Below are positions 1 through 32,000 of a stretch of DNA of 32,000 bases, piece after piece; the stretch's first letter is position 1; every line of letters begins with the position of its first letter. Source of the stretch: Bellilinea caldifistulae (GTDB taxonomy: Bacteria > Chloroflexota > Anaerolineae > Anaerolineales > Anaerolineaceae); assembly GCF_001306055.1 (NCBI RefSeq), contig NZ_LGHJ01000016.1, forward strand, positions 120,001 through 152,000, in the 5' to 3' direction. Below the pieces are notes generated by a model. That model made no database searches. It saw nothing but the letters and a program-made list of their open reading frames with translations, and was not told the origin of the DNA. A program made the translations under genes and the position numbers.

Positions 1-677
1 TCTTCCGGTTGAACCAGCCGTCCGGCGGGGGTGTTTTCGATGGCGCGGGTGATGACCTGCGGACTGGAGAGTGAGGCGAAATGCTTGAGGGCATCGGTCT
101 CAACAAGGGATGGTGAAACAGCGTTCACCACAATGTTCAACGGCGCCAATTCAACTGCCAGATACCGGGTCAGGGATTCTAAAGCGGCTTTGGATGCCCC
201 AACCGCCACATAATCCGGCAAAACGCGATGACTGCCCGGCGATGAAATCGCCACAATTGCTCCACCACCTCTTTTTTGCATAAGCGGTGCAGCCCGTTGC
301 GCCGAAAAAAGAAATGCGCGGGCATTGACATTGATGGTGTGATCCCAACCCGTTTCTTTCTGCTGGAGCGCCGGTCGGTTAAAACCGGAGGCAGCATTGC
401 TGATAAAAATATCCAGTCCGCCAAATTGCTGTTCGATGAAATCAAACAAGCGGTGGATGTCCTCAATTTTTCCGACATTGGCGCGAAAAATTTCTGCCCG
501 ACGTCCCATTTGGCGGATTTGTTGGGCAGCTTCTTCGGCAGGGGCTTGATTGCGGACGAAATTAATCACCACATCCGCACCCCGTTCGGCGAGCAGCAGG
601 GCAATGGCTCTGCCAATCCCACGTCCGCCGCCGGTGATCAGTGCAGTTTTACCAAGAAATGGGAGGATCTCATTCAT
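1..677 (-). CDS. fabL: Short-chain dehydrogenase/reductase, FabL-like enoyl-ACP reductase (3' end truncated by window edge)
   Basis: Not in the ORF track because it runs off the window. My reverse-strand translation from ATG at 677-675 gives MNEILPFLGKTALITGGGRGIGRAIALLLAERGADVVINF...NAASG...YVAVGASKAALESLTRYLAVELAP. It has the TGxxxGIG Rossmann motif, NAASG and Y-x3-K catalytic motifs, and resembles B. subtilis FabL from memory. ATGA overlap with the upstream DUF309 gene. Confidence 0.8.
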   Translation of the reverse strand, partial: MNEILPFLGKTALITGGGRGIGRAIALLLAERGADVVINFVRNQAPAEEAAQQIRQMGRRAEIFRANVGKIEDIHRLFDFIEQQFGGLDIFISNAASGFNRPALQQKETGWDHTINVNARAFLFSAQRAAPLMQKRGGGAIVAISSPGSHRVLPDYVAVGASKAALESLTRYLAVELAPLNIVVNAVSPSLVETDALKHFASLSSPQVITRAIENTPAGRLVQPE

Positions 678-1117
678 TCAGGAGTCCCTTCCAGGAGAAT
701 GGGTTTCAATAAATCTCTTTCAAACTGGTGAATGTTTTCCATACCCAGTTCAATCAACCGTTTTTCGGCTTGAAGGGCATCATCTTTCAATTGAGCGAGG
801 TTAACTCCACGATAGAAAGCAGGGTAAGCTGCCAGCCATTTTTTGGCACGGTTGAACATCTTAACCGCTCCACGATAATTCCCATTCAGGATATGATGAT
901 ACGCAACCCCAATTTGGAGAATGCCGCGGTAAAATTCCCGGACTGGACCGGGTTCTTCTCGCCATGCCAACTCTAAAGCTTCGTGGGCTTCAAAGTACTC
1001 TCCCTTGTTAAACAATTCAATTCCAATACCGGCTTGAGGGTGAAGTTTCCCATAGCGGGATTGCTCAATCTCTTGCGGGTTAAAGCGTTGTTCAGGGTAA
1101 ACCGGTTCGTTGGGCAT
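674..1117 (-). CDS. DUF309 domain protein
   Basis: 147-aa ORF with an ATG start. The helical-repeat sequence (GIELFNKGEYFEAHEALELAW...GILQIGVAYHHILNGNYRGAVKMF) is typical of DUF309. Its stop overlaps the fabL-like start (ATGA). Confidence 0.75.
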   Translation of the reverse strand: MPNEPVYPEQRFNPQEIEQSRYGKLHPQAGIGIELFNKGEYFEAHEALELAWREEPGPVREFYRGILQIGVAYHHILNGNYRGAVKMFNRAKKWLAAYPAFYRGVNLAQLKDDALQAEKRLIELGMENIHQFERDLLKPILLEGTPE

Positions 1118-1154
1118 AAAACATTTGCATAAATGGTGGCTTTTATTTTGGGGG

Positions 1155-1163
1155 ATTATAGCA
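1155..1163 (-). promoter_or_regulatory. Extended -10 promoter element (TGcTATAAT) for the DUF309/fabL-like operon
   Basis: The reverse strand reads cctgTGcTATAATccccc about 38 nt upstream of the ATG at 1117. No good -35 is present, consistent with an extended -10 type. Confidence 0.45.
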
Positions 1164-1250
1164 CAGGTAATTCACGAATTTCCTTATCATTCGTTCGAGA
1201 GTTGTGATAGGATAGAAAAGACAATCCTCTAGAATTTTCAAGGTTAGAAT

Positions 1251-2600
1251 ATGTCTTCAAATCCCTCTGTTGACTTTTTACAAGCCTGCCTGGAGCATAA
1301 TTTTTGGACGTGGTCCGCTCAAAGCAAAGTTAATCCTATCCCGGTCACCAAAGCCAAGGGGGTGTATTTCTGGGATGTTGATGGAAAGAGATATTTAGAC
1401 TTGAATTCAATGGTGATGTGCGTCAACATCGGTCATGGTGATGAAAGGGTAGTTGAGGCAATCGTGGAACAGGCACGTCAGTTGCCATTTGCAGGTCCGC
1501 AGATGGCAACTCAAGCGCGAGGCGAGTTGTGTAAAAAATTGACCGAGATTGTTCCGCCGGGTCTGTCTAAATTTTTGTTTACCCTTGGCGGGGCTGATGC
1601 CAATGAAAATGCCATCAAACTGGCGCGGGGTTATACGGGTCGTTTTAAAATTTTGACACGCTACCGATCTTACCACGGGGCAACTTATGGAGCGATTTCG
1701 TTGACCGGTGATCCGCGTCGGGTAGCCTGGGAACCCACTACCATGCCGGGGGTGGTTCATTTTCTTGACCCCTATCGTTACCGTTCAACCTTTCACCGAT
1801 TAAATCCAGACATCACCGAAGACGAGTTTTGCCGGGATTATTTGAATCATCTTGAGGAAATTATCCAGTATGAACGCCCTGAAACGATTGCAGCGATTTT
1901 GATCGAAACGGTCACTGGTACAAATGGGATTATCGTCCCGCCCGATGGCTATTTACAAGGCGTACGTGAGATTTGTGACCGTTATGGCATTGTGATGATC
2001 TGCGATGAGGTGATGAGCGGATTTGGTCGGACGGGTGAGTGGTTTGCGGTGGATCACTGGAAGGTGGTGCCTGACATCATGACAATGGCCAAGGGATTAA
2101 CTTCAGCGTATGCCCCATTGGGGGCGGTTGCGATGAAACCAGAAATTGCCAATGCTTTCAATAATAAGGTCTATGAGGGGGGGTTGACCTTTAATGGTCA
2201 CCCAATTTCGCTGGCAGCGGCGATTGCAACCATCCGAGTGATGCAAGAGGATCATCTCGTTGAACGGGCGAAGCAGATGGGTCAAGTGATGGCAGACATG
2301 CTGGCCGAACTGGCTCAGCGGCATCCTTCTATTGGAGAGGTGCGCTCGATTGGATTGTTCGGGGCTATCGAACTGGTGAAGAATCGAAAAAGTAAAATCC
2401 CAATGGCACCATTCAATCAAAACAGCCCGGAAATGATTGCTTTACGTAAGTATTTGCTTGATCAAGGCGTCTTTCTATATACACACTGGCATACGGTTTT
2501 GCTGGTACCCCCATTGATCATCACCGAAGAGCAATTAGCAGAGGGGTTTGAGGTGATTGACCGCGCACTGATCATTACCGATGCTGCCGTTGAAAAGTGA
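1251..2600 (+). CDS. Class III (omega-amino acid/aspartate aminotransferase family) PLP-dependent aminotransferase
   Basis: 449-aa ORF with family hallmarks: LGGADANENAIKLAR, ICDEVMSGFGRTG, and a PLP-lysine region DIMTMAKGLTS. Confidence 0.85.
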   Translation: MSSNPSVDFLQACLEHNFWTWSAQSKVNPIPVTKAKGVYFWDVDGKRYLDLNSMVMCVNIGHGDERVVEAIVEQARQLPFAGPQMATQARGELCKKLTEIVPPGLSKFLFTLGGADANENAIKLARGYTGRFKILTRYRSYHGATYGAISLTGDPRRVAWEPTTMPGVVHFLDPYRYRSTFHRLNPDITEDEFCRDYLNHLEEIIQYERPETIAAILIETVTGTNGIIVPPDGYLQGVREICDRYGIVMICDEVMSGFGRTGEWFAVDHWKVVPDIMTMAKGLTSAYAPLGAVAMKPEIANAFNNKVYEGGLTFNGHPISLAAAIATIRVMQEDHLVERAKQMGQVMADMLAELAQRHPSIGEVRSIGLFGAIELVKNRKSKIPMAPFNQNSPEMIALRKYLLDQGVFLYTHWHTVLLVPPLIITEEQLAEGFEVIDRALIITDAAVEK

Positions 2601-2674
2601 GTGCCCTAAATGTAACCAAATGTGGATTTTCACATCTAAACACTGGAATTTGAGATCATTGAGGAGATTGCACT

Positions 2675-3652
2675 ATGGAATTTAATCTTTCTGAAGTTGG
2701 ATTGGGCAAAAGCTCAAAGAAAGAAAGCAAAGTGGAAAAGGTTTTGATTTTAGGCGCCGGGCCGGCAGGGCTTTCGGCTGCTTTATATGCGGCAAGAGCG
2801 GAATTAAGTCCGCTTGTGTTGACCGGGACGGAGATGGGTGGACAAGCATCGCTCACTCATACCATTGAAAATTACCCCGGTTTTCCAGAGGGAATTGCTG
2901 GTGCTGAATTAGGTGAATTGTTTCGCCAGCAGGCAGAACGATTTGGGGCACGCTTTGAATATGATCTGGCTACGGCAGTGGACTTAAGCCAGCGTCCTTT
3001 TAAGGTTCGTACTTACAGTAATGAGTATCTGGCGGAAACTCTGATCATTGCAACTGGCGCCAGCCCCAATCATCTCAATGTACCCAAAGAGAGCGAATTG
3101 ACAGGGCGGGGTGTTTCCTATTGTGCTACCTGCGACGGTTGGTTTTTCAAAGATAAAAAAGTGGTTGTCGTTGGTGGTGGAGATAGTGCCCTGGAAGAAG
3201 GCTTATTTTTAACCCGTTATGCAACGGATGTAACTGTTATTCACCGCCGGGATCAATTGAGGGCTGGCGCGATCTTACAAAAGCGCGCACGCGAAAACCC
3301 GAAAATTCACTTTATTTGGGATACGGTGGTTAGTGAAATCCTTGGGAATGGGGTAGTCAACGGTGTGCGCTTAAAGAATGTAAAGACCGGAGAAACAAGA
3401 GATCTTGAAACTGATGGTGTGTTTATCTTTATTGGTCACACGCCTAACACACAGCTCTTTCAGGGCCAATTAGACATGACACCTCAGGGATATATCGTTA
3501 CGGATATGCAAATGCGGACAAGTGTTGAAGGTGTCTTTGCGGCTGGTGAAGTAATGGATCCGCACTATCGTCAAGTGGTCACTTCTGCCGGAATGGGCGC
3601 GGCAGCAGCGATCGAAGCTACACGATTTTTAGAGGCACATTCCAGCGAGTGA
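2675..3652 (+). CDS. trxB: Thioredoxin-disulfide reductase
   Basis: 325-aa ORF with FAD motif [17 protein letters not shown], redox-active CATCDG, NADPH motif [13 protein letters not shown] and C-terminal FAAGEV. RBS GAGGAG lies 8 nt upstream. Confidence 0.9.
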
Positions 3653-3667
3653 AGTTTACTGGATGAT

Positions 3668-3703
3668 AAAACGGGTGCGCCTCCGCGAGAGCGCACCCGT
3701 TTT
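3668..3703. terminator. Bidirectional intrinsic terminator between convergent trxB and the LysM gene
   Basis: aaaacgggtgcgc-ctccgcgaga-gcgcacccgtttt forms a 13-bp perfect stem. It is flanked by an A-run and a T-run, so it reads as hairpin plus U-tract on both strands. Confidence 0.8.
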
Positions 3704-3707
3704 CGAT

Positions 3708-4883
3708 TCAGGGGGTTGGGGAAGGCGGTGCACTTCCGGCGCTCCACCACACGAAAGTCCGTGAAGTGCTGGCAGCACCTGCGGTATCATAAATCGGTTT
3801 TCCGTCTGCGGAAGTGCCAATTTGCCGAACAGGGACTACATACCAGCGTAACACATGGGGAGTGTTGTCGGTGGGACGGAAGGAGGACGGTACGATGAAT
3901 TTGGTATCGGTGACGTACTCGGTCAGACGCCGGCCTTTCCCTTCGGTGATATCTTCCACGCTCACGGCGTAGGCTTCATTTTGACGCAAGGTGCCCACCG
4001 ATGCCCATTGTAAGGTGACCGAGTCGTTTGCTGCGGTGAATACAGCGCCATCAGCCGGAAGCAGGAGGTTGGGGGCTGCATAAGGTGGTGGATTTGTGGG
4101 AGTTGGGGTGGGGCCAGGGGTCGGCAGACGCTCGCAAAGCGGAATGTTGAGCGTCATCCCTTCATAGACCACATCCGAAGGTAAGCCATTGTAGGATTTG
4201 ATGGCATCTGCCGAAACATTGTAGTTGCGAGCAATGCCGCTCAGGGTATCTCCGCTTTGTACTTTATACGGGAACATTTGACAGGCGACCTCGGTTGCCT
4301 GTTGGGGGCTGAGTGTGTTGGTGGGCTGCGGTGAGGGGGTTGGCGTCGGCTGTGGAATTAGCAGAATGTTGCCGGGGACCAAATTGTCACAGGCGGGTGA
4401 TAGTTTGTTGAGTTGGATGATACTGTTGACCGAAACACCAAAATTGTACGCAATGGTCAGACATGTGTCTTTGGGTTGTATGCGATACTCTTGAGGTGGT
4501 AAGGGGGTGAAGGTGGGCTGCGGTGTAGGCGTTTCGGTGGTTGTGGGGGTCAGGGTAATTGTGGGGGTAAGGCTGGCGGTGGGGCTTGGGGTTGCATTGT
4601 CTGCTACGGCAGGAGCAGAGGCTTGAAACACGGCAAAAACTGTCCCTGCACCAATCCCAAGCAGCAAGAGGATCAAACCAATCGCCGCCGGAAGTGAGAG
4701 GGTTAGTTGGGGCATTCGCGGAGTTTCAACAAGATCCGCTTTCTTTTTCCCTTCCGTTGAAGAGTTTGTTTTTTCTGGATTGAATTGGCGGCCGCACACC
4801 AGGCATCGGGTTGCATTGATGCTTAATTTTGTCCCACAGGTTGGGCAAATTTTGGTTTTTGAGGTAAGTTCTTCAGGACTCAT
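3708..4883 (-). CDS. Membrane-anchored LysM peptidoglycan-binding protein with N-terminal zinc ribbon and Pro/Thr-rich linkers
   Basis: The ORF track gives 3708..4940. I prefer the ATG at 4883 (MSPEELTSKTKICPTCG...) because a TGtTATAAT promoter lies inside the longer version. Features: CPTCG...CLVCG zinc ribbon, one TM segment, PT-rich linkers, and two LysM-like segments (YRIQPKDTCLTIAYNFGVSVNSIIQLN; YKVQSGDTLSGIARNYNVSADAIKSYN). Confidence 0.8.
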   Translation of the reverse strand: MSPEELTSKTKICPTCGTKLSINATRCLVCGRQFNPEKTNSSTEGKKKADLVETPRMPQLTLSLPAAIGLILLLLGIGAGTVFAVFQASAPAVADNATPSPTASLTPTITLTPTTTETPTPQPTFTPLPPQEYRIQPKDTCLTIAYNFGVSVNSIIQLNKLSPACDNLVPGNILLIPQPTPTPSPQPTNTLSPQQATEVACQMFPYKVQSGDTLSGIARNYNVSADAIKSYNGLPSDVVYEGMTLNIPLCERLPTPGPTPTPTNPPPYAAPNLLLPADGAVFTAANDSVTLQWASVGTLRQNEAYAVSVEDITEGKGRRLTEYVTDTKFIVPSSFRPTDNTPHVLRWYVVPVRQIGTSADGKPIYDTAGAASTSRTFVWWSAGSAPPSPTP

Positions 4884-4928
4884 AGGCTCTATTTTAATCC
4901 AATCACCGGGAAACCCCCGGCGCAAGAG

Positions 4929-4937
4929 ATTATAACA
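4929..4937 (-). promoter_or_regulatory. Extended -10 promoter (TGtTATAAT) of the LysM gene
   Basis: The reverse strand reads gaatgTGtTATAATctcttg, with a TTGTCA-like -35 about 15-17 nt upstream. It lies about 45 nt upstream of the ATG at 4883. Confidence 0.5.
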
Positions 4938-4969
4938 CATTCAAAAATTTGACAAGGGCAAAATCGTTT

Positions 4970-4998
4970 TTGCACGGAATTTTTCAATGTGGTATGCT
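4970..4998 (+). promoter_or_regulatory. Candidate hemW promoter: -35 TTGCAC, 17-nt spacer, extended -10 TGgTATGCT
   Basis: Seen directly. The -10 ends 7 nt before the ATG at 5006, so the predicted TSS falls at or next to the start codon (possibly leaderless). Confidence 0.35.
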
Positions 4999-5005
4999 AT
5001 GAGGA

Positions 5006-6253
5006 ATGCCGACCAAAATCAGTCTTTATATACATATTCCCTTCTGCCGCCATCGGTGTGCCTATTGTGATTTCAATACCTACGCTGGTCAGGAGAGCCT
5101 GATACCGGCCTACCTCAAAGCGTTGCAGGCAGAAATTGAACAGGTGGCGGTAAAGTTAAACTTCCCCCACGAAATTGGTACGATATTTTTAGGGGGTGGA
5201 ACGCCATCCTACCTTCCGGTTGAGGGGTTGCGAGAAATTCTCAATACTTGTCGGCGAGTGTTCCCGATTAGGGATGATTGTGAAATCAGCATCGAGGCAA
5301 ATCCCGGAACAGTACATCGCGAGGGTTTGTCTGAATTGCGAAGGGCGGGGTTTAACCGGATCAGTATGGGGATGCAAAGTGCGAACATCCACGAGTTGAG
5401 ACTGCTGGAGAGAGAGCATGATCCGATTGCGGTCATCCAAGCCGTCGCATCGGCACGTCTGGCCGGGTTTGAAAATCTTAACCTCGATTTGATATTTGGT
5501 ATTCCCGGACAGACTATGGATAGCTGGAAGAAATCCATCCACTTTGCATTGGACTTGAAGCCAGATCACCTCTCACTTTATGCATTGACGATTGAACATG
5601 GAACGCCGTTCAAGAAATGGGTGGAGCGGGGTTTGATTAATGTACCGGATGATGATTTGGCGGCTGATCAATATGAATATGCCTGCCAGATACTGGAAGA
5701 AGCCGGGTTTGAGCATTACGAAATTTCTAATTGGGCGTTGAAAACCGGTGACCGGTCAAAAATGTGCCAACACAACCTTCAATACTGGCGTTACCTGCCC
5801 TATATCGGTGTGGGAGCAGGAGCGCATGGCTTTTTGGAAAACCATCGAACGGTTAATGTGAGGGGGATAAAAGCATATATTGATAGAATGAATTTTTCAG
5901 TAGAAATGCCCTTTCCGGCCTCTTCGGCGGCTGAACAGGTGGGTGAACTGGATTTGTGGACGCAAATGCAGGAAAAAATGATGGTGAGCCTTCGCTTGCT
6001 GAACGAGGGGGTCGAGGCGGCTTCTTTCGCTCAACGATTTGGAGTTGAGTTAGAGGAAGTATTTGGGGATCAAATTGCCAGGTTGACCAGGCAAGGTTTG
6101 CTGAAATGGGCAGGCAGCTCAGATCAGCGGCGTTTGCGTCTTACTCAGCAGGCATGGCTTTTGGCAAACCGTGTTTTTCGGGAGTTTATCGGCTTGAAAG
6201 AACCGCCAGTTTTCCGTAAAAATGCTCATTCGACCACAACGCGGGTGCCGTAA
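5006..6253 (+). CDS. hemW: Radical SAM heme chaperone HemW (coproporphyrinogen III oxidase-like)
   Basis: 415-aa ORF starting MPTKISLYIHIPFCRHRCAYCDF (CxxxCxxC), followed by GGGTPS and a HemN_C-like tail. Its 3' end overlaps the convergent L,D-transpeptidase gene by 28 bp. Confidence 0.85.
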   Translation: MPTKISLYIHIPFCRHRCAYCDFNTYAGQESLIPAYLKALQAEIEQVAVKLNFPHEIGTIFLGGGTPSYLPVEGLREILNTCRRVFPIRDDCEISIEANPGTVHREGLSELRRAGFNRISMGMQSANIHELRLLEREHDPIAVIQAVASARLAGFENLNLDLIFGIPGQTMDSWKKSIHFALDLKPDHLSLYALTIEHGTPFKKWVERGLINVPDDDLAADQYEYACQILEEAGFEHYEISNWALKTGDRSKMCQHNLQYWRYLPYIGVGAGAHGFLENHRTVNVRGIKAYIDRMNFSVEMPFPASSAAEQVGELDLWTQMQEKMMVSLRLLNEGVEAASFAQRFGVELEEVFGDQIARLTRQGLLKWAGSSDQRRLRLTQQAWLLANRVFREFIGLKEPPVFRKNAHSTTTRVP

Positions 6254-7260
6254 CCGCGCCTTTCCATGTCGCCTGGTTCTGAAATCGGTAGAACCCAGCG
6301 AAAGAGCCATTTGGCTTCTTCGGTGCGCATATTAACGCAGCCGTGCGAGCGAGGGGTGCCAAAATCCTGATGCCAGTAGGTACCATGAAACGCAACCCCG
6401 GTTTGTTCAAAAAAACATGTCCAGGGCACACCAGGAAGTTCGTAATCCTCCGGATTTCCGGTTAGGCGTCCATCGCCCATGTGTTTTGAAGGCATTTTTG
6501 AATAAATGTTAAATTCGCCCTTCGGGGTCTCCCATGGGATCTCACCTTCGGGCTTATAGTTCAGGCCGGTGGACACGCGAGTCTGAAAAACGATTTCGTC
6601 GTTTTCGTAACAGGTCACTGTTTGGCGGCCGCGGCTGACAACGATGCGTTTCTTATGGTGTGGGACTTGCGGAGAAATGGGAGCGAGTTCTTCGTCTGGG
6701 ATTAAGCGAAGATGATATGCTGGTACATGATATTCAATTTTCAATAATTCATCCAGGATTCGGTACCAGGCTTCGCCATCCGGGCCTTCGTCTATACTGG
6801 TGACCCAATGTACGGACTCATAATACAGGCGGTAAAGGGTTTGCCAGCCCTCAAAAGAGGTGTACCGCATAGCCTGGGAATAAGGTACGGTCACTTCGGC
6901 GAGCTGCCCTCCTTCGCGGATTTGGGAAGCGATGGGGTTGTACTGCACTCTTACCCGCTGGGTATTGGCGCGGTGAATGTAGCCGCCCCAAACTCGATAC
7001 CAGAACGGGTTGTAGCCGGGGCCGGCTTCTGATTCGATCTCGTAGTAGACATTGACTAACTCATCCCGAAAGCGCTGAAACAAGATTTGGCTTTTATCGT
7101 TGGGCTGAGCATAAACACTGACCGAATGAACGGTGATGCGGATCAGGTCGTTTTTTTGATTATCTTCCTCAAAACCGGAAAATGGGCGAAATGCCAGGCC
7201 GGCCAGACCTGCTGCGGCACATAGCTTAAGAAATTCTCGGCGAGATAATCGGATTCCCAT
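6226..7260 (-). CDS. TAT-exported L,D-transpeptidase (YkuD domain)
   Basis: 344-aa ORF with an N-terminal twin-arginine signal (MGIRLSRREFLKLCAAAGLAGLA) and the C-terminal YkuD catalytic motif HGT...SHGCVNM. Confidence 0.85.
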   Translation of the reverse strand: MGIRLSRREFLKLCAAAGLAGLAFRPFSGFEEDNQKNDLIRITVHSVSVYAQPNDKSQILFQRFRDELVNVYYEIESEAGPGYNPFWYRVWGGYIHRANTQRVRVQYNPIASQIREGGQLAEVTVPYSQAMRYTSFEGWQTLYRLYYESVHWVTSIDEGPDGEAWYRILDELLKIEYHVPAYHLRLIPDEELAPISPQVPHHKKRIVVSRGRQTVTCYENDEIVFQTRVSTGLNYKPEGEIPWETPKGEFNIYSKMPSKHMGDGRLTGNPEDYELPGVPWTCFFEQTGVAFHGTYWHQDFGTPRSHGCVNMRTEEAKWLFRWVLPISEPGDMERRGYGTRVVVE

Positions 7261-7269
7261 GGTGGGAAA

Positions 7270-7278
7270 ATTATACCA
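7270..7278 (-). promoter_or_regulatory. Extended -10 promoter (TGgTATAAT) abutting the L,D-transpeptidase start
   Basis: The reverse strand reads catTGgTATAATtttcccaccATG. Only 9 nt separate the -10 from the start codon, and there is no SD. Confidence 0.4.
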
Positions 7279-7310
7279 ATGATTCGGGTGTGATTTTTAT
7301 TTTGTATTGA

Positions 7311-8198
7311 ATGATTGAAGGTAGAATGGTTGATATGTCGGCGGTAATACTGGCTGTCTTTTCGGCAGTTTCGGGCGGGTTGGCAAACCTTTTTGCGCGG
7401 CGGTTGGTTTCGGTTAGTCAGACCCGCAACATGCTCAGTTTTAATTTTGCTTTGATGGCCGGTATGTTACTTCCGGCTACTCCGTGGTTTTTCCATCTCA
7501 ACCTGAACACCAAAGGTTTGATTCTGTTGGCAGGCGCAATCAGTTTGGATGGACTGGCAAATTATGGTTACTTTCGTTCGTTCGAGAGAATGGATGCAGT
7601 GACGGCAAGCGGCTTGCTGGCAGTTTCTCCGCTGTTTGCGTTGGCTCTGACACCGCTTTTCTTGTATCAAGGTTCAAACCCTGGTTCAGGTCAGATTCTG
7701 GCGGTAGGTTTATTCACCTTCGGGATCATCATGATTCTTGTGGGATTGCGGAAGTATTCTGTTTCCCAGAAAAGTTTTCCGACAAAAGAGTTCGTCTTTC
7801 CCTTGGGAACGGCTTTTTTGTTTAGCATCAGCATGTTTTTCGTAAAGGATTTATTTCTTGGAAATTTTCTAAATCCCTTCACTTATTATTTTCTCCGGGC
7901 AGTAGTCATCAGCGTTGTTTCGTGGGTGCTCATCAAACCTGACCTGGGATGGATTAATGGTTTCAATCTCCTGTTAACCGCCGGCCGATTGATTTTCGTA
8001 ATTGGACAATGGCTGTTTCTACTCACTGCCTTGAAAACCGGTCATCCGGCTGTGATTAAAGCAATCGCAGATCTTTCTCCGCTGGTTGTGGTAGTGTTTT
8101 CGTGGAGTGTGCTGCGGGAAAGGCCGTCATTCTTGCAAGTCGCAGGGATGATTATGATTCTGGCTGGGGGAAGCGTGTTAGCCTTTTACAGGAATTGA
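7311..8198 (+). CDS. EamA/DMT-family permease
   Basis: 295-aa ORF with about 10 hydrophobic helices in a two-repeat EamA-like layout. The start is ambiguous, with in-frame ATGs at 7311, 7326 and 7335. Confidence 0.7.
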   Translation: MIEGRMVDMSAVILAVFSAVSGGLANLFARRLVSVSQTRNMLSFNFALMAGMLLPATPWFFHLNLNTKGLILLAGAISLDGLANYGYFRSFERMDAVTASGLLAVSPLFALALTPLFLYQGSNPGSGQILAVGLFTFGIIMILVGLRKYSVSQKSFPTKEFVFPLGTAFLFSISMFFVKDLFLGNFLNPFTYYFLRAVVISVVSWVLIKPDLGWINGFNLLLTAGRLIFVIGQWLFLLTALKTGHPAVIKAIADLSPLVVVVFSWSVLRERPSFLQVAGMIMILAGGSVLAFYRN

Positions 8199-8260
8199 AT
8201 GGGATTGATCTGGAAAATTAAAACACATCCCCTTACCATTTTTTTTGGTAGGGGTTATTT

Positions 8261-8338
<78 letters not shown>

Positions 8339-8351
8339 ATGGACGAGGGTT

Positions 8352-8380
8352 ATTATATTCCCAAACCGTTGTTTTGGCAA
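8352..8380 (-). promoter_or_regulatory. tRNA-Pro promoter: -35 TTGCCA, 17-nt spacer, -10 TATAAT
   Basis: The reverse strand reads TTGCCAaaacaacggtttgggaaTATAAT. The -10 ends 13 nt upstream of tRNA position 1. Confidence 0.55.
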
Positions 8381-8396
8381 CCTTTTACCGGTAATT

Positions 8397-8804
8397 TTAT
8401 TTCTCGCCTTTGGATTCAAAAAAATTGGTGTAGGCTTTATCCTCATCGAGGATGTGGTTGACCAGCCACTCCTTCAAGAAATTCATCATCTGGACACTCA
8501 GGCCGATTTTGCCCTCCTTGTATTGATTTTTGTAATCCATTACTTGTTGAGTCAGGCGATCATGAGATTCCTTGTGTTGGGTGTATTGAGGATAAGCGTG
8601 CTTGAGCATGAGCGCCTCTTCACTGGAAAAATGCCTGCGAGTATAGTCAACCAGCTCGTCAAGTATTTTTCCCAATTCTACCTGGCCTTTACCGACCTTC
8701 ATGGCTTCGTATAGTTGATTGATCAAGTTGACCAGCTGCTGGTGTTGTTGATCAAATTTGGAAATTTTTACCGAATAACGATCTTCCCACTTAATCAGTG
8801 ACAT
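8397..8804 (-). CDS. Hemerythrin-like metal-binding protein (bacteriohemerythrin)
   Basis: The ORF track gives 8397..8870. I prefer the ATG at 8804 (MSLIKWEDRYSV...), preceded by AGGAGAACAAG. His/Glu/Asp ligand pattern: DQQHQQL, RRHFSSEE, HKESH, WLVNHILDEDK. Confidence 0.8.
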   Translation of the reverse strand: MSLIKWEDRYSVKISKFDQQHQQLVNLINQLYEAMKVGKGQVELGKILDELVDYTRRHFSSEEALMLKHAYPQYTQHKESHDRLTQQVMDYKNQYKEGKIGLSVQMMNFLKEWLVNHILDEDKAYTNFFESKGEK

Positions 8805-8888
8805 CTTGTTCTCCTGTTTGCAATTGTTCATGCTCATCTGAATATAGGGTTTTTGTTGATGGGTATCCATAAATTTGGAGTAAATTTT

Positions 8889-9626
8889 TTAGGGGACAAA
8901 GCCAATCGCATAAAACGTCGGTACGAATAAGACACGTGTTCCCTCCAGCCATGCATGGCGGTCGGCTTTTTCTAGTGCTTCGATTTCTTCGGGTTTGCAA
9001 TAATTTTCCAGGTCTGAGCGGATGACCGACCACTCAAGATCAATCTCCTGCGGATGAGGTTGATCTTTTGTCCATTGAGCAGCCATAACCCCGCTTTCGA
9101 TGTCAATTAACCCCGCCGTCTCGAACCAGGCACGAATTTTTCGACCGGTGAAGGGGTCTGCGCCTTGATCGCGTAATGATTGAATCTGATATTTTCCAAT
9201 CGCACTCAGGGAGGATGGATAATCTATCCTGCCGCCGTAATCCGGTTCAGCCATGGCGATCACCGCGCCACCGCTACGTGTGATGCGAATCATCTCTTGC
9301 AGGACATTTGCTCCATTGACCCACATCAGAAAAAAATGACAAAAGCAATAATCCATGCTCTTCGAGACAAACGGCAGGTAATGAGCATCTGAACAAATCA
9401 GTGAGGCGGATGGCAGCAAAGTCTGAGTGATTTGCAGGCTCGAGAAATCTATATCCAGTCCAAATATACCGTTTTCGCCTGAAAATTCTCGCAATACTGC
9501 GCCGCTACCGCAGCCAACTTCCAATACCCGATTTAAGGGTTGTATTCCGGCTTTTTGGATCAGGTATGCGCGTAGTTGAGCCGTCCACCGGGCCTGTTGT
9601 TGATAGCGTTGATGCCAGTCTATCAT
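8889..9626 (-). CDS. Class I SAM-dependent methyltransferase
   Basis: The ORF track gives 8889..9674. I prefer the ATG at 9626 (MIDWHQRY...), which overlaps the upstream stop as ATGA. Motif I is VLEVGCGSGAVL, with downstream acidic and post-I motifs. Confidence 0.8.
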   Translation of the reverse strand: MIDWHQRYQQQARWTAQLRAYLIQKAGIQPLNRVLEVGCGSGAVLREFSGENGIFGLDIDFSSLQITQTLLPSASLICSDAHYLPFVSKSMDYCFCHFFLMWVNGANVLQEMIRITRSGGAVIAMAEPDYGGRIDYPSSLSAIGKYQIQSLRDQGADPFTGRKIRAWFETAGLIDIESGVMAAQWTKDQPHPQEIDLEWSVIRSDLENYCKPEEIEALEKADRHAWLEGTRVLFVPTFYAIGFVP

Positions 9627-10810
9627 GCTTCGGTCTGATTCAATTTTTGAGCATTTTGCCAGATTGTTGCCCAATCATCGGTGAGGAAATTGCCAAGAAG
9701 AATGGTTTTACCTTGCGCAGGTAGTACATCTCCATCGGGTTCAACGTAAAGCCAGGCGTTGCCAGCGCCGTCAAAATATTCTGCCTGTCCTTCGGTTTGT
9801 AATTCAAGACCGATGGGGTTTAACTCGGAGTAAGGTACTGGTAAGTCCCATACAAGGGACATCTGGTGAGCAAACGCATGCTCCTGCGCTTGTTGAAGGA
9901 TGGGTTTCAAGGAAGGGTCTTCAATCGTAAGACTGAGCGATTTAACATTCAATTCTGCCAGTTTTTCAAGGATTTCGTTCAGCCGATTCTGATTACGAAC
10001 GGAAATGGTCAGATGAACCGTTACAAAAAGGTCAGATGCAATCGAATCTCGGATGGCTTCCCAGCAGTATTCTTCCTGTTCGTCCAGCACAATCATCAAA
10101 TGATCGAGACCTGCCTGAAGGATATCCGAAAGAAATTTATGCTCGGAGAAGCGGTATCCGCTGGTCAGCACACCGGTTACCATTCCTATCCTTTCGGCAA
10201 ATTCAACCAGTTCAATTAGATCGGGGCGTAAAGCCGGTTCACCGCCCGTGAATATCACATGTGGAATGCCAGCGTTCCATGCTTTTTCCAAAATGGTTTG
10301 CCATTCTTTGGTCAGCAATTCCCTCTTTACCCTTTCAAGCGGGGTAGAACCGGTGGTACGGGGGGTAGGGGTAGCATAAGTCAAGGCGCAATCCAGCCGT
10401 AGCGGAGCACTCAACCGACGCTCATGCACATTCACGCGGTCAAATTCCAGATATGTAACCGGATCGAGGTCGGTTGTTTCAATCAAAGTCATCAACCGGT
10501 CACGGAATGAGATGAAATCTTGCCGGACCTGTTCTTTGCTGACCCGATATCGTTTGGATAATTCACTGGCGACTTCTTCTTCAGTATGCTGCTGGATGAG
10601 GTGATAGGCGTACTCTGCCCCCGTCTGATTGAGGTGAAGCACCGTTGAGGCATTGAGGATGAGTACACCGCTCCCATCCCCCTCGATTCGGAGATGAAGA
10701 CGATAGGGAAAGGCGGCTTCGGGTGGGGCAATGAAAGTATAAATCCCCGCTTCCAGTGGTTGGACGGGTTGAAAAATGCGATTGATAGTCTCTCGAATTC
10801 GATTGAACAT
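9623..10810 (-). CDS. Cysteine-less paralog of the adjacent radical SAM/SPASM enzyme (RRE-like N-domain plus degenerate rSAM core; predicted non-catalytic)
   Basis: The ORF track gives 9623..10888. I prefer the ATG at 10810 (MFNRIRETI...), with GAGGTGG upstream. It aligns by eye with the neighbour: GIYTF/GLYSF, RLHLRIEGDGSGVLILNAS/RLHLRIESDQSGTLLINAS, GIPHVIFTGGEPALRPDL/GIPHIVFTGGEPTLRDDL, AGLDH. However, CNNACAHC is replaced by ATPTPRTTGS, and the SPASM cysteines are replaced (AWLYVEPDGDVLPAQ versus MCIEPDGSVLPCQ). Only 2 Cys occur in 395 aa. Confidence 0.8.
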   Translation of the reverse strand: MFNRIRETINRIFQPVQPLEAGIYTFIAPPEAAFPYRLHLRIEGDGSGVLILNASTVLHLNQTGAEYAYHLIQQHTEEEVASELSKRYRVSKEQVRQDFISFRDRLMTLIETTDLDPVTYLEFDRVNVHERRLSAPLRLDCALTYATPTPRTTGSTPLERVKRELLTKEWQTILEKAWNAGIPHVIFTGGEPALRPDLIELVEFAERIGMVTGVLTSGYRFSEHKFLSDILQAGLDHLMIVLDEQEEYCWEAIRDSIASDLFVTVHLTISVRNQNRLNEILEKLAELNVKSLSLTIEDPSLKPILQQAQEHAFAHQMSLVWDLPVPYSELNPIGLELQTEGQAEYFDGAGNAWLYVEPDGDVLPAQGKTILLGNFLTDDWATIWQNAQKLNQTEA

Positions 10811-10824
10811 GGCCACCTCTGCTT

Positions 10825-12201
10825 TTAGTGGATGACATTTGTTGGAGTTTGTAAAGATTCGCGGGCGAGAGGACATCCGCCACCACATTCAACCACTAAT
10901 GCACAATCGTGACATTTGGCGGGTAGATTTCGGCGTTCTCTAAGCGATTGTGCCAGCTCGTGATTCCAGATTTGATCCCACGAGTCGGTGATGATATTTC
11001 CCAACGAACTGTAATAGGATTGACAGGGAAGTACACTGCCATCCGGTTCAATGCACATGTTATAGAGCGCGGCAGTGCAGCCCTTAACACCCAATTCCAT
11101 TTGAACAGGGTCAAAATTGCAGTATTCGGTTGGGGTGTACCAGATTAGGCGTTGGTTGTTTTGGGCGGTTTTGGCGCGGGCAATTTCCAGCAGGGCGGGC
11201 AGTTGATTTTCCGGAATGCCACTATTGACATTTTTGCCACGCCCGGCGTAGATCAGAGCGTTTAATCCCACAGTAGGCACTCCAATTTCTGCCAGAAAAT
11301 CAAGTGTAGCGCTTAAATGAGGTGCATTGTCTTTCAGGAGAGTTGTGTTGGTCATCACAAAAAGCCTGGATTGTAGGGCATTTTTCAAACCATCGAGGGT
11401 TTCCTGCCATGCTCCCTTATGCAATACCATTCGATCGTGAATCTCTGGAATGTGGGACTCAAAAGTGATTTGCACATGATCCAGACCGGCGTCAATCAAT
11501 TGGGAGAGGAAAGAAACATCCTTCAAGCGTCTTCCGTTGGTGTTAATGCCGGTGATTTGTCCATTTTGTTCGGCATGAGCTATCAGCAAAGGCAGATCGT
11601 CGCGAAGGGTAGGCTCGCCTCCTGTAAACACAATATGAGGGATGCCGATTTCCCAAAGTTTATCCAAAACTGAATACCAGAATTGGGTATCTTTTTCTGG
11701 GAATGCACGTGACCGGGCGTTATAACAGTGAGCGCAGGCATTGTTGCACCGGTAAGTAATTGCCAGGTCCATGCGGTACGGCCGGCTGGGATGTTTTGTA
11801 AATGGCGGAATAGTTTCAATTTCCAAATCACAAACCGGACAAACGCCTTCCGGGTTGATCAATGAGCGGAGCTGTTCGACAAACGAAAGGTAGTCCTGAG
11901 TTGCCTGTTGACGGGAAACCTGAAATAACCGCGTCAGCCAGCCAATCGCCTGATGTTCAGGAATTTTACTCAAAGCAAGGTAGGCCATGAGCGCTGCCGA
12001 TGGGTTGAAATGATAAATGCGGCTGGCGTTGATCAGTAATGTTCCGCTCTGATCACTTTCAATGCGTAAATGAAGGCGGGCTTTTCCGCCATTCTCTTCA
12101 ATCAAAAAGGAGTAAAGGCCGGCTGGCGGTGGAAAATGAACTTCCGAGGAGGAAAAAGTTCTGCGCAATTTTTCAATCCAGCGGGTTGAGAGGAAAGACA
12201 T
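10825..12201 (-). CDS. Radical SAM/SPASM-domain enzyme with N-terminal PqqD/RRE-like domain
   Basis: The ORF track gives 10825..12276. I prefer the ATG at 12201 (MSFLSTRWIEK...), with AGGAG 8 nt upstream. The rSAM motif is ITYRCNNACAHCYN (Cx3Cx2C), with GGEP present. The SPASM pattern is GCTAALYNMCIEPDGSVLPC ... CHDCALVVECGGGC. The N-terminal roughly 110 aa resemble PqqD-like peptide-recognition domains. Confidence 0.88.
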   Translation of the reverse strand: MSFLSTRWIEKLRRTFSSSEVHFPPPAGLYSFLIEENGGKARLHLRIESDQSGTLLINASRIYHFNPSAALMAYLALSKIPEHQAIGWLTRLFQVSRQQATQDYLSFVEQLRSLINPEGVCPVCDLEIETIPPFTKHPSRPYRMDLAITYRCNNACAHCYNARSRAFPEKDTQFWYSVLDKLWEIGIPHIVFTGGEPTLRDDLPLLIAHAEQNGQITGINTNGRRLKDVSFLSQLIDAGLDHVQITFESHIPEIHDRMVLHKGAWQETLDGLKNALQSRLFVMTNTTLLKDNAPHLSATLDFLAEIGVPTVGLNALIYAGRGKNVNSGIPENQLPALLEIARAKTAQNNQRLIWYTPTEYCNFDPVQMELGVKGCTAALYNMCIEPDGSVLPCQSYYSSLGNIITDSWDQIWNHELAQSLRERRNLPAKCHDCALVVECGGGCPLARESLQTPTNVIH

Positions 12202-12215
12202 CCTGAATCTCCTGA

Positions 12216-13913
12216 TTACCGTCCACCGCCAGCACAGGCGCAAGCGCAGCCAGCGCAAGCGCAGGCACATGCACAACCTCCGCCCCCTCCTCCGGAACGC
12301 CCGCTATAAGAGGAGGGTTTGGGCGGTGGATTGGTCTTATTCGTGATCCTTTCTGTGAAGGTGTTGACATTGCCTAATACACCGCTAGAGAAGGACTGAA
12401 CGCCTTTGACCATGGAGGCAGCAAAGTCTGAACCGGGCAGTTTCGGTAGAGTGACGCTTCCACCGCCTGTAGGGGTCGGGATAGTGGTTTTTGCCATCCC
12501 GCCGCCACTGGTGGAAGGAGCACTGCGAATTACGGGATCGTAACGCCACCACCACGTGGGAACTCGCACCGGTCCGCTTTGGAAGACTTCCCGTGTTCGG
12601 TCATCCCAACGGCGATCAACCATCGTCCAATCCATGACCTGTTCATAGACATCCGACTTAACTTCGGGTGTTTCGGCGGCGGCAACCTGCTGCCAGGCTT
12701 TTTCCATGATGGTTTTGTAATAATCAATGGTTTCTTTGCGGCTAAAGCCTTTCATTTTTTCTGAAACCGATTTGATCAACCCAATGACGGTATCTTGAAG
12801 TTTCGCTTCTTTCAACTTTTTGTTGGTCTGCTTGAAAGCCTCCAGGAATGTCATCTCGTAGGGTTGGAGATTTTCGGGTAATGGATCACTGATTTTCAAG
12901 ACGAGCGGTTCCCGGCTTTCAACGATGGCAGCCCCTTTTTTCAACACTGAAAACAGGATCATGGTTAACACTTTATCGAGAGGCTGCTCCATCAGGACCG
13001 CGGCTTCTACGGCGGTCAAACCGCGTTTAATGCCATGGCCCTCAACCGCAATTTTGGGCGGCAAATATTGTAATTTGCGCCGATTTGCCGCTACAGCCGA
13101 TAAAATGGGGATAATGAAGAAAAATCCCACAAAGCCAGCTGTGCATAATGTACCAATGATCGCCTCAAAGTCAACTGTGCGAAGATTGGGCGTTTCGGTT
13201 GCGACAACCACCTGAGCAGGTACGAGACGAATGGGGAATGAAGCCCCAAATTTGTAAGGGGTATAGACGTTGGCTTTTTCAGCGTACCACGTGTAATAAA
13301 CCCGACCCTGGTTGTCAAAACCCGACTCGACCGGTTCATTGCTGCCCGGCCAGTTGCCGGATGGGGTATGGTAGCGGGGTTCTTCGGGTTTTAAACCGGT
13401 CGGTAGTACAATGGTGAAATAGTATTCGGTGGTACCGCGAGTGAAATTCCGGTCGAAATTATTTGGAGTAATAACCAGGCTGGCGTACTCTTCGGCTTCT
13501 TGCAGGGTGGATTTACCCAATGCGCGTTCGACTTTTCCAACGTACACATGCAGAGTTCCCGTTTGTCCAGGCTGGATGGCATTACTTCCCAAATGGATTT
13601 CAACACCCGGATTGACATACTCCGAAGGGCGGATGAGGGTGGCTGGCTTTCCGTCAATCTCGGCAGAAATGGATTTTAAGTCGTAGTTTGAATTGGGCAG
13701 ACCAATATCTACGATGTCAATCGCATCCCGGCCGGGCAGGTTTTTGAAGGTAATGGTGTAGTCGAGGCTTACGCTGCCATCTGAATTGACAAAAACAACC
13801 ACCTCTTGTTTGGGAACTTCAAAGGACAGATTTTGGGCATGGACAGGCTGGATGCTCATACCGAGCATCAATGCAATGATCAACCATAAGAAAAAGAGAC
13901 GAAGAGTTCGCAT
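12216..13913 (-). CDS. DUF2207-like membrane protein with C-terminal Gly6-(Cys-Ala)n tail
   Basis: The ORF track gives 12216..14048. I prefer the ATG at 13913 (MRTLRLFFLWLIIALMLGMSIQPVHAQ, a signal peptide), with GGGAGGGTGAG upstream. Layout: beta-rich N-domain, one central TM segment (IIGTLCTAGFVGFFFIIPILSAVAA), a roughly 285-aa predicted cytoplasmic region, then the tail ...SGRSGGGGGGCACACACAGCACACAGGGR*. Confidence 0.85.
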   Translation of the reverse strand: MRTLRLFFLWLIIALMLGMSIQPVHAQNLSFEVPKQEVVVFVNSDGSVSLDYTITFKNLPGRDAIDIVDIGLPNSNYDLKSISAEIDGKPATLIRPSEYVNPGVEIHLGSNAIQPGQTGTLHVYVGKVERALGKSTLQEAEEYASLVITPNNFDRNFTRGTTEYYFTIVLPTGLKPEEPRYHTPSGNWPGSNEPVESGFDNQGRVYYTWYAEKANVYTPYKFGASFPIRLVPAQVVVATETPNLRTVDFEAIIGTLCTAGFVGFFFIIPILSAVAANRRKLQYLPPKIAVEGHGIKRGLTAVEAAVLMEQPLDKVLTMILFSVLKKGAAIVESREPLVLKISDPLPENLQPYEMTFLEAFKQTNKKLKEAKLQDTVIGLIKSVSEKMKGFSRKETIDYYKTIMEKAWQQVAAAETPEVKSDVYEQVMDWTMVDRRWDDRTREVFQSGPVRVPTWWWRYDPVIRSAPSTSGGGMAKTTIPTPTGGGSVTLPKLPGSDFAASMVKGVQSFSSGVLGNVNTFTERITNKTNPPPKPSSYSGRSGGGGGGCACACACAGCACACAGGGR

Positions 13914-13927
13914 CTCACCCTCCCGGC

Positions 13928-14290
13928 TTACCATTTCGGTTCCTCGGTCAACTGATAGGTTGTGTGACAGTAAGGGCAGGTGACTACGGGCGCTCCGGCG
14001 ACCATTTTGATGTCTTCCGGCTTTAAAGTTCCACCACAGGAACGACATTTGATGGCATCCATATTTACATTTCCGGGCAGATCAATTTTCAGAGTAACGT
14101 TGGTTTCGTCGGGTTTGGCTGATTTTCGCGTAGCCAAGAATACCAGCGCTAAGCCAATCCCCACCGTTATAACCCCAATCGGAATCCAACCCAATGAACC
14201 CTGATCGCCGGTAGAACCCCAGATGAACAACACCCCGAAAAAGATCAAAATTCCGCCGACGATCAAAGCAATAATTTTCCATGCGCTCAT
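13928..14290 (-). CDS. Small membrane protein (2 TM) with C-terminal zinc ribbon
   Basis: The track start at 14302 is TTG. I prefer the ATG at 14290 (MSAWKIIALIVGG...), preceded by GGAGGTGACC. There are two hydrophobic helices, then CRSCGG...CPYCHTTY. Confidence 0.75.
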   Translation of the reverse strand: MSAWKIIALIVGGILIFFGVLFIWGSTGDQGSLGWIPIGVITVGIGLALVFLATRKSAKPDETNVTLKIDLPGNVNMDAIKCRSCGGTLKPEDIKMVAGAPVVTCPYCHTTYQLTEEPKW

Positions 14291-14311
14291 GGTCACCTCC
14301 AATCAAAATTC

Positions 14312-14340
14312 AGTGTAACATTTTCCAAAGGGGATGACAA
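14312..14340 (-). promoter_or_regulatory. Candidate operon promoter: -35 TTGTCA, 17-nt spacer, extended -10 TGtTACACT
   Basis: The reverse strand reads TTGTCAtcccctttggaaaaTGtTACACTgaattttgattGGAGGTGaccATG. The geometry places the TSS about 15 nt upstream of the first gene. Confidence 0.45.
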
Positions 14341-14438
14341 TTTGACAAAACTCATATTCGTAGTCTGAAAATTACACGATATTTACGTTTTTTACCTTTG
14401 ATTGTATACGAGAAATTCAATTATTGGTTTTACCTTCC

Positions 14439-17702
<3,264 letters not shown>

Positions 17703-17713
17703 GTATTCAGCAA

Positions 17714-17742
17714 ACAAGGACACCCTCTTTGAGTGTCCTTGT
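17714..17742. terminator. 10-bp perfect hairpin between the rlmI stop and the tmRNA 3' end
   Basis: acaaggacac-cctctttga-gtgtccttgt. There is no clear U-tract on either strand, so terminator function is tentative. Confidence 0.4.
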
Positions 17743-17758
17743 TGGAGAGGTGGAGATG

Positions 17759-18141
17759 GCGGGAATCGAACCCGCGTCCGAAAGATTAGACCCACGAACC
17801 TCTACGAGCGTAGTTGGTCTTTGTTCTCACGGTGGATGCGCTGACCAACAGAACACATCCACCGCCAGCCGCTCGGACCCGAAAGTCCTCTTTCGCATTC
17901 TGCACGGCGAAGAATGCGGCAGCCTGACTTTGTCACGCCTGTTCTGCTACCGGTCAGGCAGCGGAGCAGACAGACGTGGCCTCACGAGGAGACCATTTGC
18001 GCTCAGCTCGGCTTAGGCAGCCAGAGGAAGAGCAGCGTAGTTTGTGCGATTGGCACTTATTTTTTGTGCTGATTTTACGAGGTCCGCACCTCTCGGCTCG
18101 CAGTCCGGGATCAGCCTCTCCCGTCGAGACCGTTCATCCCC
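17759..18141 (-). ncRNA. ssrA: tmRNA (ssrA), one-piece
   Basis: The reverse strand 5' end reads GGGGATGAACGGTCTCGACGGGAG. The 3' end reads GGACGCGGGTTCGATTCCCGCCATCTCCACC, a tRNA-Ala-like T-arm and acceptor. The internal tag frame at 18054..18013 follows AAAAAATAAGT and reads GCC AAT CGC ACA AAC TAC GCT GCT CTT CCT CTG GCT GCC TAA, giving ANRTNYAALPLAA*. Confidence 0.9.
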
Positions 18142-18152
18142 GGAGCAATAGA

Positions 18153-18158
18153 ATTATA
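18153..18158 (-). promoter_or_regulatory. -10 TATAAT upstream of ssrA
   Basis: The reverse strand reads ccgtgcTATAATtctattgctccGGGGATG, with an AT-rich upstream region. Confidence 0.4.
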
Positions 18159-18247
18159 GCACGGAAAGTTAAATATTTTATAAAAATTCTGAAATTCCTT
18201 GTCGGTAGTAAAATTGATTTGAACCATCCCATCTTTAGCGAGGGGTT

Positions 18248-19180
18248 ATGATCAGAATTTATAAAAGCACTGAAAATGGTTTAATCCAACTGGATGATTT
18301 CATTCCAAACTGCTGGATTAATGTCGTGGATCCTACACCGGATGAAATTGAACGCCTCACCGTTGAAGGCATTCCGATGGATTTTATGACCTATCCCCTT
18401 GATCTGGATGAGCGAGCCCGAACCGAGCGGGAAGATGACGGAAAAATGCTCATCTTGATCCGTATTCCGTACTATCAAGGTCCCAAAGCGGATGCTCCCT
18501 ACATTACTATTCCCCTTGGGATTATTCTGACCGACCAATATATTATTACCGTGTGCCGCTGGCAGACGGACATTATCCGCGAATTTGAAAGCGGGCGGGT
18601 GAGAGGTTTGTCAACCGGCAAACGCATCCGTTTTGTACTGCGGATATTATTGAGTAATGCATCCAAATTTCTTGCATACTTAAGGGAAATAAACCGGAAC
18701 GTGGAGCAGACAGAAGACCGATTACAACAATCGCAACAAAACAAAGAAGTACTGGAATTGCTTCAATATCAAAAAAGCCTGGTGTATTTTACAACTGCCT
18801 TAAAGGCTAATGAACTTCTACTGGAAAGACTGCAGCGGACACAATTATTCCGAATGTATCCCGATGATGAGGATTTGTTGGAGGATGTCATTACCGAGAA
18901 TCAACAAGCGATTGAAATGGTGAATATCTCTTCAAACATTTTGAGCAGTATGATGGATGCCTTTGCTTCGATCATTTCTAACAATTTAAATGTGGTAATG
19001 AAAATCCTGGCCTCGGTAACCATTCTGGTTAGCCTTCCCAATTTGATTACCAGTTTTTACGGGATGAACGTGGAACTTCCTTTGCAGCAAAATCCCATTG
19101 CCTGGGAATTGATTCTAGGAATATCCCTCTTCATGGTGGGAGTTGCTTTATTTATTTTCATCAGGCAACGATGGTTTTAG
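18248..19180 (+). CDS. corA: CorA-family magnesium/cobalt transporter
   Basis: 310-aa ORF with two C-terminal TM helices and the signature FYGMNVELP (GMN motif). Confidence 0.9.
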   Translation: MIRIYKSTENGLIQLDDFIPNCWINVVDPTPDEIERLTVEGIPMDFMTYPLDLDERARTEREDDGKMLILIRIPYYQGPKADAPYITIPLGIILTDQYIITVCRWQTDIIREFESGRVRGLSTGKRIRFVLRILLSNASKFLAYLREINRNVEQTEDRLQQSQQNKEVLELLQYQKSLVYFTTALKANELLLERLQRTQLFRMYPDDEDLLEDVITENQQAIEMVNISSNILSSMMDAFASIISNNLNVVMKILASVTILVSLPNLITSFYGMNVELPLQQNPIAWELILGISLFMVGVALFIFIRQRWF

Positions 19181-19207
19181 AGGATGTTTGGAATATAAAA
19201 TGAATTT

Positions 19208-19232
19208 AACGGGCGGAAGCCCGTTTTTTTTT
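19208..19232 (+). terminator. Rho-independent terminator of corA
   Basis: aacgggc-ggaa-gcccgtt followed by a run of 9 T. Confidence 0.85.
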
Positions 19233-19252
19233 GAGCGGCTTTGTACAGTATT

Positions 19253-19281
19253 TTCACAATCTGGTTAATTTTCATTACAAT
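19253..19281 (+). promoter_or_regulatory. Candidate promoter of the ABC operon: -35 TTCACA, 17-nt spacer, -10 TACAAT
   Basis: Motif spacing was read directly. The match is only moderate. Confidence 0.3.
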
Positions 19282-19316
19282 CAATTCAGCGTGGTGACGA
19301 AAGGAAAATCACAAAG

Positions 19317-20057
19317 ATGAAACGCGTCATTGAAAACTCGAAAATTTGGCGTATTTCCGCAAATGGAAATCATTGCGCCGATTTTATTCAGCTAATCAAC
19401 TTAAAGAAAACTTATGCTGAAGGTGGGCAACGTCACGTTATTTTGGATGGGGTAAATTTAACGCTGGCAAAAGGTGAAATGCTGGCAGTCGTCGGTAAAA
19501 GTGGAAGTGGAAAAACCACATTATTGAATGTCTTGAGCGGAATCGACCGATTGGATGAGGGACAGGTCATCATTGATGGAATTCACTTGAATGAACTGAA
19601 CGAAAATCAGCGTACGCTTTTCCGCCGAAAAAAGATTGGTTTTGTATTTCAGTTTTTTAACCTCATTCCCACTCTCACGGTTTGGCAGAACATCCTCTTG
19701 CCGCTCGACTTAAATCAACAGGCAGACCGGACTGGCCTGGAGAGGGCGGAAGCCTTGCTGGATGAGGTGGGATTGCTCTCGCGCAAAAATGCCTATCCGG
19801 ATCGTCTTTCAGGGGGTGAACAACAGCGGGTTGCGATTGCCAGAGCGTTAGTGCATGACCCGTTACTGGTTTTAGCCGATGAGCCTACCGGTAATCTGGA
19901 TGAAGTAAACAGCGCCAGGTTGCTGGACTTGCTTGACCGCCTGACGCGGCAAATGAATAAAAACCTGATCATGGTTACCCACAGCCGTGAAGCGGCGGCG
20001 ATTGCTGATCGAGTGGTGGATTTAAAAGATGGGCAATTGGTCGAGCGTTATGAGTAA
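19317..20057 (+). CDS. ABC transporter ATP-binding protein (MacB/LolD/AttE-like)
   Basis: Walker A GKSGSGKTT, signature LSGGEQQRVAIARAL, Walker B LVLADEPTGNLD. The N-terminal roughly 23 aa before IQLINLKKTY are unusual, so the start is uncertain. Confidence 0.85.
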   Translation: MKRVIENSKIWRISANGNHCADFIQLINLKKTYAEGGQRHVILDGVNLTLAKGEMLAVVGKSGSGKTTLLNVLSGIDRLDEGQVIIDGIHLNELNENQRTLFRRKKIGFVFQFFNLIPTLTVWQNILLPLDLNQQADRTGLERAEALLDEVGLLSRKNAYPDRLSGGEQQRVAIARALVHDPLLVLADEPTGNLDEVNSARLLDLLDRLTRQMNKNLIMVTHSREAAAIADRVVDLKDGQLVERYE

Positions 20058-22620
20058 TCCAAAGAGGTTGTGGCTGCCAAATAGTTTGCTTCAAATTGCT
20101 GTTCAAACGCTCCTGCGCCGGCCGTGGCAGAGTGTTTTGATCTTGCTGGGAGTTGCGCTGGGGGTGGCGGTAATGGTTTCGATAGACCTTGCCAATGCCA
20201 GCGCCAGCCGGGCTTTTGAACTCAGCACCGAGGTGATCACCGGCAAGGCCACTCATCAGATTATCCCTTCTGGTATTGGAATTCGAGACGATGTGTATGC
20301 TCAATTGCGGAGATCCGGAACGCTGAATCTGGCAGCCCCAATTGTGTCTACCTATGTTTCGATCCCAACCATCAAAGGCCAGGCGTTTCAACTATTGGGG
20401 ATTGATCCATTTGTTGACCGACTTTTTCGGGATTATTGGATGCCCGATTCGTTCAGCGGGCAGGCTTTTTTTGAATTGCTCACCCGGCCGGGAACCGTGA
20501 TGGTCTCTACCACTCTGGCTGAACGTTCAGGGTTAAAGGTGGGAGATGAGCTGGTCATTGAAGCAGCCGGCCGGCAACAATCAGTAAGGATTGCAGGTGT
20601 ATTGCAGCCGAGTGACCGATTAGCAGCACGCAGTCTGGAGGGTGTCTTAATCGCCGATATTGCCACGGCTCAGGAGATCAGTGGCAAGGTGGGTTACCTT
20701 GATCGTATTGATCTGATCCTGCCCTCGCAAAATCTTGCGGTCATTGAAAAAATCCAATCCCGGCTGCCACCTGACTTGCGGTTGGAAACGGTGCAAGCAA
20801 GACAGGGTAGTGTCCGTCAAATGACTGAGGCGTTCCAATTGAACCTGTCGGCCTTGTCTTTACTGGCACTGGTGGTCGGTTTATTCCTGATTTACAATAC
20901 CATGACCTTTTCGGTGGTTCAGCGCCGGGATTTATTTGGCGCGATGCGTTGTCTTGGGGTAACCCGCCGCGAGCTTTTCTTCCTTGTCAGCGGTGAGGCA
21001 TTCATCATCGGTTTGATTGGCTCGGGTTTAGGAATACTGCTGGGGGTTTTGCTGGGTAGAAACACTGTCGGGATGGTTTCCCAGACAATCAATGACCTTT
21101 ACTTCACGACTACTGTTCAAACCGTTGGCATCCCGGTAGAAAGTTTAATCAAGGGTGGGATTGTCGGTGTGCTGGCTACTCTTGGTGCTGCGATCCCGCC
21201 AGCTTTAGAAGCTGCCTCGATTGAGCCGCGATTGGCGTTATCTCGTTCTGGTCTGGAAAGAAAAGCCGAATCGGTGATCTGGTTGCTGGCTGCGGGAGGG
21301 CTTTTATTGAGCATCACCGGATACCTCGTATTTCAGGTTCCGGGTAATCATCTGGTGTTTGGGTTTGGGGGGACTTTGCTGGTTGTAGTCGGTCTGGCCA
21401 TGTTTTCGCCTCTTCTCATGAAGTTGCTACTGACTGTTCTGAGACCCGCTTTGGAAAAAACATTTGGATTTTTAGGAAATATGGCGCCCGGAAATTTATT
21501 AAACTCCATCAGCCGGACGGCTGTTGCGGTTTCTGCCTTGATGGTGGCAGTTGCAGTAACGATTGGGGTGAGTCTGATGATTGACAGTTTCCGTTTTACC
21601 GTTACGCAATGGCTTGAACAAACCTTGCAGAGCGATATTTACATCTCTGTGCCGGGTTTTAATGCCAATTCGTCCTTCCTCCCCATAGATCCGTTGGTCG
21701 TTGAGCAATTAAAGATGCGGGATGATATTGAACGGCTGGACACACTGAGGGCAACCCGAGCAATCAGTCAGGTGGGAGAAATCAATCTCTCGGCTACTTT
21801 CAACCCTCAAATTGGCGCTGAGCGGATCTTCAAAGAAGCCGTTGGGAGTGCCGATCAGATTACACTGGCGATGCAGGAAGGAAAGGTAATTATTTCCGAA
21901 CCTCTGGCGAATCGAGCAAGATTAAAAGTCGGCGATCGGATCGAATTTCAGACCCCCAAAGGCTCGCGTCCCTTCCAGATAGCGGGAATTTATTATGACT
22001 ATGCTTCGAGCGAAGGCAGTGTATTGATGTGGCAAGATGTTTATCGTCAATACTGGGAGGACGATGCAATTACCGCAATTGGGCTGCGTTTGAAATACGG
22101 TATCAATCCGGACGAAGCCGCCGCGCAGATCCGGGCAGGTTTACAAACCAATCAAAACTTGCTGGTTCGGGCGAACGCAACCTTGCGGGAGGATGTGATG
22201 GAAGTATTCGACCGCACCTTTGCGATTACATCTGCATTGCGGATTCTGGCAACCCTTGTCGCGGTCATCGGCATTCTCAGCACGCTTTCTTTACTGCAAA
22301 TTGAGAAGCAGCGCGAAACCGGAATCTTGAAGGCTTTGGGAGTAACCGGTAAGGAATTATGGCGTTTGGTAATGCTGGAAACCGGTTTGATGGGATTGAT
22401 TGCCGGATTGCTGGCCGCACCAACAGGCTTTGTCCTGGCAATTATTCTGATTGAGGTAATTAATTTGAGATCCTTTGGCTGGACAATTTTGCTTTCCATC
22501 AATCCAATGGCATTTTTTCTGGCAATTTTTATTGCACTGGGGGCGGCTTTGACGGCGGGAATTCTTCCGGCAATCAAAATGAACCGCCTTTCAGCAGCGG
22601 AGGCAATTCGTTATGAATAA
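20050..22620 (+). CDS. ABC transporter permease with duplicated FtsX/MacB-type domains
   Basis: The ORF track gives 20029. I prefer the ATG at 20050 (MSNPKRLW...), which overlaps the ATPase stop (ATGAGTAA). The 856-aa protein has two FtsX-like 4-TM blocks separated by large periplasmic domains. Confidence 0.85.
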   Translation: MSNPKRLWLPNSLLQIAVQTLLRRPWQSVLILLGVALGVAVMVSIDLANASASRAFELSTEVITGKATHQIIPSGIGIRDDVYAQLRRSGTLNLAAPIVSTYVSIPTIKGQAFQLLGIDPFVDRLFRDYWMPDSFSGQAFFELLTRPGTVMVSTTLAERSGLKVGDELVIEAAGRQQSVRIAGVLQPSDRLAARSLEGVLIADIATAQEISGKVGYLDRIDLILPSQNLAVIEKIQSRLPPDLRLETVQARQGSVRQMTEAFQLNLSALSLLALVVGLFLIYNTMTFSVVQRRDLFGAMRCLGVTRRELFFLVSGEAFIIGLIGSGLGILLGVLLGRNTVGMVSQTINDLYFTTTVQTVGIPVESLIKGGIVGVLATLGAAIPPALEAASIEPRLALSRSGLERKAESVIWLLAAGGLLLSITGYLVFQVPGNHLVFGFGGTLLVVVGLAMFSPLLMKLLLTVLRPALEKTFGFLGNMAPGNLLNSISRTAVAVSALMVAVAVTIGVSLMIDSFRFTVTQWLEQTLQSDIYISVPGFNANSSFLPIDPLVVEQLKMRDDIERLDTLRATRAISQVGEINLSATFNPQIGAERIFKEAVGSADQITLAMQEGKVIISEPLANRARLKVGDRIEFQTPKGSRPFQIAGIYYDYASSEGSVLMWQDVYRQYWEDDAITAIGLRLKYGINPDEAAAQIRAGLQTNQNLLVRANATLREDVMEVFDRTFAITSALRILATLVAVIGILSTLSLLQIEKQRETGILKALGVTGKELWRLVMLETGLMGLIAGLLAAPTGFVLAIILIEVINLRSFGWTILLSINPMAFFLAIFIALGAALTAGILPAIKMNRLSAAEAIRYE

Positions 22621-23785
22621 GATAAGAACTGTATTGGTGGTGGGCTTGGGATTGTTCGCTTTGGTTTTGGGGTGGCGATGGGGTTTTGCCTCACAGGAAA
22701 GATCGGCGGCGGTGCAAACCAGCATTATCGGGGAATTGAATTTGCCCGGCGAGGGTAAATTCGTTCGCGCAGAAGCCCCAATGGTGTTTGAATTTCCCAA
22801 AGATCACGGCGCGCACAACGATTTTCAAACCGAATGGTGGTATTACACCGGTAATCTGGCAAGCGAAACGGGCAGACGCTTCGGGTACCAGTTAACTTTC
22901 TTCCGCCGGGCAATTGTACCGCCGGATATGCGCACAGGCCGGCCTTCCGAATGGGGAGTTGAACAGGTTTACCTGGCCCATTTTGGGTTCACCGATGTTG
23001 AAAACGACCAGTTTTACGCCAGTGAGAAAATTGGACGGGGTGCAGCCGGCCTTGCGCAAGCGATTGGAGAACCAGCCTATCAAGTCTGGTTGGATGACTG
23101 GCAGGTGGTTCAAATTGGGGACAACCAGTATGAGATGAAAGCCAAAACCGATCAGGTGGCGATTGAACTGGAATTGAGGAATTTGAAAGGAGAGATACTG
23201 CAAGGGGATCGTGGTTATAGCCGTAAGGGCGAGGAAGCCGGTAACGCATCTTACTACATCAGTCAGACCAGACTGGAAACCCGTGGAGAGATCCGGATTT
23301 TAAACGAACAATTTGAAGTGAGTGGGTTGAGCTGGATGGATCATGAGTTTAGCAGCAGTGCTTTGGGGGAGGATCAGGTTGGATGGGATTGGTTTGCCCT
23401 GCAATTGAATAACGACATGGAACTCATGTTGTTCACGTTGAGGAAATCCGATGGGAGTATAGACCGTTTTTCAAGCGCAACCCTTATTTTACCGGATGGT
23501 CAAACGCGACAATTCACATCAGATCAATTTTTGGTTGAAGTAAAGGACCAATGGAAAAGCCCAAAAACCGGTGCTGTGTACCCATCGGCGTGGTCAATTC
23601 GGATTCCATCGGTTGATCTGATTCTTGACCTTCGGCCGCTTGTCTCCGATCAAGAATTGGTGGTTTCGTATATTTATTGGGAAGGAGCAGTATATGCGGA
23701 GGGGAAAATTGGAGAACAGATTGTCAGCGGTTATGGGTATGTTGAATTGACCGGCTATGGACAATCCATGCGCGGCCGCTTCTAG
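22613..23785 (+). CDS. Secreted CrtC/AttH-like (carotenoid 1,2-hydratase-fold, lipocalin-like) protein
   Basis: 390-aa ORF with a signal-anchor N-terminus. The motifs FPKDHGAHNDFQTEWWYYTGNL and SWMDHEF are typical of the AttH/CrtC family as I recall it. It overlaps the permease stop by 8 bp. Confidence 0.7.
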   Translation: MNKIRTVLVVGLGLFALVLGWRWGFASQERSAAVQTSIIGELNLPGEGKFVRAEAPMVFEFPKDHGAHNDFQTEWWYYTGNLASETGRRFGYQLTFFRRAIVPPDMRTGRPSEWGVEQVYLAHFGFTDVENDQFYASEKIGRGAAGLAQAIGEPAYQVWLDDWQVVQIGDNQYEMKAKTDQVAIELELRNLKGEILQGDRGYSRKGEEAGNASYYISQTRLETRGEIRILNEQFEVSGLSWMDHEFSSSALGEDQVGWDWFALQLNNDMELMLFTLRKSDGSIDRFSSATLILPDGQTRQFTSDQFLVEVKDQWKSPKTGAVYPSAWSIRIPSVDLILDLRPLVSDQELVVSYIYWEGAVYAEGKIGEQIVSGYGYVELTGYGQSMRGRF

Positions 23786-23792
23786 GTTGCTG

Positions 23793-23866
23793 TGGGCGGA
23801 ACAGGACTCGAACCTGCGACCCCATCCTTGTAAGGGATGTGCTCTAACCTACTGAGCTATCCGCCA
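23793..23866 (-). tRNA. tRNA-Val (anticodon TAC), with U1 opposite C72
   Basis: The reverse strand reads TGGCGGA-TA-GCTC-AGTAGGTTA-GAGC-A-CATCC-CTTACAA-GGATG-GGGTC-GCAGG-TTCGAGT-CCTGT-TCCGCCC-A. It is a good cloverleaf except that the first acceptor pair is T:C. Confidence 0.8.
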
Positions 23867-23922
23867 AAATTCGACCACATCCTTCGTGTACAGTCATGTA
23901 ATTGTGGTCGTTTTTGGGAATT

Positions 23923-24171
23923 TTAAGGTTCGAGGTATTGACAAGGGATGTGGTCGTTTGTTTCAGTATCCACAAGCAGATCATAGCGGGACAACTTAGA
24001 AGCTTGTCGCCAATTTCGGGAGTTAAGAGATAAATCAATGATCATATCGTTGATTGAAAGATGAATTTGAGCATGGTTACAGTAAATATCCGGTCCATTC
24101 TGAACGGAGACCGCCTTTTTCAGCATATCCAGAATTGGGTTTACGGAAGTGACGGGTATTTTTTTGGACAT
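23923..24171 (-). CDS. Small hypothetical protein (possibly DUF3467-like)
   Basis: 82-aa ORF starting 28 nt downstream of the repressor gene, with AAGGA upstream, in a locally AT-rich segment. The stretch IYCNHAQIHLSINDMIIDLS loosely recalls the DUF3467 core. This is from memory and unverified. Confidence 0.5.
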   Translation of the reverse strand: MSKKIPVTSVNPILDMLKKAVSVQNGPDIYCNHAQIHLSINDMIIDLSLNSRNWRQASKLSRYDLLVDTETNDHIPCQYLEP

Positions 24172-24199
24172 TGGATTTTCCTTTGTTAGAACACCAGTT

Positions 24200-24598
24200 C
24201 TATTTCTCTTTTAACGCACTTCGAGCCGGTTTTGTTGCCCGGCTCGGTGTGGATGAGGGTGGTTTTTTGTCTTTTTGGCGTTCTGTCTTGAAGCGCAGAA
24301 GTTCTAGTATTTCCTGACGCTCATCGGGGGAAAGTTGCGAAAGGTAGTGAAAGAACTGCTCTTGATACTCAGTATCTGGCGAAACCGGCGGAAGCAGACC
24401 GGCGGCACGGAAGACGGTTTCGGGGGGTAGATTCAGCGCGCGAGAGATGGACACTAAAACGTCACTATCTGGCTTCTCTCTTTGTCTATTGATGTAATTG
24501 CTAATAATTTGTCTAGGAATACCTGCCCGTCTAGCCAATTCAGCCTGTGACCACCCTCGTTTATTTATTTCATTCAATAGCCAATCTGAAAAGTCCAT
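24200..24598 (-). CDS. XRE-family helix-turn-helix repressor (CI-like; no S24 peptidase domain)
   Basis: 132 aa with the HTH RGWSQAELARRAGIPRQIISNYINRQREKP. The C-terminal region is helical and basic. It is divergent from the early operon. Confidence 0.85.
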   Translation of the reverse strand: MDFSDWLLNEINKRGWSQAELARRAGIPRQIISNYINRQREKPDSDVLVSISRALNLPPETVFRAAGLLPPVSPDTEYQEQFFHYLSQLSPDERQEILELLRFKTERQKDKKPPSSTPSRATKPARSALKEK

Positions 24599-24612
24599 AA
24601 CTGATTACAGTT

Positions 24613-24704
24613 TGTCATAATTTGCGTATTTTTTGGATGTCAAACCGTAAACACGTATTGACAATTTGTTTATATTTCTGTATAATGTCATCAAGCGTTG
24701 ACAT
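24613..24704. promoter_or_regulatory. Operator array of TGTCA/TGACA half-sites in the repressor/early-operon intergenic region
   Basis: TGTCA occurs at 24613, 24638 and 24686; TGACA occurs at 24659 and 24699. An inverted repeat ATGTCA-N8-TGACAT at 24685-24704 overlaps the -10 and TSS of the rightward promoter. Confidence 0.55.
24658..24686 (+). promoter_or_regulatory. Consensus sigma70-type early rightward promoter: TTGACA, 17 nt, TATAAT
   Basis: TTGACA at 24658-24663, a 17-nt spacer (atttgtttatatttctg), and TATAAT at 24681-24686. The RBS AAAGGAGG and the ATG at 24726 follow. Confidence 0.75.
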
Positions 24705-24725
24705 TTAGAAAACAAAGGAGGTCAA

Positions 24726-24929
24726 ATGCCGGACTTTTACATCAGGACAAGCGATCAAGAGGTTGAACGCATGCTGAAACAGTTGGCTGAAGAAGACATG
24801 CGCTCGATTTCAATGGAGGTAGCTTGGCTCATCCGCCAGGAATGGGCGCGCCGGTACTCGCAGCCAAATCCGGCAATTTCGGTGGCGGATGCAATGCTGG
24901 CGAGCGAAGAGGTCAAGAAGGGGGAATAG
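24726..24929 (+). CDS. Small early protein, possible ribbon-helix-helix (Arc/CopG-like) regulator
   Basis: 67 aa and the first gene after the consensus promoter, with a strong RBS. An N-terminal beta-strand-like FYIRTS followed by two helices (EVERMLKQLAEEDMRSISMEVAWLIRQEW) fits the RHH pattern. Confidence 0.6.
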   Translation: MPDFYIRTSDQEVERMLKQLAEEDMRSISMEVAWLIRQEWARRYSQPNPAISVADAMLASEEVKKGE

Positions 24930-25136
24930 ATGAATACAACCATTATTCAATCCCTGAACACAATTGAAGACCTCATTGAATCCGCGCGCAAGATGGTGGA
25001 TTATGGCGAATATACCCACGACCCGGAAGGCTTCACCGCCGCCAGGAGTGCTTTGAACCAAGCGATTACGCACATATCCGAGGTGAAACAATCTCTCAAA
25101 TCCATCCATGAAGCCATTGTACAGGAGCGCGTATGA
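24930..25136 (+). CDS. Hypothetical phage protein
   Basis: 68 aa. The start directly abuts the upstream stop, and GGGGGA lies upstream. Confidence 0.55.
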   Translation: MNTTIIQSLNTIEDLIESARKMVDYGEYTHDPEGFTAARSALNQAITHISEVKQSLKSIHEAIVQERV

Positions 25137-25450
25137 CATGCGAAATTCGGCTGGATTACGGCGTGATTACGGCGGTCTTGCTTGGGCTGTTGTTGTTCGG
25201 CATTGGCTACAACAGCCTCGTGGCATGGCTGGAACGCCGGGGCTACACCGAGGGCTTCTTGAGCCTGATTGTGGCTTTCGGCGTAGCCATGACGCTGGCT
25301 GGCGTTGCGATACTGAGTATCCATGCTGCACTGCTGACCCTGCTGGCATTTGTAGCCACCGGTACGCCGATGATTGTTGGCTCCATTGTGCGATACCTGC
25401 GCCGGCGGGATGAGGCAAAGCGGGCAATGCTGGATGAGGTTAAACGATGA
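25133..25450 (+). CDS. Hypothetical phage membrane protein (3 TM)
   Basis: 105 aa with an ATGA overlap, AGGAG upstream and three hydrophobic helices. Confidence 0.6.
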   Translation: MTCEIRLDYGVITAVLLGLLLFGIGYNSLVAWLERRGYTEGFLSLIVAFGVAMTLAGVAILSIHAALLTLLAFVATGTPMIVGSIVRYLRRRDEAKRAMLDEVKR

Positions 25451-25656
25451 CCAAACCGCGTGAGTGGCCTAACAGCGCGAAGGAAGCGCGAGACCGGAGC
25501 GCAGAGGAAGCCATCCGGGCTTTGCGGGCCATTGAGCCATTGCTGGAAAAGGAGGTGACCGAAATAGAAAGAGTACGCAGACTGGCTATTGCGATACACG
25601 CACTACAAACCATCCTGCGTCTTCTGGAACGGGAAGGCGCGCAGACAAGACCGTAG
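25447..25656 (+). CDS. Hypothetical phage protein
   Basis: 69 aa with an ATGA overlap. It is helical and charged. Confidence 0.55.
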   Translation: MTKPREWPNSAKEARDRSAEEAIRALRAIEPLLEKEVTEIERVRRLAIAIHALQTILRLLEREGAQTRP

Positions 25657-25671
25657 AAAGGAGAAAAGATT

Positions 25672-25902
25672 ATGCCGATGAGTTGGAGTACTGAGTATGG
25701 CTTGCGGCGCGCAATTCGAAGTGGCGATGAAGAACACATTGAGGAATTGCTTCACCGCAACAGATTTGTCGATTTCGACGAGGTAAAGCAAATTTTCGAG
25801 GACGAGCGCAAAGGACGCATTCGTCCGATTGGAAACATTGAATACGGCGATCTGGAAATCCGCGATAAGTTTGGCCGACCTGATGTGCGGCGGAGGTGTT
25901 AA
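25672..25902 (+). CDS. Hypothetical phage protein
   Basis: 76 aa, with AGGAGAAAAGATT upstream of the ATG. Confidence 0.55.
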   Translation: MPMSWSTEYGLRRAIRSGDEEHIEELLHRNRFVDFDEVKQIFEDERKGRIRPIGNIEYGDLEIRDKFGRPDVRRRC

Positions 25903-26196
25903 GTGGAATACAGAAAAATCTATACCCAGTGTGGATGGGTGTACTTGGAGGAAAAACCAATGACGCTGGACGAAATTGTTGAAATCATCGGCGACGCACT
26001 TGAAGATGCGTATCCACACCGTTCACTAAAGTTCGCTGCCATGTACTTGATTGCTGAGTACGAGCGGCGGCTTCTGCCCGACTGGATCGAGGCGCTGGCA
26101 AACGGAAATCTGGACGTGTGGGATGCGGTGTTAGACGAAGTGCGAAACCTGAAGAAGGCGGAGGAAATGGAAAATGACAACTATGACGATGTCTAA
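25903..26196 (+). CDS. Hypothetical phage protein (start ambiguous: GTG 25903 or ATG 25960)
   Basis: The GTG at 25903 has GGAGGTG 6 nt upstream. The ATG at 25960 has GGAGGAAAAACCA upstream. Confidence 0.5.
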   Translation: MEYRKIYTQCGWVYLEEKPMTLDEIVEIIGDALEDAYPHRSLKFAAMYLIAEYERRLLPDWIEALANGNLDVWDAVLDEVRNLKKAEEMENDNYDDV

Positions 26197-26512
26197 TTCA
26201 AAAACCCTCTCGCCGTACCCGATCGTCCTGACGCTGATTGTCATCACTATGGCGGTATTGTCATACCACGCCATAGCCAAACACGGATCAGCAGCATACG
26301 CCGCTTCACAGTGCGCCGACAGCCCGGAGGTGCGCATGATCAACCCAATGAACGGAAGAGTTGCGTACATTTGCTGGACTGAGCGCGGCTGGGGGGTGTA
26401 TATCCAAGCGCCCGATGGGACGAACGTGACCGCGTTTGTCAAGGAGAAGTTGAAAAAACTGGCAGACGTTATTCGCTACATGCGGAACACCGGCTACGAA
26501 CTTTTGCAATAA
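26174..26512 (+). CDS. Hypothetical phage protein with N-terminal membrane anchor
   Basis: 112 aa with a hydrophobic segment (YPIVLTLIVITMAVLSY) and GGAGGAAATGGAAA upstream. Confidence 0.55.
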   Translation: MTTMTMSNSKTLSPYPIVLTLIVITMAVLSYHAIAKHGSAAYAASQCADSPEVRMINPMNGRVAYICWTERGWGVYIQAPDGTNVTAFVKEKLKKLADVIRYMRNTGYELLQ

Positions 26513-26514
26513 AA

Positions 26515-26537
26515 AACCGCCCTGTGCGGGGGCGGTT
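26515..26537. terminator. GC-rich hairpin with the T-run on the minus strand only
   Basis: aaaaaaccgccc-tgtgcgg-gggcggtt. An A-run precedes it on the plus strand, so it reads as hairpin plus U-tract only in the antisense direction. Confidence 0.4.
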
Positions 26538-26594
26538 CAGTCCACCGTGGACAGTGGACCCAGGTAATCCCATTATATCACGAAAGGAGAAAAA

Positions 26595-26924
26595 ATGGTT
26601 GAAAATCGTGGACAAAAATATTTAGACCCAGGTGAAGCAAGCCGGGTGCAAAACCATTATGTTTGTGCGGTTTGCTGGGGCCACCTGATGAGCTTTTACA
26701 GGGTCGAAGAAGGCAAGCCGCCCTATGTCGAAGTGGTGTGCGCCCGCGCGGTTGACGGGAAGTGCAGCGGCACAACCTTTGTGACCAAAGCGTATGCCGA
26801 ACGCCGGCGGCAGGAATCACAGGCAGAGCTTTGGGAAGCGCGCGCCAATTTGCGGGAAATTTTAGACCTGCCGCAGTCTGGCAAGACGGCAGACGAATTG
26901 ATTGACGAGTTATTCGGAGGGTAA
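26595..26924 (+). CDS. Hypothetical phage protein with Cys-rich (CxxC...C...C) segment
   Basis: 109 aa with AGGAGAAAAA upstream. The Cys-rich segment is HYVCAVCWGH...VVCARAVDGKCSG. Confidence 0.55.
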   Translation: MVENRGQKYLDPGEASRVQNHYVCAVCWGHLMSFYRVEEGKPPYVEVVCARAVDGKCSGTTFVTKAYAERRRQESQAELWEARANLREILDLPQSGKTADELIDELFGG

Positions 26925-26925
26925 G

Positions 26926-28236
26926 ATGCCAATTGCAGGATTGACCGACCGCGGGCTGGCTTTTCCACAGATCGGCGTTATCCGCAAGGGAGCGCCGAAA
27001 GGTGAAAAATCCCCCGGCAGGGATTTGACATACTTCCGTGTGGAATTCGATGCCAGCCGGCCGGATTTGAAAGAAAAATTCGAGTCATATTACGGCCCGC
27101 AGCCGCGCCGCTTGAATGTAGTCTTTCCGTTCAACGACTTTGACCGCCAGGTTAGCATCTGGTATGAAGCCTACAACAAAGGACGCATGGTAGCGCGGGC
27201 CGGGACGGTGGCCGGATTGGACCCGGCCAGAAATTACTATCTTTTCAAAGCCGATCCGCGCAACGGTGAAGTGCTGGCAAAGGACGGGTACTGGTTATCG
27301 TCCGGTGAGCCGGCGGAATACGACAAGAGCACGCCGGAATACACCATGACCTACACCGGTAAGGACGGCAAAACCAGACAACTGCCCGTGTACTGCAAGC
27401 CGATCACCCGGGTCAAACTGGTGATCCGCGAGCTACGCGAGATGGCGTATGTCTTACTGCGCTCATCCAGTATCTACGATGCGATCAACATCAGCGAGCA
27501 GCTGCTGGCATTGTGGGAATTGACCGGCCACCGCTGGGCCGGTGTGCCGTTGATTGTGTCGCGCAAACCGGTGCAGATCATGTGCCCGGATGAGAACGGC
27601 AATCGCACCTATCGGGAAAAATGGCTGGTGCAGTTCCAGGCCGATCCGTTATGGAGCGAGCAGAAACTGCTGGGCATGAACGCTGAAGCCCTGCGGCTGG
27701 CCTCTGGTGTGGTAGATGCCAGCAGAGCCATAGCCGCCTTGCCGACCGGGATACAGGCAGACGAAGATGATGAAGATGAAGATTACATCGAAGCGGAAGA
27801 ACCCGATGGCTGGGAGGTGAACGCACCAGAAGTGGAGGAAGCGGATGAGGTCATCGAACCGCAGCCGGTCGTTGTGAGCGGGAAAACCAACGGTGCGCGT
27901 CCTTATCCGCCGGAACAGTTGAAAAGTCATCTGTTTGAAGCGGCGGAGAAACTACCGGAAGCAAGCGCGAAGATGATTTCCGAGGTGGCGGCCACGTTGG
28001 AATACATCTATATGTCGAAGGACAAGCGGCAGATGTTTCTTAACTGGTTGTGCGGGAAGGAATCGCTGCGCGAGACGGATAAACAATTGACGGCAGCGCT
28101 GCACAGATGGCTTAAGCCGCAATATTCAAATCAAGCGACTGCATACATCCCTCAGGATGAACACGCCGCAGCGGAGGCAAATGCTGCGCTTGAACAGTAT
28201 CTGGCGGAGACTGGGCAGGAAAAATTGCCGATTTAG
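26926..28236 (+). CDS. 436-aa phage early protein of unknown function with an acidic central/C-terminal region
   Basis: The ORF track gives 26902. I prefer the ATG at 26926, after GGAGGGTAAG. The N-terminal motif IGVIRKGAPKG...DLTYFRVEF and a later block (VKLVIRELREMAYVLLRSSSIYD...GVPLIVSRKPVQI) vaguely recall phiC31 gp3-type RDF-like phage proteins. This is from memory and unverified. Confidence 0.65.
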   Translation: MPIAGLTDRGLAFPQIGVIRKGAPKGEKSPGRDLTYFRVEFDASRPDLKEKFESYYGPQPRRLNVVFPFNDFDRQVSIWYEAYNKGRMVARAGTVAGLDPARNYYLFKADPRNGEVLAKDGYWLSSGEPAEYDKSTPEYTMTYTGKDGKTRQLPVYCKPITRVKLVIRELREMAYVLLRSSSIYDAINISEQLLALWELTGHRWAGVPLIVSRKPVQIMCPDENGNRTYREKWLVQFQADPLWSEQKLLGMNAEALRLASGVVDASRAIAALPTGIQADEDDEDEDYIEAEEPDGWEVNAPEVEEADEVIEPQPVVVSGKTNGARPYPPEQLKSHLFEAAEKLPEASAKMISEVAATLEYIYMSKDKRQMFLNWLCGKESLRETDKQLTAALHRWLKPQYSNQATAYIPQDEHAAAEANAALEQYLAETGQEKLPI

Positions 28237-28308
28237 TCTTTGCCAGCGTCGGCGGCGAGCCTCCCGCACGCCGAGCCGGATAGCGTAACCGGCATTCTGG
28301 AGGAAATT

Positions 28309-28536
28309 ATGCGCATCAAAACATTTGACACCGGCACGCAATTCGCTGATTGGCGTCATCGAAACTGTGAGCGGTGCGCGCTCAGATGGAGAGACAACCG
28401 ATACTTCTGCCTCATCGAGCGCGCGCTCGATGAAGCGTACATTGGAGATGGCTATGTAGATGATGATATCGCGGCGCGAATGGGATACAGCGATACTGAG
28501 TATACCTGGGACTGTCCAGAAAGGATAACAAGATGA
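28309..28536 (+). CDS. Hypothetical phage protein
   Basis: The ORF track gives 28240. I prefer the ATG at 28309 (MRIKTFDTG...), after GGAGGAAATT. Confidence 0.5.
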   Translation: MRIKTFDTGTQFADWRHRNCERCALRWRDNRYFCLIERALDEAYIGDGYVDDDIAARMGYSDTEYTWDCPERITR

Positions 28537-28570
28537 TCGAGCTATTGAAACGCTGCAAGCAAAGGAAATC

Positions 28571-28648
28571 ATGGAGAAATTCTATACGCCAGGCAACCCT
28601 GCCGTGAAAATTGAATTCAAAAATAACAAGGAGGAACTATGTATCTAA
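28571..28648 (+). CDS. Possible 25-aa micro-ORF
   Basis: ATG preceded by AAGGAAATC. It reads MEKFYTPGNPAVKIEFKNNKEELCI* and overlaps the next start. It is below the ORF-track size cutoff. Confidence 0.25.
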   Translation: MEKFYTPGNPAVKIEFKNNKEELCI

Positions 28649-29145
28649 TTCGCTCTATCGCATCACCCGAAACCGCCATTTGCATCACGGAGGAACAACT
28701 GGAGGAAATACGCCAGATGGTCAAAGAGGTTTGCAGGATGTTAAAAAGAGCCAAACTCCCTATAACGGACGTCCAAATGCCGTTCGATAATCGCGAGTAT
28801 TACAACGTCCCTTCGATTGGACTACCAGAACACAATCGCAACAAACTTTATCGCGACTGGTTCTGCGAAATTTCCGAGAAACCCTCCGCGGGGATGGAAT
28901 TTCGCGGCGTTTTTTTACAGTATGGCATATTTACTGATGACAATAAACGTATTGAGTCGGTGAAGGTAAAACCTTACGTTTGCGCTTACCACAAGGAAAA
29001 CGAGCAATACAAGGCAAATTATTTTGAGTTGCCGGAGGAATTACTGCAAACACGAAGAAACGGCAGAAAACTCCAGAAAAATACGGCGGGCGATGTGGTG
29101 GGGACACGCAACTGTCGGCGAGTATTGGATGCCACGCGGGAATGA
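28639..29145 (+). CDS. Hypothetical phage protein
   Basis: 168 aa with AAGGAGGAACT upstream. Confidence 0.6.
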   Translation: MYLIRSIASPETAICITEEQLEEIRQMVKEVCRMLKRAKLPITDVQMPFDNREYYNVPSIGLPEHNRNKLYRDWFCEISEKPSAGMEFRGVFLQYGIFTDDNKRIESVKVKPYVCAYHKENEQYKANYFELPEELLQTRRNGRKLQKNTAGDVVGTRNCRRVLDATRE

Positions 29146-29175
29146 CATACTCATCAAAAAGCCGACTCCCCGCAA

Positions 29176-29203
29176 TCGGGTTCAAATCCCGACCCGCCGA
29201 CTA
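29176..29203 (+). other. tRNA-like T-arm plus acceptor 3' fragment
   Basis: TCGGG-TTCAAAT-CCCGA-CC-CGCCGAC-TA. The T-loop is canonical. CGCCGAC is complementary to GTCGGCG at 29114-29120, but no D-arm or anticodon arm can be drawn in between. Confidence 0.45.
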
Positions 29204-29230
29204 ATAAAAACGCAGCAAAAGGAGGAAAAC

Positions 29231-29326
29231 ATGAAGTTCGATTACTCAGAAATAATACCCCAAAAGGAGGCAGTGATGACGATGAGCCGGCTGGGTGTCA
29301 GTGGATTTGGAGTACTGCCGGAATGA
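29231..29326 (+). CDS. Small 31-aa phage ORF
   Basis: AAAGGAGGAAAAC then ATG. It reads MKFDYSEIIPQKEAVMTMSRLGVSGFGVLPE* and overlaps the next gene as ATGA. Confidence 0.45.
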   Translation: MKFDYSEIIPQKEAVMTMSRLGVSGFGVLPE

Positions 29327-29691
29327 GCGACTATATCTCGTTGCAGCCTGGACTTGAGCGCGCCGTACTGCGCGTGCTGGACAACTACCGCGGAAGAACG
29401 AACGCCATCGGGCGCAATGAATTGACTGCGCTGGTAAAGCGTCTGGGATACCCGACCAGCGAGCGGCAGGTTAGAGAAGCAATCAAGCAGTTGCGGCGGC
29501 AGGGGCATTTGATTTGCTCCGCTCCCGGCGATGATGGCGGGTACTACATCGCTGAAGATATGGCGGAATACCAGGAATTTCGGCGGATTGAGTACGCAGC
29601 AAAGATAAACGACATGATGGAAACTCTGCGGGCGATGGATGATGCAGCGAAAGCGGCGTTTGGCGACAGCGTCCAGATGCGGTTGTGGTGA
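29323..29691 (+). CDS. Probable winged-helix DNA-binding phage protein
   Basis: 122 aa. The segment LRVLDNYRGRTNAIGRNELTALVKRLGYPTSERQVREAIKQLRRQGHLICS resembles a wHTH. Confidence 0.55.
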   Translation: MSDYISLQPGLERAVLRVLDNYRGRTNAIGRNELTALVKRLGYPTSERQVREAIKQLRRQGHLICSAPGDDGGYYIAEDMAEYQEFRRIEYAAKINDMMETLRAMDDAAKAAFGDSVQMRLW

Positions 29692-29698
29692 GGGTGGA

Positions 29699-30550
29699 AT
29701 GAAGCAATGGATCAAGTTATACATTGAAATTCTGGACGATCCGAAAATGGGTCGCATGTCAGATCGTCTGTTCCGGCGCGCAATCGAATTATTTTTGATG
29801 GCGGGCAGGAGCGGAAATGACGGCGTTTTGCCGCCGGTTGACGATCTGGCCTGGATTTTACGCATTGAAGAAACAACACTCGTTGAGGATTTGCATAGCC
29901 TCGCGGCAGTTGGTATTGTCCACGAACAAGAACCGGGCATCTGGGTTGTTACGAATTTTGCCGAGCGACAGGATGCAGACACAAGCGCAGAACGCATTGC
30001 AAATTATCGAAAACAGAAACGTGTAACGAAACGTTACAGCACACGTAACGATGATGTAACGAAACGTTACAACAATAGTAACGAACATGAAACGAAACGT
30101 TACGGAGATAAAGAAGAAGAAGTAGAAGAAGATAAAGAAGAAGAAGTAGAAGAAGAAGTAGATGCAGATGCAAAAAACAGCGGCGGCAACAACAGCGATG
30201 ACATTACTGCATATTTTTCTCCCGAAATGCAACCGCTGATTGAGGCATTTACGGCAACCACAGGCATTTACGCGCCTGTTGGTGGTGGTGGACGCACAAA
30301 ACGTTGGCATGATGCCATGATCGAGCTGATGCGTATGCGTGCGTCGCCGGAAGAAATTACTGCGACCTGCACCGAGATGCTTGGCCAAGGGCTGAAAATT
30401 GCGGGGCCGTGGTCAATCGTCAACGGTCTGAACGTGTACCGTTCGCGGCAGCGTGCGCCGAACGGCAAAAACAAAAATACACCGAAGCCTGCGGAGAAGC
30501 AGTACACGCCGGAGCAAATCTACGAAGCCCTGTACGGAGAAAAACCATGA
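29699..30550 (+). CDS. Phage replisome organizer / DnaD-like replication initiation protein
   Basis: The ORF track gives 29639. I prefer the ATG at 29699, after GGTGAGGGTGGA. The N-terminus WIKLYIEILDDPKMGRMSDRLFRRAIELFLMAG is typical of replisome-organizer N-domains. A repeat-rich linker and a C-terminal domain follow, and it sits directly upstream of a DnaC-like loader. Confidence 0.7.
   Translation: MKQWIKLYIEILDDPKMGRMSDRLFRRAIELFLMAGRSGNDGVLPPVDDLAWILRIEETTLVEDLHSLAAVGIVHEQEPGIWVVTNFAERQDADTSAERIANYRKQKRVTKRYSTRNDDVTKRYNNSNEHETKRYGDKEEEVEEDKEEEVEEEVDADAKNSGGNNSDDITAYFSPEMQPLIEAFTATTGIYAPVGGGGRTKRWHDAMIELMRMRASPEEITATCTEMLGQGLKIAGPWSIVNGLNVYRSRQRAPNGKNKNTPKPAEKQYTPEQIYEALYGEKP
30016..30103 (+). 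repeat. Iteron array: three 33-bp-spaced copies of GTAACGAAACGTTAC (third copy GAAACGAAACGTTAC) plus GTAACG/GAAACG half-sites
   Basis: Copies start at 30023, 30056 and 30089. Each is an inverted repeat GTAACG-AAA-CGTTAC. Extra half-sites lie at 30016, 30045 and 30078. The array is in frame within the organizer gene and encodes VTKRY repeats. Confidence 0.8.
30107..30154 (+). repeat. Perfect 24-bp tandem duplication (gataaagaagaagaagtagaagaa x2) within a 61-nt C-free purine-rich tract
   Basis: Read directly. Positions 30104-30164 contain no C on the plus strand. The repeat encodes DKEEEVEE x2. Confidence 0.85.
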
Positions 30551-31455
30551 CGATCTGGTCACGCATTTGGCCAAGAGAGCTGGAAGTTTACAAATCCAAC
30601 CCAAAAGCCATTCCGATGGGTGGCGGTCCATACCCGAACTTGTGCAGTAACTGTGGCGGCCACGGAGTGATGATGGTATTTGTGATTGATGGCGGACCAT
30701 ATCCTACGCCGATCGGAAAAGTCAAGTGGCTGGACTTGCCGGAAAATCCTCCCGATCCGCAGACACCTAGCAAATCGGGTTGGTATTCGGGCAAACTTGA
30801 GGTGGCACATTGCCCGGTTTGCAAGGATGGGCGCATGGACACTTACATCCAGCAGAACTGTGGTTTGAGCGGAAGTGACCTGTGGGTGAGCATCGAGGAT
30901 TTCAAGACTAGCGGTGTTAACGCGGAAAAAATTACAGCAAAACAAGTTGCTGCTTCACTGCTGGCCATGAACCAGTCACCGAACGGATTTGTAGTTTTCA
31001 CTGGCGGTTACGGGGTTGGTAAAACCCATTTACTTAAAGCCATCACCAATGGCTTTCGCTTAGTCCGAATTATGGCTAAATACAGCACGATGACGGACTT
31101 GCTGGCTGACATCCGCGAGCGGTTTGGGGACGAGCATGGCGTACATGCGGTAGAGGATGCGATTGACGATCTGCGTCGTGCCAAAGTGTTGTGCATTGAC
31201 GAGATAGACCGCGTCAACCTGACGGCCTGGGCGAAAGAGACCATCTTCCGCCTGCTGAATGCGCGTTATGAGGAGCGGGATAAATTATTGACCGTTATGG
31301 CTACCAATCTCGATATCAATAATATGCCGCCGGAACTAGGCTATCTGGCCAGCCGCTTTTCCGGCGGCGTTGTGGTGCAAGTACCCGGACCGGACATGCG
31401 CCAGGCGCAGGGTATCAAGGCACGTAAAGAACTGCTAGAAGAGGTTTTGTCATGA
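30547..31455 (+). CDS. DnaC/IstB-like AAA+ helicase loader with N-terminal zinc-ribbon extension
   Basis: The ORF track gives 30409. I prefer the ATG at 30547, which overlaps the organizer stop as ATGA. Walker A is TGGYGVGKTHLL and Walker B is VLCIDEID, followed by TNL and an Arg-containing C-terminus. The N-terminus has CSNCGG ... CPVCKDG. Confidence 0.8.
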   Translation: MTIWSRIWPRELEVYKSNPKAIPMGGGPYPNLCSNCGGHGVMMVFVIDGGPYPTPIGKVKWLDLPENPPDPQTPSKSGWYSGKLEVAHCPVCKDGRMDTYIQQNCGLSGSDLWVSIEDFKTSGVNAEKITAKQVAASLLAMNQSPNGFVVFTGGYGVGKTHLLKAITNGFRLVRIMAKYSTMTDLLADIRERFGDEHGVHAVEDAIDDLRRAKVLCIDEIDRVNLTAWAKETIFRLLNARYEERDKLLTVMATNLDINNMPPELGYLASRFSGGVVVQVPGPDMRQAQGIKARKELLEEVLS

Positions 31456-31643
31456 AATTCTTAATCGAAAAAAACTTGTGTCCGGTGGGCGAAGAGATTG
31501 AACGTGATCTGGACGACCTGCTGGCCAAACAGCGCATCGAGCCGACGGCCGAGCGCAGTCACGAAATCCACAAGTTGATCAAGTTGTATTTTCGGCATCG
31601 CAAAGAATGTTTTGACTGCAAAGTACAGATCAGGGTGAGATGA
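31452..31643 (+). CDS. Hypothetical phage protein
   Basis: 63 aa with an ATGA overlap. Confidence 0.5.
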   Translation: MKFLIEKNLCPVGEEIERDLDDLLAKQRIEPTAERSHEIHKLIKLYFRHRKECFDCKVQIRVR

Positions 31644-31873
31644 GCATCAATAATCAGAATCAAATCTTCTTTTGCGGATATGTGATGTTCCCGGGTGTGG
31701 ATGTGAACGAGTACTGGGATTTTGTGCGCAAATCCATGCCGATTCGGGACGTCAAAAACGGGCTTGAGATGGGCATATTTCCGCCGGGGCTGGTTATGAA
31801 GGATGATTACAACAATCTTGCGATTGTGGATCGCGACCGGCGGACGTTGAGAAAACTATCCTGGTGGGTATAG
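31640..31873 (+). CDS. Hypothetical phage protein
   Basis: 77 aa with an ATGA overlap and AGGGTGAG upstream. Confidence 0.5.
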   Translation: MSINNQNQIFFCGYVMFPGVDVNEYWDFVRKSMPIRDVKNGLEMGIFPPGLVMKDDYNNLAIVDRDRRTLRKLSWWV

Positions 31874-31882
31874 GAGGCAGAA

Positions 31883-32000
31883 ATGGGAGGAAATCCGTAC
31901 AAACCAAAAAAAGTAAGCGACTGGGTGGACTTGCTGCTGGTGTGTATTCTGGCCTGGCTGCTGGTATTACTTGCCATAGTTTGGCTTCCAGAGATTGTAA
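31883..32000 (+). CDS. Hypothetical phage membrane protein (5' part only)
   Basis: TAGGAGGCAGAA then ATG. It reads MGGNPYKPKKVSDWVDLLLVCILAWLLVLLAIVWLPEIV... and runs off the window. Confidence 0.45.
   Translation, partial: MGGNPYKPKKVSDWVDLLLVCILAWLLVLLAIVWLPEIV

Follow-up and report, generated by a model that had tools for sequence, protein, structure and literature searches.

The window, a stretch of 32,000 nucleotides of DNA from Bellilinea caldifistulae, holds five tightly packed genes on the minus strand, with successive gaps of 14, 14, 14 and −4 nucleotides. In order they encode a zinc-ribbon protein, a 565-residue membrane protein, a radical SAM enzyme, a paralog of that enzyme and a methyltransferase. 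Re-examination of the list of open reading frames placed these five, and a hemerythrin gene beyond them, where a preliminary description of the locus had put them, and bore out every detail of that observation.

A promoter-like site, TTGTCA-N17-(TG)TACACT (14312–14340, minus strand), lies upstream of the first gene. It agrees with the consensus at 9 of 12 positions, and the upstream TG corresponds to an extended −10 element. The element noted earlier is thus present, reading from 14340 to 14312, but its sequence match is no better than those in shuffled DNA (9 such matches found, 8.7 expected); because such matches are not enriched, the site is plausible by position alone. The first gene (13928–14290, minus strand), whose ATG follows a GGAGG site, specifies a protein of 120 residues ending in TEEPKW. 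Two hydrophobic, presumably membrane-spanning, helices are combined with a CxxC...CxxC pattern, indicating a cytoplasmic C4 zinc ribbon; Pfam zinc-ribbon matches are weak, and NCBI labels the product a hypothetical protein. At the other end of the run, 84 nucleotides downstream, lies a bacteriohemerythrin gene (8397–8804, minus strand, in the form annotated by NCBI; NF033749, 1e-47). Its position is as first described, but it is not conserved with the cassette: it is missing beside the cassette in loci L001 and L002, as it is in the 120 loci listed from the tail-seeded survey discussed below. The hemerythrin gene is a mere neighbor in Bellilinea and lies outside the conserved cassette.

The membrane protein and its Cys-Ala tail

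The second gene (12216–13913, minus strand) encodes a single-pass membrane protein of 565 residues with the C-terminus GGGGGGCACACACAGCACACAGGGR. A signal peptide and an extracytoplasmic β-sandwich precede its one transmembrane helix, which is followed by a helical/winged-helix domain in the cytoplasm and then by a tail that is disordered. In the AlphaFold2 model (pLDDT 76, and above 90 in the ectodomain) the transmembrane helix spans residues 249–281, with a hydrophobic stretch at 252–276 followed by NRRK. The Cys-Ala tail is therefore predicted to be cytoplasmic, which fits a model in which it is modified; the cytoplasm is the compartment where radical SAM enzymes work. Fold matches are to ribophorin I and to the N-domain of M1 aminopeptidases. 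The family relationships of the protein are distant. UniRef labels it DUF2207, but no Pfam family matches it, DUF2207 included; DUF2207_C matches 10 of 62 homologs weakly (best E-value 0.0023), and TIGR04222 scores 16.3 bits against a cut-off of 43.

Three segments make up the C-terminal region. A leader-like segment, LPKLPGSDFAAS...FTERITNKTNPPP (12321–12449, minus strand; residues 489–531), is the putative docking site for RRE domains. It is succeeded by a Ser/Gly-rich linker, KPSSYSGRSGGGGGG (12276–12320, minus strand; residues 532–546), of constant Gly/Ser content and variable sequence among homologs, and by the core tail, CACACACAGCACACAGGGR (12219–12275, minus strand; residues 547–565), on which the radical SAM enzyme is proposed to act. 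This is the only Cys-rich C-terminus encoded at the operon. A conventional short precursor, the alternative raised in the preliminary description, was sought in the window; no such open reading frame was found, and the flanking intergenic DNA of the window holds no short Cys-rich frame.

The tail is invariant or nearly so in all 120 of the best homologs (52–100% identity), which were found by similarity to the whole membrane protein and not to the tail. Among the best 150 cluster representatives it is kept in 109, with CxCxCx variants in 11 more. The ectodomain and the cytoplasmic domain are conserved too, in carrier proteins that span 520–680 residues, and yet no other stretch of the protein is as well conserved across phyla as the tail, in a range that extends from Anaerolineae to Asgard archaea. 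Poor conservation of the tail among orthologs, which the preliminary description had named as evidence against its own reading, is the opposite of what is seen. Synonymous sites within the tail vary freely: every synonymous codon is used, and third-position identity is 0.42. The conservation is far beyond chance, and among the homologs and at least 120 tail-seeded loci the tail is seen on this membrane-protein family only. In some clades alanine is replaced by valine, a tolerance that would suit a structural β-strand role as well as a role of these residues as cross-link acceptors.

The tail might instead be ordinary low-complexity sequence of the DUF2207/TIGR04222 type, with radical SAM genes as incidental neighbors. 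Distant similarity to DUF2207_C and TIGR04222 accords with that view, as do the Gly-rich ends frequent in those families (PMC12452194, and in part general knowledge). It is contradicted by the near invariance of a 19-residue tail across phyla over variable synonymous sites and by a gene linkage that holds in both directions. The DNA pattern carries about 46 bits by estimate, so that fewer than one chance match would be expected in the collection searched, as against at least 120 loci. An incidental tail of this kind is most improbable.

The radical SAM enzyme, its paralog and the methyltransferase

The third gene (10825–12201, minus strand) encodes an enzyme of 458 residues with an RRE/PqqD-like domain at about 28–115, a CX3CX2C motif at 152–159 and a SPASM domain at 361–443. 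The earlier assignment as a radical SAM/SPASM enzyme with an N-terminal PqqD/RRE-like domain is borne out by Pfam matches (PF04055, 1.2e-23; PF13186, 5.4e-12) and by the conserved cysteines: all of 75 orthologs have Cys152, Cys156 and Cys159, and Cys361, Cys375, Cys393, Cys430, Cys433, Cys439 and Cys443 of the SPASM domain are each kept in at least 96%. PqqD itself scores 21.2 bits, slightly below the Pfam cut-off of 23.4, for a region (residues 28–115) that is modeled as strands and three helices.

The closest solved folds are those of SkfB (E 1.6e-14, TM 0.70), SuiB and CteB, with full-length alignments of 410–470 columns; these nearest folds share 14–20% identity with the enzyme. A sequence search of the PDB gives SkfB and PqqE as best matches, and anSME comes well behind among the fold matches (rank near 26, E about 1e-8). 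The best NCBIfam scores, NirJ2 at 119 bits and PqqE at 110, are all far below cut-offs, and these top models describe tetrapyrrole-modifying enzymes and PqqE, not sactisynthases. The shortfall extends to the sactipeptide side (StsB 83 against 625, SkfB 76 against 300, GDL/trio 75 against 592), to the cofactor maturases (PqqE 110 against 381, MftC 73 against 265) and to the pseudo-SAM and repeat systems (GeoRSP 97.5 against 400, HxsC 72 against 268, TIGR04347 111 against 525).

The fourth gene (9623–10810, minus strand) encodes a paralog of 395 residues, 32% identical to the enzyme. No cluster ligand remains and the C-terminal CX2CX5CX3C is cut short, while the RRE domain and a GGEP motif are retained; PqqD scores 29.2 bits here, over the cut-off of 23.4, and the NCBI name is 'PqqD family peptide modification chaperone'. 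The paralog probably has no catalytic role and acts as a chaperone or scaffold. The description of it as a protein of the same architecture without cluster ligands stands, but it is not a universal component: it is confined to cassettes of the Anaerolineae type, and archaeal and many bacterial cassettes do without it. Another clade, T2, has a different degenerate paralog, whose PqqD/RRE domain also exceeds the Pfam cut-off.

The last gene (8889–9626, minus strand), whose start is most likely the ATG overlapping the TGA of the paralog gene (ATGA), encodes 245 residues. A Methyltransf_11 match (6e-15) confirms it as a class I SAM methyltransferase. It occurs in bacterial and archaeal cassettes and is a core component. 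For a profile of 14 orthologs the best relative in the PDB is the lanthipeptide methyltransferase LahSB (3.3e-24, Rossmann core only).

Distribution of the cassette and linkage of its genes

A scan of DNA with the back-translated tail yielded at least 120 loci, including loci from Methanomassiliicoccales, Thermoplasmatota, Asgard archaea, Planctomycetota and Aminicenantes; the cassette ranges from Chloroflexi to Asgard archaea. A radical SAM gene is present in 97 of the 120 tail-seeded 8-kb bins listed and usually begins 0–150 nucleotides past the tail stop codon. Seventeen of the other 23 bins end too soon on the relevant side; in the remaining six (L006, L009, L032, L036, L052 and L118) the 8-kb bin holds a tail gene but no enzyme gene. 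The reverse survey was seeded with the enzyme alone and gave 80 metagenome loci, 75 of them testable by virtue of upstream DNA. All 75 carry a gene for a tail-bearing membrane protein upstream, 65 within 400 nucleotides, 9 at 580–1700 nucleotides and 1 as a GGSR variant. Radical SAM genes usually without such a neighbor, an outcome that the preliminary description had named as contrary to its reading, are thus not what these loci show.

In most tail-seeded loci the zinc-ribbon gene is conserved ahead of the tail gene, and tail genes of Heimdallarchaeota are adjoined by divergent genes for proteins with two transmembrane helices and a zinc ribbon; the gene is a core component of the cassette. 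The conserved core is made up of the zinc-ribbon protein, the tail protein, the radical SAM enzyme and the methyltransferase.

Tail type and pre-tail segment co-vary with enzyme clade across phyla. The leader-like segment is kept in proteins of the T1 and T3 types. T2 tails (CACACAG-CACACACAGGGR) have their own pre-tail motif, FGDVA.SF.GW.ENTMG...LSG.DK.TG, in place of that segment, their own gene order and a separate enzyme clade, in which Planctomycetota, Hydrogenedentes and Anaerolineales are mixed.

These patterns bear on a second alternative, in which the tail is an unmodified metal- or iron-sulfur-binding motif, metallothionein-like, with its alternating cysteines on one face of a β-hairpin, and the enzyme and methyltransferase act on some other substrate, for example a lipid or a small molecule, for which the membrane protein is a partner or scaffold. 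The CxC repeats, with 6–8 cysteines in two blocks or 10–11 in three, do resemble metal-thiolate motifs, and valine is tolerated in place of alanine. The top NCBIfam scores of the enzyme are to cofactor-modifying enzymes, its radical SAM core also resembles the lipid-modifying GDGT-MAS, and some tail genes have no adjacent enzyme gene. Against such a division of labor stand the peptide-binding RRE domain on the enzyme and on both kinds of paralog, the start of the enzyme gene within about 150 nucleotides of the tail stop codon in most loci, and the tracking of enzyme clade by tail type and pre-tail motif. A COG4001 domain is the defining feature of Gms, the archaeal enzyme that bridges lipids, and its gene clusters with tes/mss (PMC11214058); the gene content here differs. 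Metal binding by an unmodified tail is unlikely.

Proposed maturation of the tail and its relation to known systems

That the Cys-Ala tail is the substrate of the radical SAM enzyme, as the preliminary description proposed, is likely. Of the observations named there as contrary, both of those looked for, an unconserved tail and an enzyme usually found apart from it, failed to appear. Counted for this reading are the RRE domain with CX3CX2C and a seven-cysteine SPASM domain, the RiPP-maturase folds, two-way linkage, tail conservation and its co-variation with enzyme clade, the cytoplasmic topology, the lack of a short precursor and of a conserved protease or exporter, and LahSB as the nearest solved relative of the methyltransferase. 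Counted against it are the top NCBIfam scores to cofactor-type enzymes, the six tail genes without an enzyme gene in the bin, alternating CxC that is also typical of metal-thiolate proteins, valine for alanine in some clades, the enzyme's PqqD score under the cut-off, and a LahSB match to the generic Rossmann core only. The cassette as a whole is rather likely to be a protein-embedded, RiPP-like maturation system acting on a membrane-protein tail.

In such a system the 565-residue protein would enter the membrane by way of its signal peptide, with the β-sandwich outward and the helical domain, Gly/Ser linker and (Cys-Ala)n tail on the cytoplasmic side. The N-terminal RRE of the enzyme would dock onto the conserved segment that immediately precedes the linker; in Anaerolineae the paralog without cluster ligands would dock there too, through its own RRE. 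The enzyme would then cleave SAM reductively and modify tail cysteines, the likeliest products being intramolecular thioethers from cysteine sulfur to a carbon of a neighboring or cross-strand alanine or glycine, which would make the two Cys-Ala blocks a rigid laddered hairpin. The methyltransferase may place one or more methyl groups on the C-terminal carboxylate or on leftover thiols, and the zinc-ribbon protein, with its two transmembrane helices, may be the membrane partner of the complex. Thioether cross-links plus methylation are the favored candidate chemistry of the tail; thioether formation taken by itself is a tentative assignment, less likely than not, since it is extrapolated from nearest folds at 14–20% identity.

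The product, a protein-derived group, would remain on its membrane-bound carrier, with no release of a peptide. It is also conceivable that the tail is a scaffold for a small product, a cofactor or a secreted RiPP, that is later cut off, as PQQ is from PqqA and mycofactocin from MftA. PqqE is among the nearest relatives in sequence and fold, and the modified residues would lie at the extreme C-terminus, as they do in MftA. A carrier of 520–680 residues with conserved domains is nevertheless unlike a disposable leader; neither bacterial nor archaeal cassettes have a conserved neighboring gene for a peptidase, an exporter or additional tailoring, and the PqqE and mycofactocin scores are far under their cut-offs. 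Removal of a product is distinctly unlikely, and retention of the modified tail on its carrier is preferred.

A bolder idea is that the (Cys-Ala)n tail becomes a new protein-derived prosthetic group, a thioether-laddered or metal-thiolate β-hairpin, methylated, at the cytoplasmic end of a ribophorin-I/DUF2207-like membrane protein. This is possible though doubtful. If true, it would imply a redox, metal-handling or signaling function, so far undescribed, for a protein widespread in anaerobic Bacteria and Archaea including Asgard. Proteins modified in a RiPP-like way while anchored in the membrane, and served by a zinc-ribbon partner with two transmembrane helices, would then form a new class. 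The gene combination points to a protein modification not described before; as the first description had supposed, neither a paper on this system nor a Pfam or NCBIfam model for it was found.

Several known systems share parts of the arrangement. On the strength of gene linkage alone, TIGR04222 membrane proteins have been suggested to be modified by MNIO (DUF692) enzymes (PMC12452194). Like the protein here, to which they are faintly related in sequence (16 bits), they are full-size membrane proteins with a Cys-bearing low-complexity C-terminus for which RiPP-core-like modification is proposed. Their tails are irregular in Ser, Gly and Cys, predicted to be periplasmic, mostly from Actinomycetota and loosely linked to the enzyme (PMC12452194), whereas the tail here is near-invariant, predicted to be cytoplasmic and tightly linked to a radical SAM/SPASM enzyme; DUF692 was not found among the neighboring genes scanned at the operon. 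The DUF2207 family shares the plan of signal peptide, extracytoplasmic β-rich domain, transmembrane segment, cytoplasmic region and low-complexity C-terminus. The protein described here differs in its one transmembrane helix after the ectodomain, its Cys-Ala tail, its radical SAM linkage and its lack of a Pfam DUF2207 match.

An active enzyme beside a paralog with lost cluster ligands is known from the His-Xaa-Ser (HxsB/HxsC), GeoRSP and TIGR04347 pseudo-SAM/SPASM systems, and the presumed target of Hxs is a short repeated motif; partner genes and targets differ here, and the scores are far below cut-offs. Genes of the PqqA–D or MftA–F pathways were not found among the neighbors. As RRE-fused maturases are, the enzyme is encoded beside a gene with a conserved candidate target motif. 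SkfB (sporulation killing factor), CteB (SCIFF/ranthipeptide) and SuiB (streptide) have the same layout of N-terminal RRE, CX3CX2C core and SPASM domain, and their genes too lie directly beside one with a conserved C-terminal Cys motif. Their substrates are peptides of 40–60 residues, in contrast to the tail of a membrane protein of about 560 residues with a strict (Cys-Ala)n repeat, a zinc-ribbon partner with two transmembrane helices, and no protease or exporter genes. The marks of a sactipeptide or ranthipeptide locus are lacking, with no short Cys-rich precursor in or beside the operon and a maturase below the family cut-offs. Maturation of whole proteins by SPASM enzymes is exemplified by QhpD acting on QhpC and anSME acting on sulfatases. 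In both, cysteines of a functional protein are the targets and the product stays in the protein. QhpC and the sulfatases are soluble or periplasmic enzyme subunits with motifs unlike Cys-Ala, and anSME has no RRE; here, by contrast, the candidate target is the repeat-bearing tail of a membrane protein.

Gene order and genomic setting

The five back-to-back minus-strand genes noticed in the preliminary description are confirmed at positions 8889–14290, and the proteins of the window are exact matches to WP_061915923.1, WP_061915921.1, WP_061915919.1, WP_061915917.1, and WP_061915911.1. A 120-residue protein with two transmembrane helices and a C4 zinc ribbon (13928–14290) is followed by the 565-residue membrane protein that carries the Cys-Ala tail (12216–13913), a 458-residue radical SAM/SPASM enzyme (10825–12201), its 395-residue paralog (9623–10810), and a methyltransferase, most likely at 8889–9626. 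The genes run head to tail with gaps of 14, 14, and 14 nt, each containing a Shine-Dalgarno-like site, and the last junction, between paralog and methyltransferase, is an ATGA start/stop overlap, a layout that fits a single translationally coupled operon. The promoter-like element proposed ahead of it is present upstream of the first gene (TTGTCA-N17-(TG)TACACT, 14340–14312), but such matches are no commoner than in shuffled sequence (9 versus 8.7), so that position alone recommends the site.

The cassette sits in conserved core-genome synteny and not in an island, since the genes for LigA and a PUA-domain methyltransferase that flank it divergently (14468–17702, plus strand) flank it again in a distant Anaerolineae genome (locus L001, 2197–5536). 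A bacteriohemerythrin gene lies 84 nt downstream of the methyltransferase gene; it was rejected as a component because it is absent from other cassettes. Directly after it comes a tRNA-Pro(GGG) gene (8263–8338, minus), whose promoter-like site (8380–8352, TTGCCA-17-TATAAT, 11 of 12 positions) outranks every other sigma-70-like match in this region. A second, unrelated HemN/HemW-type radical SAM gene (5006–6253, plus; PF04055 and HemN_C) is located 6 kb from the cassette. The remainder of the window includes a tmRNA gene (17749–18141, minus; Rfam 180 bits; tag peptide ANRTNYAALPLAA) and a tRNA-Val(TAC) gene (23792–23866, minus), followed by a prophage-like block (about 24200–32000) with an XRE-type repressor (24200–24598), a phrog_2113 protein, a replication-initiation/DnaD-like protein (29639–30550), and a DnaC-like loader (30409–31455). 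Past about 25 kb the AT skew changes, to values of +0.1 to +0.23.

The candidate modifying enzymes and the tail protein

The radical SAM and SPASM domains attributed to the enzyme are recovered by Pfam (Radical_SAM, 1e-23; SPASM, 5e-12), and C152, C156, C159, and seven SPASM cysteines are kept in at least 96% of 75 orthologs; the PqqD/RRE-like domain scores slightly below its Pfam cut-off. The best full-length fold matches to the AlphaFold2 model (pLDDT 74, pTM 0.75) are SkfB (E 1.6e-14, TM 0.70), SuiB, and CteB, each of them an RRE-fused RiPP maturase. By sequence, the top PDB matches are SkfB and PqqE. Although 67 NCBIfam radical SAM models were matched, none was reached at its own cut-off by either the enzyme or the paralog, the top scores being 119 against 500 for NirJ2, 110 against 381 for PqqE, and 97 against 400 for GeoRSP.

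The paralog is, as first described, a protein of the same family without cluster ligands: it is 32% identical to the enzyme and has lost every ligand, and also the C-terminal CX2CX5CX3C, but retains GGEP and a PqqD domain that scores above the cut-off. NCBI labels it a "PqqD family peptide modification chaperone." In profile searches the best solved relative of the methyltransferase is LahSB, a lanthipeptide methyltransferase (3.3e-24). This likeness was rejected as a guide to the methyl acceptor because it covers only the generic Rossmann core.

The membrane protein matches nothing above threshold in Pfam, NCBIfam, or PDB sequence searches. Its model comprises a signal peptide, a confident β-sandwich (residues 31–227, pLDDT above 90), a single transmembrane helix (249–281) followed by NRRK, a helical/winged-helix domain (300–465), two helices (494–527), and a disordered tail. 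The order of signal peptide, one helix, and NRRK predicts that the winged-helix domain and the tail lie in the cytoplasm, in agreement with the earlier proposal. Fold searches return ribophorin I and the N-domain of M1 aminopeptidase, as likenesses of topology only; homology to ribophorin I was rejected, the top Foldseek match having a TM of 0.27 and an rmsd of 21 Å and the Heimdallarchaeota protein having no Pfam match.

Conservation of the tail and its linkage to the enzyme

The tail ending ...CACACA(CA)GCACACAGGGR occurs in all 120 of the best homologs, picked by whole-protein similarity (52–100% identity), so that the poor conservation that would have counted against a substrate role is not what is found. 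In 77 full-length proteins from many phyla it is the most conserved stretch. An exhaustive profile search gave 1116 clusters at 50% identity, 428 of them with E ≤1e-30, and the family extends through Chloroflexota, Planctomycetota, several candidate phyla, Methanomassiliicoccales, and Asgard archaea. The canonical tail is present in 109 of the best 150 clusters; another 11 carry CxCxCx variants, the majority of them with three blocks (e.g. CVCACANCACVCACVSCACACASGG), and the remainder are apparent fragments. One subfamily of relatives (P0339, P0341, P0347–P0349, P0381, P0388) has three Cys-X blocks with 10–11 cysteines, Val often replacing Ala, and ends in GGGAR, GGAG, or GGVG rather than GGGR.

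Identity of a 19-residue motif over such a taxonomic range is rare, and its persistence across phyla implies that the tail has a precise chemical or structural role. It might be supposed that the repeat is meaningless low complexity, but its invariance argues against this. Across 76 tails all possible synonymous codons turn up, with a third-position identity of 0.42, so selection acts on the peptide rather than on the DNA.

Linkage was followed in both directions. A forward scan of one genome per species with back-translated CACACAGGGR-stop gave at least 120 loci. Among the matches listed, the majority are from Anaerolineae and all tail ORFs of judgeable length are homologs of the membrane protein; other loci come from archaea (Methanomassiliicoccales, Thermoplasmatota, Thermococci, and Heimdall-, Hod-, and Promethearchaeota) and from Planctomycetota, Acidobacteriota, Aminicenantes, Hydrogenedentes, Sabulitectum, Zixibacteria, and Coatesbacteria, among other lineages. 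An enzyme homolog is present in 97 of the 120 listed bins (fixed 8-kb slices), usually starting 0–150 nt past the tail stop codon. Seven of the other 23 have too little downstream DNA, 10 belong to a third cassette type (T2) and are cut off upstream, where the T2 enzyme gene lies, and six are true orphans, one of which (L032) comes from a MAG that also contains a complete cassette (L084). Because the scan requires the last ten tail residues it is blind to divergent tails, for which the searches by similarity (the best 120 homologs and 150 clusters) compensate.

The reverse scan, of metagenomes, was seeded solely with the enzyme alignment, and 80 loci of 56–90% identity were kept. All 75 with upstream DNA have a tail gene there, 65 within 400 nt and nine at 580–1700 nt, while the remaining one has a GGSR variant; since no locus falls below 56% identity to the query, the result applies to orthologs and not to the whole superfamily. 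The co-occurrence on which the original proposal depended is thus found from either starting point. In two bins (L118, 724–3280; L086, 3186–5848) a methyltransferase gene directly follows the tail gene and the bin has no radical SAM gene; the tail of L118 is a variant, CACACACDSCACACAGGGR. Tail-protein genes occur in tandem or with a second copy nearby at L096 (1–3482), L058 (4441–8000), L104, and L108.

The cluster-less paralog belongs to the system in Anaerolineae, where the gene order is that of the window, but is missing from the cassettes of Archaea and several bacterial phyla, which are otherwise the same. In Heimdallarchaeota a divergent two-helix zinc-ribbon gene adjoins the tail gene. 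The third type, with tail CACACAG-CACACACAGGGR, has the order zinc-ribbon, enzyme, a different RRE-bearing paralog (CX3CX2C lost, C-terminal SPASM cysteines retained), tail protein, methyltransferase. In a quickly built neighbour-joining tree, which has no support values, its enzymes cluster separately, in a group that combines members from Planctomycetota, Hydrogenedentes, and Anaerolineales. Its pre-tail motif is FGDVA.SF.GW.ENTMG...LSG.DK.TG, against LPG(S/A)DFAAS...FT..(I/V)T..TNP.P in the other types. This co-variation of pre-tail motif and enzyme group across phyla is the pattern that co-evolution of enzyme and substrate, through a predicted contact between RRE and leader, would produce. 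At two loci (L076, L111) a T1-type tail gene and paralog are accompanied, on the other strand, by an enzyme gene of the T2 clade. An apparent enzyme–substrate fusion in Polyangiaceae (L022, 1152-residue ORF) was set aside as probably a high-GC extension that covers a distinct paralog ORF lying upstream.

Proposed modification and relation to known systems

On the best reading the radical SAM enzyme has the tail as its substrate, and its RRE is predicted to dock on the pre-tail leader. The modification would be RiPP-like and protein-embedded, the product remaining on the membrane protein. The RRE domains, the tight two-way linkage, and the co-variation speak against an unmodified metal-thiolate tail with the enzyme acting on something else. 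A scaffold for a released cofactor is argued against by the absence of release genes; no conserved peptidase or exporter was found in the neighbourhoods examined. For a tail that is a substrate, the leading candidate for the chemistry is the formation of thioether cross-links from its cysteines to Ala or Gly carbons, followed by methylation, since two of the three nearest solved folds (SkfB, SuiB, CteB) form Cys thioethers and the core is entirely Cys, Ala, and Gly.

To our knowledge, RRE-bearing radical SAM/SPASM maturases have been described almost exclusively from small-peptide biosynthesis; in this cassette the machinery is tied to a membrane protein that is large and conserved, at its tail. 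Were the system solved, RiPP-like chemistry would gain a new class of substrate and probably a new pattern of modification, DUF2207-like proteins would have their first functional lead, and a core gene set of the Anaerolineae, the dominant group in anaerobic digesters, would be explained. Direct testing is feasible because Bellilinea caldifistulae is cultured and one predicted tryptic peptide, SGGGGGGCACACACAGCACACAGGGR, contains the tail.

The gene combination was not recognised at the outset as a described system, and this still holds: no paper was found with the motif CACACAGGGR, with DUF2207 and radical SAM, or with Cys-Ala and SPASM, the literature on GeoRSP gave unrelated material only, and public annotations of the cassette proteins are generic. 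Of the features that define RRE-fused radical SAM/SPASM maturases, the enzyme has each one that was tested. By the membership tests the system falls outside sactipeptide/SCIFF, PqqE/mycofactocin, GeoRSP (97 against 400), and TIGR04222/MNIO (a faint 16 bits against 43), and the membrane protein, with no Pfam match and DUF2207_C weakly matched in 10 of 62 homologs, falls outside DUF2207. Identification of the enzyme as a lipid-bridging Gms was rejected because the COG4001 domain and tes/mss neighbours that define Gms (PMC11214058) do not fit. The closest proposal in print is that MNIO enzymes act on TIGR04222 membrane proteins whose tails contain cysteines (PMC12452194). The Bellilinea system differs from that proposal in enzyme class and in topology, and the link between enzyme and tail is looser in the MNIO case (PMC12452194).

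What the first reader, a model, noticed from the sequence alone, without database searches (positions are those of the whole stretch)
9623..10810. Radical SAM paralog that keeps the RRE-like domain and GGE SAM-motif but has lost all Fe-S cysteine ligands
Seen in the sequence: the protein aligns by eye along its length with the upstream rSAM/SPASM enzyme. Shared blocks include G[IL]Y[TS]F, RLHLRIE-D-SG-L-[IL]NAS, GIPH[VI][IV]FTGGEP-LR-DL, AGLDH and EPDG-VLP.

The losses are specific:
- CNNACAHC is replaced by ATPTPRTTGS.
- CPVCDLE is replaced by DPVTYLE.
- The seven SPASM cysteines are all gone.
- Only 2 Cys remain in 395 aa.

Its start is SD-led and its stop overlaps the methyltransferase start (ATGA), so it is expressed as part of the operon and is not a decaying pseudogene.

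Inference: it is a pseudo-enzyme partner (substrate-docking or scaffold subunit) forming a heteromer with the active paralog. It would be an expanded analogue of stand-alone PqqD chaperones.
Basis: partly seen in the sequence, partly recalled or inferred. Interest (0 to 1): 0.72.

Follow-up and report, generated by a model that had tools for sequence, protein, structure and literature searches.

The report
Cluster-less radical SAM paralog, conserved partner
A full-length copy of a radical SAM peptide-modifying enzyme has lost every iron-sulfur cysteine, yet it is kept under strict selection next to its active twin in hundreds of Anaerolineae genomes. It is most likely a non-catalytic substrate-binding partner for modifying an invariant cysteine-alanine tail on a membrane protein.

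Summary
Window 9623-10810 (-) encodes a 395-aa protein from Bellilinea caldifistulae. It is 32% identical over 420 residues (E 9e-71) to the radical SAM (rSAM)/SPASM enzyme immediately upstream.

- **Cysteine loss.** All 12 cysteines conserved in the active clade are substituted or truncated away.
- **Not a pseudogene.** dN/dS is 0.03-0.08, the same as the active gene. All 80 genome orthologs are intact and lack the motif. 74 of 80 metagenome loci found by searching with the active gene carry it downstream.
- **Fold.** The AlphaFold2 model (pLDDT 85) keeps the peptide-recognition (RRE) domain, the barrel and a SPASM stub. Its best matches are PqqE, SkfB and SuiB.
- **Selection pattern.** The former cluster loop has relaxed. 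The RRE is more conserved than the active enzyme's RRE.
- **SAM binding.** Divergent orthologs in the same cassette have also lost the GGE motif.

The cassette encodes a membrane protein whose cytoplasmic tail, CACACACAGCACACAGGGR, is invariant at the protein level.

The best reading is a non-catalytic, RRE-bearing partner of the active paralog. Thuricin TrnC/TrnD is the nearest precedent. The heteromer itself is untested. A few loci keep this gene without an adjacent active enzyme. I found no publication describing the system.

The parts
9623..10810 (-). Cys-less rSAM/SPASM paralog (395 aa plus stop): the finding
   Evidence: ORF and Shine-Dalgarno site. 32% identical to the upstream enzyme, E 9e-71. 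Pfam Radical_SAM partial match (profile 21-111 of 166) plus PqqD, no SPASM hit. AF2 pLDDT 85.2. Foldseek best matches PqqE, SkfB, SuiB.
10478..10753 (-). N-terminal PqqD-like RRE domain of the Cys-less paralog (about aa 20-111)
   Evidence: Pfam PF05402 29.2 bits, aa 50-107. The AF2 model shows four strands followed by three helices. Mean pairwise identity is 0.52 in this clade against 0.42 for the same domain of the active clade.
10331..10375 (-). Former [4Fe-4S]-binding loop (aa 146-160), now Cys-free and variable
   Evidence: Aligns to CNNACAHC of the active enzyme. Mean identity is 0.31 here against 0.80 in the active clade. Model confidence is low in this stretch.
10388..10390 (-). Cys141 (RLDCALTY), a cysteine gained at the end of strand beta1; the active clade has Leu here
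   Evidence: Conserved in 81 of 81 close orthologs. Present in most deep-branching representatives but not all: P0252, P0256 and P0260 keep Leu.
10238..10246 (-). Retained GGE motif (FTGGEP)
   Evidence: Invariant in close orthologs. Degenerate or lost in the deep-branching orthologs P0259, P0261, P0274, P0275, P0279 and P0281.
9653..9850 (-). Cys-free remnant of the SPASM domain (WDLPVPYS ... YVEPDGDVLPxQG ... LGN..W..IW). The C-terminal CX2CX5CX3C block is absent.
   Evidence: Joint alignment. Hairpin-plus-helix part has mean identity 0.67. No Pfam SPASM hit.
10825..12201 (-). Active rSAM/SPASM enzyme with an N-terminal PqqD-like domain (458 aa): the paralogous neighbour
   Evidence: Pfam Radical_SAM 84 bits and SPASM 46 bits. 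12 conserved Cys. The 458-aa gene call P0121 is 100% identical. No NCBIfam model reaches its cut-off.
12216..13913 (-). Membrane protein and presumed substrate. It has a signal-like N-terminus, an outside domain, one transmembrane helix (aa 297-320 of the 610-aa ORF) and a cytoplasmic region of about 290 aa.
   Evidence: Hydropathy scan, with positive residues after the helix. Orthologs lie upstream of the enzyme pair in about 75 of 80 loci. Weak sub-threshold match to TIGR04222.
12219..12275 (-). C-terminal tail CACACACAGCACACAGGGR
   Evidence: The last 17 residues are invariant in all 71 loci scored, and the first two in 69 of 71. Synonymous codons vary freely at every position.
8889..9626 (-). 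Class I SAM-dependent methyltransferase; its start overlaps the paralog's stop (ATGA)
   Evidence: Pfam Methyltransf_11/25. Lies downstream of the paralog in most loci.
13928..14302 (-). Small protein with two transmembrane helices and a C-terminal zinc ribbon; first gene of the cassette
   Evidence: Hydropathy scan. CxxC...CxxC visible in the sequence. Conserved upstream of the membrane protein in about 70 of 80 loci.
8397..8870 (-). Bacteriohemerythrin, linked downstream only in the closest relatives
   Evidence: NCBIfam NF033749 161 bits. Found in L001-L004 and L026 only.

Best explanation
The gene encodes a structurally intact but catalytically dead descendant of an RRE-rSAM-SPASM peptide maturase. 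It arose by an ancient tandem duplication of the enzyme now encoded just upstream.

It can no longer bind the radical SAM cluster or the SPASM auxiliary clusters through the ancestral cysteine ligands. It therefore should not be able to cleave SAM reductively. This step is shown at sequence level.

Three parts have been kept under strict selection:
- its PqqD-like peptide-recognition domain,
- the barrel scaffold,
- the SPASM beta-hairpin.

I infer that it works as the non-catalytic, substrate-recognising subunit of a two-paralog complex. In this model it docks the cytoplasmic C-terminal region of the co-encoded membrane protein. The conserved FTxx[IV]TxxTNPxP segment, about 20-30 residues before the tail, is a plausible recognition site. 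It then presents the invariant CACACACAGCACACAGGGR tail to the active rSAM/SPASM paralog, which modifies cysteines. The chemistry is unknown; thioether cross-linking or another Cys-directed reaction is possible. The downstream methyltransferase would act afterwards.

The complex, the binding site and the chemistry are all inferred, not shown.
For: **Paralogy and complete ligand loss.** BLASTP E 9e-71, hhalign E 3e-81. All 12 Cys conserved in the active clade are replaced or deleted.

**Strong purifying selection, equal to the active gene.** dN/dS is 0.03-0.08 in 13 close genome pairs, against 0.04-0.08 for the active gene.

**Orthologs are intact and widespread.**
- 120 of 120 database homologs and 80 of 80 genome orthologs are intact and lack the motif.
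- At least 558 species-level genome hits were found.

**Co-occurrence holds from both directions.**
- The gene order is conserved in about 73 of 80 genome loci.
- 74 of 80 metagenome loci found with the active enzyme carry the Cys-less gene downstream. Three more have too little sequence downstream to hold it.

**The fold is retained.** AF2 pLDDT 85, pTM 0.84. The best PDB matches are the RRE-bearing maturases PqqE, SkfB and SuiB.

**The selection pattern fits a binding role**.
- The former cluster loop has relaxed: mean identity 0.31 against 0.80 in the active clade.
- The RRE is more conserved than the active enzyme's RRE: 0.52 against 0.42.
- The SPASM hairpin is kept: 0.67.

**SAM binding is dispensable.** The GGE motif is lost in divergent orthologs that still sit in the same precursor > active > Cys-less > methyltransferase cassette, with the same tail.

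[quoted passage not shown] Only TrnC's rSAM cluster is essential, and TrnD mainly binds the leader peptide (PMC12093266).
Against: - No direct evidence of a complex exists.
- No natural active/Cys-less fusion was found among the top 150 representatives. The apparent fusions are frameshift artefacts.
- A mirror-tree test on 18 genomes was inconclusive. If anything it favoured co-variation with the membrane protein (partial r 0.39) over the active enzyme (0.23).
- The active paralog has its own RRE-like domain, so a second one is not obviously needed.
- L025 and L068 have the Cys-less gene directly after the precursor, with no adjacent active enzyme.
- L086 has the identical tail followed only by a different cluster-poor rSAM-like gene.
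Confidence: 0.55

Rival explanations
1. It is a stand-alone binder or chaperone of the membrane protein's cytoplasmic region or tail. It would hold, protect or regulate the tail, or hand it to the methyltransferase. It would not form a complex with the active rSAM enzyme or need one.
For: - L025 and L068 have the precursor followed directly by the Cys-less gene, with no adjacent active enzyme. L025 also lacks an adjacent methyltransferase.
- Independent cluster-less rSAM-like genes sit, with overlapping stop and start, after homologous membrane proteins. This happens with the tail (L086) and without it (L084, archaeal L085).
- In this window its stop overlaps the methyltransferase start.
- The highest partial co-variation is with the membrane protein (weak).
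Against: - The active enzyme is adjacent or nearby in more than 90% of loci sampled from either direction.
- The exceptions are metagenome bins or short contigs, where the active gene may lie elsewhere.
- The precedent for rSAM paralog pairs is a tight complex (PMC12093266).
Confidence: 0.22
2. It is still an enzyme. It would use the retained barrel, and possibly SAM bound through the GGE motif, for a non-radical reaction on the tail or another substrate.
For: - FTGGEP is invariant in the close orthologs, and the barrel is well predicted.
- Many clade-specific invariant residues exist: H266, W321, D322, Y327, Y355, Q366.
Against: - GGE is degenerate or lost in several deep-branching orthologs that keep the cassette.
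- Other motifs conserved in the active clade are changed: NTNG becomes LT[DS]G, ITLES becomes [IV]VLDP, VMTNTT becomes VTVHLT.
- A dedicated class I methyltransferase is already encoded next door.
Confidence: 0.08
3. The vacated cluster pockets are filled in trans. The cysteine-rich tail would insert into the Cys-less barrel, possibly together with the gained Cys141. It would ligate a metal or an Fe-S cluster there, making a substrate-completed metallo-site.
For: - The tail is a run of CxC motifs, invariant at protein level with free synonymous codon use.
- Cys141 was gained at the mouth of the former cluster site and is kept in 81 of 81 close orthologs.
- Tail-bearing proteins occur without an adjacent active enzyme (L086, L167, L025, L068).
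Against: - This is purely inferential.
- Cys141 is absent from some deep branches.
- The former rSAM loop is variable rather than re-optimised.
- I know of no precedent.
Confidence: 0.07
4. It is a decaying pseudogene or a misassembled duplicate with no function.
For: Loss of all catalytic ligands. The former cluster loop is variable.
Against: - dN/dS is 0.03-0.08.
- The ORF is intact in 80 of 80 genomes.
- It forms a conserved clade extending down to 31% identity.
- It has a Shine-Dalgarno site and its stop overlaps the next gene's start.
Confidence: 0.01

Closest known systems
TrnC/TrnD, the paired rSAM/SPASM sactisynthases of thuricin CD (PMC12093266)
   Same: - Two paralogous rSAM/SPASM proteins are encoded side by side and act on Cys-containing peptide substrates.
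- They form a tight complex. Only one subunit's rSAM cluster is essential, and the other mainly binds the recognition sequence.
   Different: - TrnD still has all its clusters and cleaves SAM. Here the second paralog has lost all 12 ligand cysteines and the end of the SPASM domain.
- The substrate here is the tail of a roughly 565-aa membrane protein, not a secreted bacteriocin precursor.
- A complex has not been shown here.
PqqD/PqqE and other stand-alone RRE chaperones (MftB, lasso B1)
   Same: A PqqD-fold domain presents a peptide to an rSAM/SPASM enzyme. PqqE is the best sequence and fold match in the PDB.
   Different: - Here the RRE is attached to a complete but dead barrel plus a SPASM stub (395 aa against about 90 aa).
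- The active enzyme also carries its own RRE-like domain.
NCBIfam TIGR04347 'pseudo-SAM/SPASM protein' (Haloarchaea)
   Same: A curated family name already recognises rSAM/SPASM homologs that lack the radical SAM motif.
   Different: - This protein is not a member: 40.6 bits against a cut-off of 525.
- That family keeps a SPASM region.
- I found no paper that characterises it. The only paper using the term mentions it once.
Dead-paralog activators ('prozymes') of trypanosomatid AdoMetDC and deoxyhypusine synthase (PMC5201418, PMC3663545)
   Same: A catalytically dead paralog is retained under selection as an obligate partner of the active copy.
   Different: - The enzyme superfamily is unrelated.
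- Activation and heteromer formation are demonstrated there and only inferred here.
TIGR04222 membrane proteins with Cys-rich C-terminal tails, proposed MNIO (multinuclear non-haem iron oxidase) substrates (PMC12452194)
   Same: - A multi-domain membrane protein, rather than a short peptide, carries a Gly/Ser/Cys-rich C-terminal tail.
- It is encoded next to a peptide-modifying enzyme that works with a partner protein.
- The precursor here has a weak match to that model (E 0.0015).
   Different: - The match is below the model cut-off: 18 bits against 43.
- The enzymes here are rSAM/SPASM, not MNIO.
- The tail here is a fixed 19-residue sequence and is predicted to be cytoplasmic. Those tails were predicted to be periplasmic.

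Membership tests
Radical SAM superfamily (functional enzyme) | Three-cysteine motif (CX3CX2C or a variant) ligating the SAM-binding [4Fe-4S] cluster | tested here: not met
   No CX3CX2C in this protein, in 120 of 120 homologs or in 80 of 80 genome orthologs. The aligned loop is Cys-free and variable.
Radical SAM superfamily (functional enzyme) | Partial TIM-barrel fold | tested here: met
   AF2 pLDDT 85. Foldseek matches to PqqE, SkfB, SuiB, MoaA and anSME at E 2e-12 to 1e-6. Pfam PF04055 46 bits, but only profile positions 21-111 of 166.
Radical SAM superfamily (functional enzyme) | GGE motif contacting SAM | tested here: met
   FTGGEP is present and invariant in close orthologs. It is lost in several deep-branching orthologs.
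Radical SAM superfamily (functional enzyme) | Reductive cleavage of SAM to a 5'-deoxyadenosyl radical | not testable with these tools
   Needs biochemistry. Predicted absent because the cluster ligands are missing.
SPASM subfamily | C-terminal seven- or eight-cysteine domain binding one or two auxiliary [4Fe-4S] clusters | tested here: not met
   No PF13186 hit. All eight Cys conserved in the active clade's C-terminal region are replaced (S328, Y355, A365, a gap) or truncated away.
PqqD / RiPP recognition element | PqqD-family sequence signature and a fold of a beta-sheet followed by three helices | tested here: met
   PF05402 29.2 bits against a gathering score of 23.4. The AF2 model has strands at 22-60 followed by helices 62-72, 77-88 and 92-111.
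PqqD / RiPP recognition element | Binds the leader or recognition sequence of the substrate | not testable with these tools
   A candidate site is the conserved FTxx[IV]TxxTNPxP segment upstream of the tail. Binding is untested.
NCBIfam TIGR04347 pseudo-SAM/SPASM | Score at or above the curated cut-off (525 bits) | tested here: not met
   40.6 bits, E 1.8e-10.
Pseudoenzyme partner of an active paralog (prozyme-type; TrnD-like) | Paralogous to an active enzyme, catalytic residues lost, retained under purifying selection | tested here: met
Pseudoenzyme partner of an active paralog (prozyme-type; TrnD-like) | Consistent co-occurrence with the active paralog | tested here: met
   About 73 of 80 genome loci and 74 of 80 loci found with the active gene. 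Exceptions: L025 and L068 lack an active gene in the sampled flanks; L036 has only a divergent rSAM about 5 kb away on the other strand; in L044 none lies upstream and the contig ends about 0.7 kb upstream.
Pseudoenzyme partner of an active paralog (prozyme-type; TrnD-like) | Physical complex with, and functional effect on, the active paralog | not testable with these tools
   No multimer prediction or coordinates were available. The mirror-tree test was inconclusive. No natural fusion was found.

The most novel reading that the evidence does not exclude
The cassette may not be a bacteriocin-type RiPP pathway at all. It could be a housekeeping system of Anaerolineae that builds a protein-derived metal or redox site on the cytoplasmic tail of a membrane protein.

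In this reading the cluster-less paralog is a receptor. Its emptied Fe-S pockets, plus the gained Cys141, would accept the (Cys-Ala)n tail. Either the substrate would supply the ligands in trans, or the dead barrel would act as the permanent docking partner of the modified tail.

Three observations would fit this reading:
- the absolute invariance of the tail;
- the repeated independent appearance of cluster-less rSAM-like genes after homologous membrane proteins;
- the loci that keep the dead paralog without an adjacent active one.
Probability: 0.1. Interest if true: 0.85.

Novelty: new variant of a known kind. Interest (0 to 1): 0.62.

Why it matters
**For the radical SAM field.**
- These enzymes are normally treated as self-contained catalysts.
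- The TrnC/TrnD result of 2025 showed that a paralog pair can divide the labour between catalysis and substrate binding.
- This family looks like the evolutionary end-point of that division. The second subunit has shed every cluster yet is conserved as strictly as the catalyst across a whole bacterial order.
- It offers a natural system for asking what an rSAM/SPASM scaffold contributes apart from radical chemistry.

**For annotation.** Public records label these proteins 'radical SAM protein' or 'organic radical activating enzyme'.

**For discovery.** I found no published description of this cassette. It has an invariant Cys-Ala tail on a membrane protein, and its product and role in Anaerolineae are unknown. 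Anaerolineae are abundant in anaerobic digesters and sediments.

Tried and rejected
1. **Decaying pseudogene.** Rejected by dN/dS and by intact ORFs.
2. **Shifted cysteines.** Rejected. The joint alignment of 153 sequences shows replacement or truncation at all 12 positions.
3. **Membership of a curated family.** No NCBIfam model reaches its cut-off for this protein, the active enzyme, the membrane protein or the methyltransferase. The membrane protein has no Pfam hit.
4. **Natural active/Cys-less fusion as evidence for a complex.** P0348, P0283 and P0260 looked like fusions but are frameshifted or mis-called genes.
5. **Mirror-tree co-variation, controlling for ligA.** Only 18 genomes carried all six genes. 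Partial correlations were 0.12-0.39 and no significance test was possible. The result is inconclusive.
6. **All-pairs dN/dS with dS below 1.5.** This gave medians of 0.24-0.32. Those values come from saturated comparisons and I discarded them in favour of close pairs.
7. **Promoter and terminator scan of the cassette.** Counts equal the shuffled expectation, so it is uninformative.
8. **Tail-only protein search, to look for small stand-alone precursors.** The hits of 39-90 aa look like C-terminal fragments of the large protein at contig ends or mis-called starts, not true short peptides.
9. **Literature searches.** Five searches looked for a pseudo-rSAM partner or this Anaerolineae system. Nothing specific turned up. 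A sixth search on the membrane-protein family led to the MNIO paper (PMC12452194). Subscription-only papers are not covered by the library.
10. **Heterodimer structure prediction.** Not attempted. The tool takes single chains, restricts inputs to window or database sequences, and returns no coordinates or inter-chain confidence.
Full report
**Where and what.** The window comes from Bellilinea caldifistulae (class Anaerolineae). The 395-aa product of 9623-10810 (-) is identical to the public protein P0001 of that species. On the minus strand lies a compact cassette:

| Coordinates | Product |
|---|---|
| 13928-14302 | Small protein with two transmembrane helices and a zinc ribbon |
| 12216-13913 | Membrane protein of about 565 aa: signal-like N-terminus, outside domain, one transmembrane helix, roughly 290-aa cytoplasmic region ending ...GGGGGGCACACACAGCACACAGGGR |
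| 10825-12201 | rSAM/SPASM enzyme with an N-terminal PqqD-like domain |
| 9623-10810 | The finding |
| 8889-9626 | Class I methyltransferase, start overlapping the finding's stop as ATGA |
| 8397-8870 | Bacteriohemerythrin |

A tRNA-Pro gene follows at 8263-8338.

**Checking the observation.**
- The two rSAM-like proteins align along their whole length. BLASTP gives 32% identity over 420 columns, E 9e-71. Family profiles give hhalign probability 100, E 3e-81.
- I aligned 81 orthologs of the finding with 72 orthologs of the active neighbour.
- The active clade has 12 conserved cysteines: one in a CPxC between the RRE and the core, the CX3CX2C triad, and eight in the SPASM region.
- In the other clade these positions are Asp (94%), a variable Cys-free loop, Ser (96%), a gap, Tyr (100%) and Ala/Gly. 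The final CX2CX5CX3C block is simply missing.
- The cysteines are therefore lost, not shifted.
- Pfam agrees. It sees a partial Radical_SAM match (profile 21-111 of 166, without the motif-bearing start), a PqqD domain above threshold, and no SPASM hit.

**Is it a living gene?**
- The 120 best database homologs (52-100% identical, 375-398 aa) all lack CX3CX2C and carry 0-5 Cys.
The best 80 are all Anaerolineae or Chloroflexota. They include the isolates Anaerolinea thermolimosa, Levilinea saccharolytica, Ornatilinea apprima, Pelolinea submarina and Thermanaerothrix solaris.
- All 80 have an open frame of at least 384 codons and no motif.
- By the Nei-Gojobori method, in the 13 genome pairs close enough to escape saturation, dN/dS is 0.03-0.08 for this gene and 0.04-0.08 for the active neighbour.
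- Across all pairs it evolves only about 1.3 times faster at non-synonymous sites.
- It is as constrained as the enzyme.

**Linkage.**
- Starting from the Cys-less gene, the order zinc-ribbon protein > membrane protein > active enzyme > Cys-less paralog > methyltransferase is kept in about 73 of 80 genome loci.
- Starting independently from the active enzyme in metagenome contigs, 74 of 80 loci have the Cys-less gene downstream. Three contigs are too short to hold it.
- The remaining three have 0.7-1.9 kb of downstream sequence. That is no more than the 1.1-1.7 kb insertions seen between the two genes in a dozen other loci.
- I therefore found no clear case of the active enzyme without its dead twin.
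- The reverse does occur. In L025 and L068 the Cys-less gene follows the membrane protein directly, and no active enzyme lies in the sampled flanks.
- Some lineages have unrelated genes inserted within the cassette: lipid genes in L038, and a PAS-like protein plus a protein of unknown function in L166.

**How deep does the family go?**
- An exhaustive HMMER search of 1.84 billion cluster representatives found 83 relatives at E <= 1e-30.
- All full-length representatives of 369-404 aa, down to 31% identity, lack the motif.
- In a neighbour-joining tree (no bootstrap) they form one clade, separate from the motif-bearing sequences.
- Several deep members have also lost the GGE motif. P0281 (FTGGEP becomes MFLDVPEE) still sits, with overlapping stops and starts, in a membrane protein > rSAM/SPASM > Cys-less > methyltransferase cassette whose precursor ends in the same CACACACAGCACACAGGGR.
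- SAM binding is thus unlikely to be the conserved function.
- A cysteine gained at the end of strand beta1 (C141, RLDCALTY; Leu in the active clade) is present in all 81 close orthologs. It is absent from some deep branches.

**Structure.**
- AlphaFold2 with an 88-row alignment gives pLDDT 85.2 and pTM 0.84.
- The model shows an N-terminal beta-sheet plus three helices (the RRE), a beta/alpha barrel, and a short C-terminal hairpin plus helix.
- Confidence drops in three places: the RRE-core linker, the former cluster loop (146-160), and residues 321-350, which align to the first auxiliary-cluster cysteines of the active enzyme.
- Foldseek against the PDB returns PqqE, SkfB and SuiB first. SuiB and SkfB align over about 395-415 columns, including the N-terminal domain. 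Then come BlsE, DesII, AbmM, MoaA, EpeE and anSME.
- A profile search of PDB sequences also puts PqqE first.

**Which parts are under selection?** Mean pairwise identity by domain:

| Region | Cys-less clade | Active clade |
|---|---|---|
| Former cluster loop | 0.31 | 0.80 |
| Barrel | 0.52 | 0.65 |
| RRE | 0.52 | 0.42 |
| SPASM hairpin/helix | 0.67 | 0.74 |

Constraint has moved away from the catalytic loop and, in relative terms, onto the peptide-recognition domain. This is the pattern expected for a binding subunit.

**The presumed substrate.**
- In the 71 genome loci scored, the last 17 residues of the tail CACACACAGCACACAGGGR are invariant and the first two match in 69 of 71.
- All synonymous codons are used at each position. 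Selection therefore acts on the peptide, not on the DNA.
- Upstream lie a Gly/Ser-rich spacer of variable length and a conserved FTxx[IV]TxxTNPxP segment.
- The single transmembrane helix followed by basic residues places the tail in the cytoplasm, where soluble rSAM enzymes could reach it (topology inferred).
- The protein gives only a sub-threshold match to TIGR04222. That family comprises membrane proteins with Cys-rich C-terminal tails, recently proposed as substrates of MNIO enzymes (PMC12452194).

**Mechanism.**
- I consider the non-catalytic status shown at sequence level.
- The most likely role is an RRE-bearing docking or scaffold subunit. It would work with the active paralog on the tail, and the methyltransferase would act afterwards.
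- The closest experimental precedent is thuricin CD. There the paralogous rSAM/SPASM enzymes TrnC and TrnD are inactive alone and form a tight complex.
- Only TrnC's rSAM cluster is essential, and TrnD mainly holds the leader peptide (PMC12093266).
- The Anaerolineae pair looks like that arrangement taken to completion.
- The complex, the binding site and the chemistry on the cysteines are inferences.

**What argues for caution.**
- The active enzyme has its own RRE-like domain.
- No natural fusion of the two paralogs was found.
- A mirror-tree test was inconclusive and slightly favoured co-variation with the membrane protein.
- Besides L025 and L068, three metagenome contigs show a separate phenomenon. 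These are cluster-poor rSAM-like proteins of 440-460 aa, closer to the active paralog. Each immediately follows a homolog of the membrane protein:
  - L086, with the identical tail and no second rSAM gene in the contig;
  - L084, without a Cys tail;
  - L085, an archaeal contig carrying ribosomal protein L15e.
- A further homolog with a variant tail (CACACAGCACACACAGGGR) has no rSAM gene within 8 kb upstream or 2.3 kb downstream (L167).
- These cases keep two ideas alive. The dead barrel's primary partner may be the membrane protein itself. The tail may also have an intrinsic function, for example metal binding.

**Comparison with what is known, and novelty.**
- Dead paralogs that partner active enzymes are a known kind. 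Examples are the trypanosomatid prozymes (PMC5201418, PMC3663545).
- NCBIfam already has a 'pseudo-SAM/SPASM' family name for haloarchaeal proteins. This protein is not a member of it (40.6 bits against a cut-off of 525).
- Five literature searches found no paper describing a cluster-less rSAM/SPASM partner subunit, this cassette or this tail.
- I therefore rate it a new variant of a known kind, and the surrounding system as apparently undescribed.
- Public annotations call these proteins 'radical SAM protein' or 'organic radical activating enzyme'. The sequence does not support either label.

**Verdict.**
- Interest is 0.62. It is a clean, testable case that a radical SAM specialist would find notable, with a modest chance of leading to something stranger.

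Noticed in passing
window 12219-12275 (-); L001-L080 precursor ends: The 19-residue tail CACACACAGCACACAGGGR was scored in 71 genome loci. Its last 17 residues are invariant and the first two match in 69 of 71, while every synonymous codon is used. Upstream are a variable Gly/Ser spacer and a conserved FTxx[IV]TxxTNPxP segment. Such invariance is unusual for a RiPP-like substrate.
   Followed up: partly
L084:86-3108, L085:5822-8460, L086:305-3610: A second, independent group of cluster-poor rSAM-like proteins (440-460 aa, closer to the active paralog, no CX3CX2C) directly follows homologs of the membrane protein. L086 has the identical Cys-Ala tail. L084 has no Cys tail. L085 is an archaeal contig carrying ribosomal protein L15e.
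   Followed up: partly
L025:6214-9197; L068:4119-6958: In two Chloroflexota/Anaerolineales metagenome bins the Cys-less gene follows the membrane protein directly. No active rSAM/SPASM gene lies in the sampled flanks, and L025 also lacks the adjacent methyltransferase. Whether the active gene lies elsewhere in those genomes could not be checked.
   Followed up: partly
L167:6220-8264: A 31%-identical homolog of the membrane protein carries a variant tail, CACACAGCACACACAGGGR, in a 3+4 rather than 4+3 arrangement. It is probably split by an assembly frameshift. No rSAM gene lies within 8 kb upstream or 2.3 kb downstream. P0423 and P0437 show the same variant tail.
   Followed up: partly
window 10388-10390 (-): Cys141 was gained in the Cys-less clade at the mouth of the former cluster site, where the active clade has Leu. 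It is kept in 81 of 81 close orthologs but is absent from some deep branches.
   Followed up: partly
L038:5866-7982; L166:6363-7805: Some lineages carry 1.1-2.2 kb insertions between the active and Cys-less genes. L038 has three ORFs that, from their translations only (no family search), look like membrane-lipid genes: a CDP-alcohol phosphatidyltransferase-like, an acyltransferase-like and a PAP2-like protein. L166 has a PAS-like protein and a 341-aa protein of unknown function.
   Followed up: no
P0277, P0302 (representatives of the active clade): Some active-type enzymes carry an acidic helical insertion of about 100 aa between the RRE-like domain and the rSAM core.
   Followed up: no
window 13928-14302 (-): A small protein with two transmembrane helices and a C-terminal CxxC...CxxC zinc ribbon is conserved as the first gene of the cassette in about 70 of 80 loci. 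Its role is unknown.
   Followed up: no
window 8397-8870 (-): A bacteriohemerythrin gene lies just downstream of the methyltransferase. It is linked only in the closest relatives (L001-L004, L026). A link to oxygen or iron is possible but untested.
   Followed up: no
window 5006-6253 (+): An unrelated rSAM gene with an intact CRHRCAYC motif, HemN/HemW-like by sequence appearance, lies about 3.4 kb from the finding on the opposite strand. It was not analysed.
   Followed up: no
window 17749-18141 (-), 8263-8338 (-), 23792-23866 (-): A tmRNA gene (tag peptide ANRTNYAALPLAA), tRNA-Pro(GGG) and tRNA-Val(TAC). The ligA gene (14468-16519, +) lies divergently next to the cassette in this window and in many orthologous loci.
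   Followed up: no
P0001 and homologs: Public records name the Cys-less proteins 'radical SAM protein', 'radical SAM/SPASM domain-containing protein' or 'organic radical activating enzyme'. The sequences do not support these labels.
   Followed up: yes

What the first reader, a model, noticed from the sequence alone, without database searches (positions are those of the whole stretch)
12219..12293. C-terminal Gly6-(Cys-Ala)4-Gly-(Cys-Ala)3-Gly3-Arg tail holds 7 of the protein's 8 cysteines
Seen in the sequence: the last 25 codons encode GGGGGGCACACACAGCACACAGGGR. The only other Cys in the 565-aa protein is inside the TM helix. The repeat uses mixed synonymous codons (Cys TGT/TGC; Ala GCA/GCC/GCT). 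It is therefore maintained at the protein level and is not a slipped DNA microsatellite.

Established knowledge: Gly-rich C-termini are common in DUF2207-type proteins, and Gly/Cys tails occur in TIGR04222-type membrane proteins.

Inference: a strictly alternating Cys-Ala ladder placed next to a SPASM maturase looks like a modification core (Cys-to-neighbour thioethers, or a metal or Fe-S binding strip).
Basis: partly seen in the sequence, partly recalled or inferred. Interest (0 to 1): 0.8.

Follow-up and report, generated by a model that had tools for sequence, protein, structure and literature searches.

The report
Invariant Cys-Ala tail with radical-SAM partner
A Bellilinea membrane protein ends in an alternating cysteine-alanine strip that is kept almost letter for letter from Chloroflexi to Asgard archaea and nearly always sits beside a radical-SAM peptide-modifying enzyme, which points to an undescribed protein-tail modification system in anaerobes.

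Summary
The minus-strand gene 12216-13913 (565 aa, identical to a Bellilinea caldifistulae hypothetical protein) ends in GGGGGG-CACACACA-G-CACACA-GGGR. The tail holds 7 of the 8 Cys and uses mixed codons.

The tail is the most conserved part of a large family with no Pfam or NCBIfam model (856 clusters at 50% identity). The family occurs in Chloroflexota, Planctomycetota, Acidobacteriota and other bacteria, and in Heimdall-, Hod-, Promethe- and Bathyarchaeia, Methanomassiliicoccales and Nanoarchaeia. In 74 genome loci there were 74 different DNA sequences but only 9 tail peptides.

The gene sits in a conserved cassette: a 2-TM zinc-ribbon protein, the tail protein, a PqqD/RRE–radical-SAM–SPASM enzyme, a catalytically dead paralogue in some lineages, and a class I methyltransferase. 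An active rSAM lay within the fetched flanks in 62 of 73 genome loci, and an rSAM1 homologue in 25 of 25 evaluable metagenome loci.

Predicted topology puts the tail in the cytoplasm, at the end of a disordered Gly/Ser linker.

Best reading: the tail is the core that the rSAM enzyme modifies, through Cys thioethers or SbtM-like thiooxazoles. This would be an anaerobic analogue of the proposed MNIO/TIGR04222 pairing. The chemistry is untested. I found no literature on the motif.

The parts
12219..12293 (-). C-terminal tail G6-(CA)4-G-(CA)3-GGGR (residues 541-565). The Cys-Ala repeat is residues 547-561.
   Evidence: sequence and codons. (near-invariance: 74 DNA variants give 9 peptides). AF2 pLDDT below 50 for residues 540-565, i.e. 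disordered.
12216..13913 (-). Gene for the 565-aa tail-bearing membrane protein. Layout: signal peptide (about residues 1-26), beta-sandwich ectodomain (31-227), one TM helix (about 249-281), a cytoplasmic winged-helix-like plus helical domain, then a helical hairpin (494-527).
   Evidence: AF2 model with pLDDT 87. No Pfam or NCBIfam family above cut-off. The ectodomain resembles ribophorin I and the M1-aminopeptidase N-domain. The cytoplasmic domain has no PDB fold match.
12276..12335 (-). Conserved T-N-P-x-P motif (residues 527-531) followed by a variable Gly/Ser/Pro-rich linker (to residue 546) that connects the folded cytoplasmic domain to the Cys-Ala repeat.
   Evidence: T527, N528, P529 and P531 are invariant in A1. 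Across 339 tails the linker is mostly 13-22 residues, with composition G 34%, S 27%, P 11%. pLDDT is low.
10825..12201 (-). rSAM1: a 458-aa enzyme with a PqqD/RRE-like N-domain, a radical-SAM core (CNNACAHC, i.e. CxxxCxxC) and a SPASM domain. Its ATG lies 14 nt after the tail gene's stop and is preceded by AGGAG.
   Evidence: TAA-TCAGGAGATTCAGG-ATG. (Radical_SAM 84 bits, SPASM 46 bits, PqqD 21 bits). (both Cys motifs present in every orthologue). (PqqD hits in 6 of 9 bacterial and archaeal rSAM1 orthologues tested). (best PDB hits SkfB and PqqE). (the 458-aa product is on record).
9623..10810 (-). rSAM2: a 395-aa paralogue with a PqqD domain and a radical-SAM-like barrel. It has lost the CxxxCxxC motif and all SPASM cysteines (2 Cys in total). 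It is presumably a non-catalytic partner or chaperone.
   Evidence: PqqD 28.9 bits, above the gathering score. (1-4 Cys in nearly all of the Chloroflexi-type orthologues (one over-extended ORF call shows 9) and neither motif in any). (NCBI name: 'PqqD family peptide modification chaperone').
8889..9626 (-). Class I SAM-dependent methyltransferase. The probable ATG at 9626 overlaps the rSAM2 stop as ATGA. The ORF caller's TTG at 9674 is probably too far upstream.
   Evidence: Methyltransf_11/25. A homologue is present in 46 of 73 loci, including archaeal ones.
13928..14290 (-). 120-aa membrane protein with two TM helices and a cytoplasmic zinc-ribbon/rubredoxin-like knuckle pair (CRSCGG ... CPYC). 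It ends in the conserved YQLTEEPKW. It is the first gene of the cassette.
   Evidence: the 120-aa product is on record. (conserved C-terminus in 57 orthologues). Present in 59 of 73 loci.

Best explanation
The Cys-Ala strip is the 'core' of a protein-borne, RiPP-like modification system.

What is shown:
- The protein is a type-I-like membrane protein: an ectodomain outside, one TM helix, and a folded domain plus a flexible Gly/Ser linker and the tail inside.
- Translationally coupled genes downstream encode (i) an RRE(PqqD)–radical-SAM–SPASM enzyme with all three cluster motifs, (ii) in Chloroflexi a dead paralogue that keeps only the PqqD domain and the barrel, and (iii) a class I methyltransferase. 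A small zinc-ribbon membrane protein is encoded upstream.

What is inferred:
- The RRE domain(s) dock on the tail protein, probably at or near the conserved TNPxP segment or the cytoplasmic domain.
- The linker feeds the tail into the rSAM active site. There the 5'-deoxyadenosyl radical abstracts H from Cys C-beta or from a neighbouring residue, while an auxiliary SPASM cluster ligates the thiolate.
- The outcome is one of two things. Either Cys-S-to-carbon thioether (sactionine/ranthionine-type) links to the flanking Ala/Gly, or SbtM-type oxidation of each small-residue-Cys unit to a 5-thiooxazole.
- The methyltransferase then tailors the product.
- Because no protease or exporter belongs to the cassette, the modified strip probably stays tethered to the inner face of the membrane, as a metal-binding or redox-active element of this protein.

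The confidence given is for 'the tail is the rSAM enzyme's target'. Each specific chemistry is at most about 0.25-0.3.
For: - Tail conservation. The tail is the most conserved part of the family. All 120 closest homologues keep a (CA)n…AGGGR tail, 117 of them unchanged as CACACACAGCACACAGGGR. Eight of the nine invariant columns of the 81-sequence alignment lie in the tail. 74 tails have 74 distinct DNA sequences but only 9 peptides.
- The tail is specific to this family. All 121 ORFs found in metagenomes by the DNA pattern alone belong to it, and no stand-alone peptides were seen.
- Linkage to an active rSAM. It is present in 62 of 73 genome loci. Of the 11 without it, six are contig ends or frameshift-split genes. 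An rSAM1 homologue is present in 25 of 25 evaluable metagenome loci. In the reverse direction, 6 of 7 rSAM1 orthologues picked from a Heimdall-query search have a tail gene within 5 kb.
- Gene order differs between lineages but the set is kept. Planctomycetes have ZnR-rSAM-rSAM'-tail-MTase; archaea have tail-rSAM-MTase.
- Enzyme architecture is that of RiPP maturases: CxxxCxxC and CxxCx5Cx3C are present in every rSAM1, and PqqD/RRE hits occur at the N-terminus in bacteria and archaea. The best solved relatives are SkfB (thioether) and PqqE.
- Enzyme and tail are co-conserved. Between Bellilinea and Heimdallarchaeum, rSAM1 is 43% identical, the tail-protein body is 29% identical, and the tail is nearly identical.
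- The operon is tightly packed (14-nt gaps, an ATGA overlap). There is no room for a small precursor gene.
- The tail is predicted to be cytoplasmic and disordered, at the end of a 13-22-residue flexible linker.
- Precedents exist. The rSAM/SPASM enzyme SbtM converts Gly-Cys/Sec to a thio(seleno)oxazole (PMC9204691). TIGR04222 membrane proteins with Cys-rich C-tails have been proposed as substrates of MNIO enzymes (PMC12452194).
Against: - There is no biochemical evidence of any modification.
- The would-be substrate is a 565-aa membrane protein, not a short leader-core peptide.
- The segment just upstream of the linker is predicted to be folded (helical hairpin 494-527, pLDDT about 90), unlike a free leader.
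- The PqqD hit of the window's rSAM1 is below Pfam's gathering score (21.1 against 23.4).
- rSAM1 matches no characterised NCBIfam equivalog. Its best score is 119 bits against cut-offs of 265-725 among the 25 best listed families, and its top hits are tetrapyrrole enzymes (NirJ2, AhbC/D) as much as peptide maturases.
- Five loci have the tail gene without any rSAM within about 7 kb (L026 lacks only the active one, L043, L044, L059, L076). One rSAM1 orthologue has no tail gene on its 8.5-kb contig (L201).
- A bare CxCxC strip could bind metal without any modification.
Confidence: 0.6

Rival explanations
1. The tail is an unmodified metal- or Fe-S-binding strip, metallothionein-like with CxC spacing. 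The neighbouring rSAM enzyme, methyltransferase and zinc-ribbon protein work on something else, or merely receive or deliver metal, sulfur or electrons from or to it.
For: Seven to ten Cys at i, i+2 spacing is the classic Cu(I)/Zn/Cd-thiolate cluster spacing of metallothioneins (established knowledge). The intervening residue tolerates A/V/H/N/D/S/T while Cys does not vary. The tail is disordered in the apo model. A few loci have the tail protein without a nearby rSAM.
Against: This does not explain why an RRE-bearing rSAM/SPASM enzyme is the most faithful neighbour across two domains of life and across rearranged gene orders. It does not explain why the Ala positions and the terminal AGGGR are also nearly invariant. 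No metal transporter or chaperone gene belongs to the cassette.
Confidence: 0.2
2. The tail is a carrier arm. The rSAM enzyme uses the Cys thiols to attach or build a non-peptide group: a lipid chain from the adjacent membrane, a cofactor precursor, or a metallocluster. The protein then acts as a scaffold rather than the end product.
For: The tail hangs on a flexible linker next to the membrane. rSAM/SPASM enzymes form C-S and C-C bonds to unactivated carbons; the PDB hits include the lipid-coupling GDGT/MAS synthase at 3e-10. A methyltransferase is present, which is common in small-molecule pathways.
Against: No lipid-, cofactor- or cluster-biosynthesis genes are conserved in the cassette. 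The PqqD/RRE domain is a peptide-recognition module. The similarity to the lipid synthase is limited to the generic rSAM core.
Confidence: 0.1
3. The tail is simply a short hydrophobic C-terminal anchor or re-entrant segment. Cys and Ala are hydrophobic (mean Kyte-Doolittle 1.98 over 15 residues), and a terminal Arg follows.
For: Hydropathy of the 15-residue strip. The layout of a Gly-rich spacer, a hydrophobic stretch and a basic end superficially resembles C-terminal sorting signals (established knowledge of PEP-CTERM and PGF-CTERM signals).
Against: Fifteen residues are too short to span a bilayer. Membrane anchors tolerate L/I/V/F substitutions, yet none occur here in more than 300 tails, and strict Cys alternation is kept. 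No sortase-type gene is in the cassette. AF2 does not predict a helix.
Confidence: 0.04
4. The tail is low-complexity drift or a slipped DNA microsatellite with no function.
For: Weak 6-nt periodicity at the DNA level.
Against: 74 different DNA sequences encode 9 peptides. The tail is identical at 52-100% overall protein identity and nearly identical down to 27%. Codons are mixed.
Confidence: 0.01

Closest known systems
SbtM / SbtA (thio(seleno)oxazole-forming rSAM/SPASM maturase and its Cys/Sec peptide)
   Same: An rSAM/SPASM peptide maturase that acts on Cys preceded by a small residue, by C-beta H-abstraction. The product keeps a metal-binding thiol(ate) (PMC9204691). The TIGR04082 model hits rSAM1 weakly (63 bits). 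One family member (L199) has an in-frame TGA where relatives have Cys.
   Different: rSAM1 scores far below the SbtM cut-off (63 against 350 bits). The substrate here is the tail of a 565-aa membrane protein with 7-10 alternating Cys, not a short peptide with one or two Gly-Cys/Sec sites. No SECIS-like element was detected.
Sactipeptide and ranthipeptide synthases (SkfB, AlbA, CteB/SCIFF, PapB; Haft's CXXX-repeat and ACGX-repeat systems)
   Same: RRE + rSAM + SPASM architecture next to a Cys-rich, often repetitive core. SkfB is the best solved relative (2e-16) and CteB is also hit.
   Different: Those substrates are short leader-core peptides that are usually cleaved and exported. Here there is no small ORF, protease or exporter. 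The acceptors would have to be Ala or Gly one residue away, a ring size not known in this class. The recollection of the CXXX and ACGX systems is from memory and was not tested here.
TIGR04222 membrane proteins with Gly/Ser/Cys-rich C-tails, paired with MNIO (DUF692) enzymes; bufferins
   Same: The concept is the same: a bona fide membrane protein whose unstructured Cys-rich C-terminal tail is proposed to be modified by a RiPP-type enzyme, giving Cu-binding thiooxazoles in bufferins (PMC12452194). There is weak sequence similarity to TIGR04222 and DUF2207_C in the post-TM region.
   Different: The enzyme here is an O2-independent rSAM/SPASM, not an O2-dependent MNIO. The tail is predicted to be cytoplasmic, not periplasmic. 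The tail sequence is invariant rather than highly diverse. The hosts are anaerobes, including archaea. The protein fails the TIGR04222 cut-off.
PqqE/PqqD and MftC/MftB (rSAM/SPASM enzymes with PqqD-type chaperones that act on a C-terminal core)
   Same: PqqE is the second-best PDB hit and a top NCBIfam hit. A separate PqqD-bearing partner (rSAM2) is present. The modified residues lie at the extreme C-terminus.
   Different: Those cores are Glu/Tyr or Val-Tyr, not Cys. Their products are excised soluble cofactors. Here the partner is a whole degenerate rSAM paralogue.
Anaerobic sulfatase-maturing enzyme (anSME)
   Same: An rSAM/SPASM enzyme that oxidises Cys C-beta on a full-length protein rather than on a peptide.
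   Different: The target motif C/S-x-P/A-x-R is absent from the tail. anSME has no RRE. No anSME chain appears among the PDB hits.
Metallothioneins (CxC-rich Cu/Zn thiolate-cluster proteins)
   Same: CxCxC spacing and about 7 Cys in about 15-25 residues.
   Different: This is an appended tail on a large membrane protein with an obligate rSAM neighbour. Ala and the AGGGR end are also fixed.

Membership tests
RRE-dependent rSAM/SPASM RiPP maturases | CxxxCxxC radical-SAM cluster motif | tested here: met
   CNNACAHC in rSAM1. The motif is present in every rSAM1 orthologue. Pfam Radical_SAM scores 84 bits.
RRE-dependent rSAM/SPASM RiPP maturases | SPASM auxiliary-cluster cysteines (CxxCx5Cx3C and upstream Cys) | tested here: met
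   Pfam SPASM scores 46 bits. CHDCALVVECGGGC and its equivalents are present in all orthologues.
RRE-dependent rSAM/SPASM RiPP maturases | N-terminal PqqD-like recognition element | tested here: met
   The window's rSAM1 scores 21.1 bits, just under the gathering score of 23.4, while rSAM2 scores 28.9 bits. Orthologues L047, L061 and L062 score 26.5-29.9 bits.
RRE-dependent rSAM/SPASM RiPP maturases | Short leader-core precursor peptide encoded nearby | tested here: not met
   The operon leaves no room for a small ORF. The tail pattern occurs only on about 500-650-aa proteins of one family.
RRE-dependent rSAM/SPASM RiPP maturases | Demonstrated covalent modification of the core | not testable with these tools
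   Needs MS of co-expressed or native protein.
TIGR04222 domain membrane proteins | Score at or above the curated cut-off of the TIGR04222 model | tested here: not met
   18.2 bits against a cut-off of 43. The match covers only the post-TM winged-helix-like region.
TIGR04222 domain membrane proteins | Low-complexity Gly/Ser/Cys C-terminal tail | tested here: met
   The family description is from PMC12452194.
TIGR04222 domain membrane proteins | Genetic association with an MNIO (DUF692) enzyme (a subset of the family) | tested here: not met
   No MNIO or DUF692 gene appears in any annotated neighbourhood.
DUF2207 | Pfam DUF2207 (N-terminal) or DUF2207_C above the gathering score | tested here: not met
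   No hit for the window protein. DUF2207_C hits weakly in 7 of 81 members, best E = 1.2e-4. L061 scores 13 bits against a gathering score of 33.
SbtM thio(seleno)oxazole maturase | Score at or above the TIGR04082 cut-off | tested here: not met
   63 bits against a cut-off of 350.
SbtM thio(seleno)oxazole maturase | Substrate with small-residue-Cys/Sec units | tested here: inconclusive
   Every Cys is preceded by G, A, V or S in nearly all tails. There is one in-frame TGA at a Cys position (L199), but no SECIS hit.
Anaerobic sulfatase-maturing enzymes | Target motif (C/S)-x-(P/A)-x-R in the substrate | tested here: not met
   No Cys in the tail CACACACAGCACACAGGGR has an R at position +4.
Ribophorin I (OST1) | Sequence-family membership (Pfam Ribophorin_I) | tested here: not met
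   Only fold-level similarity: Foldseek E = 9e-9, TM about 0.27 to 8b6l_O and 6s7o_E. No Pfam hit in bacterial or Asgard members.

The most novel reading that the evidence does not exclude
This is the anaerobic, radical-SAM counterpart of the O2-dependent MNIO/TIGR04222-bufferin chemistry. A conserved four-to-five-gene cassette converts a genetically fixed (small-residue-Cys)7-10 strip at the cytoplasmic end of a ribophorin-like membrane protein into a chain of thiooxazoles, or an equally unusual ladder of adjacent thioethers. In effect this would be a ribosomally encoded, membrane-tethered poly-thiolate metallophore or redox element. The system is shared by Chloroflexi, Planctomycetes, Bathyarchaeia, Methanomassiliicoccales and Asgard archaea, with a possible selenocysteine variant.
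Probability: 0.25. Interest if true: 0.9.

Novelty: new variant of a known kind. Interest (0 to 1): 0.8.

Why it matters
Radical-SAM/SPASM maturases are known mainly for small secreted peptides. Here one appears to be dedicated to the tail of a large membrane protein. The target sequence is more conserved than the protein body, across two domains of life. The family has no Pfam or NCBIfam model, and I found no paper that mentions the motif.

If the tail is modified, it defines a new class of protein-borne post-translational chemistry on alternating Cys. It would also give a function to a widespread 'dark' gene cassette of anaerobes. It would supply an O2-independent parallel to the recently proposed MNIO/TIGR04222 pairing. 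And it would be an easily testable system, since a 19-residue invariant peptide plus one enzyme should suffice.

Its presence in Heimdall-, Hod- and Promethearchaeia, on a protein whose ectodomain-TM-cytosolic-domain layout resembles ribophorin I, adds an evolutionary angle.

Tried and rejected
- **Literature.** Full-text searches for CACACA, CACAGGGR, CxCxCxC and 'Cys-Ala repeat' returned only DNA primers or generic rSAM papers. A search combining the taxa with SPASM and RiPP found nothing relevant.
- **Sequence searches of the tail protein.** PDB searches with the single sequence and with an 81-sequence profile found nothing. Pfam and NCBIfam found nothing above cut-off.
- **Fold search of the cytoplasmic domain alone** (model pLDDT 80): no PDB match with E below 1, so it gave no functional hint.
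- **Promoter and terminator scan of the operon:** counts were no higher than in shuffled sequence. I did not use it.
- **Microsatellite explanation:** rejected.
- **The 483-aa TTG-start ORF 10825-12276** overlaps the tail on the same strand in a different frame. It is an ORF-caller artefact. Its N-terminus (MCMCLRLRWLRLRLCWRW) is the frame-shifted reading of the repeat, and the real rSAM1 start is the ATG at 12201.
- **Stand-alone short peptides with the same core.** I looked for them because they would have proved a RiPP origin. None were found among 120 metagenome matches. The only 63-aa case (L161) looks like a truncated family member.
- **Selenocysteine reading of the L199 TGA:** no SECIS-like Rfam match, so it is left open.
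- **The hemerythrin gene (8397-8870)** downstream in the window is not part of the cassette elsewhere.
Full report
**1. The observation**

On the minus strand, the ORF 12216-13913 encodes a 565-aa protein whose last 25 codons (12293-12219) read GGGGGGCACACACAGCACACAGGGR, followed by TAA. The protein is 100% identical to a 565-aa hypothetical protein of Bellilinea caldifistulae (Anaerolineae, Chloroflexota).

Seven of its eight Cys lie in the tail (547-560). The eighth, Cys257, lies in the single internal hydrophobic helix. Cys uses TGT and TGC; Ala uses GCA, GCC and GCT. Tandem Repeats Finder reports only a weak, imperfect 6-nt array (score 32).

**2. Conservation**

A search of about 5.8 billion proteins gave 4851 hits. 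The best 120 range from 52% to 100% identity and all keep a (CA)n…AGGGR tail at the very C-terminus. 117 of them end in CACACACAGCACACAGGGR unchanged, some with an extra CA or Cys just upstream; three carry shortened or one-residue variants. The Gly/Ser linker just upstream varies freely.

An exhaustive HMMER search of 1.84 billion cluster representatives found 856 clusters (290 with E ≤ 1e-30). Of the best 149, 116 carry the tail. The other 33 appear to be contig-end fragments or frameshifted reads.

In an 81-sequence alignment spanning 28-71% identity, eight of the nine invariant columns lie in the tail.

A scan of one genome per GTDB species returned 75 loci with relatives at 26-63% identity. 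The bacterial lineages were Chloroflexota, Acidobacteriota, Aminicenantes, Planctomycetota, Myxococcota/delta-proteobacteria, Hydrogenedentes and Sabulitectum. The archaeal lineages were Heimdall- and Hodarchaeota, Methanomassiliicoccales, Thermoplasmatota and Nanoarchaeia. Further look-ups added Bathyarchaeia, Promethearchaeota and Eremiobacterota.

Tails come in a few forms: (CA)4G(CA)3, (CA)3G(CA)3, (CA)3G(CA)4, (CA)5-6, and the Bathyarchaeial CVCACANCACACACVSCACACAHGGAR. Almost all end in GGGR or GG(A)R. Across 74 genome loci there were 74 different DNA sequences but only 9 peptides. This is strong purifying selection on the peptide.

**3. The protein**

No Pfam family matches. NCBIfam gives only a sub-threshold TIGR04222 hit (18 bits against 43) over the post-TM region. 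DUF2207_C hits weakly in 7 of 81 members. PDB sequence searches are empty.

An AlphaFold2 model (pLDDT 87) shows:
- a signal peptide;
- a beta-sandwich ectodomain (31-227);
- one TM helix (249-281);
- a cytoplasmic winged-helix-like module (301-341) plus helices;
- a helical hairpin (494-527);
- a disordered end (540-565, pLDDT below 50).

Foldseek matches the ectodomain, and loosely the overall layout, to ribophorin I of the OST complex and to the N-domain of M1 aminopeptidases. The cytoplasmic domain modelled alone (pLDDT 80) has no PDB match.

The positive-inside rule places the C-terminal half in the cytoplasm. The window protein has NRRK directly after the TM. Family-wide, K+R counts average 1.0 before the TM and 3.8 after it, and 71 of 81 members have more after than before.

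Between the invariant TNPxP motif (527-531) and the first Cys lies a variable linker of mostly 13-22 residues (G 34%, S 27%, P 11%).

**4. The neighbourhood**

Five genes are packed head to tail on the minus strand:
- ZnR (14290-13928);
- the tail protein (13913-12216);
- rSAM1 (12201-10825), which starts 14 nt after the stop and is preceded by AGGAG;
- rSAM2 (10810-9623);
- a methyltransferase (9626-8889), whose start overlaps the rSAM2 stop as ATGA.

rSAM1 has Radical_SAM, SPASM and a PqqD-like N-domain. rSAM2 has a clear PqqD domain and a radical-SAM-like barrel, but only two Cys, no CxxxCxxC and no SPASM motif. NCBI calls it a 'PqqD family peptide modification chaperone'.

None of the rSAM hits reaches an equivalog cut-off. 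The best is 119 bits, against cut-offs of 265-725 among the 25 best listed families. The best solved relatives are SkfB (2e-16) and PqqE (9e-15), and no anSME chain appears.

phmmer searches with the window proteins against the ORFs of the 75 genome loci gave the following counts among the 73 loci that have a tail ORF:

| Neighbour | Loci with it (of 73) |
|---|---|
| Active rSAM1 (both Cys motifs) | 62 |
| ZnR | 59 |
| Methyltransferase | 46 |
| Dead paralogue | 43 |

Of the 11 loci without an active rSAM1:
- two have it split by frameshifts (L021, L036);
- four end at the contig edge (L031, L040, L063, L071);
- five are real exceptions within about 7 kb (L026, L043, L044, L059, L076).

Gene order differs between lineages. 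Planctomycete-type loci read ZnR-rSAM1-rSAM1'-tail-MTase, where rSAM1' lacks CxxxCxxC but keeps a SPASM motif. Archaeal loci read (ZnR)-tail-rSAM1-MTase.

PqqD hits recur at the N-terminus of rSAM1 in bacteria and archaea. Six of the nine rSAM1 orthologues tested hit PqqD at E ≤ 0.01, three of them above the gathering score.

A metagenome scan with only the DNA pattern of CACACAGGG(R)-stop found 121 tail ORFs in 120 loci. All belong to this family. All 25 loci with enough flank carry an rSAM1 homologue.

In the reverse direction, I picked 7 rSAM1 orthologues from a search seeded with the Heimdallarchaeum enzyme. Six have a tail gene within 5 kb. The exception, L201, is an 8.5-kb contig.

Between Bellilinea and Heimdallarchaeum, rSAM1 is 43% identical and the tail protein 29% identical, while the tail itself is essentially the same.

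**5. Interpretation**

The following are shown:
- an invariant Cys-alternating C-terminal strip that is specific to one protein family;
- its predicted cytoplasmic, disordered, linker-tethered position;
- its near-obligate genomic partnership with an RRE–rSAM–SPASM enzyme, across two domains of life and across rearranged gene orders;
- the absence of any alternative small precursor gene.

From this I infer that the tail is the enzyme's substrate. I infer that rSAM2, or the SPASM-only paralogue, is a non-catalytic recognition partner. I infer that the methyltransferase tailors the product. And because the cassette has no protease or exporter, I infer that the product stays on the protein.

For the chemistry, two precedents fit an rSAM/SPASM enzyme acting on Cys:
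- Thioether formation, as in SkfB, CteB and other sacti- and ranthipeptide synthases. The acceptors would be the flanking Ala or Gly.
- SbtM-type oxidation of a small-residue-Cys unit to a 5-thiooxazole (PMC9204691). MNIO enzymes install the same heterocycle in copper-binding bufferins. The same MNIO enzymes are proposed to modify the Cys-rich tails of TIGR04222 membrane proteins (PMC12452194; PMC12538549).

The second option makes this cassette look like an O2-independent analogue of the MNIO/TIGR04222 pairing. That fits its restriction to lineages that are, from general knowledge, largely anaerobic; I did not test oxygen tolerance here. It also fits the weak TIGR04222/DUF2207_C similarity.

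I cannot discriminate between the two chemistries. I put about 0.6 on 'the tail is the rSAM target' and no more than about 0.3 on either chemistry.

The rivals are an unmodified metallothionein-like metal or Fe-S strip (0.2), a carrier arm for a non-peptide adduct (0.1), a hydrophobic anchor (0.04) and meaningless low complexity (0.01).

**6. Novelty**

The database names are generic: hypothetical protein, radical SAM/SPASM domain-containing protein. No Pfam or NCBIfam model covers the tail protein or ZnR. No paper in the searchable library contains the motif.

The architecture is that of a known kind, an RRE-dependent rSAM/SPASM maturation of a Cys-rich core. The substrate type (a large membrane protein), the strictly alternating and invariant core, the dead-paralogue partner and the trans-domain distribution make it a new variant. 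The defining RiPP feature of a short leader-core precursor is not met.

Noticed in passing
L199:4929-4931 (Bathyarchaeota CP070659.1): The tail gene has an in-frame TGA exactly where relatives have a Cys codon...RCVCA[TGA]ASCACACACVSCACACAGGGAR-TAA, compared with CVCA-C-AN-CACACACVS... in L202 and L204. It could be a Sec/Cys pair, a pseudogene or a sequencing error. It is the only case among about 200 loci, and there is no SECIS-like Rfam hit nearby.
   Followed up: partly
window 9623-10810 (-); L048, L049, L052, L069 and L074 second paralogues: The second rSAM paralogue is catalytically dead in two different ways. In Chloroflexi it has lost both the CxxxCxxC motif and all SPASM Cys (1-4 Cys left). 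In Planctomycete-type loci it has lost CxxxCxxC but keeps CxxCx5Cx3C. Archaeal loci have no second paralogue.
   Followed up: partly
window 13928-14290 (-): The small 2-TM protein ends in a highly conserved C..CGG-x19-CPYC-x3-YQLTEEPKW-COOH (EEP[KL]W in archaea). The CxxCG/CPxC knuckles are rubredoxin- or zinc-ribbon-like. It has no Pfam family. It is missing from the Heimdallarchaeota loci.
   Followed up: partly
window 12216-13913 (-), residues 31-281 and beyond: The top Foldseek hit of the full model is ribophorin I of the human OST complex (8b6l_O, 6s7o_E; E about 1e-8), which shares the beta-sandwich, single TM and cytosolic helical domain layout. The family occurs in Heimdall-, Hod- and Promethearchaeota but gives no Pfam Ribophorin_I hit.
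   Followed up: partly
L049:5052-8833; metagenome loci L083, L089, L092, L113, L144: Some loci carry two tail-bearing paralogues in tandem, with tail matches about 1.9-2.3 kb apart. Among the genome loci this was seen in the (CA)3G(CA)4 type locus L049. The tail type of the metagenome cases was not tabulated.
   Followed up: no
L161:1114-1305 (-): A 63-aa ORF ends in ...TNPPPVRASSGHSGGGGGYSCACACAGGGR, with only three Cys. It looks like a truncated or decayed family member rather than a stand-alone peptide.
   Followed up: no
window 10825-12276 (-): The ORF caller's 483-aa TTG-start version of rSAM1 overlaps the tail. Its first residues (MCMCLRLRWLRLRLCWRW) are the out-of-frame reading of the Cys-Ala repeat, so it is an artefact. 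The same effect produces 'CLCLCRLRL' ends in some frameshifted database entries.
   Followed up: yes
window 8397-8870 (-) and 8263-8338 (-): A bacteriohemerythrin gene (161 bits) and a tRNA-Pro(GGG) gene follow the cassette on the same strand. The hemerythrin is not found next to the cassette in the two annotated Anaerolineae loci or in the phmmer survey of the genome loci.
   Followed up: partly
window 17748-18141 (-), 23792-23866 (-): A tmRNA gene (Rfam 180 bits; tag peptide ANRTNYAALPLAA) and a tRNA-Val(TAC) gene. The short ORFs called on both strands at 17.6-18.1 kb are artefacts of the tmRNA gene.
   Followed up: yes
window 14468-17702 (+): NAD-dependent DNA ligase LigA and a PUA/SAM-methyltransferase gene are divergently transcribed from the cassette. 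They keep this position in Thermanaerothrix and in another Anaerolineae contig. This is local synteny rather than part of the system, and it is absent outside the class.
   Followed up: partly
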